The notes under the pieces were generated by a model. The model saw only the letters and a list, made by a program, of their open reading frames with translations. It ran no database searches and was not told where the DNA came from. Positions 1-64,000 of a DNA stretch of 64,000 bases are shown here, piece by piece. The stretch spans positions 307 through 64,306 of the forward strand of contig JANYDT010000076.1 of the NCBI GenBank assembly GCA_025359845.1. The letters run 5' to 3'. The stretch comes from Acidimicrobiia bacterium (GTDB taxonomy: Bacteria > Actinomycetota > Acidimicrobiia > Acidimicrobiales > JANYDT01). Position 1 is the first letter of the stretch; every line of letters begins with the position of its first letter. A program made the translations under genes and the position numbers.

Positions 1-167
1 ACATCGCTGGGGCCGCGAACAAGGGTTGCACACTGGTCGGCGGAGTCGGGTCCTCACATAAAGGAGGTCGGTACATCTGTGCGGCGTCGAACCGTTCCGC
101 GGTCATTCGACTCGGAGCGCTTCCGGTCGCGCGCTCGACGACCAGGCGCGGCAATTCTTCAACACTG

Positions 168-602
168 TTGACCTCTGCAACCCAGGTTGCGTCGACTCCG
201 ACCACTGCCGGGTCCTCCATCGGCCCGAATCCGGCCGCTCCCGCAACCAGCGTCGTTGTCAGTACGGCCGTTCCCATTACCGCCCCGCTCCGCACGACCA
301 CGATCCCGGCCCCAACCATTCCGGTCGCCGTCCAGACGATCGCATCATCCAACCCGACGACCCTTGTTTCGACCGCCGAGGCGACCACGCCTCCAACGAG
401 CGCCTCGACCACTGCAGCGACCATCGCCGTTGTCACTACGCCCCCAACCATTGCCACGACGGTCGCCGTTTCCACAGCACCTCCGACCACCGTGTCGCCC
501 GTGACGACCGCTCCACCATTGGGTGGGTCAATTTGCAAGGACGGATGGCACTCACCGAGCACGGGCAGCGGGACCTGTTCTCATCACGGTGGCATTGCAT
601 AA
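168..602 (+). CDS. Thr/Pro/Ala-rich protein with C-terminal DUF3761-like Cys motif
   Basis: The translation is low-complexity T/P/A/V. It ends in CKDGWHSPSTGSGTCSHHGGI, which matches the C-x-DG...S...G-x-CS-x-HGG pattern I associate with DUF3761. The frame stays open back to nt 3 with no ATG/GTG upstream. The true start (TTG 168, or outside the window) is unresolved. Confidence 0.55.
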   Translation: MTSATQVASTPTTAGSSIGPNPAAPATSVVVSTAVPITAPLRTTTIPAPTIPVAVQTIASSNPTTLVSTAEATTPPTSASTTAATIAVVTTPPTIATTVAVSTAPPTTVSPVTTAPPLGGSICKDGWHSPSTGSGTCSHHGGIA

Positions 603-1268
603 CCGTCGTGAGGGCTCCTTGGTCGCGTCACCCCTTCGCTCATCGACGCGGTTTCGTCGCCCCCACACCAGCTGATCAGGTTCGCGCGATGTGCTCTGGT
701 TGTCGGGCATTTTCCGCCGCCAAATGGTTTCGCGTAGTGAACGAAAGCTTGCTGAGAATAATGTCCGAGCGCGCCAATGCGCGACGAAACTTCGGCTGCG
801 TACGCAAGGCGATCGCGTCGTCGTTGCGGCCCTGACCTCGAGCGTCGGCGCGACATCTCGCTCGCAACGCGATGCCAATACGATGTGCGGCGTGGCGCGG
901 TGTTGCTCGATAGCGCGCAGGCCAGCGTCGGCGTCGGACTCGACCAGGCAGTACGCATGAAGCGCCGCTGCGGAGGCGCTGCGGGCATCACTCCGACGAG
1001 CGCCCTTTTTTTCGAGTTCGGACATGACCGATCGAGCGAGATCGACGCGGTCGGCCCAGTCGATCGCTTCGGCGTCGCCGACTAGAGCTCCCCCGAATGA
1101 ACTGTTCGGCAATTTGACGGGTAGTCGCGCCGTCCTGCGCTAGGGCCAGGCCAGAACTGCGATGAAGATCTCGGCGAGCGGCGTCCGGCATTTCATCATA
1201 GAGAGCTTCCCGGATGAAGTCATGACGGAAGGCGAGTTGGTTGTTGTCGCCTTTGCACTCAGGCCGCG

Positions 1269-2285
1269 GTGCCCTTCATCGAGCAAGGTGTTGCCGCGGC
1301 GCAAGACATCGCCTCGAGCAACCCCTTGGATTTTTACAAGAAGGCCCTGGCCGCAGACCCTTCGTGCGTGTCTGCGCGAGTGCTTATAGCGGTCGGTGAT
1401 CCGTCGGTAGCTCGTGGTAACGACCAGGTCACAGCAGCACTTTCCCCAGTCCAAAGGCTGCCGGCGGCTGAGCGAATCGCCCTGCAATATTTGGCGGCGC
1501 GATATCGCTTTGATGTGTCCGGCCAAACGAGGATTGCCGATGAGTTACTCCGTGAATTGCCGCGCAACGCCATCGCGCACGCATTTCGTGTTGAAGCGCT
1601 GCAATTGAGCGGCAATAAGGCGGCATCGGAAGCCGAGTACACCAAGGTATTGGCAATCGACCCGTCCTTCGTCGGGGCCTATCTCGCCCTTGGCTATGCG
1701 GCCCTGGAACGCGATGACCTGTCCGGCGCGTTGCGCAGGTTCAGCAAGTTGGTCGAGTTGCGACCCAAGACTGCCAAAGCGCACGACGCGCTGGGAGAGG
1801 ATCTGCTTAGCGCCGGGCGTTTTACAGAGGCTTCGGCGGCGTTCGAAAAGGCGATCGCGATCGACCCGGAGTTCGCACCGGCCTATGCCGGCGACGGGGT
1901 GGTGAAGTTCTACGACAACGATCAACCCGGTGCCGTAGCCGCGCTCAAGGAGTATGTAGGCCACAGCCAAGGTCCCCCGGCGAAAGCGGCCGCCGAGATC
2001 GACCTGAGCTACATCGAGCTCGCGCACCGCGATGCAACGGCCGCCGACAAGGCCCTCGACAACTCGATCGCCCTGAAGGCAGGCGACCCCTATTGGCCGG
2101 TGCTGATCGCCATCCTGCGCGGGTCGCAGCGCGAATACGCCGGCAGCCACACAGACGCCGTAGCGATGCTCAATCGATTGTCTGCGTCGATCCAAGCGCA
2201 GCCAGTCCTGGCCCATCGGCTGGGTCACCCCCACCGATATGGGGCGCCACGACAGAGCGGTCCTATCGCCCCATATCGGTCCTAG
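1269..2285 (+). CDS. Tetratricopeptide (TPR) repeat protein
   Basis: 338-aa ORF with consecutive 34-residue TPR-like units, e.g. AEYTKVLAIDPSFVGAYLALGYAALERDDLSGALRRFSKLVELRPKTAKAHDALGEDLLSAGRFTEASAAFEKAIAIDPEFAPAY. The start codon is uncertain. Confidence 0.6.
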   Translation: MPFIEQGVAAAQDIASSNPLDFYKKALAADPSCVSARVLIAVGDPSVARGNDQVTAALSPVQRLPAAERIALQYLAARYRFDVSGQTRIADELLRELPRNAIAHAFRVEALQLSGNKAASEAEYTKVLAIDPSFVGAYLALGYAALERDDLSGALRRFSKLVELRPKTAKAHDALGEDLLSAGRFTEASAAFEKAIAIDPEFAPAYAGDGVVKFYDNDQPGAVAALKEYVGHSQGPPAKAAAEIDLSYIELAHRDATAADKALDNSIALKAGDPYWPVLIAILRGSQREYAGSHTDAVAMLNRLSASIQAQPVLAHRLGHPHRYGAPRQSGPIAPYRS

Positions 2286-2340
2286 CGCCCCAGTTCAGAT
2301 CACCAAGGACTGGCCAATCCGAGGTGCCGATGGCCAGGCG

Positions 2341-3477
2341 CTAGCAGCCCGTGAACGTGGGCGCCGACGCCAGCCGCTGGGTCACCAAATCAATTCGGTC
2401 ATCGGGCTGAACGAGAGCGACTCTGATGTATTCGGAGCCCGCGACGCCGTAGAATTCGCCGGGCGACACGAGCGCACCGCCGTGGCGCGCCAACCACTCG
2501 GTCGCAGCCCAAGCGTCACCGCCCGGCACTCTGATCCACAAATAGAAGCTTCCGCCGGGCAGCGCGACCGAGAGGCCCAGTCCTCGCAAGGCTTGAGCCA
2601 GGCGTTCCATTCGAGCGCGGTAGCGGCCCCGCTGCTCATCGACGTGTTGGTCGTCGCCGTAGGCCACTGCGCCGGCCGCTTGAACCGGACCGGGAACCAT
2701 GAATCCGGCGTGCTTGCGCACCTCGGAAAGAAAATGCACGAGGGCGCGGTCCCCGGCGTAGAACCCAATCCGTAGACCGGCCAAATTGGACCGTTTCGAA
2801 AGAGAGTGGACGGCCACCACGCCCTCGGTCCCATGGGCAAGAATTGTGCGTGGCGGCCCGTCCCACGTGAACTCGATATAACACTCGTCGCTAAAAACCG
2901 CGACATCGTGGGACCGACCCCACGCCGCTGCCTGGCCCAGATCGTCGAGCCCGCCCGCTGGGTTGCCGGGCGTGTTCACCCACAGACACAAGGCCCGGGC
3001 GGCGTCTTCGGGATCGATGGCCGTGAGATCGATCCGGAAGGCTTCATCGACCGGCACGGGAACCGATCGACACCCGGCGAACTGGGCCCCCATGTCGTAA
3101 GTGGGGTAAGCGATCGCCGGGTAGAGCACGGTGTCGCGGTCGGGACGAAGGAGCCGGAGGTATTGCGGCGTGGTGGCGACGAATTCCTTCGTCCCGATGC
3201 ACGCCGCCACCTCGAGAGCGGGGTCGACCTCAGCCCCGAGCCGACGTGCCACCCAGGCCGCGGCTGCTTCTCGATAGGCCGGCGATCCCAATGAAGTCGG
3301 ATAGCCGCGCTCCGAACCCGATCTCGCCAGCGCCTCCACGACTGCGGGAAGGGGTGGGTCGCACGGTGTTCCCACCGATAGATCGACGAGCCCCCCCGGA
3401 AGCCCCGCCGCCAGCTTTTTCGCCCCGTCGAGGCGATCGTAAGGATACGGCGGGACGACGAAACCGGTCGAGGCCAT
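2341..3477 (-). CDS. dapC: Class I aminotransferase, actinobacterial succinyldiaminopimelate transaminase type
   Basis: From the internal ATG at 3477 the protein reads MASTGFVVPPYPYDRLDGAKKLAA..GGLVDLSVGTPCDPPLPAVVEAL...GYPTSLGSPAYREAAAAWVARRLG. The PLP-lysine context is HSLSKRSNLAGLRIGFYAG. This matches my recollection of the DapC_actino family. The annotated ORF start at 3573 is an Arg-rich extension. Confidence 0.7.
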   Translation of the reverse strand: MASTGFVVPPYPYDRLDGAKKLAAGLPGGLVDLSVGTPCDPPLPAVVEALARSGSERGYPTSLGSPAYREAAAAWVARRLGAEVDPALEVAACIGTKEFVATTPQYLRLLRPDRDTVLYPAIAYPTYDMGAQFAGCRSVPVPVDEAFRIDLTAIDPEDAARALCLWVNTPGNPAGGLDDLGQAAAWGRSHDVAVFSDECYIEFTWDGPPRTILAHGTEGVVAVHSLSKRSNLAGLRIGFYAGDRALVHFLSEVRKHAGFMVPGPVQAAGAVAYGDDQHVDEQRGRYRARMERLAQALRGLGLSVALPGGSFYLWIRVPGGDAWAATEWLARHGGALVSPGEFYGVAGSEYIRVALVQPDDRIDLVTQRLASAPTFTGC

Positions 3478-3630
3478 GGCCGCCACGGTAGCCGCTCGGC
3501 CAGCCGCCGTCGATGGGCCGGGCGGGCAACGCCATCTGACTTCCTTGGCGATCCTGGGCCGTCCGGACCGCACGAAGGGGCGGTCAGGTTGGGCAAGAAC
3601 CGACTCGCCCCAACCCTCCTTCGCCCAGGG

Positions 3631-4932
3631 TCACACCAATTCCGGATAACGGGCCAGCTCGCGTAATGCCACCCCGCCCCGGCCGGCCTCGGCCCGCAGC
3701 TGATCAGCCACCGATCCGGGAGCGTGAATCCGAACTTCGGCCGGCAGCACCCCCACAAAGTCGGCCACCGCGCCGAGCACGCCACCCTCAGTGACCGCGA
3801 TGGCACAAACGAATCCGTCGGCCACGGCGTGCACCACCACAGCATCAGGATCGGGCCACGCACTCCGCGACGAGACTCCCGACGACGAGACTCCCGTCGA
3901 CGGGGACGGTTGAAGCGGTCGGCTGCGGGCGGCCGGCCCGACGTCGGGAGCGACTTCGAACTGCACCGGCTCGAGCCCCGACAACCCCGACTCCGCGGCG
4001 ACAACGCCGGCGCGCTCCATCGTGCGGGGCCGATTCAACCAGGTCGCTTCCAAGACGTAGCCGCGTTCCCGGGCGGCTGCGCCCACTAGAAGTACGACGG
4101 CTTCCTGCACCGTGGCCGCGAAAGACCCATCGGCCTCCCAGGCCGCAACCACGTCGCGGTAGTCGGGGTGGCGCCGATCCACGATGTCTTCATTTACGTG
4201 GACGGTTTGCTCCCCGGGCCGCAACAGCCCGGCGTCGCGATTGGTGGCGCCGCCCATGTGGTACACGAACACACCGGGCGCCAAAACGTTGACCCAGCCC
4301 CGTTCAACGGCTCGCCGGCACCAATCGACTTCTTCGCAGTAACCCCGTCCGAAAACGGGATCGAACAGGCCCACGGCGCTGATCGCGTCGTGGCGGATCA
4401 AGATGCAGAACCCGACGCCAACGGGAATCTCGACTCCCCGAGGCCCGAAATGCTGGGCCAGGAGCGACGAGATACTGTCGACGGTGGGCTCATCGGCCAG
4501 GAACCGATCGGGATCGAGATTGGGAAGGGAGTAGATCGACGCGCTGTTCGTCCACGCCATCACGGAGGCGATCGGCGCGGCCCCTTGAGGGCGCTCGGCC
4601 TCGGCCACGGCTTCCATCGAGGAAATGAGGTTGGACGGAAAGATAACGTCGGAGTTGGCGATGATCACGGCGTCATAGCCGCCGTCTTCGCATAGGAGGA
4701 GGGCCAGATTGAAGTTGCGAGGAATGCCCAGATTGCGCGGCGACCGGTAGTAGCCGATGCCGAGGTTTTCGCACAGGATTGCCAGCTCCGCGCTCCAACC
4801 CGGTTCCGGCGAGCAATCGTCGAGGACGAGCACATCGCACTCGGCGGTCTGGAGTCGGGCGGCCGAGCCCAGTGCCCGGGGAGTGAAGGCCCGTCCGTTG
4901 TAGACGGTGATCGCCAGCAGGGTACGCCCCAT
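3631..4932 (-). CDS. Family 2 glycosyltransferase with C-terminal extension
   Basis: N-terminus LLAITVYNGRAFTPRAL...VLVLDDCSPEPGW...RSPRNLGIPRNFNLALL...AVIIANSDV carries GT-A/GT2 features (DD, NxG, xSD). The ~170-aa C-terminal part is unassigned and contains a GVSSSGVSS mini-repeat. Confidence 0.75.
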   Translation of the reverse strand: MGRTLLAITVYNGRAFTPRALGSAARLQTAECDVLVLDDCSPEPGWSAELAILCENLGIGYYRSPRNLGIPRNFNLALLLCEDGGYDAVIIANSDVIFPSNLISSMEAVAEAERPQGAAPIASVMAWTNSASIYSLPNLDPDRFLADEPTVDSISSLLAQHFGPRGVEIPVGVGFCILIRHDAISAVGLFDPVFGRGYCEEVDWCRRAVERGWVNVLAPGVFVYHMGGATNRDAGLLRPGEQTVHVNEDIVDRRHPDYRDVVAAWEADGSFAATVQEAVVLLVGAAARERGYVLEATWLNRPRTMERAGVVAAESGLSGLEPVQFEVAPDVGPAARSRPLQPSPSTGVSSSGVSSRSAWPDPDAVVVHAVADGFVCAIAVTEGGVLGAVADFVGVLPAEVRIHAPGSVADQLRAEAGRGGVALRELARYPELV

Positions 4933-4942
4933 GGTCGCAGCG

Positions 4943-5422
4943 TTACCGGTGACCGAACAGACGACGGACGCGACCGACGGCGCGAACGACCCGATACGTC
5001 GGCGACGACTCGATCGCCGTCAACGCCCCCTGCGCCACACCCGCCGCGGCCGTGGCCACCCGCGCCTTCTCCACCGTCGCCGCCAGTTCCGTCCGGACGC
5101 CGCTGATCGTGGCGTGCAGCGCGTCAAGTTCGGCCTGGCGGCGCACCGACGCGTTCGTGGCCTCGACCAGGCGGGCCGTCAGGTCAAGGACCCGGGCGTT
5201 GGCCAGTTCGAAATCGATCAGCGCCTGTCGGAGCGACAGCGCATCGAGGCGGCGGACCAACTCGTTACGGGAGGACGCCGCCATGGTGCGCTCGGTCGCG
5301 TCGGTTGGTTCGCCCCCGAGGGTAGCGTCGATGGCGTCGGTCGGGTCGGGCCCCGCTCCGGGTTGAGCAGCGGCGGACGGATCGGTCGACGTAAGCATGA
5401 GATCTCCTCGCAGAATCGGCAT
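4943..5422 (-). CDS. Coiled-coil protein (polysaccharide-cluster associated)
   Basis: 159-aa ORF. The centre has heptad-like, Ala/Leu/Arg/Glu-rich sequence (RNELVRRLDALSLRQALIDFELANARVLDLTARLVEATNASVRRQAELDALHATISGVRTELAATVEKA). The tail is IESSPTYRVVRAVGRVRRL. No enzymatic motif is present. Confidence 0.5.
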   Translation of the reverse strand: MPILRGDLMLTSTDPSAAAQPGAGPDPTDAIDATLGGEPTDATERTMAASSRNELVRRLDALSLRQALIDFELANARVLDLTARLVEATNASVRRQAELDALHATISGVRTELAATVEKARVATAAAGVAQGALTAIESSPTYRVVRAVGRVRRLFGHR

Positions 5423-5446
5423 TTAGCCAGTGGTCGCTATCGGCGT

Positions 5447-7390
5447 TTAGCCAGTGGTCGGTGGATGGCGTTGCGGTTCGGCGAGCACGCGGCGGAACAG
5501 CCCGGTCAAGCGCTCGGCGTGGAGCGCCCAACTGTACTGATCAGCTCGCGCCAACAACGCCACCACCTGGGCCCGAGCGGCGCCTGGATCGGTGAGGAGC
5601 CGCTCGGCGGCGTCAGCCAGCGCGCCGGCATCCCATCCGCCCGCGAATAAGACGTCGGCCGGGGCGGTCATCTCCGCAATCGGTCCGAATCCGACGGTGA
5701 CAGTGGGCGTGCCGAAACGGGCCGACTCGAACGGCACCAACCCGAATCCCTCGGCCGAGGTGGGATACCAGACGAACTGGGCGTGGCGAAGTAACCAGTT
5801 GCGTTCCTCGGGCCTGAGCTCGGGCAACACCCACATGCGGTCACGGCCCAGGCCCAGCGCGGCTTCGGCGACCCGACTCGTGCCGTGGGGCACGGAGGCC
5901 CCGGCCACCACCAAACCGAGATCGTCGAAGCCGCGGTCCCACAACAGCCGGTGAGCGGCCATGGCCAACTCTCGGTTCTTATGGGTGTAGTTGACGCCCT
6001 GGACCAGCGCGAACGGGGCGCCGGCGAACCCCCGGGCGGCCAGTTCAGACGGCATAACGGCTGGTTCGCGACCCGTGAGATGGTCGGTGCCGAGCGCGAT
6101 CGCCACCACGATCGGCGGAACCGGCAGCCGGTGCATACGCATTTGGCTGATCACGTCTTCGGATATCACCGTCACGGCGTCGCAGGCCAAAAGTCCGGTC
6201 TGAATGGCGGAACGGTAGGCGATCCACGCCTCGGAATCCTTGAAATAGCCACCGTTGTGGAACGCGATCGTATCGAGCATGCCGATCACCAAACGCGGCG
6301 CGCTGGCGCGCCACCCCCCGACGTCCCATCCGGGTATGGGCTGGTAGGGCCGATACGCCACGTCCACCGATCCGACTTCGCCGAGACCACGAATGACCCG
6401 CACGCGGGGATGAGCCAACGTGTTGGCCGCGTAGGGCGGGACGGGGCCAGCGACCACGACCACGAGTTCGGTGACGTCGTCACGTTCGGCCAGGGCGGCG
6501 ATCAACTGCTGCGTCGCCACCTGCGTGCCAACCTCGTTGGGCCCGAAGCAGGAGCCGTCGACGGCGACGCGCAGGCCGCACACCTTGGCCCGCGCGCACT
6601 GATGGGCCAGGCCCAGCGCCGAGTCGCCGTGCATACGCTCCTTATCGAGAAAAGCGATCAACGAGCGGTGATGGTGGAGCAGCCAACCCCGATCGTCGGA
6701 GGAGAGCGCATTGGCGATCGGAGCGACGGCCACATCGCTAGGCCGGGTGATGTAGGTGGAGGCGTCGAGCACGTCAACAAAGCCCTTCGCCCGCCCCCGT
6801 GCCGAGAAATCGGCAATGGCGGCATCAAAGCGGGCCGAATGGGGCGCTCGGAGTTCGCCGATCGCGCCGAAGGCGGCCGCCCCGATCACGACGACGGCGC
6901 CGGTGGCGTGAACGATTGGCGCCGGTTCGGCGGGCGGACCCTTCGTTCGCAACCGCCGGGTGATCGACTCCTCGTCGAGGCGGTCGGGCGGTCGGTCTTG
7001 GGGCGCGTTGCGGATCGGGAACGACAAGAAATCGGCGGCGTTCGACAGGAACGACACGGTGGCGATACGAACGTCGGTGGCGAGCCAAAGCTCAGCGGCG
7101 GCGAAAGGGTCAGGCGGGAAGAGGACGGCGTCGTCGATCACGACGACCGCTTCGACGCCCGGGCCGAGGTCAACCGTCCCCGACCGGACCCCGGCCATCT
7201 CGGTGTTGATGAGTTCAGCCACCGAACCCACCGTGCGCCACGACACCCGCTCACCCAACCCATCGAAGCGCGGTCCGTCCTGCGGGTACAAGACGCCAAC
7301 GCGGATTGGCAAAGTAGTTCGCTCCAACAGCGACCGGACCGCCACCAAATAGCGATCTGGACTCTGGGCCACGAAGAGAACCGCACGCAT
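5447..7390 (-). CDS. Two-domain glycosyltransferase (C-terminal GT4/GT-B)
   Basis: The C-terminal part is GVNYTHKNRELAMAAH...LGLVVAG...RPEERNWLLRHAQFVWYPTSAEGFGLVPFESARFGTPTV, containing the E-x7-E-type GT4 motif. The start is chosen at MRAVLFVAQSP (ATG 7390). Upstream ATGs at 7423 and 7438 are also in frame. Confidence 0.75.
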   Translation of the reverse strand: MRAVLFVAQSPDRYLVAVRSLLERTTLPIRVGVLYPQDGPRFDGLGERVSWRTVGSVAELINTEMAGVRSGTVDLGPGVEAVVVIDDAVLFPPDPFAAAELWLATDVRIATVSFLSNAADFLSFPIRNAPQDRPPDRLDEESITRRLRTKGPPAEPAPIVHATGAVVVIGAAAFGAIGELRAPHSARFDAAIADFSARGRAKGFVDVLDASTYITRPSDVAVAPIANALSSDDRGWLLHHHRSLIAFLDKERMHGDSALGLAHQCARAKVCGLRVAVDGSCFGPNEVGTQVATQQLIAALAERDDVTELVVVVAGPVPPYAANTLAHPRVRVIRGLGEVGSVDVAYRPYQPIPGWDVGGWRASAPRLVIGMLDTIAFHNGGYFKDSEAWIAYRSAIQTGLLACDAVTVISEDVISQMRMHRLPVPPIVVAIALGTDHLTGREPAVMPSELAARGFAGAPFALVQGVNYTHKNRELAMAAHRLLWDRGFDDLGLVVAGASVPHGTSRVAEAALGLGRDRMWVLPELRPEERNWLLRHAQFVWYPTSAEGFGLVPFESARFGTPTVTVGFGPIAEMTAPADVLFAGGWDAGALADAAERLLTDPGAARAQVVALLARADQYSWALHAERLTGLFRRVLAEPQRHPPTTG

Positions 7391-7421
7391 GAGAAGTTCA
7401 CACGATACGGTCTCTCGCGAC

Positions 7422-9824
7422 ATGCGCGTGTGCACCATCGTTCCCTTTTCGCGTCTCGACGAAGCGCGAGCGCTGGCCGAGTCGTTCGGCCGCCATCACA
7501 TCGGCGAACGGCTCGTCGTGATGGTGACCGATGCTGCCGTCCCGGGCCACCTCATCGAGCCTTTCGCCTCGCAGGTCGACGCGGACAAGAACATCGAGTG
7601 GGTCACGTACCGTCATCTTGACGACGCGGCGAGGTTCGAGGCGTTGGCGGTGTCGTATGACCTTGACCCGCTTTCGCTGGTCGCCGCACCGTTTCTGCTG
7701 CGTCATCTTCTGGATCGGGGCGCGCCCAGTGCGTTATTCCTCGATGCCGCCAGCGCCATCCGAGGACGACTCGATCGCGTCCGACGCGACGCCGAGCGCG
7801 CCGGTTTGGTCCTCTGGCCGCGCCGGGGCGCGCCCTTGGAAGATCCGGAAACAGCCCCCGACGACCACGCCGTACTCGCCCGGGGGGGATTCGATTGGGG
7901 CGCGGTGGCAGTAAGCGCAGGAGGCCGGTCATTTTTGGCATGGTGGATCCAGCGCGGCGATTCGATGCGGTCGCCGCACGAGTGGATAGCGGAGGCCATG
8001 CCGCTGTTTCCCGGCCACATCGAGCGACCCGCGCCGTTGTCGCCATGGGAGCCGGCCAGCAATTCGCCGATCGTGCGCTTCGAGGGCATCGACCCACAAC
8101 GGCCGTGGATGGCTGACGCCTCACTCCCCGGCGCCCCGCTGACCCCGCTGGCCCGATTTCCCGAGTTGGCCCGCCCTTGGCGCGACCGGGCGACCCTCCT
8201 CGCCGCCCGCACCGAACGCAACTTGGCGTCCGCATGGCACTGCTACGGCGACGGAACGCCGGTCGAACCGCTTGTCCGGCGCACGTGGGCCCACCTCCGG
8301 TCCGAGGCCATCGTCGACCCTTCCATCGAAGCCCCGCCCGCCCTTGGTGATCGGGCGACGCTGGCCCGGTGGATGGCTTCGGTCGATCCCCAGGAACCGA
8401 CGGGCCTGCCCCGGCTGCTCGCCGCCACGTTTCGGGAACGCCTCGATCTGCGGGAATTCTTTACCGGGGTTGCCCATGACGGCGATGCCCGCCGCCGCAT
8501 GGTCGTCTGGGGCCACCTGTTGGGGGGCCCCTATGGAGTTCCGACCGACTTCTTGCCGCCATTGCCGCCCGGCGCTCAATCGATCGACCCGGAGCCTCTC
8601 GACGAAGAGCATCCGACCGTGCCGGGTGTGCTCATCGCGGGATACCTGGCCGCCGAAATCGGCCTGGGCGCCGCCGCTCGCCAACTGGTCCGAGCGTGTG
8701 AACTGGCGGCCCTCCCCACCGCAACGTTCACCTACCGGCACTTGAAGGGCGACCAGTTGGTGACCTTCGATGAACGCGGCGATGGGCAATCGGCCAGCGA
8801 GACGCTCATTCTCGCGGTCAACTGGCCGGAACTCCTGCGCCTGACCAAGACCCTAGGAGCCCGATACGAAGGCGCCAAGCGCCGGATCGGGCTGTGGTTC
8901 TGGGAGCTCGACGTGCCTGGTCCCGGCATGGCCGAGGCCCTGGCCTTGGTCGACGAGGTTTGGGTCACCAACGAGATGACGGCCGAGGCGGTACGGGCCG
9001 CGGGCCGCACTGACACCGGCTCGGCGGCTCGAGCGCCGATTGTGCCGGTTCGGGTCATTCCGCTGGGTGTCGACGTCGGGCCGGCGCCTGAGCCCGTGGC
9101 CCCGATTCCCAATCGTTACGAACTGGGTTTACCCGAAGGGTTCATCTTTCTGGTGGCCTTCGACTTCGCATCGGTGATGGCCCGCAAAAACCCGGTGGCC
9201 GCCGTTCGGGCCTACCAACAGGCGTTTCCCCATCCCGATGGCCACGGTCCTCTCCTCATCGTCAAGACGTTGAACGCTGCGAACTTCGTGGCCGAGGCAG
9301 CCGAGCTGAATTGGGCGTGCGACGATCGTTGCGACATCATCGTGATCGATGGGTCGTGGTCTCAGGAACGCGTTCATACGCTCGTCGAGGCCGTCGATGC
9401 CGTCATTTCGGTGCACCGCGCCGAAGGCTACGGACTGTGGCTGCTCGAAGCCATGGCCCGAGGCAAGCCCGTCATCGCCACCGATCACCCCGGCAATCGG
9501 TCGTTCATGACCCCCGAGAATTCCTGGCTGGTGCCGGCCACAATGGTCAAGGTGCCCGAAGAAGTCCCGCTTTACGGCGTAGCTGGTCACTGGGCCGAAC
9601 CCGACGTCGATGCCGGAACTCGGATCATACGCGAGGTTTACGATGGTCGCCTTGGGCCCACGGTCGCGGCGCGCACCCGCCAAGCCAGCCTCGACGTCGC
9701 CGCCCTGGCCACCGGCTCGGCGCTGGCCACCTACCTCAAGACGGCTCTCACCCCACCTTCCGTCACGGCCGACGACTTGGGCGACGTTCAGGGTGACGAC
9801 CGCGACGAACTGATCGATCCCTGA
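7422..9824 (+). CDS. Two-domain glycosyltransferase (N-terminal nucleotide-sugar transferase-like, C-terminal GT4)
   Basis: The start is chosen at MRVCTIVPFSRLDEARALAESF (ATG 7422). The C-terminal part is LIVKT...VISVHRAEGYGLWLLEAMARGKPVIATDHPGNRSFM, a GT4 EX7E region. Confidence 0.75.
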   Translation: MRVCTIVPFSRLDEARALAESFGRHHIGERLVVMVTDAAVPGHLIEPFASQVDADKNIEWVTYRHLDDAARFEALAVSYDLDPLSLVAAPFLLRHLLDRGAPSALFLDAASAIRGRLDRVRRDAERAGLVLWPRRGAPLEDPETAPDDHAVLARGGFDWGAVAVSAGGRSFLAWWIQRGDSMRSPHEWIAEAMPLFPGHIERPAPLSPWEPASNSPIVRFEGIDPQRPWMADASLPGAPLTPLARFPELARPWRDRATLLAARTERNLASAWHCYGDGTPVEPLVRRTWAHLRSEAIVDPSIEAPPALGDRATLARWMASVDPQEPTGLPRLLAATFRERLDLREFFTGVAHDGDARRRMVVWGHLLGGPYGVPTDFLPPLPPGAQSIDPEPLDEEHPTVPGVLIAGYLAAEIGLGAAARQLVRACELAALPTATFTYRHLKGDQLVTFDERGDGQSASETLILAVNWPELLRLTKTLGARYEGAKRRIGLWFWELDVPGPGMAEALALVDEVWVTNEMTAEAVRAAGRTDTGSAARAPIVPVRVIPLGVDVGPAPEPVAPIPNRYELGLPEGFIFLVAFDFASVMARKNPVAAVRAYQQAFPHPDGHGPLLIVKTLNAANFVAEAAELNWACDDRCDIIVIDGSWSQERVHTLVEAVDAVISVHRAEGYGLWLLEAMARGKPVIATDHPGNRSFMTPENSWLVPATMVKVPEEVPLYGVAGHWAEPDVDAGTRIIREVYDGRLGPTVAARTRQASLDVAALATGSALATYLKTALTPPSVTADDLGDVQGDDRDELIDP

Positions 9825-9853
9825 GAGCTTTCGCCGACTAAGCCCCGAACTCG

Positions 9854-11617
9854 GTGAAGCTTGGTGTCGTGACGGTATCGGTCGTACCTCAAACCCAATC
9901 CTCGGCCTCATTACGAGGCCGGGCGGACGGCGCTCGCGTTGCCCGCGGTCCGGCCGCGGGCATCTTGGCCGGGCTCACCGGGCTCGGACTCGGGGAGCTG
10001 GCCGCCGGCATCGCCGACCGGGCCTCACCCATTGTGTCGGTGGGCAACTCGGTCATCGATCACGTGCCCCTCTCAGTGAAGCAGTTCGCCATCTCGACCT
10101 TCGGGTCGAACGACAAGCAAGCCCTTATCGGTGGAATCTTGGTGCTCACCGTCGTGTACGCGGCCGTCGTCGGGGCCGTGGCGGTGCGCCGGTTCGCGTG
10201 GGGACTGGCGGGGGTGGCCGGATTTGGCGTCATTGGATTGTGGGCCGCGGTGACGGGCCGCACCGGCGACGGCGGCAACGCCGGTCCAGTACTCGTGGCC
10301 GTGGCCGCGGCCGCCGTTGTCTTGGCGTTGCTGGTGCGCCCCTGGACTCAGGGTCGAGTCCACCGGCCGGCTTCGGGTCAAGCGCCCTGGGGTTCGGATC
10401 AAGCCCGCCTATCGTCTTCGGGTCAAGCGCCATGGGATCCGGATCAAGCCCACTCCGGGTATGGGGCGGGCCCCGGAGCGGGGTTGAGCGCCGAATCGAT
10501 GTTGCCCGACGGCCGCGAGGCGGGCCTCGAGCGGCGCCACTTTCTCATCGGCTCAGCGGGCGCCCTCGGGGTTGCCGGGCTTGCGACACTGGGCGGACGG
10601 TCACTTCAGCGCAACGGCAAGGTCGTAGCGGCACGCGCCAAAGCCGCCCAAGGATTGCCGGCTGCGGCCCACCCCTTGCCCGCCGTCGACCCCGCAGCCA
10701 CCGCGCCCGTCCCCGGCCTCACGCCGTTCATCACCCCAAACGCCGACTTTTATCGCATTGACACCGCCATCGCCGTTCCCCGGGTCGACCCCGCCACGTG
10801 GCGGCTCAAGATAACGGGAATGGTCGATCGGCCGCTCTCGATCAGCTACCGCGAGCTGCTGGCCCGCCCCATGGTCGAGCACGACTGCACGCTCATGTGT
10901 GTCTCGAACCCGGTCGGCGGCGGCCTGGTCGGCAACGCTCGGTGGCTGGGTGTTCCGTTGGTTGATCTGCTCAACGAAGCCGGCGTGCGCCCCGAGGCCA
11001 CTCAGATCGTGGGCGAATCGGTCGACGGTTGGACTGGCGGGTTTCCCACCGCGCTGGCCCTCGACGGCCGCCAGGCGCTCGTGGCCGTGGCCATGAACGG
11101 GGAGGCGCTCCCCTTTCGCCACGGGTTTCCGGCCCGCCTAGTCGTGCCCGGCATCTATGGCTACGTGTCGGCCACCAAGTGGCTTTCCGAAATCCGGCTC
11201 AATCGCCTCGAAGACGAGAACGGCTACTGGATCCCACGGGGGTGGGCCAAGATGGCCCCGATCAAGACCGCATCGCGGATCGACCGGATTGCGATGCAAA
11301 GCCCAGCAGACGGCAGCGCCGACCGTCTCGTGGCCGGACCGGCCTTTGTGGCCGGAGTGGCCTGGGCCCAACACCGCGGGATCGCCAAGGTCGAGGTTCG
11401 AATCGATGACGGAAAATGGGAAGAAGCCAACCTCGCCACCGTCGACGACCTCGACACGTGGCGACAATGGTGGCTGCCATGGGCCGCTACATCGGGCCGT
11501 CACATCGTCGCCGTGCGGGCCACCGATGCCACCGGAGCAACCCAACCGGAGGAGCGAACCGACGTGGCCCCCGACGGCGCTACCGGTTGGCACACGGTGA
11601 ACGTCAAGATCGGTTGA
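9854..11617 (+). CDS. Membrane-anchored molybdopterin-dependent oxidoreductase (sulfite-oxidase fold)
   Basis: The N-terminus has hydrophobic helices. The Moco-domain context is FYRIDTAI...WRLKITGMVDRPLSISYRELL...CTLMCVSNPVGGGLVGNARWLGVPLVDLL...FPARLVVPGIYGYVSATKWLSEI, and a dimerisation-like C-terminus follows. Confidence 0.8.
   Translation: MKLGVVTVSVVPQTQSSASLRGRADGARVARGPAAGILAGLTGLGLGELAAGIADRASPIVSVGNSVIDHVPLSVKQFAISTFGSNDKQALIGGILVLTVVYAAVVGAVAVRRFAWGLAGVAGFGVIGLWAAVTGRTGDGGNAGPVLVAVAAAAVVLALLVRPWTQGRVHRPASGQAPWGSDQARLSSSGQAPWDPDQAHSGYGAGPGAGLSAESMLPDGREAGLERRHFLIGSAGALGVAGLATLGGRSLQRNGKVVAARAKAAQGLPAAAHPLPAVDPAATAPVPGLTPFITPNADFYRIDTAIAVPRVDPATWRLKITGMVDRPLSISYRELLARPMVEHDCTLMCVSNPVGGGLVGNARWLGVPLVDLLNEAGVRPEATQIVGESVDGWTGGFPTALALDGRQALVAVAMNGEALPFRHGFPARLVVPGIYGYVSATKWLSEIRLNRLEDENGYWIPRGWAKMAPIKTASRIDRIAMQSPADGSADRLVAGPAFVAGVAWAQHRGIAKVEVRIDDGKWEEANLATVDDLDTWRQWWLPWAATSGRHIVAVRATDATGATQPEERTDVAPDGATGWHTVNVKIG
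10371..10460 (+). repeat. In-frame 45-bp tandem duplication (2 copies)
   Basis: cttcgggtcaagcgccctggggttcggatcaagcccgcctatcgt is followed by cttcgggtcaagcgccatgggatccggatcaagcccactccgggt. They encode ASGQAPWGSDQARLS / SSGQAPWDPDQAHSG in the linker between the TM region and the Moco domain. Confidence 0.85.
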
Positions 11618-11680
11618 CGCCCGCTCATCCCTCGGCCATCCTCGGCTCCGAGCGCGGACCTGCCGGCCAGCCCTCGACGA

Positions 11681-12922
11681 CTACGACCTGGTCGCGGCCA
11701 TGTCGGCGACCGCCTCGAGAAAACCCTCGTACCGGGTCAACAACGGGTCCCAGGCGTACCGCTCCTCCACATAGGCGCGACCCCGCGACCCCAACGCGGC
11801 CCGCAGCCCCTCGTCGCCCAGTAGGGCATCGAGGCCGGCTTCGAACTCTTCGTAACCGTTGTACGGCAATCCACCGCCAGAACGGGCGCACTGTCCGACC
11901 AGCACCGGACAGCCTCCTTGCACCAGTGCCGGCCGGCGCTGCGCCCACGCCTCGGTGAGCACCATCGAGAAGCTTTCGAAGTAGGAAGGGTGGACGAACA
12001 CCTCGGCCCCGGCGAGCCCTGCCGCCGCCGTTTCGTCTTCGACGAACCCGGTGATCACGACATCGGCATGAGCTGGAAGTTCGGCGACGGTCTCGCCGAT
12101 CACCACAAGGGCCAGTGGACCAGGCCTGCGATTCTTGTAGGTGACGAAAAACTGGAATAGTTCACCAGTCCCTTTGTTGGGATCGACCCGTCCAACATAC
12201 ACAAGATAGGGGCGATTGCCGACACCAAATCGATGCCGAAATGCGGCAACCCCAGCCGAGCCGACTTCGCCGCCCATAGCTCCGATGAGTTCGACGCCGA
12301 TGCCAGTCACCAAGCTTGGCTTTCGAGCCGCCATCGGTCCAAACCGTGTGGCCACGAGGTCACCTTCCTCCTCGGTCAAGAACCCGAGCGCATCGCATTG
12401 ACGGAAGGGTTCATCAAATAGATCGAGACCGAGATACGGCTCGGCATGGGCTGTGGGATGAAACACGATCGGCACCCGGCCGGCCAGACCCGCGAGCGCC
12501 CGCCACGCCGTGAAATAGAGATACGTATAGACGATGGCCACGTCGAATTCAGCCTGATGGTCGACGATCCAGCGATCGAGACCGGGGATCGTGGGGCCCA
12601 TGAGGTGCATCCACGACTCTTGGAAATAGCGCGGCACGCGGTGCCCGGCGACGAGGGATCCCACGACCCGATTGTTGGCCTCCTCGAATCGGTGATGGGG
12701 TCGCGGCCACGAAACGGGCAACCGATGCACCACCACCCCTTCGATCATCTCGACCCCCTCGGGATAATGGTTGGCCCAATCGACGTAGCTGCGGGCACAG
12801 CTCGTCAGCACATGCACGTCGTGGCCTCTGGCGGCTAACCGGCGGGCATACTCGCGAACGCACCGTTCGGCGCCTCCTGGCACGTCTTCGCCATAACGCT
12901 GAATGACGAAAAGCAGGCGCAT
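11681..12922 (-). CDS. Family 4 glycosyltransferase
   Basis: MRLLFVIQRYGEDVPGGAERCVREYARRLAARGHDVHVLTS at the N-terminus. The C-terminal region is VFVHPSYFESFSMVLTEAWAQRRPALV. The ATG at 12920-12922 overlaps the upstream stop (12922-12924). Confidence 0.85.
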   Translation of the reverse strand: MRLLFVIQRYGEDVPGGAERCVREYARRLAARGHDVHVLTSCARSYVDWANHYPEGVEMIEGVVVHRLPVSWPRPHHRFEEANNRVVGSLVAGHRVPRYFQESWMHLMGPTIPGLDRWIVDHQAEFDVAIVYTYLYFTAWRALAGLAGRVPIVFHPTAHAEPYLGLDLFDEPFRQCDALGFLTEEEGDLVATRFGPMAARKPSLVTGIGVELIGAMGGEVGSAGVAAFRHRFGVGNRPYLVYVGRVDPNKGTGELFQFFVTYKNRRPGPLALVVIGETVAELPAHADVVITGFVEDETAAAGLAGAEVFVHPSYFESFSMVLTEAWAQRRPALVQGGCPVLVGQCARSGGGLPYNGYEEFEAGLDALLGDEGLRAALGSRGRAYVEERYAWDPLLTRYEGFLEAVADMAATRS

Positions 12923-14022
12923 CACAGCAACCGATCGAGCGCTTCGAGAAACGATCGGGCCGAGACTGCCGGCGCCAGTTCGGCCGCCCGTACTCGGCCC
13001 CGTTGGGCCAACGATTCCGCCAGATCGAGGTCAGTCGTGACACTGTGGATGGCTTCGGCGATCACTTCGGCGTCGTCGCCACTATCGACGATGAGTCCGG
13101 CTCCGGCCACTGTTTCGGGCAACGCCCCAAAGGCCCGTCCGACCACAGGCAGCCCAACGGCCATAGCCTCGACCGCAGGCACGCAGAAGCCCTCATGCTC
13201 CGACGTGATGGCGAGCACGTGGGCGGCGCGAAAACTCCGCTCGAGTTCGGGCTGACTCACGGGTCCGGTGAATTCGACCGGCAGACGAAGCTCTTCAGCC
13301 ATCGCCTTGACCGCCCCCGCATACCCAGTGTTGCGAACTGGACCGACGATCTGGAGGCGGGCGCGCGGATCGAGATGGGTGCGCAGAATGTGGAAAGCCA
13401 TCAACAGCAGGTCGGGCCGTTTGTGGGGGAGAGCTTGGCCCACCGACAAGATGATCGGACCGGCGCTGCGCCTTCCATCGTAAGGCTCGGGCCAGTTACG
13501 GCGCGAGGGCGGGCAGAAGGCCGCGGCAAACCCGTCATAGGGAAAGAGGGGCGCCACGACGTAGATGCGGTCGGGCGCGAGTCCGAGTTCTTCCAGTTCT
13601 ATTGCGTTGTATCGAGAGTCGGCAATGGCGCCTATCGCTCGCTCAGCAATTTCAGCCAGTTGCTCGCGCCCCAGATCAAGCAACTCGCCGAATCCGGGAT
13701 CCTGTCTCTCAAAATAGTGGGCCGGAGTGATGTTGTGGTAGCGAATGAGGAGCCGTTCCGATCGACCCATCAAAAAGCAATGCAGCGGGGCGTTGCCGAT
13801 CGAGGAATGCACCATCAAAACATCGTCGGGGCCGCCGCCCTGACGCTGCCTCCGGGCATAGGAGTCGGTCGAAATGATCTCGGGTTCGAGGCCAGGATGC
13901 GCCGATCGATTGCAAACAATGTCGGATGGTCCTAGTTGGCGCAGCTGCGCCCGCAAGGCCAACGCGTCGTTCATGATGGCGTCGCCCGGCGCCGCCGTGT
14001 CGACCAGCTGATCGATCCTCAA
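12922..14022 (-). CDS. Family 4 glycosyltransferase
   Basis: The C-terminal region is LQIVGPVRNTGYAG...AAHVLAITSEHEGFCVPAVEAMAVGLPVVGRAFGALPETV, a GT4 EX7E motif. Confidence 0.8.
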   Translation of the reverse strand: MRIDQLVDTAAPGDAIMNDALALRAQLRQLGPSDIVCNRSAHPGLEPEIISTDSYARRQRQGGGPDDVLMVHSSIGNAPLHCFLMGRSERLLIRYHNITPAHYFERQDPGFGELLDLGREQLAEIAERAIGAIADSRYNAIELEELGLAPDRIYVVAPLFPYDGFAAAFCPPSRRNWPEPYDGRRSAGPIILSVGQALPHKRPDLLLMAFHILRTHLDPRARLQIVGPVRNTGYAGAVKAMAEELRLPVEFTGPVSQPELERSFRAAHVLAITSEHEGFCVPAVEAMAVGLPVVGRAFGALPETVAGAGLIVDSGDDAEVIAEAIHSVTTDLDLAESLAQRGRVRAAELAPAVSARSFLEALDRLL

Positions 14023-14029
14023 CGGATGC

Positions 14030-15490
14030 CTATTTCGTGGCGACTACGAGATAGTCCTGCGCACCATGCAGCAGGGCGTCGAGCTTCGTGAAGCCGTCCT
14101 TCAACGCGCCGGTCACCTTCGGCCCAGACAGCGGCAGACGGGCCGAGTCGGGGACCGGCGAGCGGTACTCCAATTCGACGGTTTCGAACCCGATCTCGTC
14201 GCACAAGAACTGGAAGTACGCAGGATGGACGGGCCGCGTGTGCGTGGGATCGAGATACATCGAATTGGCGTAAACAAACAACGACGTGGCGTTGACGGAC
14301 TCCACGACGAAGCGTCCACCGGGCTTGAGCTTTCTGATCGCCAGCGCCACGAGGTCGAGCTGATGCTGCTGACTGAGATGCTCGATCACCTGGATCAGTA
14401 CGATCCCGCCCAGCGAGCCATCCCCCAGCGCGGCTAGATGGGCGAGGCCATCGTCGACCAGCGTGGCCCGCAACCCGACAGTTTGACATTCGGCGACGAG
14501 GCTCGGATCAACCTCCACGCCATACGCATCGACGCCCCACGCTCGCAGGACCTCCAAGAATTCACCCCGCCCGCAACCTATGTCGAGGACAGTGCCGAGG
14601 CCCTTGCCGTCGCCGTCCACGAACAGCCGGCCGACATCATGATAGCGGCCGAGTATTTCGGTGCGGGTGCCCCGAAACCGGGCCTCGAAACGGGCGAGGT
14701 CGAACCACGGCCGAAAGTCGCGCCCACTTTCGGTGCGCTCGAGGCGTTCGATACGGGCCTGGTACCCCGAAGCCGATAGCTCGATTTCGGCCAGCCGCTG
14801 GTCGAGGTGCTCGCTCCGTCTCGCCTCCGCCGCCTCGGTGGCCTCGGAGCTGGCGACCAGCCGAGCAACGGACTGGCTCAAGTCTTGGTGACTGCGCTGC
14901 GCCTCCCCGACGATGGTCGTCAAGACCGGTAAAGCCGACTCGACGCGACCGACCGCCATTTGGGCCCTGGCGATCTGCTCATCGAGGCCCCGAGTTTCGT
15001 TGGCCAGATCGCCCTGAAGCTGAGCGATGGCGCCGGCAAGCACATCGAGCGATCGCTGCGTGGCGTCGGCCCATGTCTGCAGCTGTTGCAGCACACCCTG
15101 GGATTGGCGAGCCGTGACTTTGCCGATGAGTTTGTGGGCCGCCGTCCCGCCGGGCAAGTTGGACTCATGAGAGATATGCTCGAGCGCGAACAGTCGCGCC
15201 GACCGGGCCTCGTCGAGGGCGGCGTGCACGCGCTCGAAGTCGACCGAACTGCCGCCCCGCCCTCCAAGCAGGCGCTCGAAATGGGCGGCCATGCGCTCGG
15301 GCAGATCGCTCGGATACTCACCCGCAGCTTTGCGCCCGGCCACCTTGGCCCGCAGGCGTTGGAGCACGTCTTGAGTGGGCTCGACAGATTCGACAACGGC
15401 TGCGAACGGCTCTTCGGTCAGGTCGGTCGCGGCGACCGAATCGAGGGAGGCTTCGGGCTCGAGCACGGCGCCAGGATAGGGCGCGTTCAC
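14030..15490 (-). CDS. Coiled-coil + class I SAM-dependent methyltransferase (O-antigen chain-terminator type)
   Basis: The N-terminal ~250 aa are coiled-coil-like. FDLARFEARFRGTRTEILGRYHDV follows, then SAM motif I VLDIGCGRGEFLEVL and post-I GVEVD. Confidence 0.75.
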   Translation of the reverse strand: MNAPYPGAVLEPEASLDSVAATDLTEEPFAAVVESVEPTQDVLQRLRAKVAGRKAAGEYPSDLPERMAAHFERLLGGRGGSSVDFERVHAALDEARSARLFALEHISHESNLPGGTAAHKLIGKVTARQSQGVLQQLQTWADATQRSLDVLAGAIAQLQGDLANETRGLDEQIARAQMAVGRVESALPVLTTIVGEAQRSHQDLSQSVARLVASSEATEAAEARRSEHLDQRLAEIELSASGYQARIERLERTESGRDFRPWFDLARFEARFRGTRTEILGRYHDVGRLFVDGDGKGLGTVLDIGCGRGEFLEVLRAWGVDAYGVEVDPSLVAECQTVGLRATLVDDGLAHLAALGDGSLGGIVLIQVIEHLSQQHQLDLVALAIRKLKPGGRFVVESVNATSLFVYANSMYLDPTHTRPVHPAYFQFLCDEIGFETVELEYRSPVPDSARLPLSGPKVTGALKDGFTKLDALLHGAQDYLVVATK

Positions 15491-17466
15491 GCTCCGTCGA
15501 CTTCGGCCCGAGTTCCGAACGGAGGCAGGTCAGGACCGGGCGGAGTCAAGAGGGCGCTGCGGCTCAGATCCGTGCAATCGTTGCGACCGGTCAACCAGTA
15601 TGCGGTGTGCGCGACATCCACTCCAGTGGGCGACCACACCCCGCCGCCGTGGTACATCAGGTCGTTGGGGTTGGCCAGATGGCCATCACCGGTTGATCCT
15701 GCCGCGCAGTCGGGCACCGCCCCCAAAACGTGAAAGACCTCGTGCAGCGCTACGAACTCCAAGTAACCCGGCGCGTTGACGTTGGTCGTGAGCGATTGGC
15801 AGTTCGGCGCCCGCAGGAAGACGACCGCGACACGACCACCGATGGCCGGAGGACGAGCGGCGTTTCCACACGACGTGGTTATGGCTCCGTCGTAGTACAC
15901 GAGGTAGTACTTGTTCGCCGCCTCCAGACCGTGATCGATCAGATCCTGCTCGATCCAATACCACGAAGTCTCGCCCTTGGCGCCAAGAGCAGTCTGATCG
16001 TAGTTGGACCGCATATACGTGATGTCGATCGCATTCTGGAAGGTATCGATACGCAATCGCTTGCCGACCGACCCTTGCAGCCAACTTTGAGAGGAGGCCA
16101 GCGATGTTTGGATCGCCCCCCCATCGAGGTTACGGTCGGTGGATTGGCCGCCCGGAATGGCCCCCGACATGTAGATCACGTGGATCTGCGGACCACTGAA
16201 GTCGTCGGGCCGATCACCCACCGCTCGTGGCGCTACGACCGACGTGGTGGTCACCGTGGTCGCGACGGTGGTGGATGTCGTCGTGGCCACCGTTGGCTGG
16301 GTCGTGGCCTGCGTGCTCGCCGTCGTGGCCACGGTCGTGGCCGTCGTGGCCACACTGGTGGCCTGAGTGGTCGCGGCCGTGCCGACCGTCGTAGCCGCAC
16401 TGGTGGCTTGCGTGATTGCGGTCGTGGCAGTGGTGGCCGCCGTAGTCGCCGTAGTCGCCGTAGTCGCGGGGGCGGCCGTTGGGGGGGCTTCTCCGATGAC
16501 TGCTGACGCAGGCCCAGTGGTTGCGGTCGGGACGGCGACCGCTGACACTCCGGCCGGCGCCGCCGCCCCGGGTGCCGCCGCGCCGGAAGGCGGTAACCCG
16601 GCCGGGTTGCAACCGACGAGACCGCCGCCGCCCACATACCCGATGACGTCGAACGCGACATGCACGTCACCGCCGGTCACAGCCACCTGCGCGCCGACGC
16701 CGACCGGCAATAGCCCGACGGACACCGCCACAGCGCCCGGCTTGGCCCCTAGCGTCAGCGAGACCGCCGAGTCGGAAACTGTCGCCTTGACCGGCGCCGT
16801 CGCCCCCGACAGAAACAGTTCGAAGACAACGGCTGTGGCCCCGGCAGGAGCGTCGTTCGACAGCTCTACCGGGTAGTCGAACTGGCTTGAGAACCTCTCC
16901 GCATCGACGCCGATGCCCGACTCGGAATCGATGATTCGACACGGCAGGAGTGCTCGTTGGCTCGGGTCGTCAGCCGACGCGCCAATCCAGCCGACGGCTT
17001 GCACCCTGAGGCCCTTGAGGCCGGCCCCACCGGTGGCAATGACTGAGGCGCCGGGCACGAGGGGCACCACGATTCTACGAGTCGACGTAGCCGCCTTGGC
17101 ATAAATGACGGTCACCGGTGGCCCGCTGGCCTTGCCGAGTCGCGCCGCGAAGGTCACCTTGCCGGCCTTGCTCGCCTTCAGGGTGGTGACGTCGAGGAGC
17201 ACGGCTGTGGCTTTGCCGGCGCTGAGCCCTCCCGTGCCGACGACGGCAAAGGTCGCCCCCCTGGCCACCTTTGCCAGAGCGGCCCCGTTCGAAGCATCGA
17301 ACAAAACCGTCGAGCCCGGACGAAACGCCATGGCCGGCGACGGGGCCAGAGCGCCGGCATCATTACGCACCGTAAGGGGGGCCAGAAACGCCACAATCGC
17401 AGCGACGGCCACTAGTGTGGCCGACCGACGACCGGGACGAGAAAGGTGACGGGGAAGTCGCCGCAT
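15487..17466 (-). CDS. Secreted protein: signal peptide, beta-rich N-domain, Thr/Ala linker, C-terminal HEXXH (zinc-metallopeptidase-like) domain
   Basis: The N-terminus is MRRLPRHLSRPGRRSATLVAVAAIVAFLAPL. A ~90-aa T/A linker lies at 16210-16500. The C-domain has ALHEVFHVLGAVPDC (HEVFH = 15730-15744) and DLMYHGG. The gene overlaps the downstream methyltransferase by 4 nt. Confidence 0.65.
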   Translation of the reverse strand: MRRLPRHLSRPGRRSATLVAVAAIVAFLAPLTVRNDAGALAPSPAMAFRPGSTVLFDASNGAALAKVARGATFAVVGTGGLSAGKATAVLLDVTTLKASKAGKVTFAARLGKASGPPVTVIYAKAATSTRRIVVPLVPGASVIATGGAGLKGLRVQAVGWIGASADDPSQRALLPCRIIDSESGIGVDAERFSSQFDYPVELSNDAPAGATAVVFELFLSGATAPVKATVSDSAVSLTLGAKPGAVAVSVGLLPVGVGAQVAVTGGDVHVAFDVIGYVGGGGLVGCNPAGLPPSGAAAPGAAAPAGVSAVAVPTATTGPASAVIGEAPPTAAPATTATTATTAATTATTAITQATSAATTVGTAATTQATSVATTATTVATTASTQATTQPTVATTTSTTVATTVTTTSVVAPRAVGDRPDDFSGPQIHVIYMSGAIPGGQSTDRNLDGGAIQTSLASSQSWLQGSVGKRLRIDTFQNAIDITYMRSNYDQTALGAKGETSWYWIEQDLIDHGLEAANKYYLVYYDGAITTSCGNAARPPAIGGRVAVVFLRAPNCQSLTTNVNAPGYLEFVALHEVFHVLGAVPDCAAGSTGDGHLANPNDLMYHGGGVWSPTGVDVAHTAYWLTGRNDCTDLSRSALLTPPGPDLPPFGTRAEVDGA

Positions 17467-17520
17467 GCGACGATCTTACCGGTCCGGGCGGCCGCCTTGG
17501 CCGCCGAAGTGGCCGGAGCA

Positions 17521-18936
17521 CTACGAACGGTGGCCGAAACGGCCGATGACGGCCGGTGCCTTCGCCAGGTCGATCTTCAGCACGTCTTCCTTGCCCACCC
17601 GTGCGCCGTTCGAAGGGACCGTGTAGGTGTGCAGATTGGTCGGATCGAACGAGCGAAACTGATCGGCCAGCGTCTGCATGGCGTTGAAACTGAACGTGTT
17701 ATCGATACGGATGGCGCCGGGGAGCGAACCAATCAGTTGGTCGAACCGCAATGGGTTGTTCTTGGCCTGAGCCAGGACTCGTTGCATCGTCGCCCGAATG
17801 AAAAGCTGCTGGCGCCTTATGCGGCCGAGATCGGCTGACGGATCGACGTGCCACTTCTTGTCGGTCTGGAGCTGCTCGTAGTGGCGACTGCGCACGTAGG
17901 CGATGGCTTGCTTGTCGTCTGCGATATGACAGCCGGCCCCTTGCAGGAGGCCTGTCACGGTGTCGCGGGTGGGAAAATCGAAGCACAGCTCGACACCGCC
18001 GACGGCCCGTACAACCTTCTCGAACCCGGCGAAGTCGACCTCGACAAGATGGTTGATGGGTACATTCAGATTCTGTTGCAGAGTGGAGATCAGCGAGGTT
18101 GCTCCGCCCGCATAGGCGGCGTTGACCTTCGCCCACTTGCCACTCTTGGCCAGCCGCACCCAAAGGTCACGGGGAATCGAGAGGAGGTCGGCGGATCGGT
18201 TCTTCGGAGAGATACGCGTCAGCATGATCGTGTCGGTGCGGCTCCCCGACCCCACCTTGTCGCAACCAAAAGTTTGGCACTCGGCTTTCGGCACGTTGGC
18301 TCTCGAGTCGACTCCGATCACGACGAAGTTCTGCGCGTCGGGGTCATCGGCCGCAATCATGGCGACCCGGGCGGTATCGATGAGAGGGGCAAACCGCACC
18401 GGGACCGATGACGAGCCGGCACCGGCCTTGACCCGGACCTTGGCCTTGACCACCGTCGGCTTCGGTGACAGCGTGCGGGGCGTGACGACCGTGGCCACCA
18501 CCCCCGATCCGATCGTCGCGTTCGAACCTTTGGCGACGTTCGTGACGTTCGAGCTTTTGGGCGCGGCCGAGCCGCCGGCAGCCGCGGTGGACGCCCCTTG
18601 GGCCGGTCCCTTCGCTGAAACTGGTGGGGTGCCCGAGACCGGGTCGAGCACACCGGGCTCGATCGGAATGGTTTCGATCCGATTGAACAACACCCTCAGG
18701 TAGATCACTTGGCCTACGTAAGCCGCGCCGGCGAGGAGCCCGACGACAACCCCCAAGATGAGCAGCCGCTTGGGCCAGCGCCGTCTTCGTGCCCCGGGCG
18801 GTGCTGGTACGGGCCGGTCGTGGGCCTCGCGCTGGCGAAACGGGTACACCAAGTCGTCGTCAGCGTCACTGGCCGTCGTGATATCGGCGACCGTCGCGTC
18901 TTGTTGTAGGGGCGTCGTGTCGGGGCGCTGCGCCAT
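17521..18936 (-). CDS. LCP (LytR-CpsA-Psr) family glycopolymer transferase
   Basis: One TM helix, then FVVIGVDSR...GSRTDTIMLTRISPKNRSADLLSIPRDLWV...VNAAYAGGATSLISTLQQNLNVPINHLVEVDFAGFEKVVRAVGGVELCF, which are the LCP core motifs. Confidence 0.85.
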   Translation of the reverse strand: MAQRPDTTPLQQDATVADITTASDADDDLVYPFRQREAHDRPVPAPPGARRRRWPKRLLILGVVVGLLAGAAYVGQVIYLRVLFNRIETIPIEPGVLDPVSGTPPVSAKGPAQGASTAAAGGSAAPKSSNVTNVAKGSNATIGSGVVATVVTPRTLSPKPTVVKAKVRVKAGAGSSSVPVRFAPLIDTARVAMIAADDPDAQNFVVIGVDSRANVPKAECQTFGCDKVGSGSRTDTIMLTRISPKNRSADLLSIPRDLWVRLAKSGKWAKVNAAYAGGATSLISTLQQNLNVPINHLVEVDFAGFEKVVRAVGGVELCFDFPTRDTVTGLLQGAGCHIADDKQAIAYVRSRHYEQLQTDKKWHVDPSADLGRIRRQQLFIRATMQRVLAQAKNNPLRFDQLIGSLPGAIRIDNTFSFNAMQTLADQFRSFDPTNLHTYTVPSNGARVGKEDVLKIDLAKAPAVIGRFGHRS

Positions 18937-20252
18937 CAGACGAACCTCACTCGGGCGCCGAGCGACTGCAGCTTGGGCACGAGACCCTCATAGCCCCGTT
19001 CGAGCAAGCGAAAGTTACGCACGATCGTGATGCCGTCGGCCAACAGTCCACCGATCACATGGCTGAAGCCGGCTCGTAAGTCAGGCACCCTCACATCGGC
19101 TCCATGCAGCGGCGTAGGCCCGCGGAAATGGGCGGTGTGTTCGAACCCCAGTCCACCGAATCGACACGCTCGACCCTTCGGACAACCTTTCTCGACATGA
19201 ATGTCGGCGCCCATTTCAACGAGCGCTTTCGTGTAGCCGAAACGATTCTCGTATACCGTTTCGTGCAGCGTGCTCAGGCCGTGCGCCTGGGTGAGGGCCA
19301 CGCCCACCGGGGCCTGCCAGTCGGTCATGAACCCCGGATGAACGGCGGTGTCGAGTTCGACCGGTCGCAGATCGTCGACGGCCCGACAGAAATGGATGCC
19401 TCGGGGGCTGGCGGTGAACGATCCGCCCATCAAGCGGTAGGCCCCAAGAAAGCTCACCATGTCTTCGACCCTGGCGTTTTGAATGAAAACTTCGCCGCAT
19501 GTCGCAATCGCGGCACAGGCCCAGCTCGCCACTTCGAGGCGATCCGGCATGGTCGAATGCTCGAAGCCTGTCAACTCATCTTGACCGTGCACCTCGATGG
19601 CGCGATCGTCGCGGAACAAGATGGCCGCGCCCATCTTTTGCAACACCGCGATGAGGTCGAGAATCTCGGGCTCGATTGCCGCTCCGTGCAGGACTGTCGT
19701 GCCTTTCGCCCTCGTCGCCGCCAGCAGCACTTGCTCAGTCGCCCCGACACTGGGGAAGGGCAGCCTCAGTTCGCACCCGACGAGTTCGTTGGCCTTGAGG
19801 TGCAGCCCGTCGGGCTGATCGCTGATTTCGGCGCCCAACTGCTGCAACACCATGAGGTGATAGTTGACCTGGCGCTGCCCGATCTCGTCACCGCCGAGAC
19901 GGGGAATGAGCGCTTCGCCGGTGCGGTGCAGAAGCGGTCCACACAACAAGATCGGGATTCGGCTTTTACCGCTGAACTCGCCGAGGCGATCCGCCCCCAG
20001 CGGCGTGACGTTGGCCGCCCGCACCGACAAGGTGCCGGCCCCGTCGTCGCCACTCGCTTCGACTTCGACTCCCATGGCGCGGAGCAGGTCGGAAACGATC
20101 CACGTATCGGAAATGGCCGGGGCGTTATGCAGCACCACGGCCTTGTCGGTAAGCAGAGAAGCCACCAACTGTTTGGAGATCGAGTTCTTCGCTCCCCGCA
20201 CGGCGACCGAGCCGGCGATGGGATGACCTCCTTCGATCTGGAGTGCGTCCAT
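18936..20252 (-). CDS. murA: UDP-N-acetylglucosamine 1-carboxyvinyltransferase
   Basis: MDALQIEGGHPIAGSVAVRGAKNSISKQLVASLLT...; the length (438 aa) and EPSP-synthase-fold repeats are typical of MurA. Its stop overlaps the LCP start by 1 nt. Confidence 0.9.
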   Translation of the reverse strand: MDALQIEGGHPIAGSVAVRGAKNSISKQLVASLLTDKAVVLHNAPAISDTWIVSDLLRAMGVEVEASGDDGAGTLSVRAANVTPLGADRLGEFSGKSRIPILLCGPLLHRTGEALIPRLGGDEIGQRQVNYHLMVLQQLGAEISDQPDGLHLKANELVGCELRLPFPSVGATEQVLLAATRAKGTTVLHGAAIEPEILDLIAVLQKMGAAILFRDDRAIEVHGQDELTGFEHSTMPDRLEVASWACAAIATCGEVFIQNARVEDMVSFLGAYRLMGGSFTASPRGIHFCRAVDDLRPVELDTAVHPGFMTDWQAPVGVALTQAHGLSTLHETVYENRFGYTKALVEMGADIHVEKGCPKGRACRFGGLGFEHTAHFRGPTPLHGADVRVPDLRAGFSHVIGGLLADGITIVRNFRLLERGYEGLVPKLQSLGARVRFV

Positions 20253-20322
20253 TTCGAAAGCCTAAACCGGCGGAGGCACTGGACGGGGCCGATCGTGGGC
20301 AAGGGCCGTTACGCTTCATGGT

Positions 20323-21267
20323 ATGCACGTTGTCGTCTTGGCCGGTGGAGTCGGCGCGGCCCGTTTTCTGACGGGCCTACTCGAGGTCGTGGCGCCCGAG
20401 GATGTGACCGCCATCGTGAACACCGGCGATGACACGATCTTTCATGGGCTGCGCGTATCGCCCGATCTCGATACCGTCACCTACACGCTCGCCGGCGCCA
20501 TCAATCCTGAAACCGGATGGGGGCTCGTCGGCGAAAGCTGGCATGTCATGGACGGGCTGCGCCGCTACGAGTCGGCGGGTGCCCTCACGTGGTTCAACCT
20601 TGGCGATCGTGACCTCGCCACCCATCTCTTCCGAACCGATCGGCTCCGCCGGGGGGCGAAGCTTTCGGAGGTCACCGATGCCATCCGACGGGCCTGGAAC
20701 GTGGGTGTACGGCTGCTGCCCATGACCGACGACCGGGTCGCGACGAGCGTGCGAACGGCCGATGGGGTGCTCGGGTTTCAGGAGTACTTCGTCCGGCGCC
20801 ACCACGACGTGGCCGTGACCGAGGTCATCCTCGACGGAATTGCCTCGTCCTGCCCGGCGCCTGGAGTCTTGGCCGCGATCGCGGCGGCTGACGCGATCGT
20901 CGTCGCGCCGTCCAATCCGCTCGTGTCGATCGGCCCGGTGTTGGCCGTTCCCGGCGTTCGCGCCGCCATCGAAGCCCGACGATCGATAGTCTGCGCGGTG
21001 TCGCCGATCATCGCCGGCGCCGCCCTCAAGGGTCCCGCCGATCGAATGCTCGTCGAGCTCGGCCATGAGGCCTCGGCGCTCGGTGTGGCTCGGCTGTATG
21101 CCTCGTTGTGTTCCACGCTGGTCATCGACGACGCCGACGCCGCGCTGGCTCCGTCCATTGAGGCCGCCGGCGTGCACGCAGTCGTGACCGACACCATCAT
21201 GGCCCATCCTGGCGTCGGCGCTTCCCTGGCCATAGCCTGCCTGGCCGCCTGCGGTGTGCGGTTGTAG
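20323..21267 (+). CDS. cofD: 2-phospho-L-lactate transferase (F420 biosynthesis)
   Basis: MHVVVLAGGVGAARFL...VNTGDD...GLRVSPDLDTVTYTLAG...GDRDLATHLFRT...VVAPSNPLVSIGPVLAVPGVRAAI aligns along its length with my recollection of mycobacterial FbiA/CofD. Confidence 0.9.
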   Translation: MHVVVLAGGVGAARFLTGLLEVVAPEDVTAIVNTGDDTIFHGLRVSPDLDTVTYTLAGAINPETGWGLVGESWHVMDGLRRYESAGALTWFNLGDRDLATHLFRTDRLRRGAKLSEVTDAIRRAWNVGVRLLPMTDDRVATSVRTADGVLGFQEYFVRRHHDVAVTEVILDGIASSCPAPGVLAAIAAADAIVVAPSNPLVSIGPVLAVPGVRAAIEARRSIVCAVSPIIAGAALKGPADRMLVELGHEASALGVARLYASLCSTLVIDDADAALAPSIEAAGVHAVVTDTIMAHPGVGASLAIACLAACGVRL

Positions 21268-21503
21268 GCGCGGCCCCCGGTCCCCCTGGGGCGTTGGCCA
21301 GGTGACCATTTTGAACATCAGGGTGCCCCCGCATCGACTACTGGTGCCCTGCGGCCCGTGATCACGTTGCGCTCCGGGCATGGCGGCCGCAATTGAGTGC
21401 ACATCGACAACCGTTGCCCTGCGACGCCGTGCCATCGCCTCAGACTACGGCCTCCATACAGACCGACACGCCCGGCCCTCTCGGCCCGCGTACGCTCGGA
21501 GCT

Positions 21504-22223
21504 GTGACCAAGATCGAGCTGCTACCCATCCCCGGCATCCCAGAGGTGCGCCCGGGCGACAACCTCGCCGATCAGATCATCGAGGCCGCCAAAGCCGAGA
21601 ACGGAGGGCCGGGACTCGTCGCCGGCGACGTCGTGGTGGTGACCCAAAAGGTCGTGTCGAAGGCCGAAGGGCGGCTGGTGCCGGTCGATCCTGACGATCA
21701 TCTTTCGCACAAGCAGCACGTGCTCGATGAGTCAGTGCGAGTGGTGCGTAAGCGGGGCGACCTGATCATCAGCGAGACGGCCCACGGCTTCGTGTGCGCC
21801 AACGCCGGGGTCGACCTGTCCAACGTCGAACGGGGCTTCGCCGCCCTGTTGCCCATCGATTCCGACCGGTCCGCTCGCAAGATCCGCGACGCCATCCTGG
21901 GCAAGACCGGAGTGCGTGTTGGTGTCATCGTCAGTGACACGTTCGGACGGCCGTGGCGCAAGGGACTGACCGACGTGGCCATCGGTTGCGCCGGGGTGGC
22001 CGGAGTGGTCGACCTGCGAGGCACCAACGACGCGCTCGGCCGCGAATTGCAGGTGACCGAGCTTTGCGCGGCCGATGAGATCGCGTCGGCCGCCGAGATG
22101 GTGATGGGCAAGGCCGACGGCATCGCCGCCGCCATCGTGCGCGGCGTCAACCCGTCATGGCTCCGGGAGGGCTCGGTGCGAGACGAGATCGTCCGCCCGC
22201 CGGCCGAGGACCTGTTCCGGTAG
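21504..22223 (+). CDS. cofE: Coenzyme F420-0:L-glutamate ligase (stand-alone CofE domain)
   Basis: From GTG 21504 the protein reads VTKIELLPIPGIPEVRPGDNLAD...GDVVVVTQKVVSKAEGRL...ANAGVDLSNV...VIVSDTFGRPWRKGLTDVAIG. The longer ORF start at 21393 adds a non-conserved leader. Confidence 0.8.
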   Translation: MTKIELLPIPGIPEVRPGDNLADQIIEAAKAENGGPGLVAGDVVVVTQKVVSKAEGRLVPVDPDDHLSHKQHVLDESVRVVRKRGDLIISETAHGFVCANAGVDLSNVERGFAALLPIDSDRSARKIRDAILGKTGVRVGVIVSDTFGRPWRKGLTDVAIGCAGVAGVVDLRGTNDALGRELQVTELCAADEIASAAEMVMGKADGIAAAIVRGVNPSWLREGSVRDEIVRPPAEDLFR

Positions 22224-22236
22224 CGGGTAGGATTTT

Positions 22237-24903
22237 TCAGCTAACGGCGAGTAGGGACAGCGCAGTGACGGTTCGCAGCGCGGCCGCCTTGCGTTGCTCC
22301 GAATCGCTAGAACCGCCCACCACGGCCCGATTGGCGAACCACTCGCTTTCGACCCAGTTCGCCCTTCGCCCTATAGCTTCCATGGCCAAGGCACCGAACG
22401 GTGAATTGCTCACCCCCGCACGCCCATAGTCACCTCGCAACAGGGCGTCGATTTCAGGGTCAGCGCGCCACGCCAGCACCGCTAACAGATCACTGCCGCG
22501 CTGGAGCGGATCACCACCCGACATTGCCAGTGCGTCGAGGGCCAACCGGCGAAGAACCGCCCGATCCGTCTTCGGACCCACCCGCAAGAGGTCGAAGAGT
22601 CGGAGGCACCATTCGTGGACCCGAATCGAGGCCGGCCGGGCGACTTCTTCGAGCGCAGATTCGAACTCGGCCTGACGGTCGAGCGCGGCCAGGGCCGCCA
22701 GCTTCTGCAATTGCGCTTCGCCTCGGTAGGGAGAGCCAGCACGCGCCACCGTTTGCACGAACGTTGCATCGATCAAGGCTTCCGCCCAACGGCGGTCGTG
22801 CAGCAGCACCAAGGAGCGACAGTGATGGACCGCCGGGAGATGTTCGTCGCCCGACGGCGTCGACGGCACAAGGGCGATGGCTCGATCGATCAGGGCGAGC
22901 GCCGCACCCTCGCCATCGAACAATGTGTTCATAGCCGCGAACACGTACGCGTTGGGGAGCGCGTCAAGGGGCTGATCGGCCGCTCGTTCGAAGGTCTCCG
23001 CCGTGAACGCCCGAGCCTGCTCTCGATCACCGACCGCCATTGCGAGAAAGGCGCAGCCGTTGAGGGCCCACAAATGATCGGACAATCCCAGCTGATCGCG
23101 GCCGGCCAACCACGCCAGTCCCTCGGTGGCCGCTCCGTGCTGAGCGATGGCGACCGCTCGGCCTATGGTCAGGCGGGTCGCAGCCATCGGCCGGTCGCTC
23201 GCAAGCGCCCAGTTCGCCGCCGCCCGAACATTGGCAAAGTCTCGGATCTGCACCCGGGCGTTGACGTCGCCCACCCGAAGCTCTTGGGGGGCTGCCTCGA
23301 TTTCCAGATAGTGCTCGAGATGACGATCGCGCACCGTTCTCGCATCGCCGCTGGCCTGCAACCGGTCGAGCGCAAAGGAGCGCAGCGATTCCGACAACCT
23401 ATATCGGGTAGATTCCGACGGTGATATACGACCCCATTCCGGTTTGCGAATCGTATCGACCAGTGACTTTGCGGCAAAAGAATCGATCAACTCAATAGCT
23501 TCATATTCATCGATCTCAGCCACGGCGACGACATTGCGTAGCGCAAAGCCTTCGGAAAACACGGCCAATCGCTGTAACGTCGACTGCTCTTGCGGTAGGA
23601 GAAGATCGTAGCTCCACGATATGACGTTCTCGAGCGTTTGCTGGCGACGGGTCACGTCTCGGCGACGACTCGTGAGCAAACGGAATCGATCATCGAGTCC
23701 GTCTCGAATATCGGCGAGCGACAGGGTGCGCACTCTCGACGCGGCCAGTTCGATGGCCAACGGAATGCCATCGATCCTTCGACAGATGTCGAGCAGGATC
23801 GGCTCCGTGGCGGGGCCGAAAACAAACGAGGAGTCACACTCCCGGGCCCTTTCCTCGAAGAGCGGCACGGCCGCCTCCAACAGCGGCAACGACGGCACCC
23901 GCCAAATCCGTTCACCGGCGATCGACAGCGCCTCACGACTCGTCGCCAATACCCGCAAGTGCTCGCATCGGTTGAGCAACTCGTGGAGCACGTGGGCAAT
24001 CGAGTCGAGCACCTGCTCGCAGTTGTCGACGACCAACAGCATCGACCGGCCGGCCAACACCGCGACGAGATGTTGAAGCATGCGGTCGGCCTGGTCGGAC
24101 GGCAGCCCGAATGCCGTCGATAGGGTGGGCGAGACGTCGGCGTCGGCGGGCACGGCCGAGAGATCGAGAAAGAAGACCGAACCGCCACCGTCGGTCAGCT
24201 CTCGCGACGCGATCTCGAGCGCCAAGCTCGTCTTGCCGACTCCCCCGGCACCCGTGAGCGTGACCAGTCGGTGCCGGGTCAGCAGCGTACGGACTTCGCG
24301 CGCATCTTCGTCGCGTCCGATCAGGAACGGGCGGTGCGACGGCAGCTGCGACCCGCCCTGACTCTCGGTGCGCAGCGGGGGATGAACGGCAGTGACACCG
24401 GCCACATCGACCTGCAGAAGGCGTACCGGAAGCTCGAACCCACGCAGTCGATGCTCGCCGAGATCTTCGACGAGTTGCCCGCGAAGGTGTTGGGATAGCG
24501 TTTCGGTGATCACGATCTGGCCCCCGTGAGCCGCCTCTTCGACCCGCGCCGCCAGATTGACGACCGATCCGAAGTAGTTCCCTTCGCGTTCGTGGGCGAC
24601 GCCGACGTGCAGGCCCATGCGCACTCGAACTTCGAGGCCCGTAGGCCATTCGGTCCGGGCGAGCGCCTGTTGGATGGCGATGGCCGCGCCCACGGCATCG
24701 GCGGGCTGTTGGAAGGCGGCCGCGAACGAGTCGCCGGCGGTGGCAAACACGTGACCTGACCGCTCGGCCAGAATGGCCCGCAGCACGGAGTCGTGGCGTT
24801 CAAGGGCCAGGCGCATGTCGTTAGGACGTTGCGCCCAGAGCTGGGTGGAGCCCTCTATGTCGGTGAATAGAAACGTGACCACCCCGGTCGGAAGTCGCGT
24901 CAT
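22237..24903 (-). CDS. Class III adenylate/guanylate cyclase fused to STAND (NB-ARC-like) ATPase and TPR-like C-terminus
   Basis: From ATG 24903 the protein reads MTRLPTGVVTFLFTDIEGSTQLW...ATAGDSFAAAF...RVRMGLHVG...YFGSVVNLAARV (cyclase). Then come LTGAGGVGKTSLALEIA (Walker A), LLVVDNCEQV (Walker B) and a long helical repeat region. I could not see a C-terminal LuxR HTH. Confidence 0.85.
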   Translation of the reverse strand: MTRLPTGVVTFLFTDIEGSTQLWAQRPNDMRLALERHDSVLRAILAERSGHVFATAGDSFAAAFQQPADAVGAAIAIQQALARTEWPTGLEVRVRMGLHVGVAHEREGNYFGSVVNLAARVEEAAHGGQIVITETLSQHLRGQLVEDLGEHRLRGFELPVRLLQVDVAGVTAVHPPLRTESQGGSQLPSHRPFLIGRDEDAREVRTLLTRHRLVTLTGAGGVGKTSLALEIASRELTDGGGSVFFLDLSAVPADADVSPTLSTAFGLPSDQADRMLQHLVAVLAGRSMLLVVDNCEQVLDSIAHVLHELLNRCEHLRVLATSREALSIAGERIWRVPSLPLLEAAVPLFEERARECDSSFVFGPATEPILLDICRRIDGIPLAIELAASRVRTLSLADIRDGLDDRFRLLTSRRRDVTRRQQTLENVISWSYDLLLPQEQSTLQRLAVFSEGFALRNVVAVAEIDEYEAIELIDSFAAKSLVDTIRKPEWGRISPSESTRYRLSESLRSFALDRLQASGDARTVRDRHLEHYLEIEAAPQELRVGDVNARVQIRDFANVRAAANWALASDRPMAATRLTIGRAVAIAQHGAATEGLAWLAGRDQLGLSDHLWALNGCAFLAMAVGDREQARAFTAETFERAADQPLDALPNAYVFAAMNTLFDGEGAALALIDRAIALVPSTPSGDEHLPAVHHCRSLVLLHDRRWAEALIDATFVQTVARAGSPYRGEAQLQKLAALAALDRQAEFESALEEVARPASIRVHEWCLRLFDLLRVGPKTDRAVLRRLALDALAMSGGDPLQRGSDLLAVLAWRADPEIDALLRGDYGRAGVSNSPFGALAMEAIGRRANWVESEWFANRAVVGGSSDSEQRKAAALRTVTALSLLAVS

Positions 24904-24963
24904 CCGCGCATAGTAGGGGCACGAGGACGCGCGTGGGATATCGTCCCGAGCAATGGACAGAAG

Positions 24964-26757
24964 ATGGAAACCATACGGGTGATCAGCTCCTTTGAGGCGG
25001 TAGTGGTGGGGTCGGGGTTTGGTGGTGCCGTGGTGGCATGTCGCAGCGCGCAGCGCTGGCCCGGTGCGGTGCTGGTATTGGAGCGCGGCAAGCGCTACCC
25101 GGCCGGCTCGTTCGCCCGAACCCCCGACGAGATGAGCAGCAACTTCTGGAACGCCGACGGCGATCGTAAGGGCAGGAAGAACTACCGTCACGGCGACCAG
25201 CGCGGCCTGTTCGATGTGAGGCATTTCCGTCGCATGGATGCCGTCCTGGCCGCCGGGCTGGGGGGCGGGTCGCTCATTTATGCCAACGTGATCCTCGAGC
25301 CACCAGAGGCTGTCTTCAATGATCGGCGCTGGCCCATGTCATGCACGGAAACGGCCATGCGGCCCTACTACGAGGTGGTGCGCAAGGTGCTTGGGGCCCG
25401 CCCGCTGCCCGACGCATCAAACGCGGAACGACGCGTGCCGAGGGCCGAGATCTTCGCCGATGCGGCCGTGAAGATGGGCCGCCAATCACGACCCCTGGAT
25501 CTCGCCGTGTACTTCGGAGACGACCCTTCGGCACCAATCGTGCCGGGGCGCACCGTTACCAATGCCCACGGCGCGGAACAGACATCGTGCACCTACTGCG
25601 GAGAGTGTGATCTTGGGTGCAACACTCACGCGAAGAACACCCTCGACCTCAACTATCTTTTTGTCGCCGAACACGACCATCGGGCCGCCATCGAGACGCA
25701 AAGTCTGGTCGAAAAGATCGTCCCCCTCGATGCTGATGGTCACGACGACCCGACCGCCGACGGAACCAACGGCTACCGGGTTCAGTACCGAAACCTCGAC
25801 CAGACAGTGTCGACGTCGGTCGTCGCCAAGCGCGTAATCGTCGCGGCTGGCGCGCTCGGATCGACGGAGCTGCTGCTGAGGTGCCGAGACATCCACAAGA
25901 CACTCCCCTCCCTCAGCCCCCGTCTCGGCACCGGGTTCTCGGGCAACGGAGACTTCTTGACGTTCGTCACCGGGGTCGAGAAGGAGACCCGGCCGAGTTA
26001 CGGGCCGGTCATCACCCAGGCCATCGATTTCAACCTGTTCGACAAACACGACCCCGACCGGGCGTTCATCTTGGAAGACGCCGGATACCCCAACGAATTG
26101 GCCTGGTTCGTCGAGGGGGCTAAGCCGGCGGTATTCAAGATCGGGGCCATCCTGCGGGCGGCTCGCCATGCTCTCAAACGGACCGCCCGAGGCCGGGCGG
26201 GGGGACGGATGGGTTACGCCTTGCGCGACGCCCTGGGCGGTGACGTGACCAGCAACTCGGCCGTCCTGCTGTGCATGGGCCTCGACTCGGCGACCGGCGA
26301 TCTCACCCTCGACCGTAACGGATGGGTCACCGTGCGGTGGCCGCAGCGGGCCAACCTGGCCCTCTACAAGGCCATCGCGCGAGCCGGCAAGGAATTCGGG
26401 ACAGCCGTCAGTGCCGCCCTCGTGGCGACGACCCCGACCTGGTGGCTTCCTATCCGTCGCAACGTTACCGTCCACGCCTTGGGCGGCTGCCCGCTGGGCG
26501 CGACCCGAGCCAGCGGGGTCGTGAGTTCCGACCCGAACCATTTCGGCGAGGCGTTCGGCTATCACAACCTTTTCGTGGCCGATGGGGCCATCGTACCGGT
26601 CTCACTGGGCTCGAATCCGTCACTCACGATTGCCGCGCTGGCCGAAATGGTGGCCGAGGGGATTACCGGTCAAATCCCGACTTGTGATTTACGTCATGGG
26701 TCGGCGAGTGATGTAGATCACAGTGCGATCCGCGTTCGCCCTATAGGAATGACGTGA
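24964..26757 (+). CDS. GMC-family FAD oxidoreductase (cholesterol-oxidase-like)
   Basis: The N-terminal FAD fold is FEAVVVGSGFGGAVVACRSA. The C-terminal part is HALGGCPLG...NLFVADGAIVPVSLGSNPSLTIAALAE, typical of GMC enzymes. Confidence 0.8.
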   Translation: METIRVISSFEAVVVGSGFGGAVVACRSAQRWPGAVLVLERGKRYPAGSFARTPDEMSSNFWNADGDRKGRKNYRHGDQRGLFDVRHFRRMDAVLAAGLGGGSLIYANVILEPPEAVFNDRRWPMSCTETAMRPYYEVVRKVLGARPLPDASNAERRVPRAEIFADAAVKMGRQSRPLDLAVYFGDDPSAPIVPGRTVTNAHGAEQTSCTYCGECDLGCNTHAKNTLDLNYLFVAEHDHRAAIETQSLVEKIVPLDADGHDDPTADGTNGYRVQYRNLDQTVSTSVVAKRVIVAAGALGSTELLLRCRDIHKTLPSLSPRLGTGFSGNGDFLTFVTGVEKETRPSYGPVITQAIDFNLFDKHDPDRAFILEDAGYPNELAWFVEGAKPAVFKIGAILRAARHALKRTARGRAGGRMGYALRDALGGDVTSNSAVLLCMGLDSATGDLTLDRNGWVTVRWPQRANLALYKAIARAGKEFGTAVSAALVATTPTWWLPIRRNVTVHALGGCPLGATRASGVVSSDPNHFGEAFGYHNLFVADGAIVPVSLGSNPSLTIAALAEMVAEGITGQIPTCDLRHGSASDVDHSAIRVRPIGMT

Positions 26758-28532
26758 TGACGACGCAGCTGCATTTCACCGAAGAGATGAAGGGGTTTTT
26801 CAGTATGGGCGCCGCCACCTTCCGCCAGGGCCGCGAGCGAGGCCACTCGGAGTCTTCCCGCCTCTTATTCCACCAGACGATCCAGATCGCCGACCTCGAT
26901 GCCGTCATGCGCGACACCGCCACGCCCGCCGTGCTCACCGGATACGTCGAGGCGCCCGCGCTCTCGTCCGATCCGCTCACCGTATCGAACGGGACCTTCC
27001 AGCTGATGGCGCCGAACCCCGACGACGTCGAGACGTTGAACATGCGCTACGGCATGGATCTCACGGCTACTGATGGTCGCCGCTTTCATTTCGATGGGTT
27101 CAAGACGCTGCGCCACGGGCTCCCGTGGAAGGCGTGGCCGGCGACCACCACCCTGTACGTGACGATCACCGAGCCTGCGCCCGACGCCGAGGGCGAGGCC
27201 TCCGAGCGTGCGAGCATTGTCGTTGGCCGCGGCGTGATGACCATCGGGATGTTCGCGTTCCTCAAGCTCCTCTCGACGGTACGGGTCGACGGCCTGAAGG
27301 GGCGTCGGCACAAGGTGCGGGCGATGATCGGCTTCAGCCGGGCGTTCATGGGCCGACTGGTGCCGCAGTATGGCGGCCCCTTCGCCGAGAAGGCCCGGTT
27401 CGCCAACCCGGCGCCGCCCGGGCGGCGGGCGCTCCGGCTTCCGGCTCCAGTGACCATGTGGTGCGACGCGAACGGCGCGTGGCATGACGGCGACCAACCC
27501 GGGCGCGACGCGTGGCTCATGCTGACCCGCTTTCAAGGGGGAACGAAAGGGCCGCTGCTCATGGCCGGCGGATACGCCATGGAGGGTCGAGCGTTCGCCA
27601 CACCGACCATCGACAACACCATGACCGAGTACGCGTTCGAACGGGGCTACGACGTGTGGTTGTTCGACTACCGCGCCAGCATTCGTTTACCGTCGGCGTC
27701 AACGTCGTTCACCATCGACGACATCGCGAGGCAGGATTGGCCGGAAGCCGTCGCCGAGGTCCGTCGGCGCACGAATGCTGAATCGGTACAGCTGCTCGGA
27801 CACTGCGTGGGGTCCGTCACAATCTTGATGGCCATGGCCGACGGGCTCGAATCGGTGCGGTCGGCCGTCTGCTCGCAGTTCTCCTTGCATGTCGTCACCA
27901 GCCGCCTCAATCGGGCCAAAAACGCCCTGCACATGGGCGCCCTCATGCACGCATTGCACCTCAAGGTGGTGCACCCCGATACCAGGCCGACCGCGCTCAA
28001 CAAGGTTTTCGACGCGGCGCTCGCAGTGCTGCCGCAACCGAAAGGCGAACGGTGCAACGAACCCGTCTGCCGGTGGATCAACGCCATCTTCGGTCTCACC
28101 CACAACCACGGGCAACTCAACGACGCCACCCACGAGAGCCTCCGCGAGGCGTTCGGGTTCGCCAACCTGACGGGACTCCGCCACCTCAGCCGCATGTTCG
28201 TGAAGGGTCAGGTGGTCGACGCGAAAGGCAACGACACCTACCTCGCCCACCCGGAGCGCCTCAACGTGCCGATCCTGTTCGTGCAGGGCGCCCGCAACCA
28301 CATTTTCCGACCTGCGGGGACGGCCCGCACCGTGGAATGGCTCGGCGCCCACAACCCGCCCGAGCAGTATGAGATGATCGTGGTCCCCGAGTACGCGCAT
28401 CTCGACATGATGATCGGGAAGAACGCTGACAAAGAGATTTTTCCGCAAATCTTCGACCACCTCGACAGGCTCAATCCGCTTGTTGGGTCGGTCGCGCCGG
28501 TCTCGCCGGTCGTTTCAGTCGCAGGGTTGTAG
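26754..28532 (+). CDS. Alpha/beta-fold hydrolase with N-terminal beta-rich domain; Cys in the nucleophile elbow
   Basis: The elbow is VQLLGHCVGSVTILMA, i.e. G-H-C-V-G with the Cys codon tgc at 27804-27806. The C-terminal part is ILFVQGARNHIF...VPEYAHLDMMIG (His). The start overlaps the GMC stop (GTGATG, 26754-26759). Confidence 0.7.
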   Translation: MMTTQLHFTEEMKGFFSMGAATFRQGRERGHSESSRLLFHQTIQIADLDAVMRDTATPAVLTGYVEAPALSSDPLTVSNGTFQLMAPNPDDVETLNMRYGMDLTATDGRRFHFDGFKTLRHGLPWKAWPATTTLYVTITEPAPDAEGEASERASIVVGRGVMTIGMFAFLKLLSTVRVDGLKGRRHKVRAMIGFSRAFMGRLVPQYGGPFAEKARFANPAPPGRRALRLPAPVTMWCDANGAWHDGDQPGRDAWLMLTRFQGGTKGPLLMAGGYAMEGRAFATPTIDNTMTEYAFERGYDVWLFDYRASIRLPSASTSFTIDDIARQDWPEAVAEVRRRTNAESVQLLGHCVGSVTILMAMADGLESVRSAVCSQFSLHVVTSRLNRAKNALHMGALMHALHLKVVHPDTRPTALNKVFDAALAVLPQPKGERCNEPVCRWINAIFGLTHNHGQLNDATHESLREAFGFANLTGLRHLSRMFVKGQVVDAKGNDTYLAHPERLNVPILFVQGARNHIFRPAGTARTVEWLGAHNPPEQYEMIVVPEYAHLDMMIGKNADKEIFPQIFDHLDRLNPLVGSVAPVSPVVSVAGL

Positions 28533-28535
28533 CCG

Positions 28536-31500
28536 ATGAGACTGGGGCGCCGTATCGACGCGGTCGACGTCTCGATCGGCATTCCGCCGCTCGCTATCTC
28601 GGGCTCCTTCCGCCCGTCGAAGGCCGAGCAACTTGGGGCGTGGGAGTTGCTGGTGGAGCTGACGTCTCGTACCGCAGTAGCGCCGCTGGCTCCTGATGTC
28701 GGACTCTTGCGAGAAGCGCTTTCGAGTCATTATGCGCTCTTCCAGATCACCCGGGACATCTTGCGCAAGCACGGGCCGGAAGTGGCCGATTCCCGCCATG
28801 ACGGCAACCTGTCGCTCGGCGTCATGGCCATGCGCGTGCTCAACGAAGTGCTGCGCCCGACTCTGTCTCGTTGGCACCCGGCATTGGCTGACTACGAAAA
28901 CGGCCGCCCGCAAGGGGTGAGCCAACTTGAGTGGGAGCGAAGATGGGCTCGGGACAAGGAGTGCCGGACCGCGCTCAACGACGTTCGGGCCGCGGTGCGC
29001 AGTTACATCGACGCGCTCGGTCGTATCGCCGGCGCTCCTGATCTCGCCGACGCCGCCGTTGCGGTGCCCCCCTCGCGGCCGGCGCCTCTGGAGCGGCGGG
29101 CCGGCGAGTCGTCGGAATCAAAGCCCGAGCCAATTGGTGCGGAACCACAATGGCCGCGGCCCGACGGGTCGCCGAAGAAGCGGATGGTCGCATGGTTCGA
29201 CCTGGTTGAAGGCCTCCGCACGATGAAAGCCATCCGAATCGGCAAACGCGACGACAAGGCAAGGGCCGACTCGACGGCCCCCGAACGACTCGTCACCCTC
29301 GATCTGTCGGCCACGACCGGCGACGTGTGGGTCGATTATGTGGCTGATCTCGGCGACGCATTCGATGCGACGATGGCCGTGGCCTGGTTCCTCACCCGCA
29401 AGCACCTGCACGTTCCCAGCGACGAGAACGCCGAGTTCCCGGCCGTCCCGAGCGGTGGCCTCCCCCGGGGCGAGCTGCTCATCATGGGCGGCGACGAGGT
29501 GTACCCGTACGCGTCGCGCGACAGGTACGAGCAACAGACCGTCCTGCCCTACGTTTGCGCCCGAGACGACGCAACGGTCGGAAGGGTTCTGGCCCTCCCG
29601 GGCAACCACGACTACTACGGCGGGATCAATCATTTCGAGGAGCGCTTCGTGGGCGACGGCGCCGAGGTCGCAGGAACCGGCCTCGGATCCGGCCCCGGAT
29701 CTTGGGCCTCGGCCGGACAGGACCGGCGCTGGTTCTCGACCAAACTCCCGCACGGATGGTGGATCTGGGGGCTCGACACCGGCCTCGACGGATCCATCGA
29801 CAAGGGCCAGCGTGAGCACTTCCGCCATCTCGTGGCGAGCGACCAGTTCGGCCACGGCGACCGGGTCGTGCTGTGCACTCCGGTCCCGCTCTGGCAGCTG
29901 CGCCAGAAGCACGAGGGCCAGTACCAAGACCTCCGACAACACATCGACGGATGGCTCGAGCCGAAGCTGGGCACGGTCGCCCTGTTCGTGGCCGGCGACT
30001 CCCATTACTTCGCGCAATACGACGACACGAGCCGCGACGAACACCACCTCACCGTGGGCGGCGGCGGCGCCTTCCTCCATCCGACCCATTCGCTGGCCGA
30101 ACGCGTGCCGTCGGAGCGGGGCCGGCCCGAGTTCCGGCTCAACGCAAGGTGGCCGTCTCCGGTCGACAGCCGGGCCCTCGCGCCGCGCTTCACCATGCTG
30201 CGGAACCGCCAATTCCTGGCCCTGGGATTGATCTTCGCGGGGGTCTTCGGACTCGGCGCGTGGCTGGTGTCGACACGCTGGCTGCGGCTGCCGTGGGGAG
30301 CGGAGGCCGCCCGGCCCTGGCCCCTCGGCGCGCTTTCTTACGTGGCCCGGGTCGGTGCCCTGTGGCCGGTTCTATTGGTGCTGGCCGTTGCCGGTGCTTT
30401 TCTCACGACGCCGAACGCCCGCGAACACATGCTCCGCCAAGGGGCCCACCGCTACGGACTGGCATTCGGAGGCGCATTGGGCTCCGTGCTGTTCGTTGCC
30501 CTCGTCCATGCCTTCTGGCTCATCGACACGGTGATCCAGCCTTCGTGGGGGCGATTCTGGTGGTTCGGCGGGGCGTCGCTACTCGCCGGCGTCATCCTGC
30601 TCGCCACGTTCCTCCGCGGCGTTGGGTGGCTGTGCGTCCATCTCCGGGTCAACGACAACCTCGCCTTCTCTGCGGTGGCGTCGCCCCGTTTCAAACACTT
30701 CGTCCGATTTCGCTTCGACTGCGATGGGCGGCTCACCGTGTACATCGTCGGCATCGATCCGATCGGACGGGGCTGGTGGGACGCGATGGGCAAAAACCGC
30801 GTACTGCCCCCATCGGACCCCGCCGGAGTGGCCCACCTTCATTACGTGTGGGGCACGACGATTCCGGTGCGCACTGCGCCCGGCGATCCTGGCGCGGCTC
30901 TTCGCTTGGTCGCCATCTCGGTCTCGACGACCGGCGACGACGAACCCCCGGCCTCGCCGGCCCTGGAGATAGTCGTTCGCGTTGTGATAGGTGGCCTGCT
31001 GGCCGACGACATCAGTGTCGCTTACGGCGGATGGCCGGGCCCGAACGGAACAACCGAGACGGACTTCAGGTCAGTGCTCGCCGATGCGGCGACGGTCGCG
31101 ACGGCCTGCGGGACGGGCCCAAATGGACCGGACGGGACGGGTGCGGACGGCTCGGGTGCGCACGGGCCTGGTGCAGACGGGCCCGGCCCCACCAGGCCGA
31201 CAGCGGGCGTCGTGAGCTATCTCGCCGCACCCCTCTGGTCGAGAAAGGGCCCCTCCATGAGCCCCGACGGGTCGGAGATCCGCTGCGACGCCCTTCCGAG
31301 CGGTTGCAAGGTGCTGCCGCACCCGCTCGACGCGCGGGCCCTGGCCTTCACGTCGATGCGCGAGCGGATGGCGGCGGACTGCACCGCCCGCGTGATCGTC
31401 GGAGGCCGCCTCAACGACTACGCCGGGCGGTATCCCGGCGTGATCGAGGAGGCCATCACGACGATCGCGGCCGGTGGCGCCTTGTACATCGTGGGCGGGT

Positions 31501-31811
31501 TCGGAGGGGCGGCGGCGGCACTGGCCCGCCACGTCCGAGGCGAGACGGTTCCCGAACTTAGCAACATATGGCAGCGGGCCCACACCCCCGCCGTCGCCGC
31601 CCGCGGCACCCGTCTGGCCGACACGACCTACCGGATCGACCTCGAGGCCGACCTCACCGCGGCCCTTCCCCGGGGCCACTGGTCGAGCCTGCGCAACGGG
31701 CTCAGCGTCGAGCAGAACGAGCGGCTGGCGGTCGCCGCCGATCCGTCCGAAATCGTCGCGCTCATCCGCCGCGGGATCGACCAACTCTTCACCCGACGAC
31801 CTCAGCGATGA
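28536..31811 (+). CDS. Multidomain membrane protein: helical N-domain, calcineurin-type metallophosphoesterase, 4 TM helices, C-terminal SLOG/LOG-like Rossmannoid domain
   Basis: The MPE motifs are DYVADLGD, GGDEVY, LPGNHDY, VAGDSHY and GGGGAFLHP. The hydrophobic helices are FLALGLIFAGVFGLGAWLV, ALWPVLLVLAVAGAFL, GLAFGGALGSVLFVALVHAFWLI and FGGASLLAGVILLATFL. The C-terminal part reads VAISVSTTG..VVRVVIGGLLADDISVAYGGWPG...ARVIVGGRLNDYAGRYPGVIEEAITTIAAGGALYIVGGFGGAAAALA. The gene starts 3 nt after the hydrolase stop. The MPE and TM calls are firm. The SLOG-like call is motif-level only. Confidence 0.7.
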   Translation: MRLGRRIDAVDVSIGIPPLAISGSFRPSKAEQLGAWELLVELTSRTAVAPLAPDVGLLREALSSHYALFQITRDILRKHGPEVADSRHDGNLSLGVMAMRVLNEVLRPTLSRWHPALADYENGRPQGVSQLEWERRWARDKECRTALNDVRAAVRSYIDALGRIAGAPDLADAAVAVPPSRPAPLERRAGESSESKPEPIGAEPQWPRPDGSPKKRMVAWFDLVEGLRTMKAIRIGKRDDKARADSTAPERLVTLDLSATTGDVWVDYVADLGDAFDATMAVAWFLTRKHLHVPSDENAEFPAVPSGGLPRGELLIMGGDEVYPYASRDRYEQQTVLPYVCARDDATVGRVLALPGNHDYYGGINHFEERFVGDGAEVAGTGLGSGPGSWASAGQDRRWFSTKLPHGWWIWGLDTGLDGSIDKGQREHFRHLVASDQFGHGDRVVLCTPVPLWQLRQKHEGQYQDLRQHIDGWLEPKLGTVALFVAGDSHYFAQYDDTSRDEHHLTVGGGGAFLHPTHSLAERVPSERGRPEFRLNARWPSPVDSRALAPRFTMLRNRQFLALGLIFAGVFGLGAWLVSTRWLRLPWGAEAARPWPLGALSYVARVGALWPVLLVLAVAGAFLTTPNAREHMLRQGAHRYGLAFGGALGSVLFVALVHAFWLIDTVIQPSWGRFWWFGGASLLAGVILLATFLRGVGWLCVHLRVNDNLAFSAVASPRFKHFVRFRFDCDGRLTVYIVGIDPIGRGWWDAMGKNRVLPPSDPAGVAHLHYVWGTTIPVRTAPGDPGAALRLVAISVSTTGDDEPPASPALEIVVRVVIGGLLADDISVAYGGWPGPNGTTETDFRSVLADAATVATACGTGPNGPDGTGADGSGAHGPGADGPGPTRPTAGVVSYLAAPLWSRKGPSMSPDGSEIRCDALPSGCKVLPHPLDARALAFTSMRERMAADCTARVIVGGRLNDYAGRYPGVIEEAITTIAAGGALYIVGGFGGAAAALARHVRGETVPELSNIWQRAHTPAVAARGTRLADTTYRIDLEADLTAALPRGHWSSLRNGLSVEQNERLAVAADPSEIVALIRRGIDQLFTRRPQR

Positions 31812-33397
31812 CGAAAATCTTCATGAGCTACCGGCGCGCCGACAGTGCTTCGGCGACCACGTCGGTTCGGCTCCTGCTCGAGCGGTACTACCGCGACGAC
31901 GACATCTTCCAGGACTACGAGTCGATTCCTCCGGGCGACGAGTTCTGGCCGTGCATCGAAGGCCACATCAAGGCAGCCAACGTGCAGTTGGTCATGATCG
32001 GACCACGGTGGCTCACGGAGATGCATGCGAGCGGCGGCCGGCGCATCGACCACCCCGACGACTGGGTGGCGCGCGAAGTGGCGCTGGGCCTCGAAACCAA
32101 GACCGTGCGGGTGATCCCTGTGTTCGTCGACGGCGCCAACCCCGACACAGTCCTGAAAGCTGATCCCTTACCGGCCCGCATCCAATCGCTCATGAGCAAG
32201 AACGGTCGGACGCTGCGCGGTGACAGCCTCGAAGGCGACGTGAAGGAGCTCGTCGGTTGGATCGGCCGGAAGCGCTACGACCCCCGTGACAACCCTCGGA
32301 TCTACGCCGGGATCGGCGCGGCGGTGCTGGCGCTGGGGATCGCGATCGCGATCCCGGCGACGAGATCCTCGGGATCAGACACCGTCATCAGTCAGCCCAC
32401 AACCGCGGCACGCGCGCCCCTGCAGGTTCATCTCGCAGGCCCGACCGGATTGTTCGAGGACCGCGTCACCAGAGATCTGTATATAACCGATACGAAGGGG
32501 AACTGGGTCTACAAGCGTTCGCCCGACGGATCGACAGTTGCCGTGGCCGGTCGGGGCGAGTCGAAAATTCAGGCCTTCAGCGAGTCCGGCGTCGCCACCG
32601 ATCTATACCTCTATCGCCCCGCCGGCATCGTCAGCGCCAGCGACGGGGTGCTCTGGTTCGCGGACCACGGCATCATCCGTTTCCTTTCCAACGGCCGAAT
32701 CGCCACCGGTGCGGGCATCTACGGCCAGTCAATCTACGACGGGGACGGCGAAGCCGTCCAACGGTCGATCAACCCCAACATGTTGGCCATCGGCCCCGAC
32801 GACAGCATCTACTTCTCCGACACCGACAACCATCTCGTCCGAGTCCTCCAAGGCGGCCGTTTCCGGACCCTGGCCGGAGTAAGAGTCGACGAAAAACCCG
32901 TCGGTGGCTTCAATGGCGAAGACGGAGTCGGCACGGCTATCAAGTTGAACAGACCGTACGGAGTCGCGATTGACGCTCACGACAACCTTTACATCGCCGA
33001 CACCGAAAACAATCGAGTCCGCAAACTCTCCCTGACAACCCACCAAATTACAACCGTCGCAGGCGGCGGCACGTCATCAGCCGACGGCCCCGCCCTCCAA
33101 GTCGCGCTCGACAACCCAACCGGGGTCACTGTCGCCCCCGATGGGTCCGTTTACATCTCCGAATACGCAGGAAACCGAGTTCGTAAACTGAGCGTCGATG
33201 GTCTCTTGACGACGGTGGCCGGGAAAGACAGCGCAACGTGCAAAAGCGGGGATCGACCCGTCTCGTCTTGCACGCTCCAAGGCCCCAACACCGTGCTGGC
33301 CGCGGCCGACGGGAGCGGCATCTACATCAGCGAATACGTCGGCCACAAAGTACGCAAACTGGACCTGGACGGCAAGCTCACACTCGTTCAAGGCTGA
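31808..33397 (+). CDS. TIR domain - single TM - NHL-repeat beta-propeller protein (receptor-like)
   Basis: From the ATG overlapping the upstream stop (ATGA, 31808-31811) the protein reads MTKIFMSYRRADS...DDWVAREVALGL, a TIR_2-type signature with Glu at 32075-32077. A TM helix IYAGIGAAVLALGIAIAIPA follows the basic stretch GRKRYDPRDNPR. Repeated NHL-like blades follow (LYIADTENNRVRKL, VYISEYAGNRVRKL, IYISEYVGHKVRKL, IYFSDTDNHLVRVL). Confidence 0.8.
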   Translation: MTKIFMSYRRADSASATTSVRLLLERYYRDDDIFQDYESIPPGDEFWPCIEGHIKAANVQLVMIGPRWLTEMHASGGRRIDHPDDWVAREVALGLETKTVRVIPVFVDGANPDTVLKADPLPARIQSLMSKNGRTLRGDSLEGDVKELVGWIGRKRYDPRDNPRIYAGIGAAVLALGIAIAIPATRSSGSDTVISQPTTAARAPLQVHLAGPTGLFEDRVTRDLYITDTKGNWVYKRSPDGSTVAVAGRGESKIQAFSESGVATDLYLYRPAGIVSASDGVLWFADHGIIRFLSNGRIATGAGIYGQSIYDGDGEAVQRSINPNMLAIGPDDSIYFSDTDNHLVRVLQGGRFRTLAGVRVDEKPVGGFNGEDGVGTAIKLNRPYGVAIDAHDNLYIADTENNRVRKLSLTTHQITTVAGGGTSSADGPALQVALDNPTGVTVAPDGSVYISEYAGNRVRKLSVDGLLTTVAGKDSATCKSGDRPVSSCTLQGPNTVLAAADGSGIYISEYVGHKVRKLDLDGKLTLVQG

Positions 33398-33441
33398 GCC
33401 CAAGCCCTTCCCGCCGACTCGGCGCCAGCGCGGCCTCTGCG

Positions 33442-33657
33442 TCAGCTGTCGTAGCGGAAGCCGAGCTTGAGCGTCACTTGGAACTGGCGGACTTCTGACA
33501 TCGGTCCGATCGCCCCCCGGATGTCGGTCACCTCGAACCAGTCGAGATTGCGCAGCGACTCGCTGGCCCGCCTGATGCCGTTCTTGATGGCGTCGTCCAG
33601 TCCGACGTCGGAGGTCCCCACCAAGTGCGTGATGGCAAATGTCGAGTTGTCGGGCAT
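33442..33657 (-). CDS. Dodecin family flavin-binding protein
   Basis: The 71-aa product is ...FAITHLVGTSDVGLDDAIKNGIRRASESLRNLDWFEVTDIRGAI...VRQFQVTLKLGFRYD. It matches the dodecin pattern (VGTS...A...RNLDWFEV...FQVTLKVGF) that I recall. Confidence 0.8.
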   Translation of the reverse strand: MPDNSTFAITHLVGTSDVGLDDAIKNGIRRASESLRNLDWFEVTDIRGAIGPMSEVRQFQVTLKLGFRYDS

Positions 33658-33921
33658 AGCGCTCCTTTTTGATGTGTCGCATTGGCGTAGCCAAGCGAAC
33701 GAGATACTAGCGACCTCAGCATTGCGCCGCTCGGCTGGCGCTCCTGGTCATTGGGGCGAGTGTTCGCAGCGGCTCGCGACACCACGCGACTTCGACCGCG
33801 ACGCGCCAGGACTCTGCGACTTGCCCTGACGTCTCGGCTGGCCGAAAGGCGTAGTGTGGCGGTGTGCCCATCGCTGTTGCCTCGTTCGGGAACGTAGTGG
33901 TGGAAAATCGCGAAGTGCGTG

Positions 33922-34290
33922 ATGCTTGAAGTCGGGTTTGATGCCGCGAATCTGTTGGAAGTGCTGGAGGGGGCGAGTTTTCAAGATATAGATGAGTTGG
34001 CGTTTGGGTTAGTCGTAATGGATCGTGCTGGTGACGTTGTCTTTTATAATGCTGACGAAGCTGCCCGAGCCGGCCTTTCGGCGGATCGGGTGATTGGGCG
34101 CAACTTTTTCGAGTCGGTTGGTCCCTGCACAAACAATTATTTGGTGGCGCAGCGCTTCTTGGATGAGCCGGACCTCGATGAGTTTGTGGATTTCGTTTTC
34201 ACGTTACGTATGGCGCCGACGCCGGTGCGGTTGAGGATGATGGCAAGCGCCGGCTCTCCACGCCAGTACTTGGCCGTACTGGATCGATGA
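33922..34290 (+). CDS. pyp: Photoactive yellow protein (PYP)-like PAS domain protein
   Basis: The 122-aa product from ATG 33922 (a GTG at 33919 is also in frame) is alignable over its full length with my recollection of Halorhodospira PYP: AFGLVVMDRAGDVVFYNADEAARAGLSADRVIGRNFFESVGPCTNN...FTLRMAPTPVRLRM versus [46 protein letters not shown]...FDYQMTPTKVKVHM. The chromophore Cys (tgc 34126-34128), the Tyr in FYN and the Glu in ADE are all present. Confidence 0.8.
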   Translation: MLEVGFDAANLLEVLEGASFQDIDELAFGLVVMDRAGDVVFYNADEAARAGLSADRVIGRNFFESVGPCTNNYLVAQRFLDEPDLDEFVDFVFTLRMAPTPVRLRMMASAGSPRQYLAVLDR

Positions 34291-37136
34291 CCAAGGAGCG
34301 GCCCCAAGGCGTCTCGGCGGAGCTGGAAGGTCTGCTCCAGTTTCTCTACGTTTGCCCGGTCGGGCTCGTCGAGTTCGATGACGCAGGAACCATTCACCGA
34401 ATCAATCCCGAAGCCGTGAATCTACTGATAGCCGCGGTTGGCGTAACGCCGTTCGGCAATATATTCGACGTGCTGGGCGCCAGCGGGGCTGAGCTACGCG
34501 AACTTCTGACGGCCGCCCCTCTTGACGCCGGGAGGATCGTGAACGAATATCTGGTGCGCCCGGAGCCAGCGGGGCTGAGGGCGTTGTCGCTCAATGTGGT
34601 GCGAGTGAGCAGCGACCGCGTGATGGCGATGATCACTGACGTCTCCGCGATGCAGTTGCGTTCATCGTTGGCGGAGGCGCTGGCATCGGCTTCTGGAGCA
34701 AACGATGCTGCAGCTCGTGTCTGTGCCCTGACCAATGTCTTGCTGGGCGCGGGAGGGGCAGCGGTGTATGAGCGGTCCGATGGCGGCGGTTGGTTGTGCT
34801 TGGGCCAGTCCGATGAGCTTGTCGGAGGCGGGGCAGAGGCGTCGGATGGGAGTGGCGGTCCGAGCCATGAAGCGTTTCAAAGGGGGGCGATCGTTACGGT
34901 CCGAACGCGGGCCGAGGTAGTGGGCCGCTATTCGAAATGGGCCGCGCACCACGCGGAGGCGTGTGCTACAGTGGCCGTTCCCATGTTTGGGTCGCAGTCG
35001 TCTGAGGGTCCGATGACCGGACACGTTCTTGAGTTGTGGTTCCGCGACGATCCGGGTTTTGACCGCCAGTATTTTAATAATCTCGAGTTGATGGCAAGTG
35101 ACATTTCGAGGTTCTTCGAACGGGCTCGGTCGAGTGAACTGCTGCGGGAGAGCGAGCAGTTCACTCGCAGGGTCCTCGACAATTTGGCCACCTTCGTTGG
35201 GGTCGTGACGACTGACGGAGTCCTTACCCACGTGAATCAGGCTCCGTTGACGGCCGCTGCTATTACGGCAGATGATGTGCTGGGCCGCAAGTTTTGGGAT
35301 TGCCCTTGGTGGAACTATGCGCCCGACGTGCAGGCGAAACTCGAGCGGGCTGTACATCGGGCGGCGGGCGGTGAAATCGTGCGATACGACGCAACAATCC
35401 GTGTAGCCGGCGACAAACGATTGGTAGTCGATTTTCAGATCGCGCCGCTGCTCGACGATAGAGGTGTGGTTACGCATTTGATTCCGTCCGGGTTCGACCT
35501 CACCGAACGGACCGCCGCCGAGTCCGAACGAGATCAGGTTCATCAGCGACTGAGCCAACTTCAACGCTTGGGCGCCTTACTTTCGGCCGCCGCGTTTCCG
35601 GCCGATGTCTGCGCCGCCGCGGCCGTGGTCGTCAAGGAAGCCTTTGCTGCGGATCGTTGTGCGGTCGGATTCGAGTCCGGTGATCAATTGAAATTGTTCA
35701 CGCTGCCGGGCGCTGATGAACAGCGAGGGTCATGGACAACCATTCCGCTCCCGATTCAGGTCGCCATGGATGGCTGCACCTTGGCGACCCCCGCCGCGGG
35801 CATCGACCGCGCGACGGTGAACGCTCTCTGGGGTGTCGTGGTCGAAGGTATGGCTTCCTCGATATTCGTACCGTTAGGCGGTGATGGAACTCTCGCCGTG
35901 ATGCACGCTTCGTCAAGTACCTTGCGCGAGTCGGAGCGCGATCTGCTCGACGCGATGAGCCACCTCGTCTCCTCGGCGTTGGAACGAGCCAGGCTGCACG
36001 AAGCCGCCGAGGTTGACCGGGCCGAGGATACGCGGGCGCTGGCCCGGGCCGAATTTTTGGCCGACGCAATGGCCCGGATCGCAATGGTTGACGGAGTTGC
36101 GGCCCGGTTGCAAATGCTCGTCGATCTATTGGTTCCGAGCATGGCGGATTACGCCACCATCGAAGCGCCCGATCAAGCGAACCCTGTGCTGGCGTTGGCC
36201 CATCGAGATCGCACACTCATCGGCCGGTCGGCCCAACTTGGTGCTCATTCGCACATCACGGTACCCCTCGACCTCGGTGGCGGCATGAAAGGGGCGCTGC
36301 TCCTTGAGCTGAGCGACGTCGACCGTCGACCGTTTGACGCACACGATCTGGCCTTGGCGCGCCACGTCGGTGATCGTGCTGGGATTTTGTTGGCGAGGGC
36401 GCGCCTCTACGAGGAGGAGCACAACATCTCGCTGCGTCTCCAGCGGGCTCTGCTCCCGGACCAGCTGGTGCGTCATCGCGACGTAGTTCTTACGGCCCGC
36501 CACGAGGCCGCCGGTCCAATGCTCGAAGTAGGCGGCGACTGGTACGACTCGTTCACATGGCCCGGGGGCCTTGTCGGTCTGGTCGTCGGTGACGTCGCGG
36601 GGCATGGCATCGAGGCCACCGCCGCGATGGGGCGGCTGCGTTCAGCGGTCGCTGCGTTTGCGCCCCTCATCGGCCCTGACCCCGCCGCGCTGCTGGATGC
36701 ACTCGACCTGTTCATGCGAGGCCCCAACGGCACCCGCTACGCGACGGCGTGCTGTGCGGTGTTCGATCCGAGTTCCGGTGAACTGCGCTACTCCTCCGCC
36801 GGTCACCTTCCCATGCTGGTGCTTTCACCCAACGGGCGGACAAGTTGGCTCGATGACGCCCAGGCCCCTCCACTGTGCCAGTTGCCGATCGATCATCGGC
36901 CATCAGGTTCGGTCGTCCTAGAACGTGGCGCGTTGCTCGTTCAGTACTCCGACGGTCTGGTTGAACGACGAGGAGAAGCCCTTGACGTCGGCCTTTCACG
37001 GCTCGAAGAAGCGATCAGGCGACTGACTTCGGTCGGCCTCGACGACATCGCCAATCGCCTCGTCGACCACTTCGTGGCCTCTCATCCCATCGAGGACGAC
37101 ATTGTCGTACTGGCGATGCGCTACGACCCAACGTAG
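34287..37136 (+). CDS. PAS/GAF multi-sensor PP2C (SpoIIE-type) serine phosphatase
   Basis: The start overlaps the PYP stop (ATGA, 34287-34290). PAS-like segments include VLDNLATFVGVVTTDGVLTHVNQAP...GRKFWDCPWW. GAF-like regions follow. The C-terminal part is RLQRALLPD...GGDWYD...VVGDVAGHGIEATAAMGRLRS...YSSAGHLP...DDIVVLAMR. Confidence 0.85.
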   Translation: MTKERPQGVSAELEGLLQFLYVCPVGLVEFDDAGTIHRINPEAVNLLIAAVGVTPFGNIFDVLGASGAELRELLTAAPLDAGRIVNEYLVRPEPAGLRALSLNVVRVSSDRVMAMITDVSAMQLRSSLAEALASASGANDAAARVCALTNVLLGAGGAAVYERSDGGGWLCLGQSDELVGGGAEASDGSGGPSHEAFQRGAIVTVRTRAEVVGRYSKWAAHHAEACATVAVPMFGSQSSEGPMTGHVLELWFRDDPGFDRQYFNNLELMASDISRFFERARSSELLRESEQFTRRVLDNLATFVGVVTTDGVLTHVNQAPLTAAAITADDVLGRKFWDCPWWNYAPDVQAKLERAVHRAAGGEIVRYDATIRVAGDKRLVVDFQIAPLLDDRGVVTHLIPSGFDLTERTAAESERDQVHQRLSQLQRLGALLSAAAFPADVCAAAAVVVKEAFAADRCAVGFESGDQLKLFTLPGADEQRGSWTTIPLPIQVAMDGCTLATPAAGIDRATVNALWGVVVEGMASSIFVPLGGDGTLAVMHASSSTLRESERDLLDAMSHLVSSALERARLHEAAEVDRAEDTRALARAEFLADAMARIAMVDGVAARLQMLVDLLVPSMADYATIEAPDQANPVLALAHRDRTLIGRSAQLGAHSHITVPLDLGGGMKGALLLELSDVDRRPFDAHDLALARHVGDRAGILLARARLYEEEHNISLRLQRALLPDQLVRHRDVVLTARHEAAGPMLEVGGDWYDSFTWPGGLVGLVVGDVAGHGIEATAAMGRLRSAVAAFAPLIGPDPAALLDALDLFMRGPNGTRYATACCAVFDPSSGELRYSSAGHLPMLVLSPNGRTSWLDDAQAPPLCQLPIDHRPSGSVVLERGALLVQYSDGLVERRGEALDVGLSRLEEAIRRLTSVGLDDIANRLVDHFVASHPIEDDIVVLAMRYDPT

Positions 37137-37280
37137 CCTGCACGCCGGCAACCACGCCCCAATCGTCGCCACCGTTTGCCTGTCGTCGCAGCGGTGCAGG
37201 ACAGCAACGAAGTCCGACTCATGCCGGGTGTGTCAAGGGCCACGGCGGGGTGGCTCAATGGGCGCCCCACCTACCTGCGT

Positions 37281-37306
37281 GTAGCACAAACCAACAAAAG
37301 TGCTAC
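37281..37306. promoter_or_regulatory. Perfect 7-bp inverted repeat (candidate antitoxin operator)
   Basis: GTAGCAC (37281-37287), a 12-nt spacer, then GTGCTAC (37300-37306). The repeat ends 10 nt upstream of the Phd/YefM-type antitoxin ATG (37316). Confidence 0.4.
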
Positions 37307-37315
37307 GCCCAAGGA

Positions 37316-37573
37316 ATGGATGTCGGGGTACGCGAGCTTCGCAACCATACGGCCGATGTGATCGCTGCGGTCGAGGCTGGTGAAATTGTGTATTTGACGT
37401 CGCATCGCCGGCGTATCGCGGTAATCACTCCTGTGAATGGGGTCGAGGGCGATCTGTTGCGTGCGTTGATGGAGCGGATCGATCGCACCCCGGCGTTCGA
37501 CAGCGGACTGGCGGAGGCGGTGGAGGCGAGCCGGGCGCTCTATCAGACGCAGGAGCGTGAGCCGTGGTCGTGA
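37316..37573 (+). CDS. Phd/YefM-family type II antitoxin
   Basis: MDVGVRELRNHTADVIAAVEAGEIVYLTSHRRRIAVITPV is the typical Phd/YefM N-terminus. The TGA overlaps the toxin ATG (TGATG at 37571-37575). Confidence 0.8.
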   Translation: MDVGVRELRNHTADVIAAVEAGEIVYLTSHRRRIAVITPVNGVEGDLLRALMERIDRTPAFDSGLAEAVEASRALYQTQEREPWS

Positions 37574-37986
37574 TGCTCGACACCTCCGCAGTCATTGCGT
37601 TGGTGGAGCGCAAACACGCCGGCGTGCGTTCGGCTGTCGTCGAAAGTGGATCGGTCCCATCGATCTCGGTGATCACATTGGGGGAGTTGCATCACGGGGT
37701 TGAATCGGCGCCCGATGGAGGGCGTCGGCGGCTACGACAGTTGACGGTGGATGCATGTGAGCTGATGACGGTTAAGCCGGTGAGCGATGAGGTCGCGCGC
37801 CGTTACGGTCAACTCTCAGCCGACGTTTCGCGCCGCATCCGCGCCGCGGATCGGTGGATAGCGGCGACGGCGGCGATTGAGGGCAGCCTGCTGGTGACCT
37901 TCGACGGTCATCTGGCCGCGGAGCTTGGGCGTGTGCAGGCCGAGCAAGAACCGAGACCGGTTCGCGTGATGTTGCTCGAAGGCTGA
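37573..37986 (+). CDS. vapC: PIN-domain toxin (VapC family)
   Basis: MLDTSAVIAL...ITLGELHHGV...DRWIAATAAIEGSLLVTFD carries the conserved PIN acidic positions (D, E, D, D). Confidence 0.8.
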   Translation: MLDTSAVIALVERKHAGVRSAVVESGSVPSISVITLGELHHGVESAPDGGRRRLRQLTVDACELMTVKPVSDEVARRYGQLSADVSRRIRAADRWIAATAAIEGSLLVTFDGHLAAELGRVQAEQEPRPVRVMLLEG

Positions 37987-38017
37987 CTGCCTTCGTCGGT
38001 CCCGGGGTCAGAGCCGG

Positions 38018-38578
38018 TCAGGGCCCGAACGCCACGAGCCCCTCGAACAGTTCGCCGACGGGAAGCGAAATCGGCGGGCAGGTGAGGGCAATCGTATCGA
38101 TCGGACCGACGACTTCGAGCTGCCAGCCCCTATCGGTACGCCAGTGGTGTTCGATGCGAGGCTGGTCCTGATGCACCACGAGATAGTGCCGCAACGACTC
38201 AATGGCGAAGTAGGCGCCCCGCTTCTCGCGCTGGTCGATGTCGCGAGTCGACGGAGACAGCACCTCGGCCAAGAGGCACGGCGAGGTCTCGAAGTAGGGG
38301 TCGGCCTGCTCCTCGCAGGCGACCATCACGTCGGGATAGTAGCCCGCGTTCTCGGTCATGAGGCGCATGTCGGACGCATAGGTCCGGCACCCGTGTCGTT
38401 TGGCGACAGGGTGCAGGTGAGCGACGATCTCCATGGCAATACGGTTGTGCACGCCGCTCGTACCGGTCATTGCGAACAACACTCCACCGATCCATTCGTG
38501 ACGAATGGTCGAGTCGCGCTCGCAGCAGAGGTATTCGGTCTTGGAGATCAACTGGCGGGCGGTGTCGCTCACAGCCAC
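38018..38578 (-). CDS. Uma2 (DUF820) family endonuclease
   Basis: EYLCCERDSTIRHEWIGGVLFAMTGTSGVHNRIAMEI...YYPDVMVAC...LAEVLSPSTRDIDQREKRGAYFAIESLRHYLVV is the restriction-endonuclease-like PD-(D/E)xK pattern of Uma2. Confidence 0.75.
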   Translation of the reverse strand: MAVSDTARQLISKTEYLCCERDSTIRHEWIGGVLFAMTGTSGVHNRIAMEIVAHLHPVAKRHGCRTYASDMRLMTENAGYYPDVMVACEEQADPYFETSPCLLAEVLSPSTRDIDQREKRGAYFAIESLRHYLVVHQDQPRIEHHWRTDRGWQLEVVGPIDTIALTCPPISLPVGELFEGLVAFGP

Positions 38579-38678
38579 AAGTCTACGGGTCGTCGGACCG
38601 GGTCGGTCCGCCTCGTCGGGCCCCCACCGTGCAGGTATTCGAGCACACCGCGCCGGAACCCGGAGTTAAGATTATTTC

Positions 38679-39398
38679 ATGACGACGATCGTCGAAGACC
38701 TGGTGTATCCGGAGGAGGCGCACAGCGTGACCGGCACCGACGACCACCTCAGCTGGATCATCTTGTTGCGGGGCAACCTCCGCGCCGTTTTCCACGGGCA
38801 GAACGTCTACATCGGCGGCGACATCTTCTGGTATCCCGTCGAAGGAGAGCCCCGGATCTGCGCCTCGCCCGACGCTCTGGCCGTGTTCGGGCGCCCGCAG
38901 TACAACCGCCGCACTTGGCAGAACTGGCACGAGGAAGGTCTCGGCCCCCAAGTAACAGTCGAAGTCTTGTCGGTGGTCAACAAGACCGCCGCGGGGCGGC
39001 GGGAACTGGCCAACAAGGTCGAGTTGTACCAGCGCCACGGCGTGGAGGAGTACATCGAACTCGATCCCGATCGTCCGTCTATCGTCGTGTGGTTACGAGG
39101 TCCGTCCGGACTGGTCCGCACTGCGCCGCTAACAAGATGGGTGAGCCCCCGGCTCAACGTCACTTTTGCTGTTGAACCCGACGGACTTAACGTTTACGGC
39201 CCTGACGGCGCTCGGTTCGTGGCCCAGGAAGACGCTTTGCGTCAAGGCCGGATCGACGCGGCGCGAGCCCAACAAGAAGCGGCGCGAGCCCAACAAGAAG
39301 CGGACCGAGCGAACCGGGAAGCGAAGCGCGCGACCGAGGCCGAGGCCGAGGTAGTCCGGCTTCGAGCCGAAATCGACGCACTTCGAAAGGGTGAATGA
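38679..39398 (+). CDS. Uma2 (DUF820) family endonuclease with C-terminal coiled-coil tail
   Basis: HLSWIILLRGNL...YIGGDIFWYPVEG...SPDALAVFG...VTVEVLSVVNKTAAGRRELANKVELYQRHGVEEYIELDP is the Uma2 core. The tail is AARAQQEAARAQQEADRANREAKRATEAEAEVVRLRAEIDALRKGE. Confidence 0.75.
   Translation: MTTIVEDLVYPEEAHSVTGTDDHLSWIILLRGNLRAVFHGQNVYIGGDIFWYPVEGEPRICASPDALAVFGRPQYNRRTWQNWHEEGLGPQVTVEVLSVVNKTAAGRRELANKVELYQRHGVEEYIELDPDRPSIVVWLRGPSGLVRTAPLTRWVSPRLNVTFAVEPDGLNVYGPDGARFVAQEDALRQGRIDAARAQQEAARAQQEADRANREAKRATEAEAEVVRLRAEIDALRKGE
39258..39320 (+). repeat. 21-bp in-frame tandem repeat (2 perfect + 1 degenerate copy)
   Basis: gcggcgcgagcccaacaagaa occurs twice and is followed by gcggaccgagcgaaccgggaa. 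They encode the AARAQQE repeats in the Uma2 tail. Confidence 0.8.
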
Positions 39399-39410
39399 GC
39401 CTGCGCCAAG

Positions 39411-40391
39411 CTACGGCCGCCGCACCCCTTGCAACCGTTCACCGGCGGCCACGACCACGCCGTCTCCGAGCACGCTGTCATCGATGCGGGCCCCGTCGCC
39501 CACCACGACACCCTCGCCCAACACGCTCGTTGACACCTGGGCCATCGCCCCAACCGTCACTCGGGGCAACAACACCGAGTCGCGCACCGACGCGCCCAAT
39601 TCGATCCGGCCGAAACCGCCGACCACCGAACCAACGACAGCGCCCGAAAGTATCGTCCCAGGGCCACACCAGCGCCCTGCAGGGCCATCCAGAAATCCGA
39701 GTTGCGACGTGCGATAGCTCTCGGGCGTGCCCGCATCGACCCACTGGCCGTTCCATTTAAAACCAAACAATCGGCCCTCCGCGGCAATCGCGGGAAACGT
39801 GACCCGCTCGATCGAAACCCGCTCCCCCAAAGGAATACGAGCCAGAGCCGCAGGCTCGAGCACATAGGTGCCGGCGTTGATCCAGTCGGTCGGCGCGAGT
39901 TCTCGCTCCGGCTTTTCGACGAACTCAAGCACCCGACCATCGCTGTCGGTCGGTACCACGCCAAAGGCCGACGGGTCGTCTACCTGATGAAGTGACAGCG
40001 TCGCTTCCGCACCACGCTCGTCGTGAAAGCGAAGCAAAGCGCCAATATCGAGGTCGGTCAGGATGTCGCCGTTGACCACCACCAGCCGCTCCTCGTCATA
40101 ACTCGCTTCCCAAGCTGCGAACCGGATGGCGCCAGCCGTGTCGAGCGGACTGTCTTCGACGGCGTACCGCAGCCTCACCCCACCGGCCCATCCCGTAGGA
40201 AAGGCCCGAAGGAAGGCGTCGGGCCGGTACCCAAGACTCAACACAGCCTCGGTGATGCCATGACGGGCCAAGGCGCGCAGCACCCTTTCCAACATCCTTT
40301 CGCCCAGCACGGGCAGCATCTGTTTGGGTCGCGTGAGTGTGAGCGGCCGAAGGCGCGTGCCTTCGCCACCTACGAGGACGACCGCTCGCAT
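39411..40391 (-). CDS. NDP-sugar pyrophosphorylase (mannose-1-phosphate guanylyltransferase-like) with left-handed beta-helix C-terminus
   Basis: MRAVVLVGGEGTRLRPLTLTRPKQMLPVLGERMLE... is the nucleotidyltransferase G-x-G-T-R-L motif. The C-terminus has hexapeptide-like repeats. Its position next to wbbL/rmlD matches the mycobacterial manB locus. Confidence 0.8.
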   Translation of the reverse strand: MRAVVLVGGEGTRLRPLTLTRPKQMLPVLGERMLERVLRALARHGITEAVLSLGYRPDAFLRAFPTGWAGGVRLRYAVEDSPLDTAGAIRFAAWEASYDEERLVVVNGDILTDLDIGALLRFHDERGAEATLSLHQVDDPSAFGVVPTDSDGRVLEFVEKPERELAPTDWINAGTYVLEPAALARIPLGERVSIERVTFPAIAAEGRLFGFKWNGQWVDAGTPESYRTSQLGFLDGPAGRWCGPGTILSGAVVGSVVGGFGRIELGASVRDSVLLPRVTVGAMAQVSTSVLGEGVVVGDGARIDDSVLGDGVVVAAGERLQGVRRP

Positions 40392-41266
40392 TACTTCGTT
40401 GTGGCGGTCGCCGGTCGGGTAGTCGCCCCGGACGAGCCGGCCTTGGTCGTGGCCGACCCGGGCGCCGCGGTCGTGTTCGGGCCGCCCGCCCCGGCAATGG
40501 TCGTTGCTCCGGCAACCGTTGTTGCTCCGGCAACCGTCGTAGTGCTGGCATTGGGCGAGAAGCCTCCCGAACCGCTCTTGACGTCGGTGGGGGCCAGCAA
40601 AGTTTTCACCGACGGCGGCGCGGGCGGAGCCTTCGCTCCTTTGGGGATCAATGCGAACGTGAGGATCTGATCTTGGGCCAGGCGAATATCACGCGGATTG
40701 TATTTGATCTCGACCGGATTGGTGTCGTTCTCACCCTTGTACTGGAAGATCTTGAACTCGCTGGTGCGGCCCCGACATTTGTCGCCCGATTTGTACGTCT
40801 TGCCGTCCGTGCCGGGCAGCTTGATCTTCGTCTTGGTCAGCGTCATGTGCAACGAATCGAGCCACACGCCGAGCTTGGCGTGCTTGCCCGAAGCCTTGGT
40901 GGTGAACGGGTGAATGTGAATCAACCCGTCACTGTGGGCGTGGATTCCCAACTTGTCTTGGGCTTGGTTCGACGCGGCCAGCGCTTCGCCCTGGATGGGC
41001 GGCAGATACGTGTCGCAGATATAGATGCCGTACGCCGCATGCCAATGGTCGCCACCCGATACCTTGTCGGTCTGGGGGCGAGGTTGGGTCTTGAAATCGG
41101 CCTTGCTCGCGGTGATGAGAGAAACGACGATGAGAAGGACCCCCACCACGCTGATCGCCGCCAATCCACCGTAATAGCCCAACGATCTATTGATGGAACG
41201 CTTAGAAGGACCGCCCCCGGCCTTCGCGGCGCGAGCCACTTTCTTGTTGGAAGAAGCCTTGCCCAT
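40391..41266 (-). CDS. Single-pass membrane protein with His-rich ectodomain and Thr/Ala/Gly-rich C-terminal tail
   Basis: From MGKASSNKKVARAAKAGG (ATG 41266). The TM helix is YYGGLAAISVVGVLLIVVSLI. GGDHWHAAYGIYIC...GIHAHSDGLIHIHPF follows. The tail is ASTTTVAGATTVAGATTIAGAGGPNTTAAPGSATTKAGSSGATT. I recognise no family. Confidence 0.55.
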   Translation of the reverse strand: MGKASSNKKVARAAKAGGGPSKRSINRSLGYYGGLAAISVVGVLLIVVSLITASKADFKTQPRPQTDKVSGGDHWHAAYGIYICDTYLPPIQGEALAASNQAQDKLGIHAHSDGLIHIHPFTTKASGKHAKLGVWLDSLHMTLTKTKIKLPGTDGKTYKSGDKCRGRTSEFKIFQYKGENDTNPVEIKYNPRDIRLAQDQILTFALIPKGAKAPPAPPSVKTLLAPTDVKSGSGGFSPNASTTTVAGATTVAGATTIAGAGGPNTTAAPGSATTKAGSSGATTRPATATTK

Positions 41267-41340
41267 AAGGCCGTGAAGACTAGTCCAGCCCGGCACCGGG
41301 CCGATTCAGCCGGGTCGGGCCGGACGGTCACCGGCGAAGG

Positions 41341-42156
41341 TCAGTGCATGGCCGGCGCCCGTCGCATCACCAGCCGGCGGACTGCGCTGAGGACGGCCCT
41401 ACCGGCCAAGGCGACAGCCACGCAGGGGAGGGCAACGCGGCCGAAACCTCGTTGCGACCGGCGCGCGAACCTCCACAACGAGCGGTGGTGCTCGATGATC
41501 ATCCGGTAGGGGTGCTGCTCGCTGCTCGCTCCCACCACGTGACTGACAACCGCCGTTTCGGCCACCGCGACCCTCCATCCCGCCAATCCCAGCCGCCAAC
41601 AGAAGTCGACGTCTTCTACGTACATGAAGTAGTCCTCATCGAACCCCCCCACCGCCTCGAACGCGGACCGACGCAAGAGCATCGCCGTGCCGGCCACCCA
41701 ATCGGGGCGATCCGGGCGCAAATACGCCTCACTCCACCGGTTGCGGGGTCGCACCAACCCGAGAAAGCCATGACCGAAAGCGGCGCCCAACGACGGAAAG
41801 GCCCGCGCCGACGGATACGTGGTGCCGTCGCGCGTCACGATGCGGGGCCCGACCACTCCTACCTCCGGATCGTCATCGAGCACCGCGACCATACCCGCCA
41901 CCGCCCCGGGCCGGACCTCGGCGTCGGGATTGAGCAATAGCACGTAGGGCGCCGTTGTCGCCGCGACGCCGCGGTTGGCGGCTCGGCCGAAGCCCAGATT
42001 TGACCCGCTGTTGATGATCTCGGCGCCCGTTGCTGCGGCCAAGCAGACCGATCCGTCGTGGGACGCGTTGTCGACGACGACGGTTCGGGCCACCTCGCCG
42101 CGCAGCGCCTCCAAGCAGACGGCGAGGTACGGCGCGGCGTTCCAGGAAACGACCAC
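41341..42156 (-). CDS. wbbL: GT2 rhamnosyltransferase, WbbL type
   Basis: VVSWNAAPYL...VVVDNASHDGS...SNLGFGRAANRG...LLNPDAEV...YPSARAFPSL...WVAGTAMLLRRSAFEAVGGFDEDYFMYVEDVDFCWRL...HHRSLWRF is co-linear with my recollection of M. tuberculosis WbbL1. The start is a GTG. Confidence 0.8.
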   Translation of the reverse strand: MVVSWNAAPYLAVCLEALRGEVARTVVVDNASHDGSVCLAAATGAEIINSGSNLGFGRAANRGVAATTAPYVLLLNPDAEVRPGAVAGMVAVLDDDPEVGVVGPRIVTRDGTTYPSARAFPSLGAAFGHGFLGLVRPRNRWSEAYLRPDRPDWVAGTAMLLRRSAFEAVGGFDEDYFMYVEDVDFCWRLGLAGWRVAVAETAVVSHVVGASSEQHPYRMIIEHHRSLWRFARRSQRGFGRVALPCVAVALAGRAVLSAVRRLVMRRAPAMH

Positions 42157-42194
42157 CGCCTCAACACTGCCCGTATTACCGGCCGGCGGCCCAG

Positions 42195-43052
42195 TCAGTT
42201 GAGCTCCTTCAGGAGTAGGGCCAGCGAGGCGCGCCAGGGTGGAAGCGGAGGCAGCCCGTGGCCGCGCAGTGCTGCGTTGTCGAGCACCGACCAGGACGGA
42301 CGGGGCGCGGGGCGCACCGGTAGCAGTTCGCTTGACGCGATGGCTTTGACCCGGTCGGGGTCGTGCCCACTGCCCGCGAAAATGGCCGATGCGAAGCCGT
42401 GCCAGGTCGTCGGCTCGGCGTTGGTCACATGGAAGACGCCGGGGAGGTGACCCACGGCAAGGCGTCGGATGGTGGCGGCCACGTCACGGGTGAAAGTGGG
42501 GCAGCCCTGCTGGTCATCGACCACGGTGATTAATCCGTCACCGTGGCGCGCCAGGCGCAACATCGTCGTGACGAAATTGCTCCCGTGGGCCCCGCACAGC
42601 CACGAGGTGCGCACGATCGTCGCGTCCGGGCCGAGCAGGTCAATCGCCTCGCGCTCGCCTCCGAGCTTGGAGTGGCCGTAATGGCTGATCGGACCGGTCG
42701 GATGCCACTCGGTGTAAGGAATCGTGGCCCTCCCGTCGAATACGTAGTCGGTGCTCACGTAAATCATCCGGGCCTTGGTCAAGGCGCACCCCTCGGCCAC
42801 GTTGCGCGTCCCGAAGGCGTTGACGCGATAGGCCTTCTCCGGATCGGTCTCGCAGTCGTCGACATTGGTGAACGTTGCGCAATGCACGACCACGTCCGGG
42901 CCCACCGCGCCCACCACTTGCAGGGTCTGTTGTCGATCGGCGACGTCGAGATTCGCCCGATCACAGGCGACGACTTCGTCGCCGGCCGTTGTGCACTCCC
43001 GAACCACGTCGTGGCCGAGCTGTCCGGCGGCACCGGTGACGAGAACCTTCAC
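42195..43052 (-). CDS. rmlD: dTDP-4-dehydrorhamnose reductase
   Basis: MKVLVTGAAGQLGHDVV...YVSTDYVFDG...Y..SKLGGE carries the SDR-extended fold and the RmlD motifs. Confidence 0.85.
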   Translation of the reverse strand: MKVLVTGAAGQLGHDVVRECTTAGDEVVACDRANLDVADRQQTLQVVGAVGPDVVVHCATFTNVDDCETDPEKAYRVNAFGTRNVAEGCALTKARMIYVSTDYVFDGRATIPYTEWHPTGPISHYGHSKLGGEREAIDLLGPDATIVRTSWLCGAHGSNFVTTMLRLARHGDGLITVVDDQQGCPTFTRDVAATIRRLAVGHLPGVFHVTNAEPTTWHGFASAIFAGSGHDPDRVKAIASSELLPVRPAPRPSWSVLDNAALRGHGLPPLPPWRASLALLLKELN

Positions 43053-43122
43053 GGACGCAGGAGCGTAGCCGGGAGGGCGGGCTAGCCACCCGCTTCAGCC
43101 GCGAGCGATCAGGCAACTGCAC

Positions 43123-43941
43123 TCAGGCCATGGACACCTGGCCGCCGTCGACGGTCATCAGTTCGCCCGTGGTCCACGCCCCTTGGTCACTGCACAGGTA
43201 GACCGCAGCGGCCGCGATCTGCTCGCCCGTACCGGCGACCCGCAGGGGAATCGCGCTCACGACTCGGTCCCAGGTGTCGCGCATGCCATCCATTCGGGAG
43301 GTGTCGATCAGACCCGGACAGATCGCGTTGACCCGAATACGGCTCGGCCCGAGTTCTTTGGCCATCGCGCAGGTGAGCGCGTGAATACCGGCTTTCGACG
43401 CGCTGTACGCCGCAGTGTTGGCCGCCATCATCCGACCGGCGATCGAACTGATGTTGATGATCGCCCCACCCTTGCCCTCGGCCACCATGCGCCGGCCGAA
43501 GGCTCGAGACATGAGGAACGTGCCGTTGAGGTTCACGTTGATAACTGTCATCCAGGCGTCGACGGCCAGTTCGATGACCGGCACCCGGTCTTCGCCGCGG
43601 GCCGCGCCGGCGTTGTTGATGACGAAATCGCATCGACCGAACTCGGCGTATACCTGCTCCACCAAACGCTCGACGGCCTTGGGGTCGGAGACATCCGAGA
43701 CCAACGCGAGGGCTTTTCGACCCTGCGCCCGCACCTCGTCGGCCACTGACTCAATATCTCGCCAGCCCACCGCCTTCTCGTCGTCGGGGTAGCGCTCGGG
43801 TGGCCGGCCCGTCCCGGTGAGCACGATGTCGCAGCCGGCTCGGGCCAACTCGACGGCGATGGGTCGTCCAATGCTGCGCATCCGCCCCCCGCCGGTGACT
43901 ACCGCGACAGTATTCTCGAACCCCGTAAGTGTGTAGGTCAT
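43123..43941 (-). CDS. Short-chain dehydrogenase/reductase (FabG-like)
   Basis: VAVVTGGGRMRSIGRPIAVELARAG, NNAG, SSIAG, and YSASKAGIHALT (the Y-x3-K catalytic motif). Confidence 0.8.
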   Translation of the reverse strand: MTYTLTGFENTVAVVTGGGRMRSIGRPIAVELARAGCDIVLTGTGRPPERYPDDEKAVGWRDIESVADEVRAQGRKALALVSDVSDPKAVERLVEQVYAEFGRCDFVINNAGAARGEDRVPVIELAVDAWMTVINVNLNGTFLMSRAFGRRMVAEGKGGAIINISSIAGRMMAANTAAYSASKAGIHALTCAMAKELGPSRIRVNAICPGLIDTSRMDGMRDTWDRVVSAIPLRVAGTGEQIAAAAVYLCSDQGAWTTGELMTVDGGQVSMA

Positions 43942-44070
43942 GGCGGCCCTTCTAGCACGCCCGGACCAAAGGCCTCAGGTCCAAAGCATCAGGTCGCCGA
44001 GTCGTAGGGTCATCGGCCCCCTCCTTCAGGCCGTTGCCGGGCCGGGAGCCAAACGCCGACCCGCTGCGCC

Positions 44071-44952
44071 TCACACGACGGAAGTGGCGAGACGCCGCAA
44101 GTAGGCGCCGTACGAAGACTTGCCCAGTGCTTCGGCCAACACCCCGAGTTGCGTCCGGTCGATCCATCCGTTGCGATAAGCGATCTCTTCGATGCACGCG
44201 ATCTGTTCGCCTTGGCGCCGCTCCAGCACATGTACGAACTCGCTCGCTTCAAGGAGCGATTCGTGCGTACCGGTGTCGAGCCAGGCCATGCCGCGGCCCA
44301 GGGTGCTCAGCCGAGCGGTACCGGCATCGACGTAGGCGCGGTTGACATCGGTGATCTCGTACTCGTTTCGCCCTGAAGGCCGAATGCCCCGGGTGACCTC
44401 GACGACGGTGCCGTCGTAGAAGTACAAACCCGTAACCGCAAGATGAGATTTGGGGGTATCGGGCTTCTCCTCGATCGAGAGAATACGTCCCGTTGCGTCG
44501 ATTTCAGCGACGCCATAGCGCTCAGGATCGGTCACGACATAGCCGAACAACGAACAGCCACCCTCGGCCGCAACCCGATCGGCCTCGCCCCGCAGTAGGG
44601 CCGACAGACCGTGCCCATGGAACAAGTTGTCGCCGAGTACCAAGCAAACGGGCTCATCGCCGACAAAACCGGCCCCAACTATGAACGCTGCGGCAATCCC
44701 GTTCGGCTCGGGTTGCGCGGCGTACTCGAACCTCATGCCGAGATCGCCACCATCGCCGAGCAATCGCTCGAACAACGGAAGATCGTGCGGGGTCGAGATC
44801 ACGAGCACTTCGCGAATTCCGGCCAACATCAGCACCGACAACGGGTAGTAGATCATCGGCTTGTCGTACACCGGCAAGAGCTGCTTCGACACGGCCTTGG
44901 TGACTGGGTGCAACCGCGTGCCGCTGCCCCCGGCCAAGATGATCCCTCGCAT
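44071..44952 (-). CDS. rmlA: Glucose-1-phosphate thymidylyltransferase
   Basis: [54 protein letters not shown]... is highly characteristic of RmlA/RfbA. Confidence 0.92.
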
Positions 44953-45006
44953 GAGGGCGCGAGGGTAGTCCCGCGGCGCGACGAGCCCGAACGGCGCTAC
45001 TTGCGT

Positions 45007-48000
45007 CTACTCCCGAAAGCCGCTGCCGTCCTCGTAACGGAGCTGCTTCATGTTCTCGTTGACGATCTGGCGGACGTCTGAGGGGAAGTCGTCGGCTCGG
45101 TCGGCGCTCAGTTCGAGGCGAATCTCGACCGATGTCCCGTGCAGGGCGAGCAGGTGGGTGATGACCTCTTCGACGCTGCGCCGGAACTCCTTGGTGAGAT
45201 TGGCCGAATCGAGGACTACGGATGCGATGAATCTGGTCGGCGGCGCCGCGATGACGGACGTGGTCACCGAAGGCGCTCCCGCCCTCCCGTACCCTTCCGC
45301 TGTTTCGGGTCGAACGCTCACCGCGTCAGCTGGCGCCCGCTCTCGCGTGAGTTGCTGGTTGGCCGGTACGGGACGCACCAGCAGTGTGGATCCGGTTGCC
45401 GTTGCGAACGCGCCGCCGGCACTCAAACCGAGATACCGACCCGTGGTGGCGTCGTAGGCGTCGGCACAGGTGAACGAATCCATCGCCCACGTCACCGACG
45501 TTGGCGCGTTGCGGGCCGTGTCTTCGACGACTCCGATCGACGCGAGGCGTGGGAGGTAGACGTAGGTGGCGATGAGGTCCCACAGACGGCTCACCGAGAC
45601 GTGACCCTTCGCGCACTCCGGCGCCAATACGCCATCAAGCAAGGTGCGCAGCAGCACGGGCGGGTACACTGTGAAGAGCTTGGACTCGGTCACCAGTTTG
45701 TTGGCCGCCCGTATCGCCAGCCCGGCCGCCCCATCGACACGCAGCACATCGAAACCGATCGGTCCGATCGGATCGGGCTGGACCGGCACCAGCAGCCACC
45801 GGTACGCGGCGACGAGGCGAACGTCGGAGTTGCGTTGCGTCTCCTCGCGCCGAGCGCGGGCTTGCGCGATCTGCTGCACCGACAGGTCGAGTTCTTGACC
45901 CTGATCGTCGATCCACGCCCACGCCAGTTCTTCGGCCACGGCCCTTTCGAGATCGGGCAGCACCGCCTGATCGGCGGCCAGGAACACGATCATGTTGGGA
46001 TAGTCGCGAGTGCCCGAGCCGCCGGAGACAAGGATCGAGCGGGCGCTCGTCCACGCCCCCGAGTCCTGGCTGCGTTGCACGTGAGTCACGTCGGGCGCCA
46101 GCACGACAAGTCGGACTTCGGCCGTATCAGTCACGCCTTCCGGTCCCTCGGGAGCGATGTGCACCTCAGCGAAATGGCCCTTCGCCTTCGTCGCCGCGAC
46201 GAGCTTCCGCACGATCGCGGCGTGCACGACCGGCCTCTCCAACGACAACAGACGGTCAGCCCGATCACGGGCCATCCGGGTCACACCCGGTTGCGTGCCG
46301 AACCAGTAGGTGGCGTCTTCGCCGTAGAGGTACGTCGCCCGATCAGCAAGACGAGCCAGCGCGTCGCCGTACACCGAAATGGTTTGCTTCGGTAGCGCAC
46401 AACCCAGGCGTACCCTGGCCGCGTCGATGCCCCGTCCACCCCGACCGGCTCTGGGCGCCGAACCGAAGAACACCGTGCGGGCCACCCTTCTCGCCGCAGC
46501 GTATTGGCCGAGATTCTTGAACTCCTCGTCGAGCGCCCTCGACATCGACGACGGCCCGTCGACGTCGGTATCGATGATCGGTTTCCAATTGTCATCGAGG
46601 TGGCGGGTCAGCTCGGTCATCGCCCCGGCATCGTCGAGCGGGATACTGGCCGGCAGAATCAACGGTGACTGATCACCGGAATGCCATAGCACGTGGATTA
46701 CGGTGGCCATCAGCCGCAACACACCACGGGTCCGCTGGAAACGATCGAGCGTCGACCAGTCCTCGTACAGCCGCTCGAACAGTTCCGGGTGGATTGGGTA
46801 CGCGGCCCGGATCTTGGCCTCATAGTCAGGCTTGCGACACTCCGCCGGAAACTCAGGACCCTGAGACCGATAAAGGTCAGCGAACTCCCGGGCTGTCGCG
46901 TCGCGCAAGGGGAGTCTTTGTGGATCTATCGGCTGAAACAACCGTCGCTGCACAATGGCGAACGACTCCTCTGCCGTAGAGGGCCGCCAACTCGACTCCA
47001 TCCGCCCCACCACGTTGCGCAACCGCCGCAACGCTTCGCGACCACCCGGTCCACCCACTTCGTTTTCCGAACCGGCGACATCGCGGTCCGCGTCAGAACC
47101 GTCGGTCTCGCCGCGCTGCGACGCCGGCAGCGACACCACCAGTAACGCGCCGGGAGTCGCCCGCACTGCCTCGGTCAGCGCCTGCGCAAACGAGAAGTGC
47201 GTGTCGAACGTGCCCCCGACCACCACCTCGTCCTTGCCCAACAAATCACGGGCATAAGCCACCCACTCGTCGATCAGGATGAGACACGATGAGAACGCCC
47301 GCAGCAGGGCCCGCAAGTTGTCGCCAGGGTTCGTGCTCGTGCGGTCGGCCTCGGCCACGAACCGAAAGCCCTCAGCACCACCGAGCTGCCACGCCAACTC
47401 GCCCCACATGGTTCGCACGACGGTGCCGTCGGCTTTCTCGTTGGCCTGGCCCGGGCTCAACTGATTACCCACGATCACCACCCGCCGCACCGCCGGCAAC
47501 TGGCTGATGCCGACGCCTCCCAACAGGTCTTGCACATCTTGCGGGAACGCCGTCACCGCCGCACCGCTCAGCAAGTGATAGAGCGCGATCATCGAATGCG
47601 TCTTACCGCCACCGAACGTCGTTTGCAGATCGATGACCGGCGCACCGATCGCCTCGGTAGTCGAACTGACCCGGGTCGCCGCCTGCGCGAGCAACTGACG
47701 TAGCCCTTCGGTCACGAACATCCGCCGGAAGAACTCGACCGGGTCTGAGTATTCAGCGCGACCCTCGCCGGCGCGGACCTGATACAGATCGGCCGCGAAC
47801 TCGGCCATCGAGAGGCGCCGGAACTGGGTCACGTCGTCGTGGGGCACCACGACATCACGCCACGGGGTCAAGCCGGCCACTGCCGTCGACGCGACCCCCG
47901 CATCGGCGCCACGAGCCATGGCCTTGCGGGTCTGGTCTTCATAGCGGAGCCGCATCAGGTCGTCCTTCGAGCGTCCCACTTCGGTGGCTTCACGGGCGTC

Positions 48001-48357
48001 GACCGCGACCAGGACACGCTCGATCGAGTCGAGCGCCCGGTAGGCATCGTCGACGCTGAAGGTCTTGTTGTGCGCCCATCCGTTGCGAACATCGCGCCGC
48101 TCGAATACGAGGTTGCGCTCGGTGCGGCCCAGCTCCGAACGAAACGCCCCGTCCCAAGTGTCGGCCATCATCCGCAACAGGAACGACGGGTCGTCGAGCG
48201 AGAACTCGCTCAGTGGCGGCGCCGATCGCTTCGCATAGTCATTGGCCCACGTATCCGTCTTGAGCACCGTGCGCATGCGACGATCGACGTAGGGGCGCAG
48301 ACCGACGGCAAGGGCCTCGAACGCCCGCCCCACCCTGTCGCGATTGCTCAGTGCCAT
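45007..48357 (-). CDS. Swt1-like HEPN domain fused to DUF499-type P-loop ATPase
   Basis: From ATG 48357 the protein reads MALSNRDRVGRAFEALAVGLRPYVDRRM... The HEPN R-x4-H motif is RDVRNGWAHNKTF (RNGWAH = 48070-48087). Walker A is TTFGGGKTHSMIALYHL and Walker B is CLILIDEWVAY. A long C-terminal region is typical of DUF499 (1116 aa in total). Confidence 0.75.
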   Translation of the reverse strand: MALSNRDRVGRAFEALAVGLRPYVDRRMRTVLKTDTWANDYAKRSAPPLSEFSLDDPSFLLRMMADTWDGAFRSELGRTERNLVFERRDVRNGWAHNKTFSVDDAYRALDSIERVLVAVDAREATEVGRSKDDLMRLRYEDQTRKAMARGADAGVASTAVAGLTPWRDVVVPHDDVTQFRRLSMAEFAADLYQVRAGEGRAEYSDPVEFFRRMFVTEGLRQLLAQAATRVSSTTEAIGAPVIDLQTTFGGGKTHSMIALYHLLSGAAVTAFPQDVQDLLGGVGISQLPAVRRVVIVGNQLSPGQANEKADGTVVRTMWGELAWQLGGAEGFRFVAEADRTSTNPGDNLRALLRAFSSCLILIDEWVAYARDLLGKDEVVVGGTFDTHFSFAQALTEAVRATPGALLVVSLPASQRGETDGSDADRDVAGSENEVGGPGGREALRRLRNVVGRMESSWRPSTAEESFAIVQRRLFQPIDPQRLPLRDATAREFADLYRSQGPEFPAECRKPDYEAKIRAAYPIHPELFERLYEDWSTLDRFQRTRGVLRLMATVIHVLWHSGDQSPLILPASIPLDDAGAMTELTRHLDDNWKPIIDTDVDGPSSMSRALDEEFKNLGQYAAARRVARTVFFGSAPRAGRGGRGIDAARVRLGCALPKQTISVYGDALARLADRATYLYGEDATYWFGTQPGVTRMARDRADRLLSLERPVVHAAIVRKLVAATKAKGHFAEVHIAPEGPEGVTDTAEVRLVVLAPDVTHVQRSQDSGAWTSARSILVSGGSGTRDYPNMIVFLAADQAVLPDLERAVAEELAWAWIDDQGQELDLSVQQIAQARARREETQRNSDVRLVAAYRWLLVPVQPDPIGPIGFDVLRVDGAAGLAIRAANKLVTESKLFTVYPPVLLRTLLDGVLAPECAKGHVSVSRLWDLIATYVYLPRLASIGVVEDTARNAPTSVTWAMDSFTCADAYDATTGRYLGLSAGGAFATATGSTLLVRPVPANQQLTRERAPADAVSVRPETAEGYGRAGAPSVTTSVIAAPPTRFIASVVLDSANLTKEFRRSVEEVITHLLALHGTSVEIRLELSADRADDFPSDVRQIVNENMKQLRYEDGSGFRE

Positions 48358-49040
48358 GACCGTCCGCTTTCTGCCAGCTCGTTGCGAGGACGCCCGGCGC
48401 GCCACTCATCCGAATCGATCGCCACGAAACCGCGCCGAACCAACTTTGCCACCCGCGGCTGCGAACCATCGAGCGTGCGCACTACCAAACCCTCCATCGG
48501 GACTTCAGCAAACGCTGACACCCCGACAAGACGGTTCAGCCCGTCGAGACCGCCGACCACGACACCGCGATGCAGTACGGGCGCGACTGGCAAACCCATG
48601 GCGGCTGCCACCGCGTCTCGCTCGTCAATACCGGCGAACGCCCCATCGGCGCGCAACACGTCGAGCACCACCACATAATCGGTGAGGCGGTCGTAGTGGA
48701 CGGTATGGGTGAGCAGAAGCCACTCCGCATACACCGCCCGCACGCCGGCGAGCACCTCAACGAGGCGGTCGTGATGTTCGCCGATCCACGCCCGCAGCGG
48801 ACCGAGTTGGCGAGCCCGGTCCATGCCCGCCGCGCCCGAACGCAACGCGCACTTCACCACACCCTCGACCAACCACAACACCACGTTGGCACCGTCAAGT
48901 TTCTCCTCCACCAGCACCGGGCGGGAAAGCAGCTCTCTGACATTCGCGGCGTCGAGTGTCACGTCGTCGCTCGTACCGCATCCCTCAACCAGATGCGGCA
49001 CGCGAGGATACGGCGGCGGCTCGTCTCGGTGATCGCTCAT
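48348..49040 (-). CDS. ATP-dependent RNA ligase family protein (minimal nucleotidyltransferase domain)
   Basis: From ATG 49040 the protein reads MSDHRDEPPPYPRVPHL... Motif I is VEEKLDGANV, with the Lys codon at 48900-48902. AVYAEWLL (motif IIIa/IV-like) and EGLVVR / AKLVR (motif V-like) follow. The ATG overlaps the upstream stop (ATGA). Confidence 0.7.
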   Translation of the reverse strand: MSDHRDEPPPYPRVPHLVEGCGTSDDVTLDAANVRELLSRPVLVEEKLDGANVVLWLVEGVVKCALRSGAAGMDRARQLGPLRAWIGEHHDRLVEVLAGVRAVYAEWLLLTHTVHYDRLTDYVVVLDVLRADGAFAGIDERDAVAAAMGLPVAPVLHRGVVVGGLDGLNRLVGVSAFAEVPMEGLVVRTLDGSQPRVAKLVRRGFVAIDSDEWRAGRPRNELAESGRSWH

Positions 49041-49504
49041 GCGTACGCCCCCATGATGGCTTCGAGTGTCCAGACTTTGACGTCCCAACCCGCGCTTCGG
49101 GTCCGATACACGTCTCGCTCGACCAGAATGGATATGTCGCCGCCGCCCATCTGGGCGTTGCCGGCGAGATCGACGAACGACTGTCCCGTCGAGTCCCCGG
49201 CCAGAAACGCCTGCAAGAACTCCGGCCCCCAGTGAACATCGTTGATCTCCCACGGTGGCGTGCCCGTCGCAACCTTGTTCAAAAAGGTGGAGAGCGTTGT
49301 CGCCGCGCCGCGACGGTCACCGGTCTTGGCGTTGGCGATGTGTTTGCCGGTCTCGACGACCGCAGTGATCGGAATGACGAAGCGATCGCCGTCCTGGATG
49401 CGTTTCTTGAACTCGGCCGAGATCGCTTTGTGCTGCTGGTCCTTGCCGGGCACCCTCACCAACTCGCACAACACCGACGTGTCGATGAACCAGATCGTCC
49501 TCAC
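49037..49504 (-). CDS. PIN-like (predicted nuclease) protein
   Basis: 155 aa from a GTG start overlapping the ATPase stop (GTGA). The acidic/PIN-like positions are RTIWFIDTSVL, IPITAVVETG, GGGDISILVE and VKVWTLE. The assignment rests on motifs only. Confidence 0.45.
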   Translation of the reverse strand: MRTIWFIDTSVLCELVRVPGKDQQHKAISAEFKKRIQDGDRFVIPITAVVETGKHIANAKTGDRRGAATTLSTFLNKVATGTPPWEINDVHWGPEFLQAFLAGDSTGQSFVDLAGNAQMGGGDISILVERDVYRTRSAGWDVKVWTLEAIMGAYA

Positions 49505-50853
49505 GACGGGTCCAACAAATCATCGAGAAACGTCAACGCCGCGTCGACATCGACCGGCGGGCTGTCGCGCAAACGATCAGCCATAGCCGCCCGACCGAGC
49601 GAGCCCATCGCCGCGATGCGCCAGTAACCCTCAACATCAACGAGGCGACTCAGGTGGGTGCCGCCATCGTCGCCGCGCTGGCACACGATCACCGAACGAT
49701 GCTCGTCGCCATCGAGCGCATCGAGCACCGCCGGCGAATGCGCGGTGGCGAGCGCTCGAATACGGCGGCTCCGCAGCGAGGACCGGATCAACCGAACCAG
49801 AGTCACCGCTTGCGAAGCATGAAGACCGTTCTCCAACTCTTCGATCACCATTTGCGTCTGGCCGACCGCCTCATCGGCCGCCCGCACAACCGGCAACAAC
49901 GTGGCGTCGGGCGCTTGCAAGAGCGCGGTGAGAATGGCGAGGAATCGCAACGTCCCGTCCGACGCGGAGCGGGCCGACACTGCGAACTCCCGGTCGCCCA
50001 CCCGCTCGATGATCGCCAGGATCACGTCACCGAGACGAGACCTCTCGACAGTGAGATCGACAACCCGTTGCTCATTCACTTCGTCGAGCGCGCCCACCAG
50101 CAACGCCCGCACGGCGTCGTTGCTGATCAGAAGCCCAACCGCGGCCGACAAGTTGCCGGCGTCACGGCGCAGCAATGTGTCGCGCTCGTTGACGTAGGCG
50201 CGCATCTGGTTGGGGACAGGGTCAAGCACGAAAACACCTTGCAACGCAGCGATCACCTGTGCCGCAGCGAGATGGATCCGTTGGCCCGCCGCCGTTGCGG
50301 GAATGCGAGACAGAACCTGCGAGGCGAGAAGCCGCGTCGCACGAAACGACACGCTCGTCTTGGCCCCATCCCAGTGGGCGTTGATGTCGGACGAGTCGGC
50401 GTTGGGCGCATCAGTGACAAGCACTTCGCGATCCCCGATGGTGAGTCGCTCGTGAACGATTTGCAGCACCGGCTCGACTTGCACCGTGACATCCAACGTC
50501 ACGATCTTCGACTCGGTGGCGACCGTGCAGCCAAGGGTGAACACCCGCTCGCCGAACGGCGCACAACCCACCGCCCCGCCCCGCACGGATGGACCCTCAC
50601 GGCCACCGTCGAGCGCGTCACGAATATCTTCACCCGACGCCAGCCGCGCCAGTACCCACAACGCGTCAAGCGCGTTCGACTTCCCGCTTCCGTTGCGCCC
50701 CACGACCAACGTCAGATCATCGAGCGGCAGCGTCTCATTTCGATAGCTCTTGAACGAGGTGAGGCGCACCTCGGTGAGCAGCGATGGGGTGACGGTGACG
50801 GCCATGGTCAGGTCATGGCCTGCTTTGCCCAGGCTCGCGGCGATGTCCGACAC
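49501..50853 (-). CDS. ABC/SMC-type (AAA_15/21-like) ATPase
   Basis: FKSY...LVVGRNGSGKSNALDAL (Walker A), SDGTLRFLAILTALL (signature-like), VIEELENGLH (Walker B) and LATAHSPAVLDAL (H-loop). Confidence 0.8.
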   Translation of the reverse strand: MSDIAASLGKAGHDLTMAVTVTPSLLTEVRLTSFKSYRNETLPLDDLTLVVGRNGSGKSNALDALWVLARLASGEDIRDALDGGREGPSVRGGAVGCAPFGERVFTLGCTVATESKIVTLDVTVQVEPVLQIVHERLTIGDREVLVTDAPNADSSDINAHWDGAKTSVSFRATRLLASQVLSRIPATAAGQRIHLAAAQVIAALQGVFVLDPVPNQMRAYVNERDTLLRRDAGNLSAAVGLLISNDAVRALLVGALDEVNEQRVVDLTVERSRLGDVILAIIERVGDREFAVSARSASDGTLRFLAILTALLQAPDATLLPVVRAADEAVGQTQMVIEELENGLHASQAVTLVRLIRSSLRSRRIRALATAHSPAVLDALDGDEHRSVIVCQRGDDGGTHLSRLVDVEGYWRIAAMGSLGRAAMADRLRDSPPVDVDAALTFLDDLLDPS

Positions 50854-50905
50854 ATCGTGTCATCCTACGGCTCTGCCACGAACCACAGCCGACCAATCCA
50901 CGTTC

Positions 50906-51340
50906 GTGGGTGTTGCGAGTCGCCTAAACGCTTCCGCGGAAGCGCCTTGTCCCGCTCAGCGGAACGCGCCCTCGAGGCCGGCCCGTTGCCCGATTCGACC
51001 CGTTGATCGCTCGCCGGGTGACGTCTGGCTGATCGACTTCGGTGAGCCCATCGGCCGTGAACAGGCCGGTCGCCGACCCGCCGTCGTCATCACCGCTGAT
51101 GCAATGAATGACGGCCCCTCCGGGCTCGTCGTAGTCATCCCGATCACATCGACGCGTCGAGGGCTGCCATCGCACGTCGAACTCGACCACGTCGACACCG
51201 GTCTTGACACAATCAGTTACGCCAAATGCGAGGACGTGAAATCGATCTCGGAGCGGCGCCTGATCGCCCGACTGGGGTTTATTTCCGGCGTCAACCTCAT
51301 CGAGATCGAGAGAAATCTGCGCTATCTGCTCGCTCTTTAG
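50906..51340 (+). CDS. MazF/PemK-family endoribonuclease toxin (no adjacent antitoxin; start uncertain)
   Basis: GDVWLIDFGEPIGREQAGRRPAVVITAD...LVVVIPITSTRRGLPSHVEL...ISYAKCEDVKSISERRLIARLG is the MazF core. The conserved domain begins near 51015. The only in-frame start upstream is GTG 50906, which gives an atypical ~35-aa leader. Confidence 0.65.
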   Translation: MGVASRLNASAEAPCPAQRNAPSRPARCPIRPVDRSPGDVWLIDFGEPIGREQAGRRPAVVITADAMNDGPSGLVVVIPITSTRRGLPSHVELDHVDTGLDTISYAKCEDVKSISERRLIARLGFISGVNLIEIERNLRYLLAL

Positions 51341-51398
51341 CTACTTCCTCCGGACCTCGTCCTGCCGCCCGACGGTTGTTGAATGGGGGCGCAAGATG
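51224..51398 (+). repeat. Direct repeat copy A (~175 bp; mazF 3-prime end plus downstream sequence)
   Basis: aaatgcgaggacgtgaaat...gctctttagctacttcc...gacggttgttgaatgggggcgcaagatg recurs at 53358-53533. The two copies differ by a handful of substitutions and one 1-nt indel. Confidence 0.9.
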
Positions 51399-51417
51399 CC
51401 GGCCATCCACAGGGCGT

Positions 51418-52131
51418 TCACAAGCCAAGACTGCGCAGGAACTCGGATATGTCCGCAGCCTCTGCTAGTTCCGCAGGCCAGATTGCGGCCGGGTTGTCCT
51501 TCAGTGCTCGAGAGGCACTGTTCAACCGAACGAAGGGCGTCTGCCACCTCCCGGGAATGCCGGCTGTCTTGTCCAAACAATCGAAAAGCCTCGAAACGAG
51601 CCGACACGTCTCGAAGTCCCACTGCGGTCGGGCTCGGCTGTCACCCTGAGGGCTTGCAGAATGAAGCTCTCGGTAGGTGACATCTCGCCAAGCGGTGAGG
51701 TGGAAGAGGTGCACGGAGATCGAATTCTTGAACTTGGCACTTAAACACCCCGCCGCCTCGGGAGAGGGCAGATCGAAGTCCGTAACTTTAATATCCGTCG
51801 ACTTTGGGCTCTCAGCGGCGTAGAACTCAAGAAGGTTCCGAGAATGAAGAAGCAGACTATCGCGGATCATCACGCCAATTCCTGGAACGACTGAAGTCAC
51901 ACCAGCCCAGTCTTCGTTGGAACTCGATTGTTTCGCGTACCGTTCCCAAGACCCAGCGGCGACGGCAAACCAGCGATGTTCGTAGACCACGTGAACGAAC
52001 GCCTCATGGGGTCTAAGCTTTGGCAGTGTCGTCGGCGCCATACAACCAGAATAACAGCTATCCATGGCGATCACACGGGTTGGCGTTTTCGGCCAACTTC
52101 CACTAATGTCCAAGGAGCGAGTCTTGATCAT
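51418..52131 (-). CDS. Hypothetical protein (visibly lower-GC ORF)
   Basis: 237-aa ORF with ordinary amino-acid composition (FVHVVYEHRWFAVAAGSWERYAK...LLLHSRNLLEFYAAE...ISVHLFHLTAWRDVTYRELH). I recognise no motif. The DNA is noticeably A/T-richer than its neighbours. Alternative starts exist (M23, M31). Confidence 0.45.
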   Translation of the reverse strand: MIKTRSLDISGSWPKTPTRVIAMDSCYSGCMAPTTLPKLRPHEAFVHVVYEHRWFAVAAGSWERYAKQSSSNEDWAGVTSVVPGIGVMIRDSLLLHSRNLLEFYAAESPKSTDIKVTDFDLPSPEAAGCLSAKFKNSISVHLFHLTAWRDVTYRELHSASPQGDSRARPQWDFETCRLVSRLFDCLDKTAGIPGRWQTPFVRLNSASRALKDNPAAIWPAELAEAADISEFLRSLGL

Positions 52132-52218
52132 TTACCGTCCGCCGGTCAGCGCAACGTTACGCGGAATTGCGCGGTGGGTCCGTCCGGCCAGCGCGGCCCC
52201 GCTACAACGGTTCGGGGT

Positions 52219-53052
52219 TCACCTGATCCCATGCCCACTCGGCCGCCGGAGGGCACATCGCCGGGTGGAACCCCACTGCGCCAGACCCCGCTCGACGGCG
52301 GCCACATCGTCGTCATCCGAACCATCGACTGCGCCAACTGTACAGCCGCGCCGGCGATGCTCGTCGGCCGATGCCGCGGGCCCGAGCCGTTGGGCGTCCC
52401 AGGCCAGGTGCGTGCTGCGACTCGACATGTAGTCGCACGACGCTGCGCCGGGTGAGCCAAGGAACAAATCGTCGCACCGCGATCTCCCATGGCGCCGGAG
52501 TAGCGCCAGGTGGAAGAGGGTCAGCCGGTCGACCGCCTTGGCGAACGCCGAGTTGCGCTGGAACCACTCGCCCAGCCCGAGCATGCGCGCCGTGCTGGCG
52601 CATTCCATGACGAAACCGGTTGGCGCCGATTCGAGCCCGTACGCCAGCATGTGCAGCAGCCACGTCGACGACGAAACCGAGCGCGCCGAGCCAGAACCCC
52701 TCCACGTAGACCGACCGGGGTTCGTGGCCGGCCAGGTAGCGCTCGTCGTCCGTTCCAGGCCATCACCCGGAGCCGGACCGGGAACTCGAACGGCCAGTCG
52801 CCTTCGGCCAATGGACCGGAGCAGCTCACACTGAATAAAAGACTGTTCGTCCAGCCGGTTCAGGTGGTCGGGCTCAATCGGCACTTGGAATGAGAGGCCC
52901 CGATCCGTCGTGGTCAGCGGTGCCACGATGACGAACGGAAGGTTGTCGCCGAATAGCTTCGACGGACCTATCAATAATGCCGGACGTCGATGGGCCGGTT
53001 CACCCGGGAACGGCTCACCGAAATCGGTGAGCCAGATCTCGTCAGGCGACAC
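52219..53052 (-). CDS. MazF/PemK-like toxin domain with ~165-aa C-terminal extension (possible read-through or fusion)
   Basis: The N-terminal ~110 aa (DEIWLTDFGEPFPGEPAHRRPALLIG...FVIVAPLTTTDRGLSFQVPIE...SFIQCELLRSIGRRRL) parallel the MazF at 50906-51340. The ORF then continues for another ~165 aa without recognisable features. Confidence 0.55.
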   Translation of the reverse strand: MSPDEIWLTDFGEPFPGEPAHRRPALLIGPSKLFGDNLPFVIVAPLTTTDRGLSFQVPIEPDHLNRLDEQSFIQCELLRSIGRRRLAVRVPGPAPGDGLERTTSATWPATNPGRSTWRGSGSARSVSSSTWLLHMLAYGLESAPTGFVMECASTARMLGLGEWFQRNSAFAKAVDRLTLFHLALLRRHGRSRCDDLFLGSPGAASCDYMSSRSTHLAWDAQRLGPAASADEHRRRGCTVGAVDGSDDDDVAAVERGLAQWGSTRRCALRRPSGHGIR

Positions 53053-53278
53053 CGTCGCCGACCGCTAGGTCGAACTCGTTCACGTAGGCCGCCCATGCTT
53101 GCTGGTCTTGGCGTAGGGCCTCGAGCTCCCGGGTGACGCGGTTGGCGAACTCGAGCCGCTCCAGCGCGTCCGTAGCGTCTCTGACCACGTCGATAAGTTG
53201 GCGACCGCTCTCTCGGCCGATCCGGGCGAGACGTTCGTGAACCGACTTCTCGACGCGGATCGTGGTCGTGTCGCTCAC
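53042..53278 (-). CDS. Ribbon-helix-helix-type antitoxin
   Basis: 78 aa. The N-terminus is TTIRVEKSVHERLARIGRESGRQLIDVVRDA (beta-strand plus two helices, RHH-like). The gene overlaps the start of the downstream MazF-like gene by 11 nt. The start is a GTG. Confidence 0.6.
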   Translation of the reverse strand: MSDTTTIRVEKSVHERLARIGRESGRQLIDVVRDATDALERLEFANRVTRELEALRQDQQAWAAYVNEFDLAVGDGVA

Positions 53279-53357
53279 AAATGGAGGCTACATCGGTGCA
53301 TGCAATGAGTCGACCCGCATGAGGCGGAGGACCTCGCGAGGTTCACTTGTGGTGTCG

Positions 53358-53474
53358 AAATGCGAGGACGTGAAATGGATCTCGGAGCGGCGCCTGATCG
53401 CCCGACTGGGGTGTATTTCCGGCGTCAACCTCTTCGAGATCGAGAGAAATCTGCGCTATCTGCTCGCTCTTTAG
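53358..53474 (+). pseudogene. 3-prime remnant of a mazF gene
   Basis: It encodes KCEDVKWISERRLIARLGCISGVNLFEIERNLRYLLAL, matching the last 38 codons of the mazF at 50906-51340. The sequence upstream of 53358 has no MazF similarity. Confidence 0.75.
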
Positions 53475-53533
53475 CTACTTCCCCCAGACCTCGTTGCTGC
53501 CGCCCGACGGTTGTTGAATGGGGGCGCAAGATG
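53358..53533 (+). repeat. Direct repeat copy B (~176 bp)
   Basis: Near-identical to 51224-51398 (see copy A). Confidence 0.9.
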
Positions 53534-53579
53534 TGTGGCCACCCCAGGTCTGCGGCCAAAAACAAACTCGCCACCGCGG

Positions 53580-54752
53580 TCAAGTCATGGCCCTTCGGAT
53601 GTAGTCTCCGAACAGAGGGACCGTGAAATCGATTTCACCGTGGCGAGGCGCGAACAGCAAGCCCCGTTTGATGAGCCCGTCGCGAAGTGATCCGAGTTGG
53701 GGAGTGGTTTTGCCCAGAAGTTCCGCGACTGTACCGGACCGGTATGGACCCGCACCTCCGATTGCGGCCATGGCGCGAAGGTAGTCGCGTTCCGCATCAG
53801 TGGTGCGATCGGCCCGAGCGCGGAAGAACCCGTTATCGAGTTCTGCGAACGCGACCGGAGTTGACCGTCGAACATCGGCCGCCGTGATTCGTTCACCGCT
53901 GGCCGCAGCCCACGCTTGCTTGCCGAATTCTTGAAGAAAGTACGGGTATCCCTCCGTAAGCCGAACGACTTCGGCGAGGGCGGCAGGCGCCCACGACACG
54001 CCCTCATCGCGAGCCGGTCTCTCGAGCGCCTCCCGGGCGAGGGCCGGAGCAAGGGACCCGACGACGGAGTATGAAAACAATCGCTCGGCGTACGACTTGG
54101 CCTCACCGGCCAGTCCAGGCAGCGAGGGCAGGCCAGCGCCCGTAATCAGAAATGGCAGATTCAGCTGAGCGATACGATGGAGCCCGACGATCATCGCCGC
54201 GAACTCGATCTTCGGGAGGTATTGCATCTCGTCGATGGTGAACATGACCCCGACTGACTGTGCCTTCGCGCACTCGCCCAGTTCGCGGAATAGACCAGCC
54301 AGATCGCGGTCGAGATCGCCGGAGTCTGCGACCCCGTGAAACGGTTCCACATCAATGGAGAGGTCGCCACCAGGAGCGGTGTAGCGAACCTTCAGGAAGC
54401 TCCTCACGACCCCGAGGCCCCGACGAGCCCGCTCCTTGAACCGTCCACTCATGCTCAAGCGCAACAACGCCGTTCGAGCGGCCACCGCCAACGATCTCGC
54501 AAGGTCGATGTCTTCGGTCGCCTCAATATGCTCGTGTATCCACCGTTGCGTCTCGGCGATCCGGCCGAACTCGTTGAGCAGCACCGTCTTACCGACACCC
54601 CGGAGGCCCGTGAGGATCACGCTCCGTTCGGCCCTTCCGGCCGTCAGCCGCTGGACGGCGACACTCATTCGCTCGAGGTGTTCATCGCGGCCGACCAGCG
54701 CGGGAGGAGCGGTACCGGCCCCCGGGCTGTAAGGGTTGCGAACTGGATCCAT
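53580..54752 (-). CDS. Orphan AAA-type ATP-binding protein (Orc1/Cdc6-like or archaeal-ATPase-like) with C-terminal winged-helix-like region
   Basis: From ATG 54752 the protein reads MDPVRNPYSPGAGTAPPALVGRDEHLERM...VILTGLRGVGKTVLLNEF (Walker A)...MFTIDEMQYL (Walker B)... The C-terminal part is GTVAELLGKTTPQLGSLRDGLIKRGLL. Confidence 0.7.
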   Translation of the reverse strand: MDPVRNPYSPGAGTAPPALVGRDEHLERMSVAVQRLTAGRAERSVILTGLRGVGKTVLLNEFGRIAETQRWIHEHIEATEDIDLARSLAVAARTALLRLSMSGRFKERARRGLGVVRSFLKVRYTAPGGDLSIDVEPFHGVADSGDLDRDLAGLFRELGECAKAQSVGVMFTIDEMQYLPKIEFAAMIVGLHRIAQLNLPFLITGAGLPSLPGLAGEAKSYAERLFSYSVVGSLAPALAREALERPARDEGVSWAPAALAEVVRLTEGYPYFLQEFGKQAWAAASGERITAADVRRSTPVAFAELDNGFFRARADRTTDAERDYLRAMAAIGGAGPYRSGTVAELLGKTTPQLGSLRDGLIKRGLLFAPRHGEIDFTVPLFGDYIRRAMT

Positions 54753-55240
54753 CGCTTCTTTATAGCAGTCTGCGGCACTTATAGGGGAGATCCGTAAAAA
54801 GTCGAAAGCTTCTACAATCGAGTTATCACGGAGCGACGACTGGATGAGAGCGCGTTTCACGATCGGTGCTGCTGCCCGGGAACTCACGCAGGGTCGCGAT
54901 GAACTGACGCATTCTTGACGGCTTTTGGCTGCCGATGGATGAAGTTCATGTTCATCGCAAAGGTTTCCAACCATGTCTTCTTGAATTCTTCCTCAAGCTC
55001 CGCGCCCGGTTCTGGCAGGACGCTCAGGAGCCCACGGATCAACGGGTGTTCCATGATCTTGGGTGTGCTCGCTTGTACTCGCGATAGGCGCCTCGGGCGC
55101 CTCCGATCCGGGTTGTGAAATGGCAGCCTTCGAGCTTCCCGCCGCCGGGTTGGTGAGGCGTCCTTTTCCGTACGCGAAGAATCCGGCGGACTCTGCCGAA
55201 CGAGCGAAAGCCTGACGAGCCGTGGCGAGCTGCTTGGGGC

Positions 55241-55800
55241 TCACGCCGCCACGAAGGTCACGCCTTGGCGCAACACGTCACCGTGGCGGCGGTCGATCAC
55301 CTCGATGAGCGTGTCGATAAGCCGATGACCCGGCGCCAACAACTCGGCCGGAGTCCGTCCCCCGCGGCCGATGCGGTCGGTCTCGAACGTGACCCGTCGC
55401 CCAACGCCTTGCCCAAACGGTAACGGCGGGTCTCCGACACCTCGTTGCCATACCAATGCGCGCTCATACGATGCGCCTCGTCGACAATCACCAGATCCCA
55501 CTCGCTCACCCGCACCTGCTTCACCAACTCGTCGCTACGGGCCAAATGATCGAGCCGGGCAATCAACAGATCATGACGGGCGAACGGGTCACCGAGACGG
55601 GCCGCGTCGATCGTCTCGCTGGTCAACAACTCGTCCTGCCACTGCGCCACCAGACTGCCGGGCGCCACGACAAGGCAGCGGCGCACATCGCCGCGCAACA
55701 TCAACTCCTTCAGCAACAAGCCCGCCATGATGGTCTTGCCCGCCCCCGGATCATCAGCCAGGCAGAACCGCCCGCCAACCCGGCGACGCTGGCCCCCTTC
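55241..55800 (-). pseudogene. Decayed SNF2/DEAD-like helicase remnant
   Basis: The minus-strand fragments are LADDPGAGKTIMAGLLLKELMLRGDVRRCLVVAPGSLVAQWQDEL and WDLVIVDEAHRM (motifs I and II). A frame break lies just upstream of the Walker A. The sequence then jumps to a C-terminal-like piece (ELLAPGHRLIDTLIEVIDRRHGDVLRQG). No helicase C-terminal (motif IV-VI) region is present. Confidence 0.6.
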
Positions 55801-56019
55801 ATCAGGTCGCTCAGGTCAGCGATGTGGCCTGCCCATCCGTGGCACGCCGATTCTCGGGCACGCCATGGCGGGGAAGGGTAGCCGGGAGCGCGTCGACCCC
55901 GACGATCTCTGCCGCCGTGACGGACGTCACAGAACGATCGCGAACCGATTCCGGAGGTGGGCCGTAGTGGGAATTCGAACGGGCACCAACGCCCGCCCCA
56001 CAGACCGAAAGGCAGTCCC

Positions 56020-56490
56020 ATGAATCGCAACCGCACCGCCCGCCGCACCACCACCGCCCTCCTCGCCATCGCCGCAATCACCGCCATCGCCGCTCCGGCC
56101 GCCCACGCCGCCGACTTCACCTTCGACCACGACGACATGACCCTTCTGCGAACCCAGGCATCGCTCTCGTTCGGCGGCGTCGACTGGGGTCAAGAAATCG
56201 GCTCCAACGTCATCTCCGGCAAGCTCAGCGGGGTCCTGACGTTCCACGGTGGCCTCGCCGGCTGCGCCAGGGTCGTGATCCGCTGGAAGAGCGGCAGCAG
56301 CGCCACCATCGACTCGGACACGAGCCCTGAGGTGTGTTCGCCGAGCTCGCTACCGTCGGCTCCGACCAGCTTCCACCGCAGCGCCCGCAATGCCGCCCTT
56401 CGCTCAGTCACGGCCGAACTCCAGGTCCGCAACCTCAATACCGGCTACCAGACCATCGCCACGAAGAGCGTGGGGGCCGGAGGGAACTGA
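56020..56490 (+). CDS. Secreted hypothetical protein
   Basis: From ATG 56020 the protein reads MNRNRTARRTTTALLAIAAITAIAAPAAHAADF, a signal peptide with an AHA-A cleavage context. A ~125-aa beta-rich mature part follows. Confidence 0.6.
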   Translation: MNRNRTARRTTTALLAIAAITAIAAPAAHAADFTFDHDDMTLLRTQASLSFGGVDWGQEIGSNVISGKLSGVLTFHGGLAGCARVVIRWKSGSSATIDSDTSPEVCSPSSLPSAPTSFHRSARNAALRSVTAELQVRNLNTGYQTIATKSVGAGGN

Positions 56491-56550
56491 GCACAACGAA
56501 ACCGAACGACCGTCGAATCCTCCAACCAACCGAACCGCAATCGCCACGCC

Positions 56551-56590
56551 GAAGTGCCGGACCCCCCACGGGCCCGGCATTTCGGTCTTT
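56551..56590 (+). terminator. Candidate intrinsic terminator
   Basis: A 10-bp stem pairs gaagtgccgg (56551-56560) with ccggcatttc (56574-56583), including one G-U pair. The loop is GC-rich and the trailing sequence is ggtcttt. It lies 60 nt after the stop of the 56020-56490 gene. Confidence 0.35.
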
Positions 56591-56724
56591 GCGCGCCCAA
56601 CCCCTTATCCGTTCGCGTGTGTGTGACGAACGCCACAGATCGAGCGCGAACCGAACGCCGTCCTGATGCGAAGTGGGGAAGCGAACCGGGTGGAAACGCC
56701 ACCCCGAACCGAAAAGGACTCGCC

Positions 56725-57405
56725 ATGCTCCGCTCCATCGCCCGCCTCATTGCTTCCGCCCTGACCGCCGCTTCGCTCACCCTCGTCGCCGCCGGCACCG
56801 CGCAGGCCGCACTTTTCATTCCGGCACCGACGGCGCCCGGATCGGTCCGCGCCGTGGTCATGAGCGCCAGCAGTGTCCAGGTCAACTGGGTCGACCGCTC
56901 CACCAACGAGACCCGGTTCATCGTCCGCCTCAACCGGTCTGACCACGTGTTCGATTTCAATGGCGCCGCCGTCGCCGGCAGCGGCACCCGCACCGCACTC
57001 AACCTGACCGACATCGCACCCGGTGCCTACGTTACGACGGTGTGCGCCGTGCTCCCGTCCGAGACCCAGTGCGGCATGCACACCACCTTCACGGTCGGAC
57101 CGCCCCCTAGCGCAAACACCGCGGCCGCCCCCAGCCAGCTGTCCTTCACCAGGGTAGGCGCCGGAACGGCAAGGATCTCGTGGGCCCATCCAGGAGGAGC
57201 CGCCAGTTTTCTTGTCTACGTCGCGAGCCCCGACCACCCGGTACCGATGCTGGCGGCGACCGTGGCGGGCAGCGAACGGCAGGCCGATGTCTTTCCTCTG
57301 CTCGCCGGCGTGAGCTACAGGGTACAGGTGTGCGCTACGGCATCGGGCGCGACCGGCCTGTCGTGCTCCGCACAATTGAACGTCGCCTTTCCGCTCGGCT
57401 TCTGA
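56725..57405 (+). CDS. Secreted protein with two fibronectin type III-like modules
   Basis: From ATG 56725 the protein reads MLRSIARLIASALTAASLTLVAAGTAQA (signal peptide). Then come PGSVRAVVMSASSVQVNWVDRSTNETRFIV and APSQLSFTRVGAGTARISWAHP...YRVQVCA (FN3-like). Confidence 0.6.
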   Translation: MLRSIARLIASALTAASLTLVAAGTAQAALFIPAPTAPGSVRAVVMSASSVQVNWVDRSTNETRFIVRLNRSDHVFDFNGAAVAGSGTRTALNLTDIAPGAYVTTVCAVLPSETQCGMHTTFTVGPPPSANTAAAPSQLSFTRVGAGTARISWAHPGGAASFLVYVASPDHPVPMLAATVAGSERQADVFPLLAGVSYRVQVCATASGATGLSCSAQLNVAFPLGF

Positions 57406-57454
57406 GCGTTTGAGCCCATAGGAGACCCCTCATGTCGCTTAGCATCGAGCCCGG

Positions 57455-58027
57455 ATGGACACGAACCGGGCAGAGGCCGACGCCGGCATTGATGCCCTCG
57501 CTGTCCGCTTCCGAGACGGCGATGCCGAATCGGTGCGGGAGCTGTACCGCCTCACCGGTCGGGCCGCTTATGCCGTGGCCTACCGTGTCCTCGGCAACAA
57601 GGTCATGGCCGAAGACGCGGTGCAACAGGCGTTCTTGTCGGCGTGGCGGTCGCGTGAGTATCTCGACCCTACGCGAGGCATCCGGCTCTGGCTGTTCGCC
57701 ATTGTCAAGCGAGCAGCGCTTGATGTGCACCGCCGAGAGCAGTTGCGGGCCCACGGTTCGGTGGAGGACGCCTCGGCGCATCCGGCACTGGTCCACGATC
57801 CCCCAGGTATCGAGCAGGCGTGGGAGGCCTGGCGGGTTCGTGAAGCCGTGCAGCGGCTGCCCGCTGATGAACGCGAGCTCGTTCGCCTCCAGCACTTCGT
57901 CGGCCTCACCCACAACGAGATCGCCGAAAAGCTCAATGTGCCTATCGGGACCGTCAAATCCCGTTCGCACCGGGCGCATCATCGACTGGCCGCTGACCTA
58001 CGCGCCCTCAAGGACGTGACGACATGA
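57455..58027 (+). CDS. ECF-type RNA polymerase sigma-70 family factor
   Basis: Region 2 is AEDAVQQAFLSAWRS...RLWLFAIVKRAALDVHRRE. Region 4 is LVRLQHFVGLTHNEIAEKLNVPIGTVKSRSHRAHHRL. Confidence 0.85.
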   Translation: MDTNRAEADAGIDALAVRFRDGDAESVRELYRLTGRAAYAVAYRVLGNKVMAEDAVQQAFLSAWRSREYLDPTRGIRLWLFAIVKRAALDVHRREQLRAHGSVEDASAHPALVHDPPGIEQAWEAWRVREAVQRLPADERELVRLQHFVGLTHNEIAEKLNVPIGTVKSRSHRAHHRLAADLRALKDVTT

Positions 58028-58770
58028 CCGATGACGACCTGCTGGCCGAATACATCGGCGCGGCGACCGAAGAGGAACGCGACGCAGCGGCACGAGAACT
58101 GGCCGATCGGGGCATCGACGCCGCCGACTTCGATGTCCTCGTCGGGGCCCTGCGCGACGAAGCGCAGTGGGTCGAACCCGGTGCCGACCTCGAGGACCGG
58201 ATCATGGCCGACGTTTTCGCCGAAGCCGACGCCCTCCGAACGGCATCGCCGGTCGTAGACCGAGCCGGCCCTTCGCCGGTCGTCGATTTGGCCGGCCCAT
58301 CGCCGGTGGTCGACTTGGCCGAACGCCGCGCTCGACGTGAAGCCCGAACCTTCCGTCGCTTCGCGCCGAAGGTCGTCGGGGTCGCGGCAGCCGTAGCCAT
58401 CGGCATGTTGCTCGGTCGGGTCCGCCAATCCGAGCGACGCTTCGATACCCAGGTTGCCCTTGCCGCCACGCCGCTCGCACCCGAAGCGTCCGCGACCGTC
58501 AAAGCCCGAACGGAGGCGGCGGGAGTCCGCATCGAGCTGTCGGCTCATGATCTGCCGGACCCGCCTCCCGGGTCCATCTACGAGGCCTGGGTCAGCGATG
58601 GCACGACGCGGGTGCCGATCGGGACGTTCTCGAAGGGCGGCGACGTCGTGCTCTGGTCCGGCGTGGCGCTGGCTCGTTACTCGACGATGACCGTCACTCT
58701 GGAGCCCCTCGACGGCGACGCATCGTCGTCGGGCAAGGTTGTGCTCCGCGGAACTCTGGCCAAGCCCTGA
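58024..58770 (+). CDS. Anti-sigma factor (RskA-like C-terminal domain)
   Basis: The gene overlaps the sigma gene by 4 nt. It has a central TM helix (VVGVAAAVAIGMLLG). The C-terminal part is YEAWVSDGTTRVPIGTFSKGGDVVLWSGVALARYSTMTVTLEP. Confidence 0.7.
   Translation: MTDDDLLAEYIGAATEEERDAAARELADRGIDAADFDVLVGALRDEAQWVEPGADLEDRIMADVFAEADALRTASPVVDRAGPSPVVDLAGPSPVVDLAERRARREARTFRRFAPKVVGVAAAVAIGMLLGRVRQSERRFDTQVALAATPLAPEASATVKARTEAAGVRIELSAHDLPDPPPGSIYEAWVSDGTTRVPIGTFSKGGDVVLWSGVALARYSTMTVTLEPLDGDASSSGKVVLRGTLAKP
58246..58326 (+). repeat. 27-bp in-frame tandem repeat, 3 copies
   Basis: tcgccggtcgtagaccgagccggccct / tcgccggtcgtcgatttggccggccca / tcgccggtggtcgacttggccgaacgc, encoding SPVVDRAGP-SPVVDLAGP-SPVVDLAER in the cytoplasmic part of the anti-sigma factor. 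Confidence 0.85.
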
Positions 58771-58789
58771 TCGTGCTTTCGACGCCGGA

Positions 58790-59100
58790 AGCTGGCCAAA
58801 GGTCGGTCAGTTTGGCCGAGCGGACAGCAGCAATAATGGGGGGCGGTCGCGTTCCTTCGCCCACTCCGGGTTGACCGCTCGGGCCCCACTCTTCGAGGCG
58901 GGTTACGCTGAAGCCGGCGCCGACCAACGCGTTTAGGGTTGTGGCGATCGTGCGGTGATGCTTGACCACGCCGTCGGCGAGCCAATTGGTGGCACGTGGG
59001 CCCTCGTTCTCGCCATGGCCGAGAACGGTAGCCGGGGAGCGGGGGGCGAGAGAAACGTCTCGACCCCCCTCAGGCTTGCCCTCAACAGGGGATGCCGCGA
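58790..59100 (-). pseudogene. C-terminal remnant of a class I SAM-dependent methyltransferase
   Basis: The minus-strand reading is ...GENEGPRATNWLADGVVKHHRTIATTLNALVGAGFSVTRLEEWGPS, which resembles the C-terminal segment of small methyltransferases (...HRT...LN.L..AGF...). No SAM-binding N-terminal half is present, no start codon is present, and the frame is disturbed after EEWGPS. The boundaries are approximate. Confidence 0.4.
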
Positions 59101-59127
59101 TCGCCGGAAGCGCGCTACGGTCCAGCG

Positions 59128-60078
59128 ATGGCGTTGCAACCGCTCCTCGTCGGTGAGATCCTCGATGACGGGGTCCGCCTGGTTCGACGCCATTTTGGGG
59201 TGTTCTTGCGCATCGTCGGCCCCGTGGCCATCCCGTACAGTCTCTTCTCGCTCGGCGTCCGTCTGCTTAGCGTGCCCGACGAGTTCGGTGTGTTCATCAA
59301 CGGCGGCTCCACCTTCCGGTCCCGCTCGATCCTCTTGTCGATCCTGGGCCTCGTCCTTTTCACGATCGTGGGGGGCGCCTGTGTGCACGCCGCCGGTGAG
59401 TCGATGGTGGGGAGGACGCCCTACGCTTCGTTGTCGCTACGAACGGGCTTGCGGCGGGTATTCCCATTGTTGGCGATCGGCATTTTGTGGATGATCATGC
59501 TCGGCCTTTTTGCCTTCACCGTCCTCGGATGGATCGTGCCTCTCGTCGGTTGCTGCGTCGCCATTCCGGTCTGCGTGTTCGAGCGCCTCGGCCCATTGGC
59601 CAGCATTCGTCGCTCCTGGCGCATGAGTTTTCGCCGGTTCTTCCCCACCCTCGCAGTGATCTTTTCGGGCGGCCTTCTAGTGTTCGCGTTGGGCTATTTC
59701 GCGGCCATATTCTCGGTCGTCAGCCTTAGTTCAAGCCTATCGCGACGAGGCTATGTGGTGGTTTCCATCGTCAACGCGGTGCTCAGTTTGGTGATCGCCA
59801 TGGTGTTCGTTCCCCTGATCGCGGCATGGCAATCCGTCACTTACACCGACCTGCGTGTGCGCCAAGAAGGCCTAGACCTCGTGGTGGCGTTGCAGGCGCT
59901 GCCACCGCCCTCCGCGTTGGGTGCGAACCCAGCCGCCGGTGCCGCGGCCACCGGGTCGCCATCGCGACCGGCCCCCTGGGAGGTCGCCACCCCCCCATCA
60001 TCGGTCACCTTGGCTCCAGGGCCTGAGTCCGATTCCACGTCGCGGCGGCCGCCGTGGGAGCGCTCCGGAGACGCGTGA
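59128..60078 (+). CDS. Multi-pass integral membrane protein (first gene of the DUF4129/DUF4350/MoxR/DUF58 set)
   Basis: MALQPLLVGEILDDGVRLVRRHFGVFLRIV..., several hydrophobic helices and a Pro/Ala/Ser-rich tail. An alternative ATG lies at 59092. Confidence 0.65.
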   Translation: MALQPLLVGEILDDGVRLVRRHFGVFLRIVGPVAIPYSLFSLGVRLLSVPDEFGVFINGGSTFRSRSILLSILGLVLFTIVGGACVHAAGESMVGRTPYASLSLRTGLRRVFPLLAIGILWMIMLGLFAFTVLGWIVPLVGCCVAIPVCVFERLGPLASIRRSWRMSFRRFFPTLAVIFSGGLLVFALGYFAAIFSVVSLSSSLSRRGYVVVSIVNAVLSLVIAMVFVPLIAAWQSVTYTDLRVRQEGLDLVVALQALPPPSALGANPAAGAAATGSPSRPAPWEVATPPSSVTLAPGPESDSTSRRPPWERSGDA

Positions 60079-60689
60079 CCTCGGGACCGATCGACCGCGT
60101 CGAAGCGCGCCGGCGCGCCAACGACATCTTGAGCCAGCGCCGGTTTCGACGCGCTCGCCAGCCCGCGACCCGCTCGTCGAATCCCTCGTGGCTCGAGCGC
60201 CATATCGGACGACCCATAGGACGAATGCTGCAGCCGATCGCCCGAATCATATTCAGCGGACCGGGGTTGGTCGTGATCGGGTTGGTAGTTCTCGCGCTGG
60301 CGTTGGTGGCCGGCCGCCGACAACTGGCCCGGCGCGCCAGCCAAGCGGTCGGCATCGGCGGCCGGCGATCGGCGACCCCGATCGCCATCGACGCCCAAGC
60401 CCTCGAAGCCGAAGCGGAGGCCGCGGAGGCCTCCGGCCAGCTCGGTTTGGCCGTGCAGCTCCGGTTCCGGGCCGGACTGGTGAGACTCGACACGGCCGGG
60501 GCCATCACACTCGGCCCTGAAACAACGTCAGGACAGGTCGGGCGCATGTTGCGCAACGAACGTTACGACCGCCTCGCCCTGCGCTTCGACGCGGTGGCCT
60601 ACGGCGACGATCCGGCGACGCGCGATGACACGGTCGAGGCCCGCTCGTTGTGGCCCAACGTCCTCGAAGCAGCAGGAGCCCGCGGGTGA
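60075..60689 (+). CDS. DUF4129-like protein
   Basis: GTG 60075 overlaps the upstream stop (GTGA). The protein has one TM helix (LVVIGLVVLALALVAG). The C-terminal part is GPETTSGQVGRMLRNERYDRLALRFDAVAYGDDPATRDD...WPNVL, the pattern usual for DUF4129 in MoxR operons. Confidence 0.55.
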   Translation: MTSGPIDRVEARRRANDILSQRRFRRARQPATRSSNPSWLERHIGRPIGRMLQPIARIIFSGPGLVVIGLVVLALALVAGRRQLARRASQAVGIGGRRSATPIAIDAQALEAEAEAAEASGQLGLAVQLRFRAGLVRLDTAGAITLGPETTSGQVGRMLRNERYDRLALRFDAVAYGDDPATRDDTVEARSLWPNVLEAAGARG

Positions 60690-61903
60690 CCCCGCCGGCC
60701 CCGGGGACCCCTCCGGCCGCGACGGCGACGGCAGCCACGGCAACGGCGGACCCTCCGACGGCAACGGGGAAAGGCTGGTCGCGGCTCTCGGTCGCGTCCC
60801 GTTCGGCGATCTTGGGCCTGGTCGCGATCGTGGCGGTGGTGGCCTTCGGAAAGTTCGTTGGCCGGGCCACCGAGGCGGCTGACGATTTCGGCCCCCAGGG
60901 TTCATCGAAGTCAACCGCCGGCAACGGAACGGCCGCGCTCCGCGAGCTGCTCGGCCGCTACGGCGTCGTAACCCGCGAACAAGTGGGCGAAATTCAATTG
61001 GGCGAACTCGATCCTTCCACCACCCTCGTGGTGCTCGATCCGTTCGACATGCCCGACCATGCGGTCAGAGCCCTCAGCGTGTTCGTCGGCAACGGAGGGC
61101 GTTTGGTCGCCGGCGGCTCCAATCCGACTTGGATCGCGCGAATCGTGGGCGACCTCCCGCGCTGGGACGGCGAGACGCTGCCCCCTGCGAGGGCGATGAT
61201 TGACGACGGTCAATTCACGATCCGCGCCGACACTGGCGGCAGCTGGGTGGTGCCACCGTCGCTGTTGGTGCGCCGGACCGCGGGCGACGGTGAGGTCAGG
61301 GCCGTGGCCAACTCTTCGCCTCTCCAGAACCAACTTCTGGGCGAAGCCGACAACGCCGCTTTCGCGGTCTCGCTCATCGGCACCGATCGCACCGTCGTCT
61401 TCGCCGAGGGCGTGCACGGCTTCGGCCGCCGCACCGGTCTCGCCGCCATCCCCTCGCGCTGGAAGGCGGCGCTCCTGCTCGGCTCCCTTTCGGCCCTCCT
61501 GACGGCGTTGGCCGTGAGTCGGCGCCTAGGACCACCGGAACACATCGCCCGCCCACTTCCACCGCCCCGCGCCGCTTACGTCGATGCGATAGCGGAGGTC
61601 TTGCGCCGGTCGAAGCAACCCCGGGCGTCGTTCGCGGCGATGCAGGATGGCTTGCGGTCGCGAGTTGCTACGCAGGCTGGACTGGCGCCATGGCCGACAG
61701 ACATGGTCGCGGCTACGGATGGAACGCGCGTCGGTCGCCACCCCCCGGAGCGCCACGGCCCCGATCCGACCCAACTGGCCGCCCTCATCGAGGCGGCGCA
61801 GCGCATGGGATGGAGCGTCGACGACATCGCCGCGTTACGAGACCCAGTCACTGATGACGCAGGCGTGTTGCGACTCGGCCACGCGCTGGCGAAAACCCGA
61901 TGA
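60686..61903 (+). CDS. DUF4350-like protein
   Basis: GTG 60686 overlaps the upstream stop. The protein has an N-terminal TM helix, then GNGTAALRELLGRYGVVT...TTLVVLDPFDMPDHAVRALSVFVGNGGRLVAGG and a second TM near the C-terminus. The operon context is DUF4129 upstream and MoxR/DUF58 downstream. Confidence 0.55.
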   Translation: MTPPAPGTPPAATATAATATADPPTATGKGWSRLSVASRSAILGLVAIVAVVAFGKFVGRATEAADDFGPQGSSKSTAGNGTAALRELLGRYGVVTREQVGEIQLGELDPSTTLVVLDPFDMPDHAVRALSVFVGNGGRLVAGGSNPTWIARIVGDLPRWDGETLPPARAMIDDGQFTIRADTGGSWVVPPSLLVRRTAGDGEVRAVANSSPLQNQLLGEADNAAFAVSLIGTDRTVVFAEGVHGFGRRTGLAAIPSRWKAALLLGSLSALLTALAVSRRLGPPEHIARPLPPPRAAYVDAIAEVLRRSKQPRASFAAMQDGLRSRVATQAGLAPWPTDMVAATDGTRVGRHPPERHGPDPTQLAALIEAAQRMGWSVDDIAALRDPVTDDAGVLRLGHALAKTR

Positions 61904-61981
61904 CTCGCGCCGGCGACGACCCGACTCGCGCTGGCCACGACCCGACTCGCTCCGGCCCAGACCCGATCCGACCACGACCCC
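61903..61981 (+). repeat. Intergenic 21-bp tandem repeat (~3.7 copies)
   Basis: actcgcgccggcgacgacccg / actcgcgctggccacgacccg / actcgctccggcccagacccg / atccgaccacgacccc. The array starts at the DUF4350-like stop codon and ends at the aggaga Shine-Dalgarno-like sequence before the moxR ATG (61992). Confidence 0.8.
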
Positions 61982-61991
61982 AGGAGACCCC

Positions 61992-62921
61992 ATGAGAGAC
62001 TTGCGAAACCGGATCGCGGCCGAGGTCCGCAAGGTGGTCGTGGGCCAAGACGAAGCCATCGACATGTTGGTGATCGCGATAGGCGTGGGCGGACACGTGT
62101 TGCTCGAAGGCGTGCCCGGAACGGCCAAGACCCTTCTCGCCAACGCGTTCGCCCGCACGAGCGGTCTGTCGTTTCGGCGGGTCCAGTTCACGCCCGACAT
62201 GCTCCCGGCCGACATCACCGGCAACATCACGTTGCGCGGCGGATCACTTGAGTTCCGGCCCGGTCCTGTGTTCGCCAACGTCCTGCTGGCCGACGAGATC
62301 AACCGCACTCCGCCCAAGACACAAGCGGCGTTGCTAGAGGCGATGCAAGAGGCGCAAGTTACCGTCGACGGCGTCAGCCATCCGCTGCCCGATCCGTTCC
62401 TCGTCGTGGCGACGCAGAACCCGATCGAATACGAAGGCACCTATCCGCTGCCAGAGGCCCAGCTCGATCGGTTCCTCTTGAAAGTCGATCTCGGCTACCC
62501 CGACGAGGCCTCCGAGATTCGCCTCCTGACGCTGGCCCGCAACGGGATGCGGCCGTCAACCTTCGATGACATCGCCGGCGTGTCGAGCGCGGAGGAATTG
62601 CGCGAAACGCGCGCCGCTGTCGACGCGACATTGGTGCGGCCCGAAGTCATCGAATACGTCGCCGCACTCGTCCGAGCGACCCGAACCCTGCCGAGCGTTG
62701 CCCTCGGCGCGTCGCCACGGGCCGGGGTCGCCCTGCTCGTCGCCTCGAAGGCCAGCGCCCGAATGGCCGGCCGTGACTTCGTCACCCCCGACGATGTGGC
62801 GTGGATGGCGTTGCCGGCGTTGCGCCACCGGCTCATCCTGCGGGCCGACGCCCAACTGGAGCGGTTCCGGCCCGACGACGCAGTTCGCGCCGCCCTCGGC
62901 GCCGTTCCCGTCCCGCGGTAG
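61992..62921 (+). CDS. moxR: MoxR-family AAA+ ATPase
   Basis: MRDLRNRIAAEVRKVVVGQDEAIDMLVIAIGVGGHVLLEGVPGTAKTLLANAFA...FRRVQFTPDMLPADITG...LLADEINRTPPKTQAALLEAMQE...VVATQNPIEYEGTYPLPEAQLDRF. Confidence 0.92.
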   Translation: MRDLRNRIAAEVRKVVVGQDEAIDMLVIAIGVGGHVLLEGVPGTAKTLLANAFARTSGLSFRRVQFTPDMLPADITGNITLRGGSLEFRPGPVFANVLLADEINRTPPKTQAALLEAMQEAQVTVDGVSHPLPDPFLVVATQNPIEYEGTYPLPEAQLDRFLLKVDLGYPDEASEIRLLTLARNGMRPSTFDDIAGVSSAEELRETRAAVDATLVRPEVIEYVAALVRATRTLPSVALGASPRAGVALLVASKASARMAGRDFVTPDDVAWMALPALRHRLILRADAQLERFRPDDAVRAALGAVPVPR

Positions 62922-62930
62922 GAATTCCGA

Positions 62931-64000
62931 ATGGAGATCCTCTGGCTTGGCGTGGGCACCGCGGTGGTGCTGGCGATCTCGGGTGCGCCGTTCGCCCTCA
63001 CGCGGCGTTCGGGACTGGTGTTGTGCGGGGCCGCTGCACTCGCCCTCGGGTTCGGTGCGAAGCCGGCAATCGCGGCCGTGATCTTCGTGGCCATCGCGGT
63101 GGCCGTCGACGGATGGCTGGGCCGCCGCGCTCCCGTCATCACGCGTACGATTCCATCGTCTTTGGCCCGGGGCGTGTCGCAAACCATGTCGATCGTAGCC
63201 ACGCCGGGCGCTGGGGTCCGGGTGCGCCAACCCCGGTTGCCGGACATGCGCATCGAGCCGGTGGAAGCCGACGCCACGTTGCAAGCATCAATCACCGCGC
63301 TGCGCCGGGGCCGTCACACGGTTGCCGCGCCGGCCACGCGTGTCGTGGGTCCGCTCGGGCTGGCGGCGTGGTTCCGGCACCGCCAGGGCGACCCGTTGGA
63401 AGTAAAGGTCTACCCCGATCTTCCCGCCGCGCGACGGCTCGCCGACGCCGTCCGGACGGGGCGCTTCCGTGACCCCGGTTCGATAGTGCGCGGTCCGATG
63501 GGTCTTGGCACCGAGTTCGAATTAGTGCGCGAATACAGCGCCGATGACGACATCCGGCAAGTGAATTGGCGGGCCACCGAGCGGATGGGGCGGCCGATGA
63601 GCAACCAGTACCGGGTCGAGCAGGACCGCGACGTTCTCGTCGTAGTCGACTGCGGGCGCCTCATGAGCGCGCCGTTGCCTGGCGAACGAACCCGACTCGA
63701 CACCGCCCTCGACGTGCTGTCGACCATGGCGTATGTGGCCGACGAGGTTGGTGACCGGATCGGCGTCATCGCCTTCGATGCCACCGTGCTGCGCACCGTC
63801 GCGCCGCGGCGCCGAGGCAGCGAGGCGGTCATCGAGGCCACCTTCGACCTTGAACCGTCGCTGGCCGACAGCGATTACGAAGCGGCGTTCCAACGGGTCG
63901 GCGGTGGCAAGCGGGCCTTCGTACTGGTGCTCACCGACTTGCTCGACGAAGCCGCGGCCACGGCGCTCTTGGCCGCCATGCCGGTCCTGGCCCACCGTCA
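62931..64000 (+). CDS. DUF58 domain protein (vWA-like), truncated by the window end
   Basis: ATG 62931 lies 10 nt after the moxR stop. The frame stays open to nt 64000. The DUF58 core is GTEFELVREYSADDDIRQVNWRATERMGRPMSNQYRVEQDRDVLVVVDCGRLM. This ORF is not in the supplied ORF track because no stop lies in the window. Confidence 0.8.
   Translation, partial: MEILWLGVGTAVVLAISGAPFALTRRSGLVLCGAAALALGFGAKPAIAAVIFVAIAVAVDGWLGRRAPVITRTIPSSLARGVSQTMSIVATPGAGVRVRQPRLPDMRIEPVEADATLQASITALRRGRHTVAAPATRVVGPLGLAAWFRHRQGDPLEVKVYPDLPAARRLADAVRTGRFRDPGSIVRGPMGLGTEFELVREYSADDDIRQVNWRATERMGRPMSNQYRVEQDRDVLVVVDCGRLMSAPLPGERTRLDTALDVLSTMAYVADEVGDRIGVIAFDATVLRTVAPRRRGSEAVIEATFDLEPSLADSDYEAAFQRVGGGKRAFVLVLTDLLDEAAATALLAAMPVLAHR

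What the first reader, a model, noticed from the sequence alone, without database searches (positions are those of the whole stretch)
28536..33397. Receptor-like TIR-TM-NHL protein translationally coupled to a metallophosphoesterase-4TM-SLOG-like protein: candidate undescribed TIR signalling/defence pair
Seen in sequence: the 1091-aa ORF (28536-31811) and the 529-aa ORF (31808-33397) overlap by ATGA. The 529-aa product begins MTKIFMSYRRADS and contains DDWVAREVALGL (Glu codon 32075-32077). A basic stretch GRKRYDPRDNPR precedes a single hydrophobic helix (about 32300-32356). About 330 aa of NHL-like blades follow (NNRVRKL, GNRVRKL, GHKVRKL, NHLVRVL). The 1091-aa product has four parts in order: a ~165-aa helical N-domain, calcineurin-type motifs (DYVADLGD, GGDEVY, LPGNHDY, VAGDSHY; about 29319-30095), four TM helices (about 30207-30635), and a C-terminal alpha/beta region. 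That C-terminal region reads VAISVSTTG..VVRVVIGGLLADDISVAYGGWPG ... ARVIVGGRLNDYAGRYPGVIEEAITTIAAGGALYIVGGFGGAAAALA (about 30903-31535). It is split by a Gly/Pro/Asp low-complexity insert (31110-31193). Established knowledge: F-x-S-Y-x-x-x-D plus W-x-x-x-E is the bacterial TIR (NADase-type) signature. NHL propellers are extracytoplasmic sensor domains in PknD-type kinases. Gly-rich strand-loop patterns with PG-x-x-EE resemble LOG/SLOG nucleotide-binding domains. In type I Thoeris the SLOG domain of ThsA receives the TIR-made cyclic ADP-ribose isomer. Inference: the sensor would be outside and the TIR inside, a Toll-like-receptor topology. The TIR would produce an NAD-derived signal read by the SLOG-like tail of a membrane phosphoesterase, acting either as effector or as signal-degrading enzyme. 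I know of no described system with this composition.
Basis: partly seen in the sequence, partly recalled or inferred. Interest (0 to 1): 0.9.

Follow-up and report, generated by a model that had tools for sequence, protein, structure and literature searches.

The report
Membrane TIR–SLOG signalling pair with phosphoesterase
Two overlapping genes in an Acidimicrobiia-type actinobacterium encode a receptor-shaped TIR protein (sensor outside, TIR inside) and a membrane phosphoesterase with a SLOG nucleotide-sensor tail; this looks like an uncharacterised membrane-bound variant of Thoeris-like TIR signalling, and no experiment has tested it.

Summary
These are TIR_2 with the catalytic Glu in place, one TM helix, a six-blade NHL propeller, a purple-acid-phosphatase-like metallophosphoesterase (MPE), four TM helices, and a C-terminal SLOG domain (Pfam PF18163 "SLOG cluster2", E 1.4e-28; Foldseek hits to ThsA and TRPM2 SLOG).

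TIR and MPE-4TM-SLOG2 are linked at domain level in 10-11 of 14 related loci: adjacent TIR genes, MPE-4TM-TIR-SLOG fusions, and TIR|SLOG2 two-gene operons. The exact pair, however, is confined to this lineage.
- The nearest TIR-TM-NHL homologues are stand-alone genes.
- The nearest MPE-SLOG homologue carries the TM-NHL fused on and has no TIR.

The system is larger than two genes. It includes a cholesterol-oxidase-like GMC oxidoreductase, an alpha/beta hydrolase, and a divergent cyclase-STAND NTPase; elsewhere a multi-TM patatin takes the place of the first two. The helical N-domain belongs to a large unnamed family that is itself linked to TIR.

Verdict: a new variant of a known kind (TIR to SLOG signalling) with a new effector and a receptor-like TIR. 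Its function is not demonstrated. Interest 0.62.

The parts
28536..31811 (+). Gene for the 1091-aa membrane protein, in order: N-domain, PAP-like metallophosphoesterase, 4 TM helices, small beta domain, SLOG cluster2
   Evidence: ORF; 55 homologues; identical gene call in a near-identical contig
28548..29060 (+). N-domain (aa ~5-175): a beta-hairpin plus a helical bundle. It belongs to a large family with no Pfam match that is linked to TIR proteins
   Evidence: AF2 secondary structure and pLDDT. 877 representative clusters at E<=1e-3. TIR_2-Ndom, BTAD-STAND-Ndom and HTH-Ndom fusions. Ndom|TIR operon on a Streptomyces plasmid
29313..30155 (+). Metallophosphoesterase domain (aa ~260-540) with purple-acid-phosphatase-type motifs: D271-x-G, G-D320-x-x-Y323, G-N357-H358-D, H490, H504, H518
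   Evidence: Foldseek top hits are purple acid phosphatases (E 8e-8, prob 1.0), then GAP50, SMPDL3A/B, GpdQ and PhoD. D271, D320, Y323, N357, H358, H490 and H518 are invariant in 49 sequences and H504 is kept in at least 90%. Pfam Metallophos is sub-threshold
30213..30638 (+). Four transmembrane helices (aa 560-578, 606-624, 642-660, 683-701). The cytoplasmic loop 2 carries the conserved N627 and E630
   Evidence: Hydropathy; conservation; Lys+Arg density higher in the predicted inside loops
30648..30869 (+). Conserved small beta-rich domain after TM4 (D707, K720, F722, R724, G731, W747, PP758-759, W772). It ends the SLOG-less family members
   Evidence: Invariant columns; AF2 strands with modest pLDDT
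30903..31730 (+). SLOG cluster2 domain (aa ~790-1065), interrupted by a disordered Gly/Pro/Asp insert (31110-31193). Conserved motifs: Y830-GG, R942, GG956-957, P967-G-x-x-EE972, GGFGG987-991
   Evidence: PF18163 E 1.4e-28. Foldseek: TRPM2/4/8 N-terminal SLOG, EcThsA, BcThsA SLOG with 3'cADPR, DprA, LOG, PpnN. Conservation. Insert has pLDDT<50
31808..33397 (+). Gene for the 529-aa TIR-TM-NHL protein; its start overlaps the upstream stop (ATGA)
   Evidence: Homologues P0059, P0061 and P0063 start at the same MT(K/R)IF
31808..32230 (+). Cytoplasmic TIR domain (aa 1-141). Glu90 (32075-32077) lies in the W-x-x-x-E motif
   Evidence: TIR_2 32.4 bits. The best PDB sequence match is the SARM1/TIR-1 TIR, where DDWVAREV aligns to EDWVHKEL. 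The Glu column is kept in the partner TIRs
32300..32356 (+). Single TM helix, preceded by the basic stretch GRKRYDPRDNPR
   Evidence: Hydropathy; positive-inside count 5 vs 1
32420..33394 (+). Predicted extracytoplasmic six-blade NHL beta-propeller
   Evidence: PF01436 E 1e-18 and TEN_NHL. Six (V/I/L)R-type blade motifs in the translation. Topology inferred
26754..28532 (+). Alpha/beta-hydrolase-fold protein (592 aa) with Cys in the nucleophile elbow (GHCVG). It ends 3 nt before the MPE gene
   Evidence: Pfam Abhydrolase_1. Motif and junctions. Homologues lie next to MPE-4TM genes in several phyla
24964..26757 (+). GMC oxidoreductase (597 aa), cholesterol-oxidase-like; overlaps the start of the hydrolase gene
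   Evidence: Pfam. PDB cholesterol oxidase E 1e-23. Conserved neighbour of MPE-4TM in L027, L028, L033, L048, L052, L077 and L079
22237..24903 (-). Divergently transcribed adenylate/guanylate cyclase-STAND (NB-ARC-like) NTPase. The ORF runs to 25224, but the near-identical contig aa
   Evidence: Pfam; gene call. Cyclase- or kinase-STAND genes accompany N-dom-MPE genes in L001, L002, L005, L006, L007, L016 and L018-L021

Best explanation
This is a membrane-bound, Thoeris-like TIR to SLOG signalling module sitting inside a larger STAND-associated gene cluster.

Proposed mechanism:
1. The 529-aa protein is a type-I membrane receptor. Its six-blade NHL propeller faces outside and its TIR domain faces the cytoplasm (topology inferred).
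2. When triggered, the TIR domain, which keeps the catalytic Glu, converts NAD+ into an ADP-ribose-derived nucleotide (inferred from family knowledge).
3. That nucleotide is bound by the SLOG cluster2 domain at the cytoplasmic C-terminus of the 1091-aa protein (inferred from ThsA and TRPM2 precedent and from the recurrent TIR-SLOG2 linkage).
4. Binding switches on the effector part. This is a purple-acid-phosphatase/SMPDL3-like binuclear metallophosphoesterase held at the inner face of the membrane by four TM helices.
5. I think the most likely substrate is a membrane or envelope phospho-compound, such as a lipid head group or a pyrophosphate-linked precursor. The outcome would be membrane damage or growth arrest. 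The co-transcribed cholesterol-oxidase-like GMC enzyme and the alpha/beta hydrolase would be auxiliary lipid-acting enzymes. In sister loci a multi-TM patatin phospholipase takes their place.
6. The TIR-linked N-domain and the neighbouring cyclase-STAND NTPase probably add a second layer of control.

Shown here: the gene structure, the domain identities, the conserved catalytic and ligand residues, and the recurrent genomic linkage. Inferred: every biochemical step, the trigger, and the physiological role (phage defence versus other regulated cell death or envelope signalling).
For: - Domain identities.
- Catalytic residues are kept. TIR Glu90 aligns with the catalytic Glu of SARM1-type TIRs. 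Six of the seven PAP-type metal-ligand positions are invariant in 49 homologues and the seventh, H504, is kept in at least 90%. The SLOG glycine-rich and PG-x-x-EE motifs are conserved.
- Translational coupling: ATGA overlap; four tightly packed genes.
- TIR next to MPE-4TM-SLOG2: TIR genes are directly upstream in L002/L003, L004, L005, L019, L020 and L021, overlapping the MPE start by 4 nt in L005.
- TIR fused between the 4TM and SLOG: P0023, L013, L072.
- A separate TIR-SLOG2 gene beside a SLOG-less or SLOG-bearing MPE: L016, L017.
- Stand-alone SLOG2 in 4-nt-overlapping TIR|SLOG2 operons: L093, L095. SLOG2 hits on plasmids fall inside TIR genes.
- The NHL sensor is physically fused to MPE-4TM-SLOG in P0002/P0003. 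The NHL ectodomain therefore belongs functionally with this protein.
- The partners are all membrane proteins: TIR+6TM and patatin with 6-8 TM helices.
- The N-domain is independently linked to TIR.
- Lipid-acting neighbours are present: a cholesterol-oxidase-like GMC and patatin.
Against: - The closest relative (P0002/P0003) has no TIR in the protein or anywhere in its 10-kb contig. L001 and L018 also lack a nearby TIR, and L006 has only a TIR remnant.
- The nearest TIR-TM-NHL homologues are stand-alone genes in conserved housekeeping or lipid-metabolism synteny. The TIR receptor can therefore work without this partner.
- The MPE-4TM core is widespread (at least 518 loci) without TIR or SLOG. 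Its basal role may be metabolic.
- PADLOC and NCBIfam recognise no defence system. The flanks are housekeeping genes. No phage homologues were found.
- The 'SLOG and 4TM' TIR operons tested by others gave no defence in E. coli, although it is unknown whether they are homologous to this protein.
- TIR|SLOG2 operons with no further effector leave open that SLOG2 is an enzyme acting on the TIR product rather than a sensor.
- No substrate of the phosphoesterase is known.
Confidence: 0.5

Rival explanations
1. Signal-processing or 'chanzyme-like' reading. The phosphoesterase is not the killing effector. Instead it hydrolyses the pyrophosphate or phosphodiester bond of the TIR-made ADP-ribose derivative, either to mature it or to switch it off. 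The 4TM part may be the real output, for example a pore or channel gated by the SLOG domain. The parallel is TRPM2, where an N-terminal SLOG binds ADPR, the TM part is the channel, and a fused NUDT9-H enzyme destroys ADPR.
For: - The best structural matches of the C-terminal model are TRPM2 'chanzyme' structures with ADP-ribose.
- The MPE matches SMPDL3A-type enzymes. From my own knowledge, not checked here: SMPDL3A degrades cGAMP, and the MPE ADPRibase-Mn hydrolyses ADPR and cADPR.
- TIR|SLOG2 operons without any other effector suggest that SLOG2 and its partners may act on the nucleotide itself.
- A '4TM SLOG' effector class is listed among candidate Thoeris systems.
Against: - The MPE-4TM-beta core is ancient and occurs in hundreds of genomes with no TIR or SLOG nearby. 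A nucleotide-signal-degrading role cannot be its general function.
- The four helices show no match to known pore or channel families (Pfam).
- No oligomer or pore evidence was obtainable here.
Confidence: 0.2
2. This is not an immune system. It is an envelope or lipid-homeostasis signalling device. The NHL ectodomain monitors a cell-wall or environmental cue. The TIR-SLOG relay then tunes a membrane phosphoesterase that works with the GMC oxidase and the alpha/beta hydrolase to remodel membrane lipids.
For: - The GMC plus alpha/beta-hydrolase plus MPE-4TM association is conserved in at least seven loci from several phyla that have no TIR or SLOG.
- The GMC enzyme is cholesterol-oxidase-like.
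- Stand-alone TIR-TM-NHL orthologues sit in a conserved block with GpsA, an acyl-CoA synthetase, PlsC-type acyltransferases and WS/DGAT.
- The window's flanks are cell-wall and cofactor genes.
- PADLOC finds no defence system and no mobile-element genes lie next to the operon.
Against: - In sister loci the same N-dom-MPE gene sits with patatin, TIR, kinase- or cyclase-STAND NTPases and caspase/CHAT genes, and once beside an integrase and a TrwC relaxase. From my own knowledge, this gene set is typical of conflict or regulated-cell-death systems.
- The architecture varies between close relatives (TIR lost, fused or replaced). Such variation is characteristic of conflict systems, not of housekeeping pathways.
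Confidence: 0.2
3. Fortuitous adjacency. The TIR-TM-NHL gene is a self-contained sensor-NADase that landed downstream of an unrelated MPE-SLOG gene. The two do not communicate.
For: - The exact pair is seen only in this lineage (window, P0001/P0056, L179). Other TIR-TM-NHL genes are solitary.
- The metagenome scan found no further examples.
Against: - The 4-nt start/stop overlap.
- SLOG2 and the N-domain are each repeatedly linked to TIR elsewhere.
- The window's TIR domain belongs to the same subfamily as the TIR+6TM partners of the other MPE-SLOG genes (phmmer E 1e-8 to 1e-13; alignment).
- The NHL ectodomain is fused onto the MPE-SLOG protein in P0002/P0003.
Confidence: 0.1

Closest known systems
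Type I Thoeris (ThsB TIR + ThsA SIR2-SLOG)
   Same: A TIR protein is encoded next to a protein whose SLOG domain would receive the TIR-made ADP-ribose isomer. The C-terminal model matches ThsA SLOG structures, including BcThsA SLOG bound to 3'cADPR.
   Different: The effector is not SIR2 but a membrane-embedded PAP-like phosphoesterase with an extra N-domain. The SLOG belongs to a different family (PF18163 cluster2). The TIR is a membrane receptor with an NHL ectodomain. PADLOC ThsB is only a marginal hit (E 0.0015) and ThsA is not hit.
Candidate Thoeris configurations 'SLOG and 4TM' and 'SLOG Patatin', and types III and IX (TIR + SLOG or TIR-SLOG effectors), in Yirmiya et al., bioRxiv 10.64898/2025.12.03.692087
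   Same: The domain logic is the same: a TIR gene plus an effector that combines SLOG with TM helices. Patatin and TIR-SLOG fusions also occur in the sister loci found here.
   Different: The paper and its supplements never mention a metallophosphoesterase, calcineurin or NHL. Their two '4TM SLOG' operons (Streptomyces sp. GKU 895 and Ca. Nitrospira nitrosa) gave no defence in E. coli. Their GKU 895 TIR is only 15% identical to this one.
Pfam PF18163 'SLOG cluster2' (LD_cluster2). From my own knowledge it derives from Burroughs et al. 2015, Nucleic Acids Res, which I could not read here
   Same: The C-terminal domain is a clear member: 100.6 bits here and full-length profile coverage in homologues.
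   Different: What that paper says about the family's partners could not be checked. It may already have noted TIR or phosphoesterase contexts.
TRPM2 channel-enzymes (N-terminal SLOG/MHR1-2 + TM channel + NUDT9-H ADPR pyrophosphatase)
   Same: One membrane protein combines a SLOG fold, TM helices and a phospho(di)esterase-type enzyme. TRPM2 structures are the top Foldseek hits for the C-terminal model.
   Different: The domain order, TM architecture (4 helices against 6 plus a pore) and enzyme superfamily (MPE against Nudix) all differ. The resemblance is one of logic, not homology of the whole protein.
Purple acid phosphatases and SMPDL3A/B, GpdQ, PhoD (binuclear metallophosphoesterases)
   Same: Same fold (Foldseek prob 1.0). 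Same ordered motif set: DxG, GDxxY, GNHD, H, H...H.
   Different: Sequence identity is about 12-16%. No PDB sequence hit appears even with a profile. Four TM helices are inserted before the last beta segment. The location is cytoplasmic rather than secreted, and the substrate is unknown.
Toll-like receptors and the PknD-type NHL sensor kinase
   Same: Shares the TLR topology of extracellular sensor, single TM helix and cytoplasmic TIR. Shares with PknD (from my own knowledge) an NHL propeller used as an actinobacterial ectodomain.
   Different: The ectodomain is NHL, not LRR. The TIR keeps the enzymatic Glu of NADase-type TIRs and is not expected to act as a scaffold. No kinase is present. Nothing suggests common descent of the whole architecture with TLRs.

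Membership tests
TIR domain (Pfam TIR_2, NADase-type) | Profile match above the curated threshold | tested here: met
   PF13676: 32.4 bits against a cut-off of 28, aa 4-113
TIR domain (Pfam TIR_2, NADase-type) | Catalytic Glu in the W-x-x-x-E position | tested here: met
   DDWVAREV aligns with EDWVHKEL of the SARM1/TIR-1 TIR. The column is kept in partner TIRs. That this Glu is SARM1's catalytic residue is from my own knowledge
TIR domain (Pfam TIR_2, NADase-type) | NAD+ cleavage or signal production | not testable with these tools
   Needs an enzyme assay
SLOG superfamily, cluster2 (PF18163) | Profile match above the curated threshold | tested here: met
   100.6 bits against 25.3. Only profile positions 135-264 align in the window protein because of the insert. 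Homologues align over 5-264
SLOG superfamily, cluster2 (PF18163) | Rossmannoid SLOG fold | tested here: met
   Foldseek hits: TRPM2/4/8 N-terminal domains, EcThsA, BcThsA SLOG, DprA, LOG, PpnN. The model has pLDDT of only 70
SLOG superfamily, cluster2 (PF18163) | Binds (or processes) a nucleotide ligand | not testable with these tools
   Only motif conservation could be shown
Calcineurin-like metallophosphoesterase superfamily | Pfam PF00149 above the gathering score | tested here: not met
   18.6 bits against 21.5. Relatives P0052 (26.4 bits) and P0005/P0007 pass
Calcineurin-like metallophosphoesterase superfamily | MPE beta-sandwich fold | tested here: met
   AF2 pLDDT 83, pTM 0.82. Foldseek prob 1.0 to purple acid phosphatases, SMPDL3A/B, GpdQ and PhoD
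Calcineurin-like metallophosphoesterase superfamily | Ordered metal-ligand motifs conserved | tested here: met
   D271, D320, Y323, N357, H358, H490 and H518 are invariant, and H504 is kept in at least 90%, across 49 sequences. Assigning these positions to metal ligands is by motif order, not by superposition
NHL-repeat beta-propeller | NHL repeat profile and six blades | tested here: met
   PF01436: 66.6 bits against 20, plus TEN_NHL. Six blade motifs can be read in the translation
Thoeris type I | ThsA (SIR2-SLOG) effector and ThsB-type TIR | tested here: not met
   PADLOC gives no hit for the 1091-aa protein. ThsB is marginal at E 0.0015, 15.7 bits. No SIR2 domain is present
Thoeris type III | NCBIfam equivalogs of the type III components | tested here: not met
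   ThcB4: 17.2 bits against a cut-off of 220. Nothing for the SLOG protein
Thoeris-like system in the broad sense (signalling TIR + effector with a ligand sensor) | TIR gene in an operon with an effector that carries a known TIR-signal sensor domain | tested here: met
   ATGA-coupled TIR and SLOG genes. The linkage recurs elsewhere
Thoeris-like system in the broad sense (signalling TIR + effector with a ligand sensor) | Enrichment in defence islands or anti-phage activity | tested here: inconclusive
   The window's flanks are housekeeping genes. A Phd/PIN toxin-antitoxin pair and Uma2 genes lie about 4 kb downstream. Sister loci contain caspase, CHAT, STAND, patatin and integrase genes. Anti-phage activity was not tested
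'SLOG and 4TM' candidate Thoeris effector (Yirmiya et al. 2025) | Homology to their effector representatives | not testable with these tools
   Only their TIR domain sequences are in the held supplements.
Receptor topology (sensor outside, TIR inside) | N-in/C-out orientation of the single TM helix | tested here: met
   Lys+Arg before/after the TM helix: 5/1, 3/2, 3/1 and 6/2 in four family members. There is no N-terminal signal peptide, and the linker after the TM is S/T/P-rich (42% S/T/P over 260 aa in P0002). This is a prediction, not an experiment

The most novel reading that the evidence does not exclude
A bacterial receptor with true Toll-like topology (extracytoplasmic NHL propeller, one TM helix, enzymatic cytoplasmic TIR) senses an event outside the cell, such as phage adsorption, envelope damage or a neighbour's molecule. 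It relays this through an NAD-derived nucleotide to a SLOG-gated, membrane-embedded phosphoesterase that also carries a second, previously unnamed TIR-linked sensor or adaptor domain. That would be transmembrane TIR signalling in bacteria, with an effector class (N-dom + PAP-like MPE + 4TM, possibly channel-enzyme-like as in TRPM2) that no characterised system has.
Probability: 0.25. Interest if true: 0.85.

Novelty: new variant of a known kind. Interest (0 to 1): 0.62.

Why it matters
Known bacterial TIR signalling systems (Thoeris types) use soluble TIR sensors that detect infection from inside the cell. Their effectors include SIR2, Macro-TM, caspase-like and SLATT proteins.

This locus would add three things:
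- A TIR whose sensor domain is predicted to lie outside the membrane. That makes outside-in TIR signalling in bacteria directly testable.
- A new effector chassis, a membrane-inserted purple-acid-phosphatase-like enzyme under SLOG control. It points to membrane or envelope phospho-substrates, or to enzymatic turnover of the signal.
- A large unnamed domain family (877 clusters at 50% identity) that repeatedly accompanies TIR and STAND proteins and may be a new sensor or adaptor.

The recurrent cluster in Acidimicrobiia (cyclase- or kinase-STAND, multi-TM patatin, TIR+6TM, N-dom-MPE-4TM-SLOG) suggests an entirely membrane-resident signalling complex in a poorly studied, uncultured lineage.

Tried and rejected
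- Burroughs et al. 2015, the source of the SLOG cluster families, could not be read by PMC id or DOI. Full-text searches for SLOG + patatin + phosphoesterase + TIR, and for 'LD_cluster2' or PF18163, found nothing relevant.
- A profile search of the whole family against PDB sequences gave no MPE or SLOG hit, only a chance match to a designed helical protein. Structure prediction was needed instead.
- Identifying the N-domain by fold failed. In both the PDB and BFVD searches the MPE part dominated and no N-domain match appeared.
- The metagenome scan for more TIR-TM-NHL genes returned 80 loci that match only the NHL part.
- P0049 looked like a '4TM-SLOG only' protein but is just an N-terminally truncated copy of P0046.
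- The gene upstream of the TIR-TM-NHL homologue P0063 is another NHL protein, not an MPE.
- I tried to link the published '4TM SLOG' class through its Streptomyces TIR domain. Only distant TIR hits on plasmids came back and no usable neighbour.
- Promoter and terminator scans gave nothing above shuffled expectation, as expected for a 65% GC actinobacterium.
- The two largest clusters in my neighbour analysis were shadow ORFs overlapping the MPE gene and were discarded.
- Rejected idea: that the N-domain is a HEPN-type RNase. There is no R-x(4-6)-H motif among its invariant residues.
- Rejected idea: that the phosphoesterase is a dead enzyme. The putative metal-ligand positions are all conserved: six invariant and H504 in at least 90% of sequences.

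Full report
**1. The observation**

The two ORFs are present exactly as described: 28536-31811 (1091 aa) and 31808-33397 (529 aa), both on the + strand. The junction reads ...CAGCGATGACG..., so the TGA stop overlaps the ATG start. A near-identical public contig carries the same gene calls. All quoted peptide motifs and coordinates check out: Glu90 at 32075-32077, the TM helix at 32300-32356, and the Gly/Pro/Asp insert at 31110-31193. Hydropathy analysis finds four helices in the large protein (aa 560-578, 606-624, 642-660, 683-701) and one in the TIR protein (aa 165-183). The genes are real. The large protein has 55 homologues. The TIR protein has full-length homologues at 43-44% identity.

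**2. Domain identities**

Pfam results:
- Small protein: TIR_2 at 32.4 bits (cut-off 28) and NHL at 66.6 bits (cut-off 20).
- Large protein: PF18163 'SLOG cluster2' at E 1.4e-28, and a sub-threshold Metallophos hit at 18.6 bits (cut-off 21.5).

An AlphaFold2 model of aa 1-560, built from a 49-sequence alignment, has pLDDT 83 and pTM 0.82. It shows three parts:
- a beta-hairpin plus helical bundle (aa ~10-175);
- a disordered linker;
- an MPE sandwich.

Foldseek places the sandwich with purple acid phosphatases (E 8e-8, probability 1.0), then GAP50, SMPDL3A/B, GpdQ and PhoD. LpxH and Mre11 score far lower.

The motif set is of the PAP type: D271-x-G, G-D320-x-x-Y323, G-N357-H358-D, H490, H504 and H518. 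All of these are invariant across 49 sequences except H504, which is kept in at least 90%. The enzyme is therefore very likely active.

A model of aa 700-1091 (pLDDT 70) gives a small beta domain followed by a Rossmannoid domain. Its best matches are all SLOG-fold proteins: the TRPM2/4/8 N-terminal domains, EcThsA, the BcThsA SLOG bound to 3'cADPR, DprA, LOG and PpnN.

The TIR domain's best PDB sequence match is the SARM1/TIR-1 TIR. DDWVAREV aligns with EDWVHKEL, which places Glu90 on the catalytic Glu (the catalytic role of that residue is from my own knowledge).

**3. Topology**

The large protein has 560 residues with no signal peptide before TM1 and an even number of helices. The N-domain, MPE and SLOG should therefore all be cytoplasmic. 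Lys+Arg density is higher in the predicted inside loops across 31 homologues.

In the TIR protein, Lys+Arg in the 15 residues before versus after the TM helix is 5 vs 1. In three homologues the counts are 3/2, 3/1 and 6/2. The segment after the TM helix is S/T/P-rich, reaching 42% over 260 aa in P0002. TIR inside and NHL outside is the supported prediction. It remains a prediction.

**4. Related loci: the decisive evidence**

a. The MPE + 4TM + beta core (aa ~200-780) is an old and widespread family. At least 518 loci occur among GTDB species representatives, in Actinomycetota, Myxococcota, Acidobacteriota, Bacteroidota, Paenibacillus and Burkholderiaceae. Nearly all lack the N-domain, SLOG and any TIR.

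b. The N-domain-bearing subfamily is confined to Acidimicrobiia and Ilumatobacteraceae-type MAGs. It sits in a recurrent cluster: cyclase-FHA | Ser/Thr-kinase-STAND | patatin | TIR (~440 aa) | N-dom-MPE-4TM-SLOG. This cluster is seen in L002/L003, L005, L019, L020 and L021. Variants are:
- a soluble 245-aa TIR upstream (L004);
- only a TIR remnant (L006);
- no TIR (L001, L018);
- TIR fused between the 4TM and the SLOG (P0023, L013, L072);
- a SLOG-less MPE with a separate TIR-SLOG2 gene nearby (L016, L017).

In all, 10-11 of 14 informative loci carry a TIR gene or domain in the cluster.

c. Stand-alone SLOG2 proteins form 4-nt-overlapping TIR|SLOG2 operons (L093, L095). SLOG2 matches on plasmids fall inside genes annotated as TIR proteins.

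d. The ~440-aa TIR partners are TIR + 6 TM helices. The patatins carry about 6-8 TM helices. The whole set is membrane-resident, as is the window's TIR.

e. The window's TIR domain belongs to the same subfamily as those partners (phmmer E 1e-8 to 1e-13; alignment).

**5. What argues against a simple two-gene story**

- The nearest TIR-TM-NHL homologues (P0059, P0061) are solitary genes. They lie in a conserved block with PFOR, GpsA, an acyl-CoA synthetase, PlsC-type acyltransferases and WS/DGAT.
- P0063 follows another NHL gene, not an MPE.
- A metagenome scan found no further TIR-TM-NHL genes.
- The closest MPE-SLOG relative, P0002/P0003 at 54% identity, continues straight from the SLOG into a basic stretch, a fifth TM helix, a long S/T/P linker and an NHL propeller. 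It has no TIR in the protein or in its contig.

The fusion shows that the NHL ectodomain belongs with the MPE-SLOG protein. It also shows that the TIR can be dispensed with or supplied from elsewhere.

**6. The unit is larger than reported**

Upstream lie a cholesterol-oxidase-like GMC oxidoreductase (24964-26757; PDB E 1e-23) and an alpha/beta hydrolase (26754-28532). The hydrolase has Cys in its nucleophile elbow (GHCVG). The four genes overlap or are separated by only 3 nt.

Homologues of this GMC/hydrolase pair, often fused, are the commonest real neighbours of N-domain-less MPE-4TM genes. They occur in seven loci from different phyla. The association is therefore older than the TIR/SLOG link, and it points to lipid-type substrates.

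A cyclase-STAND NTPase is transcribed divergently (22237-24903). Cyclase- or kinase-STAND genes accompany almost every N-dom-MPE locus.

**7. The N-domain**

A search of 1.84 billion representative proteins finds 877 clusters at E<=1e-3 and 449 at E<=1e-10. None has a Pfam match. Most are stand-alone 165-200-aa proteins or tandem repeats. Fusions include TIR_2-Ndom, BTAD-STAND-Ndom and HTH-Ndom.

On a Streptomyces cynarae plasmid an N-domain gene overlaps the start of a 933-aa TIR gene, with a NUDIX gene upstream. In L017 a solitary copy follows patatin, an HExxH peptidase and an MBL-fold gene. The large protein thus carries two independently TIR-linked modules. The fold of the N-domain could not be assigned.

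**8. Context in the window**

The flanks are housekeeping genes: GT4 glycosyltransferases, LytR-CpsA-Psr, a MurA-like enzyme, CofD and CofE upstream, and a GAF-PAS-SpoIIE phosphatase and a nucleotidyl transferase downstream. A Phd/PIN toxin-antitoxin pair and two Uma2 genes lie about 4 kb downstream. PADLOC and NCBIfam recognise no defence system. No phage encodes a homologue.

**9. Mechanism**

Best-supported model (confidence 0.5):
- the NHL propeller senses something outside the cell;
- the cytoplasmic TIR makes an NAD-derived nucleotide;
- the SLOG2 domain binds it;
- binding activates the membrane PAP-like phosphoesterase, which acts on a membrane or envelope phospho-substrate;
- the lipid-acting neighbours serve as auxiliaries, and STAND and the N-domain provide extra control.

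Only the anatomy, the residue conservation and the genomic linkage are shown. Every biochemical step is inferred.

Rivals:
- The MPE processes or destroys the signal and the 4TM part is the output, a TRPM2-like channel-enzyme logic (0.2).
- The locus is an envelope or lipid-homeostasis circuit, not immunity (0.2).
- The adjacency is fortuitous (0.1).

**10. Comparison with what is known**

This is TIR to SLOG logic, as in Thoeris type I. It is not a member of type I or type III. There is no SIR2 domain, PADLOC ThsB is marginal, and the NCBIfam scores are far below cut-off.

A 2025 preprint lists 29 putative Thoeris configurations. They include 'SLOG and 4TM' and 'SLOG Patatin', both of which were negative in E. 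coli. The paper never mentions a phosphoesterase or NHL. Homology of their '4TM SLOG' effector to this protein could not be tested.

PF18163 shows that the SLOG family is already curated. Its source paper was not readable here.

**11. Verdict**

This is a new variant of a known kind. The TIR-SLOG relay is known. The N-dom + PAP-like MPE + 4TM effector, the receptor-like TIR-TM-NHL and the membrane-resident cluster are, as far as I could check, undescribed and untested. Interest 0.62. The most novel reading not excluded is outside-in TIR signalling to a SLOG-gated membrane enzyme or channel-enzyme. I give it probability 0.25, and it would merit about 0.85 if true.

Noticed in passing
window 28548-29060; also L017 14071-14661, L097 5896-6537, P0198, P0213, P0271, P0274: The ~165-aa N-domain (beta-hairpin plus helical bundle) belongs to a large family with no Pfam match: 877 clusters at 50% identity with E<=1e-3. 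Most members are stand-alone or tandem. Some are fused to TIR_2, BTAD-STAND or HTH domains. On a Streptomyces plasmid one is translationally coupled to a 933-aa TIR gene. It is a candidate new TIR- and STAND-associated sensor or adaptor domain.
   Followed up: partly
window 24964-28532; L027, L028, L033, L048, L052, L077, L079: A cholesterol-oxidase-like GMC oxidoreductase and an alpha/beta hydrolase, often fused into one protein, are the commonest conserved neighbours of N-domain-less MPE-4TM genes in several phyla. This suggests an older three-enzyme, probably lipid-directed, module.
   Followed up: partly
window 26754-28532 (aa ~387-391 of the product): The alpha/beta hydrolase has GHCVG in the nucleophile elbow and no G-x-S-x-G motif. 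Cys replaces Ser, as in PHA synthases. Its ~290-aa N-terminal half matches nothing in Pfam, and the whole protein has no PDB sequence hit.
   Followed up: no
L007 411-5312 (P0002); P0003: A 1633-aa single polypeptide reads N-dom-MPE-4TM-SLOG-TM5, then a ~250-aa S/T/P linker, then NHL, with no TIR. It is followed by a 103-aa gene and a cyclase-AAA_16-TPR STAND gene. It comes from the same metagenome sample (ERZ28573517) as the window's near-identical contig, but from a different organism.
   Followed up: partly
L002 4598-7949; L005 3588-7004: In the canonical Acidimicrobiia clusters the TIR partner is TIR + 6 TM helices and the patatin carries about 6-8 TM helices. All three effector or signalling proteins are therefore integral membrane proteins.
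   Followed up: partly
L004 4280-13216: One locus holds TIR|MPE-4TM-SLOG2 and, 1.4 kb further on, a second pair TIR_2|SLOG cluster3 (PF18180). A caspase (Peptidase_C14) and a deaminase lie upstream.
   Followed up: no
L093 6805-15320; L095 2753-10224: Minimal TIR_2|SLOG2 two-gene operons with a 4-nt overlap. One lies beside LCAT-type lipase, amidase/PG-binding, caspase and CHAT genes. The other lies among three further TIR genes, one fused to AAA_16 and one to pentapeptide repeats.
   Followed up: no
L006 6777-6986: Between the patatin gene and the MPE-SLOG gene only a ~70-aa TIR-like remnant is left where sister loci have a full TIR+6TM gene. This looks like recent loss of the TIR.
   Followed up: no
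L008-L012 (P0059, P0061): Stand-alone TIR-TM-NHL genes occupy a conserved position between PFOR subunits (or PPi-PEPCK) and gpsA, acyl-CoA synthetase and PlsC-type acyltransferases (WS/DGAT follows in L010/L011) in several Acidimicrobiia-like contigs. That is an unusually stable, lipid-metabolism neighbourhood for a TIR gene.
   Followed up: no
window 22237-25224 (-): The cyclase-STAND ORF (995 aa from the first ATG) would overlap the GMC gene by 260 nt. The near-identical contig aa (start near 24903), which removes the overlap and leaves a ~60-nt divergent intergenic region.
   Followed up: partly
window ~33442-33657 (-), 33919-34290 (+), 37316-37986 (+), 38018-39398: Downstream of the pair lie a dodecin gene on the opposite strand, a 122-aa gene overlapping the start of the GAF-PAS-SpoIIE phosphatase, a PhdYeFM/PIN toxin-antitoxin pair, and two Uma2-family endonuclease genes. 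The annotation is taken from the near-identical contig L179.
   Followed up: no
L013 7944-12255: The Ilumatobacteraceae MAG copy of the MPE-4TM-TIR-SLOG fusion is split over three reading frames (10 stops in a straight translation). It is either a pseudogene or carries assembly errors.
   Followed up: no
L180 5007-6755; L181 4944-6872: N-domain-less MPE-4TM genes on rhizobial plasmids are isolated genes annotated 'metallophosphoesterase'. One lies next to a DUF3800 gene and an integrase.
   Followed up: no

Follow-up and report, generated by a model that had tools for sequence, protein, structure and literature searches.

A photoactive yellow protein homolog paired with a PP2C phosphatase that carries a proposed PYP-associated domain in an Acidimicrobiia bacterium

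A 64-kb stretch of DNA from an Acidimicrobiia bacterium (assembly GCA_025359845.1, contig JANYDT010000076.1), hereafter called the window, carries a gene for a homolog of photoactive yellow protein (PYP) that overlaps the gene of a multidomain phosphatase. We consider it fairly probable that the two products form a two-part blue-light module, in which PYP docks on the N-terminal domain of its partner and controls a partner-switching phosphatase. The first part would be a free-standing clade-C PYP with a predicted p-coumaroyl-type chromophore, thioester-linked to Cys69 and with its phenolate held by Tyr42 and Glu46. The second would be a SpoIIE/RsbU-type PP2C serine phosphatase translationally coupled to pyp, whose N-terminal domain would assemble with PYP into a PAS-PAS heterocomplex. 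Light would cause isomerization and partial unfolding of PYP and alter its contact with the domain. The helix behind the domain would relay the change to a GAF/PAS/GAF array, a possible site for integrating further signals, and from there it would reach the PP2C domain, raising or lowering its activity. The phosphatase would act on a phosphorylated STAS anti-sigma-factor antagonist encoded elsewhere in the genome, so that an alternative sigma factor is switched. The features of the two genes are collected in Table 1.

Table 1. Coordinates of pyp, its partner gene, and their features in the window
Feature	Position	Strand	Basis or conservation
pyp (ATG 33922, TGA 34288-34290), 122-aa clade-C PYP homolog, PAS fold with N-terminal cap	33922..34290	+	Homology, AlphaFold, triad
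Tyr42 codon (tat)	34045..34047	+	Tyr in 189/196 relatives, Phe in 6
Glu46 codon (gaa)	34057..34059	+	Same residue in 196/196 relatives
Cys69 codon (tgc), predicted chromophore thioester site	34126..34128	+	Same residue in 196/196 relatives
ATGA, overlap of pyp stop and partner start (translational coupling)	34287..34290	+	Same 4-bp overlap in many related loci
949-aa partner gene: N-terminal PYP-associated domain, GAF, PAS, GAF, GAF, PP2C	34287..37136	+	ORF, Pfam
PYP-associated N-terminal PAS-like domain, aa 1-125, LLQFLYxCPVGL...NP.A..LL; proposed PYP docking/receiver domain	34287..34661	+	AlphaFold, gene order
GAF_2, aa 141-276	34707..35114	+	Pfam
PAS_4, aa 297-409	35175..35513	+	Pfam
GAF_3, aa 440-567	35604..35987	+	Pfam
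Third GAF, C-terminal part, match aa 647-700	36225..36386	+	Pfam
SpoIIE/PP2C serine phosphatase domain, aa 760-946	36564..37124	+	Pfam SpoIIE, 143.9 bits

The PYP homolog and its place in the family

By homology, the product of pyp is a genuine PYP-family protein, with similarity far above chance. In phmmer searches of the PDB, its best sequence match was the PYP domain of Ppr (1mzu; E 4.7e-17), and Halorhodospira halophila PYP aligned over its whole length, apart from a 3-residue deletion (E ~5e-13). The NCBIfam model TIGR02373 matched with an E-value of 1.1e-20 and a score of 74 bits, under its equivalog cut-off of 143 bits; this model catches only ~20% of PYP homologs (Xing et al. 2022, J Bacteriol 204:e00300-22). 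The AlphaFold model (pLDDT 92.7) was compared by Foldseek with PYP crystal structures, giving TM scores of 0.85 to 0.87 over 122 to 125 columns, N-terminal cap included, while other PAS domains reached at most 0.66. The phmmer matches, the TIGR02373 E-value, and the structural comparison uphold an earlier note on this DNA, which had described an end-to-end PYP homolog.

The same note had placed the Tyr, Glu, and Cys of the chromophore-binding triad at positions 42, 46, and 69, and Ala and Leu at positions 50 and 52; the translation agrees on all five. Relatives of the protein make up 375 protein clusters at 60 to 74% identity. Loss of the triad in orthologs had been named as grounds for rejecting the PYP assignment; in 196 relatives the triad is kept (Table 1), and the assignment therefore withstands the note's own refutation test. 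Met97, the counterpart of Met100 in H. halophila, is kept in 191 of these 196 sequences, and the equivalents of Phe62, Phe63, and Phe96 are, like the triad and Met100, essentially invariant. Position 50 is Ala or Ser across the clade, and position 52 is Leu or Ile, never Arg. Compared with H. halophila PYP (PDB 2phy, 1nwz), to which it is ~28 to 31% identical, the window protein shares the fold (TM 0.87), the N-terminal cap, and the numbering of the triad. It differs by the replacements Thr50 to Ala, Arg52 to Leu, Tyr98 to Leu, and Trp119 to Leu, and by its 3-residue deletion in the 80s loop.

The window PYP belongs to the published clade C of the family. As this clade has already been described and includes a few actinobacteria, e.g., Geodermatophilus and Nocardioides (Xing, Gumerov & Zhulin 2022, J Bacteriol 204:e00300-22), the protein adds one more member to a known family. 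It is 57% identical to the PYP of Geodermatophilus poikilotrophus (our locus L033) and 51% identical to that of Nocardioides rubriscoriae (L028), both labeled clade C by Xing et al. Like clade-C proteins it is a single domain of ~120 to 130 aa, keeps Tyr42, Glu46, Cys69, and Met100 (as Met97), and has lost Phe92 (Val) and Trp119 (Leu), but unlike them it retains Phe96, as Phe93. In a neighbor-joining tree built without support values, with H. halophila as the sole clade A/B reference, it nests in a large actinobacterial PP2C-linked clade. GGDEF neighbors are frequent in clade C, as in our related loci.

Clade membership was overlooked in the earlier note, and a SpoIIE neighbor of PYP is already listed in the supplementary table of Xing et al. 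(2022, J Bacteriol 204:e00300-22). That study, in which clade-C PYPs are described as uncharacterized, neither discusses PP2C outputs nor describes a common N-terminal domain in the neighboring effectors. It counts fewer than five actinobacterial genomes in the clade, whereas we find dozens of Actinomycetota metagenome-assembled genomes alongside the 375 clusters. PYP has been held to be rare in this phylum and is in fact common in its uncultured lineages.

The partner phosphatase and its N-terminal domain

By its domain and its metal-coordinating Asp motifs, the partner is a SpoIIE/PP2C serine phosphatase with predicted activity. The motifs GGDWYD, GDVAGHG, YSDGL, and EDDIVV are intact and align with those of Mycobacterium tuberculosis Rv1364c (3ke6), the nearest solved structure (E 1.7e-23). 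The ORF and its Pfam domains match the earlier description of an ATGA joining the pyp stop to a 949-aa PAS/GAF/SpoIIE protein, and the link between PYP and a PP2C phosphatase turned out to be conserved across Actinomycetota. Rv1364c is a PAS-PP2C-kinase-STAS regulator whose PP2C and HATPase_c_2 fusion recurs in two close relatives of the window locus (L003 and L010). The window protein lacks its kinase and STAS modules, and Rv1364c in turn has neither a PYP partner nor the N-terminal domain considered below.

The most informative feature of the locus, passed over in the earlier note, is this conserved N-terminal domain. The first ~120 residues of the partner form a divergent PAS-like domain that has no Pfam family of its own; a Pfam scan of the window copy returned nothing at threshold, and AlphaFold predicted a PAS topology (pLDDT 83.7). 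The domain was rejected as a PYP paralog because hhalign against the PYP family gave a probability of only 16%. We propose it as a family defined by a length of ~120 aa, a PAS-like fold, the signature LLQFLYxCPVGL, and a position at the N terminus of the gene adjoining a clade-C pyp. The window partner fits this definition in its signature, predicted fold, N-terminal position, and neighboring pyp.

From gene order, we propose that PYP binds this domain. Since gene order is what speaks for binding, the two genes might instead be co-transcribed only, PYP signaling elsewhere and the PAS-like domain serving the phosphatase as an independent sensor; signaling proteins very often have a PAS domain at their N terminus, and the literature still lists the H. 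halophila partner as unknown. We regard this alternative as very improbable in view of how specifically the domain follows PYP. Among 80 related loci from Actinomycetota, Spirochaetota, Alpha- and Betaproteobacteria, Myxococcota, Acidobacteriota, Planctomycetota, and Bacteroidota (at least seven phyla), the next same-strand gene after pyp begins with a homolog of partner residues 1 to 122, and not with just any PAS domain, in 75. One further locus has the domain gene convergent with pyp, and no copy was detectable in three (L014, L066, and L078). The outputs behind the domain are swapped from locus to locus: 24 PP2C domains, confined to Actinomycetota, 24 GGDEF domains (one with EAL), 14 histidine kinases, two MarR-type regulators, and five short tails of unknown nature. 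Overlaps of 4 bp between the genes are frequent. In one case the domain is kept as a separate 141-aa gene, which overlaps pyp on one side and a GGDEF-EAL gene on the other by 4 bp each.

The association also holds in reverse. Ten metagenome loci were found by the domain motif alone, and PYP lay immediately upstream in all nine that were testable. A search with the domain yielded 353 representative clusters, and in nearly all of the best 150 of these 353 it occupied the extreme N terminus. The domain thus appears to occur essentially only beside a clade-C-type PYP, and its company with PYP in many phyla points to the long-sought signaling partner of this photoreceptor. Distances between PYPs and between domains covary (Mantel r 0.705, a value reached in 0 of 2,000 permutations), as is equally expected for two adjacent genes that are inherited together.

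A precedent exists in Rhodobacter capsulatus, where binding of PYP to PBP, the product of a neighboring gene, depends on light (bioRxiv 10.1101/2021.06.01.446672). There too, PYP is free-standing and its binder is encoded next to it (RCAP_rcc01067). PBP comprises 142 aa, against 141 for the free-standing form of our domain, and its predicted layout of N-terminal helices followed by beta-strands matches that of the modeled domain, a comparison made by description and not by sequence. By analogy, the two may represent one type of protein. In contrast to the window pair, however, R. capsulatus PYP falls in clade A and PBP has no attached output domain. In the Ppr and Ppd fusions with bacteriophytochrome, PYP likewise serves as input to a histidine kinase or a GGDEF-EAL (c-di-GMP) output, but is covalently joined to its effector, whereas the window PYP is separate and the effector has its own partner domain.

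There is about an even chance that the domain is a dedicated receiver for clade-C PYPs and that the two make up a portable two-polypeptide cassette with at least five outputs, namely PP2C partner switching, c-di-GMP synthesis or turnover, histidine kinases, MarR-type regulators, and a free adaptor. PYP has served as a model photoreceptor for decades, yet its downstream partners, that of H. halophila included, are still called unknown or poorly understood (e.g., bioRxiv 10.1101/2021.06.01.446672). If true, our proposal would explain for the first time, in general and sequence-defined terms, how single-domain PYPs relay their signal. It would widen the range of PYP outputs to include PP2C and sigma-factor partner switching in Actinomycetota, giving this regulation a p-coumarate-based light input. 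A partner domain that can be recognized in sequence, that accompanies PYP across phyla, and that sits on easily assayed enzymes would make PYP signal transmission directly testable. The pair could also find use in optogenetics as a compact protein-protein switch under the control of light, a use already proposed for R. capsulatus PYP and PBP.

Chromophore supply and partner-switching output

Genes for tyrosine ammonia-lyase (TAL) and p-coumarate-CoA ligase (pCL) were not found in the window by a motif scan, a Pfam scan of 30 ORFs, or tblastn with pCL-like and TAL-like queries, as the earlier note had observed, nor were they found in any actinobacterial locus examined. This would suit a protein that is PYP-like in sequence and fold, yet binds another ligand, acts in redox sensing, or carries a different acyl chromophore through Cys69, while still regulating the phosphatase through the N-terminal domain. 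We judge this unlikely, though it deserves more weight than mere co-transcription. The replacement of Thr50 and Arg52 across the clade fits such a protein, but T50V/R52Q-type mutants of H. halophila PYP still bind the chromophore. Structures of the T50V and R52Q mutants have been solved (PDB 1f98, 2d02). As for supply, only ~10% of the accepted PYP genes have TAL nearby and only ~30% have pCL (Xing et al. 2022, J Bacteriol 204:e00300-22), and in several clade-C loci (L100-102, L073, L076, and L086) the operon is directly flanked by a short AMP-binding gene resembling pCL. The score under the TIGR02373 cut-off and the uncharacterized state of clade C, together with the neofunctionalized PYPs proposed elsewhere in the family (Xing et al. 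2022), leave room for another ligand; the near invariance of the full p-coumarate-binding triad and the Met100, Phe62, Phe63, and Phe96 equivalents in 196 sequences argues for a p-coumaroyl-type chromophore.

The window phosphatase is predicted to work like a partner-switching phosphatase, and the pathway downstream of it can be pictured from relatives. In the three closest ones (L001, L003, and L010), a STAS gene lies directly upstream of pyp, and the phosphatases of L003 and L010 carry an RsbW-type HATPase_c_2 kinase fused behind PP2C, L001 being truncated. These two loci thus encode both a cognate STAS protein and an RsbW-type kinase with the phosphatase. An ECF-type sigma factor gene adjoins the operon in a Solirubrobacteraceae locus. 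Across the 24 PP2C loci, a STAS gene occurs within 10 kb in only four, and no STAS, HATPase_c_2/anti-sigma, or sigma factor gene was found in the 64 kb of the window. The light input to partner switching suggested in the earlier note thus gains from the closest relatives and finds no companion genes in the window itself. In Bacillus subtilis, blue light reaches sigma-B through the LOV-STAS protein YtvA, and RsbU and RsbP are PP2C phosphatases. The route proposed here, from blue light through a PP2C phosphatase to a STAS antagonist/anti-sigma kinase switch, resembles that established system. The B. subtilis photoreceptor, however, is a flavin-binding LOV domain fused to STAS in the stressosome, whereas a separate p-coumarate-binding PYP would here dock on the phosphatase directly.

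Genomic setting and composition

The gene order dodecin, PYP, phosphatase, toxin-antitoxin pair, and Uma2 recurs in contigs from five independent samples, and an assembly chimera is therefore ruled out. The GC content at third codon positions (GC3) is 0.59 in pyp and 0.69 in the partner gene, against 0.70 to 0.89 in neighboring genes, which bears out the deviant codon usage of pyp reported earlier. The horizontal acquisition deduced from it was overstated. Although the dip in GC3 exists, the PYP gene has a lower GC content than the DNA around it in 73 of 79 loci, which largely reflects amino acid composition, and the data argue only weakly for recent transfer of the window copy. Because this copy nests in the actinobacterial PP2C-linked clade, any recent transfer would have come from another actinobacterium.

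The pair lies in an island with a TIR-NHL gene, an SLOG gene, a toxin-antitoxin pair, and Uma2 genes. It might be a recently transferred cassette in a variable region, poorly integrated into host regulation or nonfunctional, as the conflict-type and toxin-antitoxin genes in the flanks, the loss of the STAS gene and fused kinase relative to the closest relatives, and GC3 values of up to 0.82 to 0.89 in neighboring genes would suggest. We consider this improbable: neither ORF is interrupted, no functional motif is missing, and the locus is identical in the five samples. The clade in which the copy nests and the general GC poverty of PYP genes also speak against it, and the toxin-antitoxin and NTP-transferase neighbors have a similar GC3 (0.70 to 0.73).

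A PYP homologue upstream of a PP2C phosphatase gene

The sequence confirmed the coordinates of pyp, its Tyr42/Glu46/Cys69 triad, the Ala and Leu residues at positions 50 and 52 and the ATGA junction with the phosphatase gene, as read in the earlier note (see the table). A promoter and terminator scan of 33300-37700 revealed no terminator, and all promoter-like sites were intragenic. The proposed resemblance to photoactive yellow protein (PYP) was borne out by sequence and structure comparisons. When the product was compared with all PDB sequences using phmmer, significant E-values came from PYPs only, the best match being the PYP domain of Ppr (1mzu, E 4.7e-17); the alignment with Halorhodospira halophila PYP spans residues 4-111 and has one 3-residue deletion (E ~5e-13). 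The NCBIfam model TIGR02373 matched with 74 bits (E 1.1e-20), under its strict 143-bit equivalog cut-off, and Pfam returned a borderline generic PAS match and nothing else. An AlphaFold model built with 38 relatives as input (pLDDT 92.7) superposed on PYP crystal structures, N-terminal cap included, with TM scores of 0.85-0.87, against only ~0.6-0.66 for other PAS domains.

Positions of the features discussed (window positions unless a locus or amino acids are named)
Feature	Position	Strand	Basis or remark
LCP-family gene	17521-18936
murA	18936-20252
cofD, cofE (coenzyme F420 biosynthesis)	20323-21267, 21393-22223	+	beside murA and LCP gene
995-aa adenylate/guanylate cyclase + NB-ARC/STAND NTPase	22237-25224	-	weak PycC-like (Pycsar cyclase) match, E 1e-4
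1091-aa protein, C-terminal SLOG (LD_cluster2)	28536-31811	+	4-bp overlap with TIR-NHL gene
529-aa TIR-NHL-repeat protein	31808-33397	+
71-aa dodecin (flavin-binding, PF07311)	33445-33657	-	divergent, upstream of pyp
pyp, 122 codons	ATG 33922 to TGA 34288-34290	+	ORF read from sequence
Tyr42 codon tat	34045-47	+	sequence
Glu46 codon gaa	34057-59	+	sequence
Cys69 codon tgc	34126-28	+	sequence
ATGA, pyp stop joined to phosphatase ATG	34287-34290	+	sequence
Phosphatase gene, 949 codons	34287-37136	+	ORF read from sequence
GAF_2	phosphatase aa 141-276	+	Pfam
PAS_4	phosphatase aa 297-409	+	Pfam
GAF_3	phosphatase aa 440-567	+	Pfam
Further GAF	between GAF_3 and SpoIIE/PP2C	+	Pfam
SpoIIE/PP2C	phosphatase aa 760-946	+	Pfam, 143.9 bits
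Phd/YefM-PIN pair	37316-37986	+	directly after phosphatase gene
First Uma2-family nuclease gene	38018-38578	-
Second Uma2-family nuclease gene	38679-39398	+
PYP / 141-aa domain / GGDEF-EAL operon, Oxalobacteraceae type	L100:3206-7213		also in L101, L102

The protein collection held 375 PYP-related clusters at E ≤ 0.001, the best 120 of which are mostly 60-74% identical. Most originate from metagenomes, the few taxon labels being Acidimicrobiales, Ilumatobacter and Solirubrobacteraceae, and many bear the JGI annotation 'photoactive yellow protein'. In an alignment of 196 sequences (the window PYP, 119 clusters and 76 genome loci), Cys69 and Glu46 are present without exception; at position 42, 189 sequences have Tyr, 6 have Phe and one has Ile. 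The triad, whose loss in orthologues the earlier note would have taken as pointing to a generic PAS domain, is thus conserved. Of the 196, 191 retain the counterpart of H. halophila Met100; Ala, Ser or Thr occupies position 50, and position 52 is hydrophobic in every case and never Arg.

Membership of the PYP family is defined by similarity plus Cys69, and three clades, A, B and C, are recognized (Xing, Gumerov and Zhulin 2022, PMC9664959). PYPs occur in ten phyla, Actinobacteria among them with fewer than five genomes, and clade C was stressed as uncharacterised and often adjoining GGDEF genes (PMC9664959). The window PYP shows clade-C traits, having kept Met100 and lost Phe92 and Trp119. Moreover, two proteins listed in the supplementary table of that study as clade C with intact Tyr/Glu/Cys, from Geodermatophilus poikilotrophus (WP_091439124) and Nocardioides rubriscoriae (WP_170286145) (PMC9664959), belong to genomes found among the loci related to the window PYP (L033 and L028). 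It thus adds an ordinary new member to a known but unstudied clade.

The metal-binding motifs of the phosphatase PP2C domain (GGDWYD, GDVAGHG, YSDGL and EDDIVV) align with those of Mycobacterium tuberculosis Rv1364c, the nearest solved structure (E 1.7e-23). The same supplementary table mentions 'SpoIIE' among the neighbours of the Geodermatophilus PYP, and, close to a clade-A PYP from Rhodopila, a set of anti-sigma-antagonist / ATP-binding protein / PAS-SpoIIE; phosphatases appear nowhere in the main text (PMC9664959). A full-text literature search for PYP with SpoIIE, PP2C or partner switching found nothing relevant.

The N-terminal domain of the phosphatase and its genomic coupling to PYP

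A family-profile scan of 185,579 species genomes yielded 139 confirmed loci, the best 80 of which were used. Those of Actinomycetota belong to Acidimicrobiales, Streptosporangiaceae, Solirubrobacteraceae, Geodermatophilus, Nocardioides, Actinomycetospora and others; the remaining groups are Spirochaetaceae, Alpha- and Betaproteobacteria, Myxococcota, Acidobacteriota, Planctomycetales and Bacteroidia. When the 949-aa protein was searched against the 80 loci using tblastn, the PP2C domain proved common to Actinomycetota only, and residues 1-122, which have no Pfam match, hit the start of the gene immediately 3' of pyp almost everywhere. In 75 of the 80 loci, the gene after pyp lies on the same strand and begins with this domain, in many cases with the identical 4-bp overlap; one locus has a convergent copy, one contig ends before the testable position, and no copy was detected in three. 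The coupling also holds in reverse. Metagenome contigs were searched with the motif LLQF[LMF]Y[VQM]CP alone, from a 9-sequence subset of the alignment, and a PYP gene lies directly upstream in 9 of the 10 loci retrieved; the tenth contig ends 60 bp before the match.

The domain has the signature LLQFLYxCPVGL...G.V...NP.A..LL.P...L.NLF, in which Tyr21 and Pro24 are invariant, and Pfam gives only sub-threshold, generic PAS matches in 16 of 37 members. Its AlphaFold model (pLDDT 83.7) shows a five-stranded PAS core with one helix at each terminus, the nearest structures being histidine-kinase PAS domains. That it might be a second PYP was ruled out by an hhalign probability of 16% and by the lack of equivalents of Cys69, Tyr42 and Glu46. 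A 37-sequence profile run against a collection of 5.8 billion proteins gave 13 matches only, mostly fragments, and was of no use as a census. An exhaustive HMMER search of 1.84 billion representative proteins identified 353 clusters; in almost all of the best 150 of these the domain occupies residues ~5-125, and the proteins range in length from 88 to 1233 aa.

Distances between PYPs correlate with those between the paired domains (Mantel r 0.705; none of 2000 permutations as high), a correlation that a co-inherited cassette would show anyway and that does not independently prove contact. Three apparent PYP-domain fusions among metagenome protein fragments were discounted as Rosetta-stone evidence, as they look like frameshifts or read-through on fragmentary contigs. 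One, P0178, is clearly a frameshifted pyp; P0198 and P0199 are single ORFs leading from the C-terminal half of PYP straight into the domain, and may be natural fusions or frameshift/read-through errors.

One census cluster is a genuine stand-alone domain protein of 141 aa (e.g., Telluria/Massilia WP_166856608). Its gene is located between those of a 129-aa PYP (Tyr/Glu/Cys intact, 42% identity to the window PYP) and a GGDEF-EAL protein, and it shares a 4-bp overlap with each of them. A divergent short AMP-binding gene (413 aa), resembling coumarate-CoA ligase (pCL), and a 4HBT thioesterase gene lie alongside; the N-terminus of the 413-aa protein contains a carrier-protein-like GADSLD motif.

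Outputs, proposed signalling and chromophore supply

The outputs behind the domain are SpoIIE/PP2C in 24 loci, all of Actinomycetota (two with a fused RsbW-type HATPase_c_2 domain), GGDEF in 24 (one with EAL), histidine kinase in 14 (one hybrid), a tail of ~85 aa of no known family in 5, MarR-type HTH in 2, and GAF-only, unclassified or truncated in 6. The ~85-aa C-terminal tail is conserved and has no Pfam match; it occurs mainly in Nocardioidaceae-type loci, on partners of ~202-216 aa (L028, L030, L032, L047 and L065).

Judged from sequence, the best-supported reading is that the locus encodes a two-polypeptide photoreceptor, composed of PYP and a dedicated N-terminal domain on the effector. 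PYP would dock on this PAS-like domain, and light-driven changes in PYP would alter the activity of the attached output. In the window the output would be the PP2C phosphatase, with a STAS antagonist as its presumed target. The comparisons show homology, fold, residue conservation and genomic coupling in both directions; the identity of the chromophore, the docking, the direction of control and the target are inferred. The closest experimental parallel comes from Rhodobacter capsulatus, whose PYP forms a light-dependent complex with PBP, the product of the neighbouring gene. The PP2C output appears undescribed in the literature searched, and so, above all, does the conserved partner domain; the two make PYP signalling testable.

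The relatives closest to the window PYP (68-71% identity; L001, L003 and L010) have a STAS anti-sigma-antagonist gene directly upstream of pyp, and in L003 and L010 the phosphatase bears a C-terminal RsbW-type kinase. The L010 locus, also recovered as L097:7663-15638, reads STAS, PYP, then domain-PAS-GAF-PP2C-RsbW kinase, with a DNA photolyase gene, another gene related to light, 3 kb downstream. An ECF-type sigma factor gene adjoins one Solirubrobacteraceae locus. No STAS gene and no kinase was found in the window (STAS HMM and tblastn), and a STAS gene lies within 10 kb in only 4 of the 24 PP2C loci; we therefore infer the phosphatase target from these relatives.

The chromophore would presumably be the one supplied by tyrosine ammonia-lyase (TAL) and pCL. 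In line with the earlier note, which saw no TAL or pCL gene, the window has no gene for a MIO-type lyase or an adenylate-forming ligase, according to a motif scan, Pfam analysis of 30 ORFs and tblastn with pCL-like and TAL-like queries. No TAL- or pCL-type gene was found in the actinobacterial loci examined. Elsewhere, pCL-like genes abut the operon in L073, L076, L086 and the three stand-alone-domain loci, and L058 has a TAL-like gene in this position. As TAL and pCL genes are near just ~10% and ~30%, respectively, of accepted PYP genes (Xing et al. 2022, PMC9664959), their absence, though still unexplained, is weak evidence against a photoreceptor role.

Origin and neighbourhood of the locus

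The unusual codon usage of pyp, from which probable horizontal acquisition had been proposed, is real: its GC3 is 0.59, compared with 0.69 for the phosphatase gene and 0.70-0.89 for nearby genes. However, pyp is lower in G+C than its locus in 73 of 79 related loci, by 4 points on average, even at GC3 above 0.9. This is mostly an effect of protein composition (rich in Phe, Asn, Asp and Tyr), which can mimic a signal of horizontal transfer. In a neighbor-joining tree without support values, the window copy groups with Acidimicrobiales-type sequences and is nested within a large PP2C-linked group from actinobacteria; the nearest PYP operons lie in metagenome-assembled genomes labelled Actinomycetes or Acidimicrobiales, and contigs from five samples carry an identical locus. 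The prevalence of low-GC pyp genes, the nesting and the five-sample identity weaken the case for recent transfer. Recent import from Proteobacteria fits less well than an ancient acquisition by Actinomycetota with later spread inside that phylum.

The flanks of pyp look like a variable island: SLOG, TIR-NHL and cyclase-STAND genes lie upstream, and a Phd/PIN toxin-antitoxin pair followed by two Uma2 genes lies downstream. The SLOG/TIR-NHL pair looks like genes of conflict or defence; in PADLOC the TIR-NHL protein had a marginal PD-T4-6 match (E 7e-4) and the SLOG protein none. The first Uma2 gene matched the PADLOC candidate PDC-S03 (E 1e-20). The dodecin gene was rejected as part of the module, being found beside pyp solely in this lineage's own contigs and not in the 80 related loci.

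The host is probably an uncultured actinobacterium, an assignment based on gene content and on the labels of the genomes with the nearest PYP operons. MurA did not add to it: the window protein is 70-88% identical to metagenome proteins, and its named matches (~55%) are mixed between Actinomycetes and Acidobacteria. The window also contains cell-wall glycosyltransferase genes, and cofD, cofE and the LCP gene fit an actinobacterial host.
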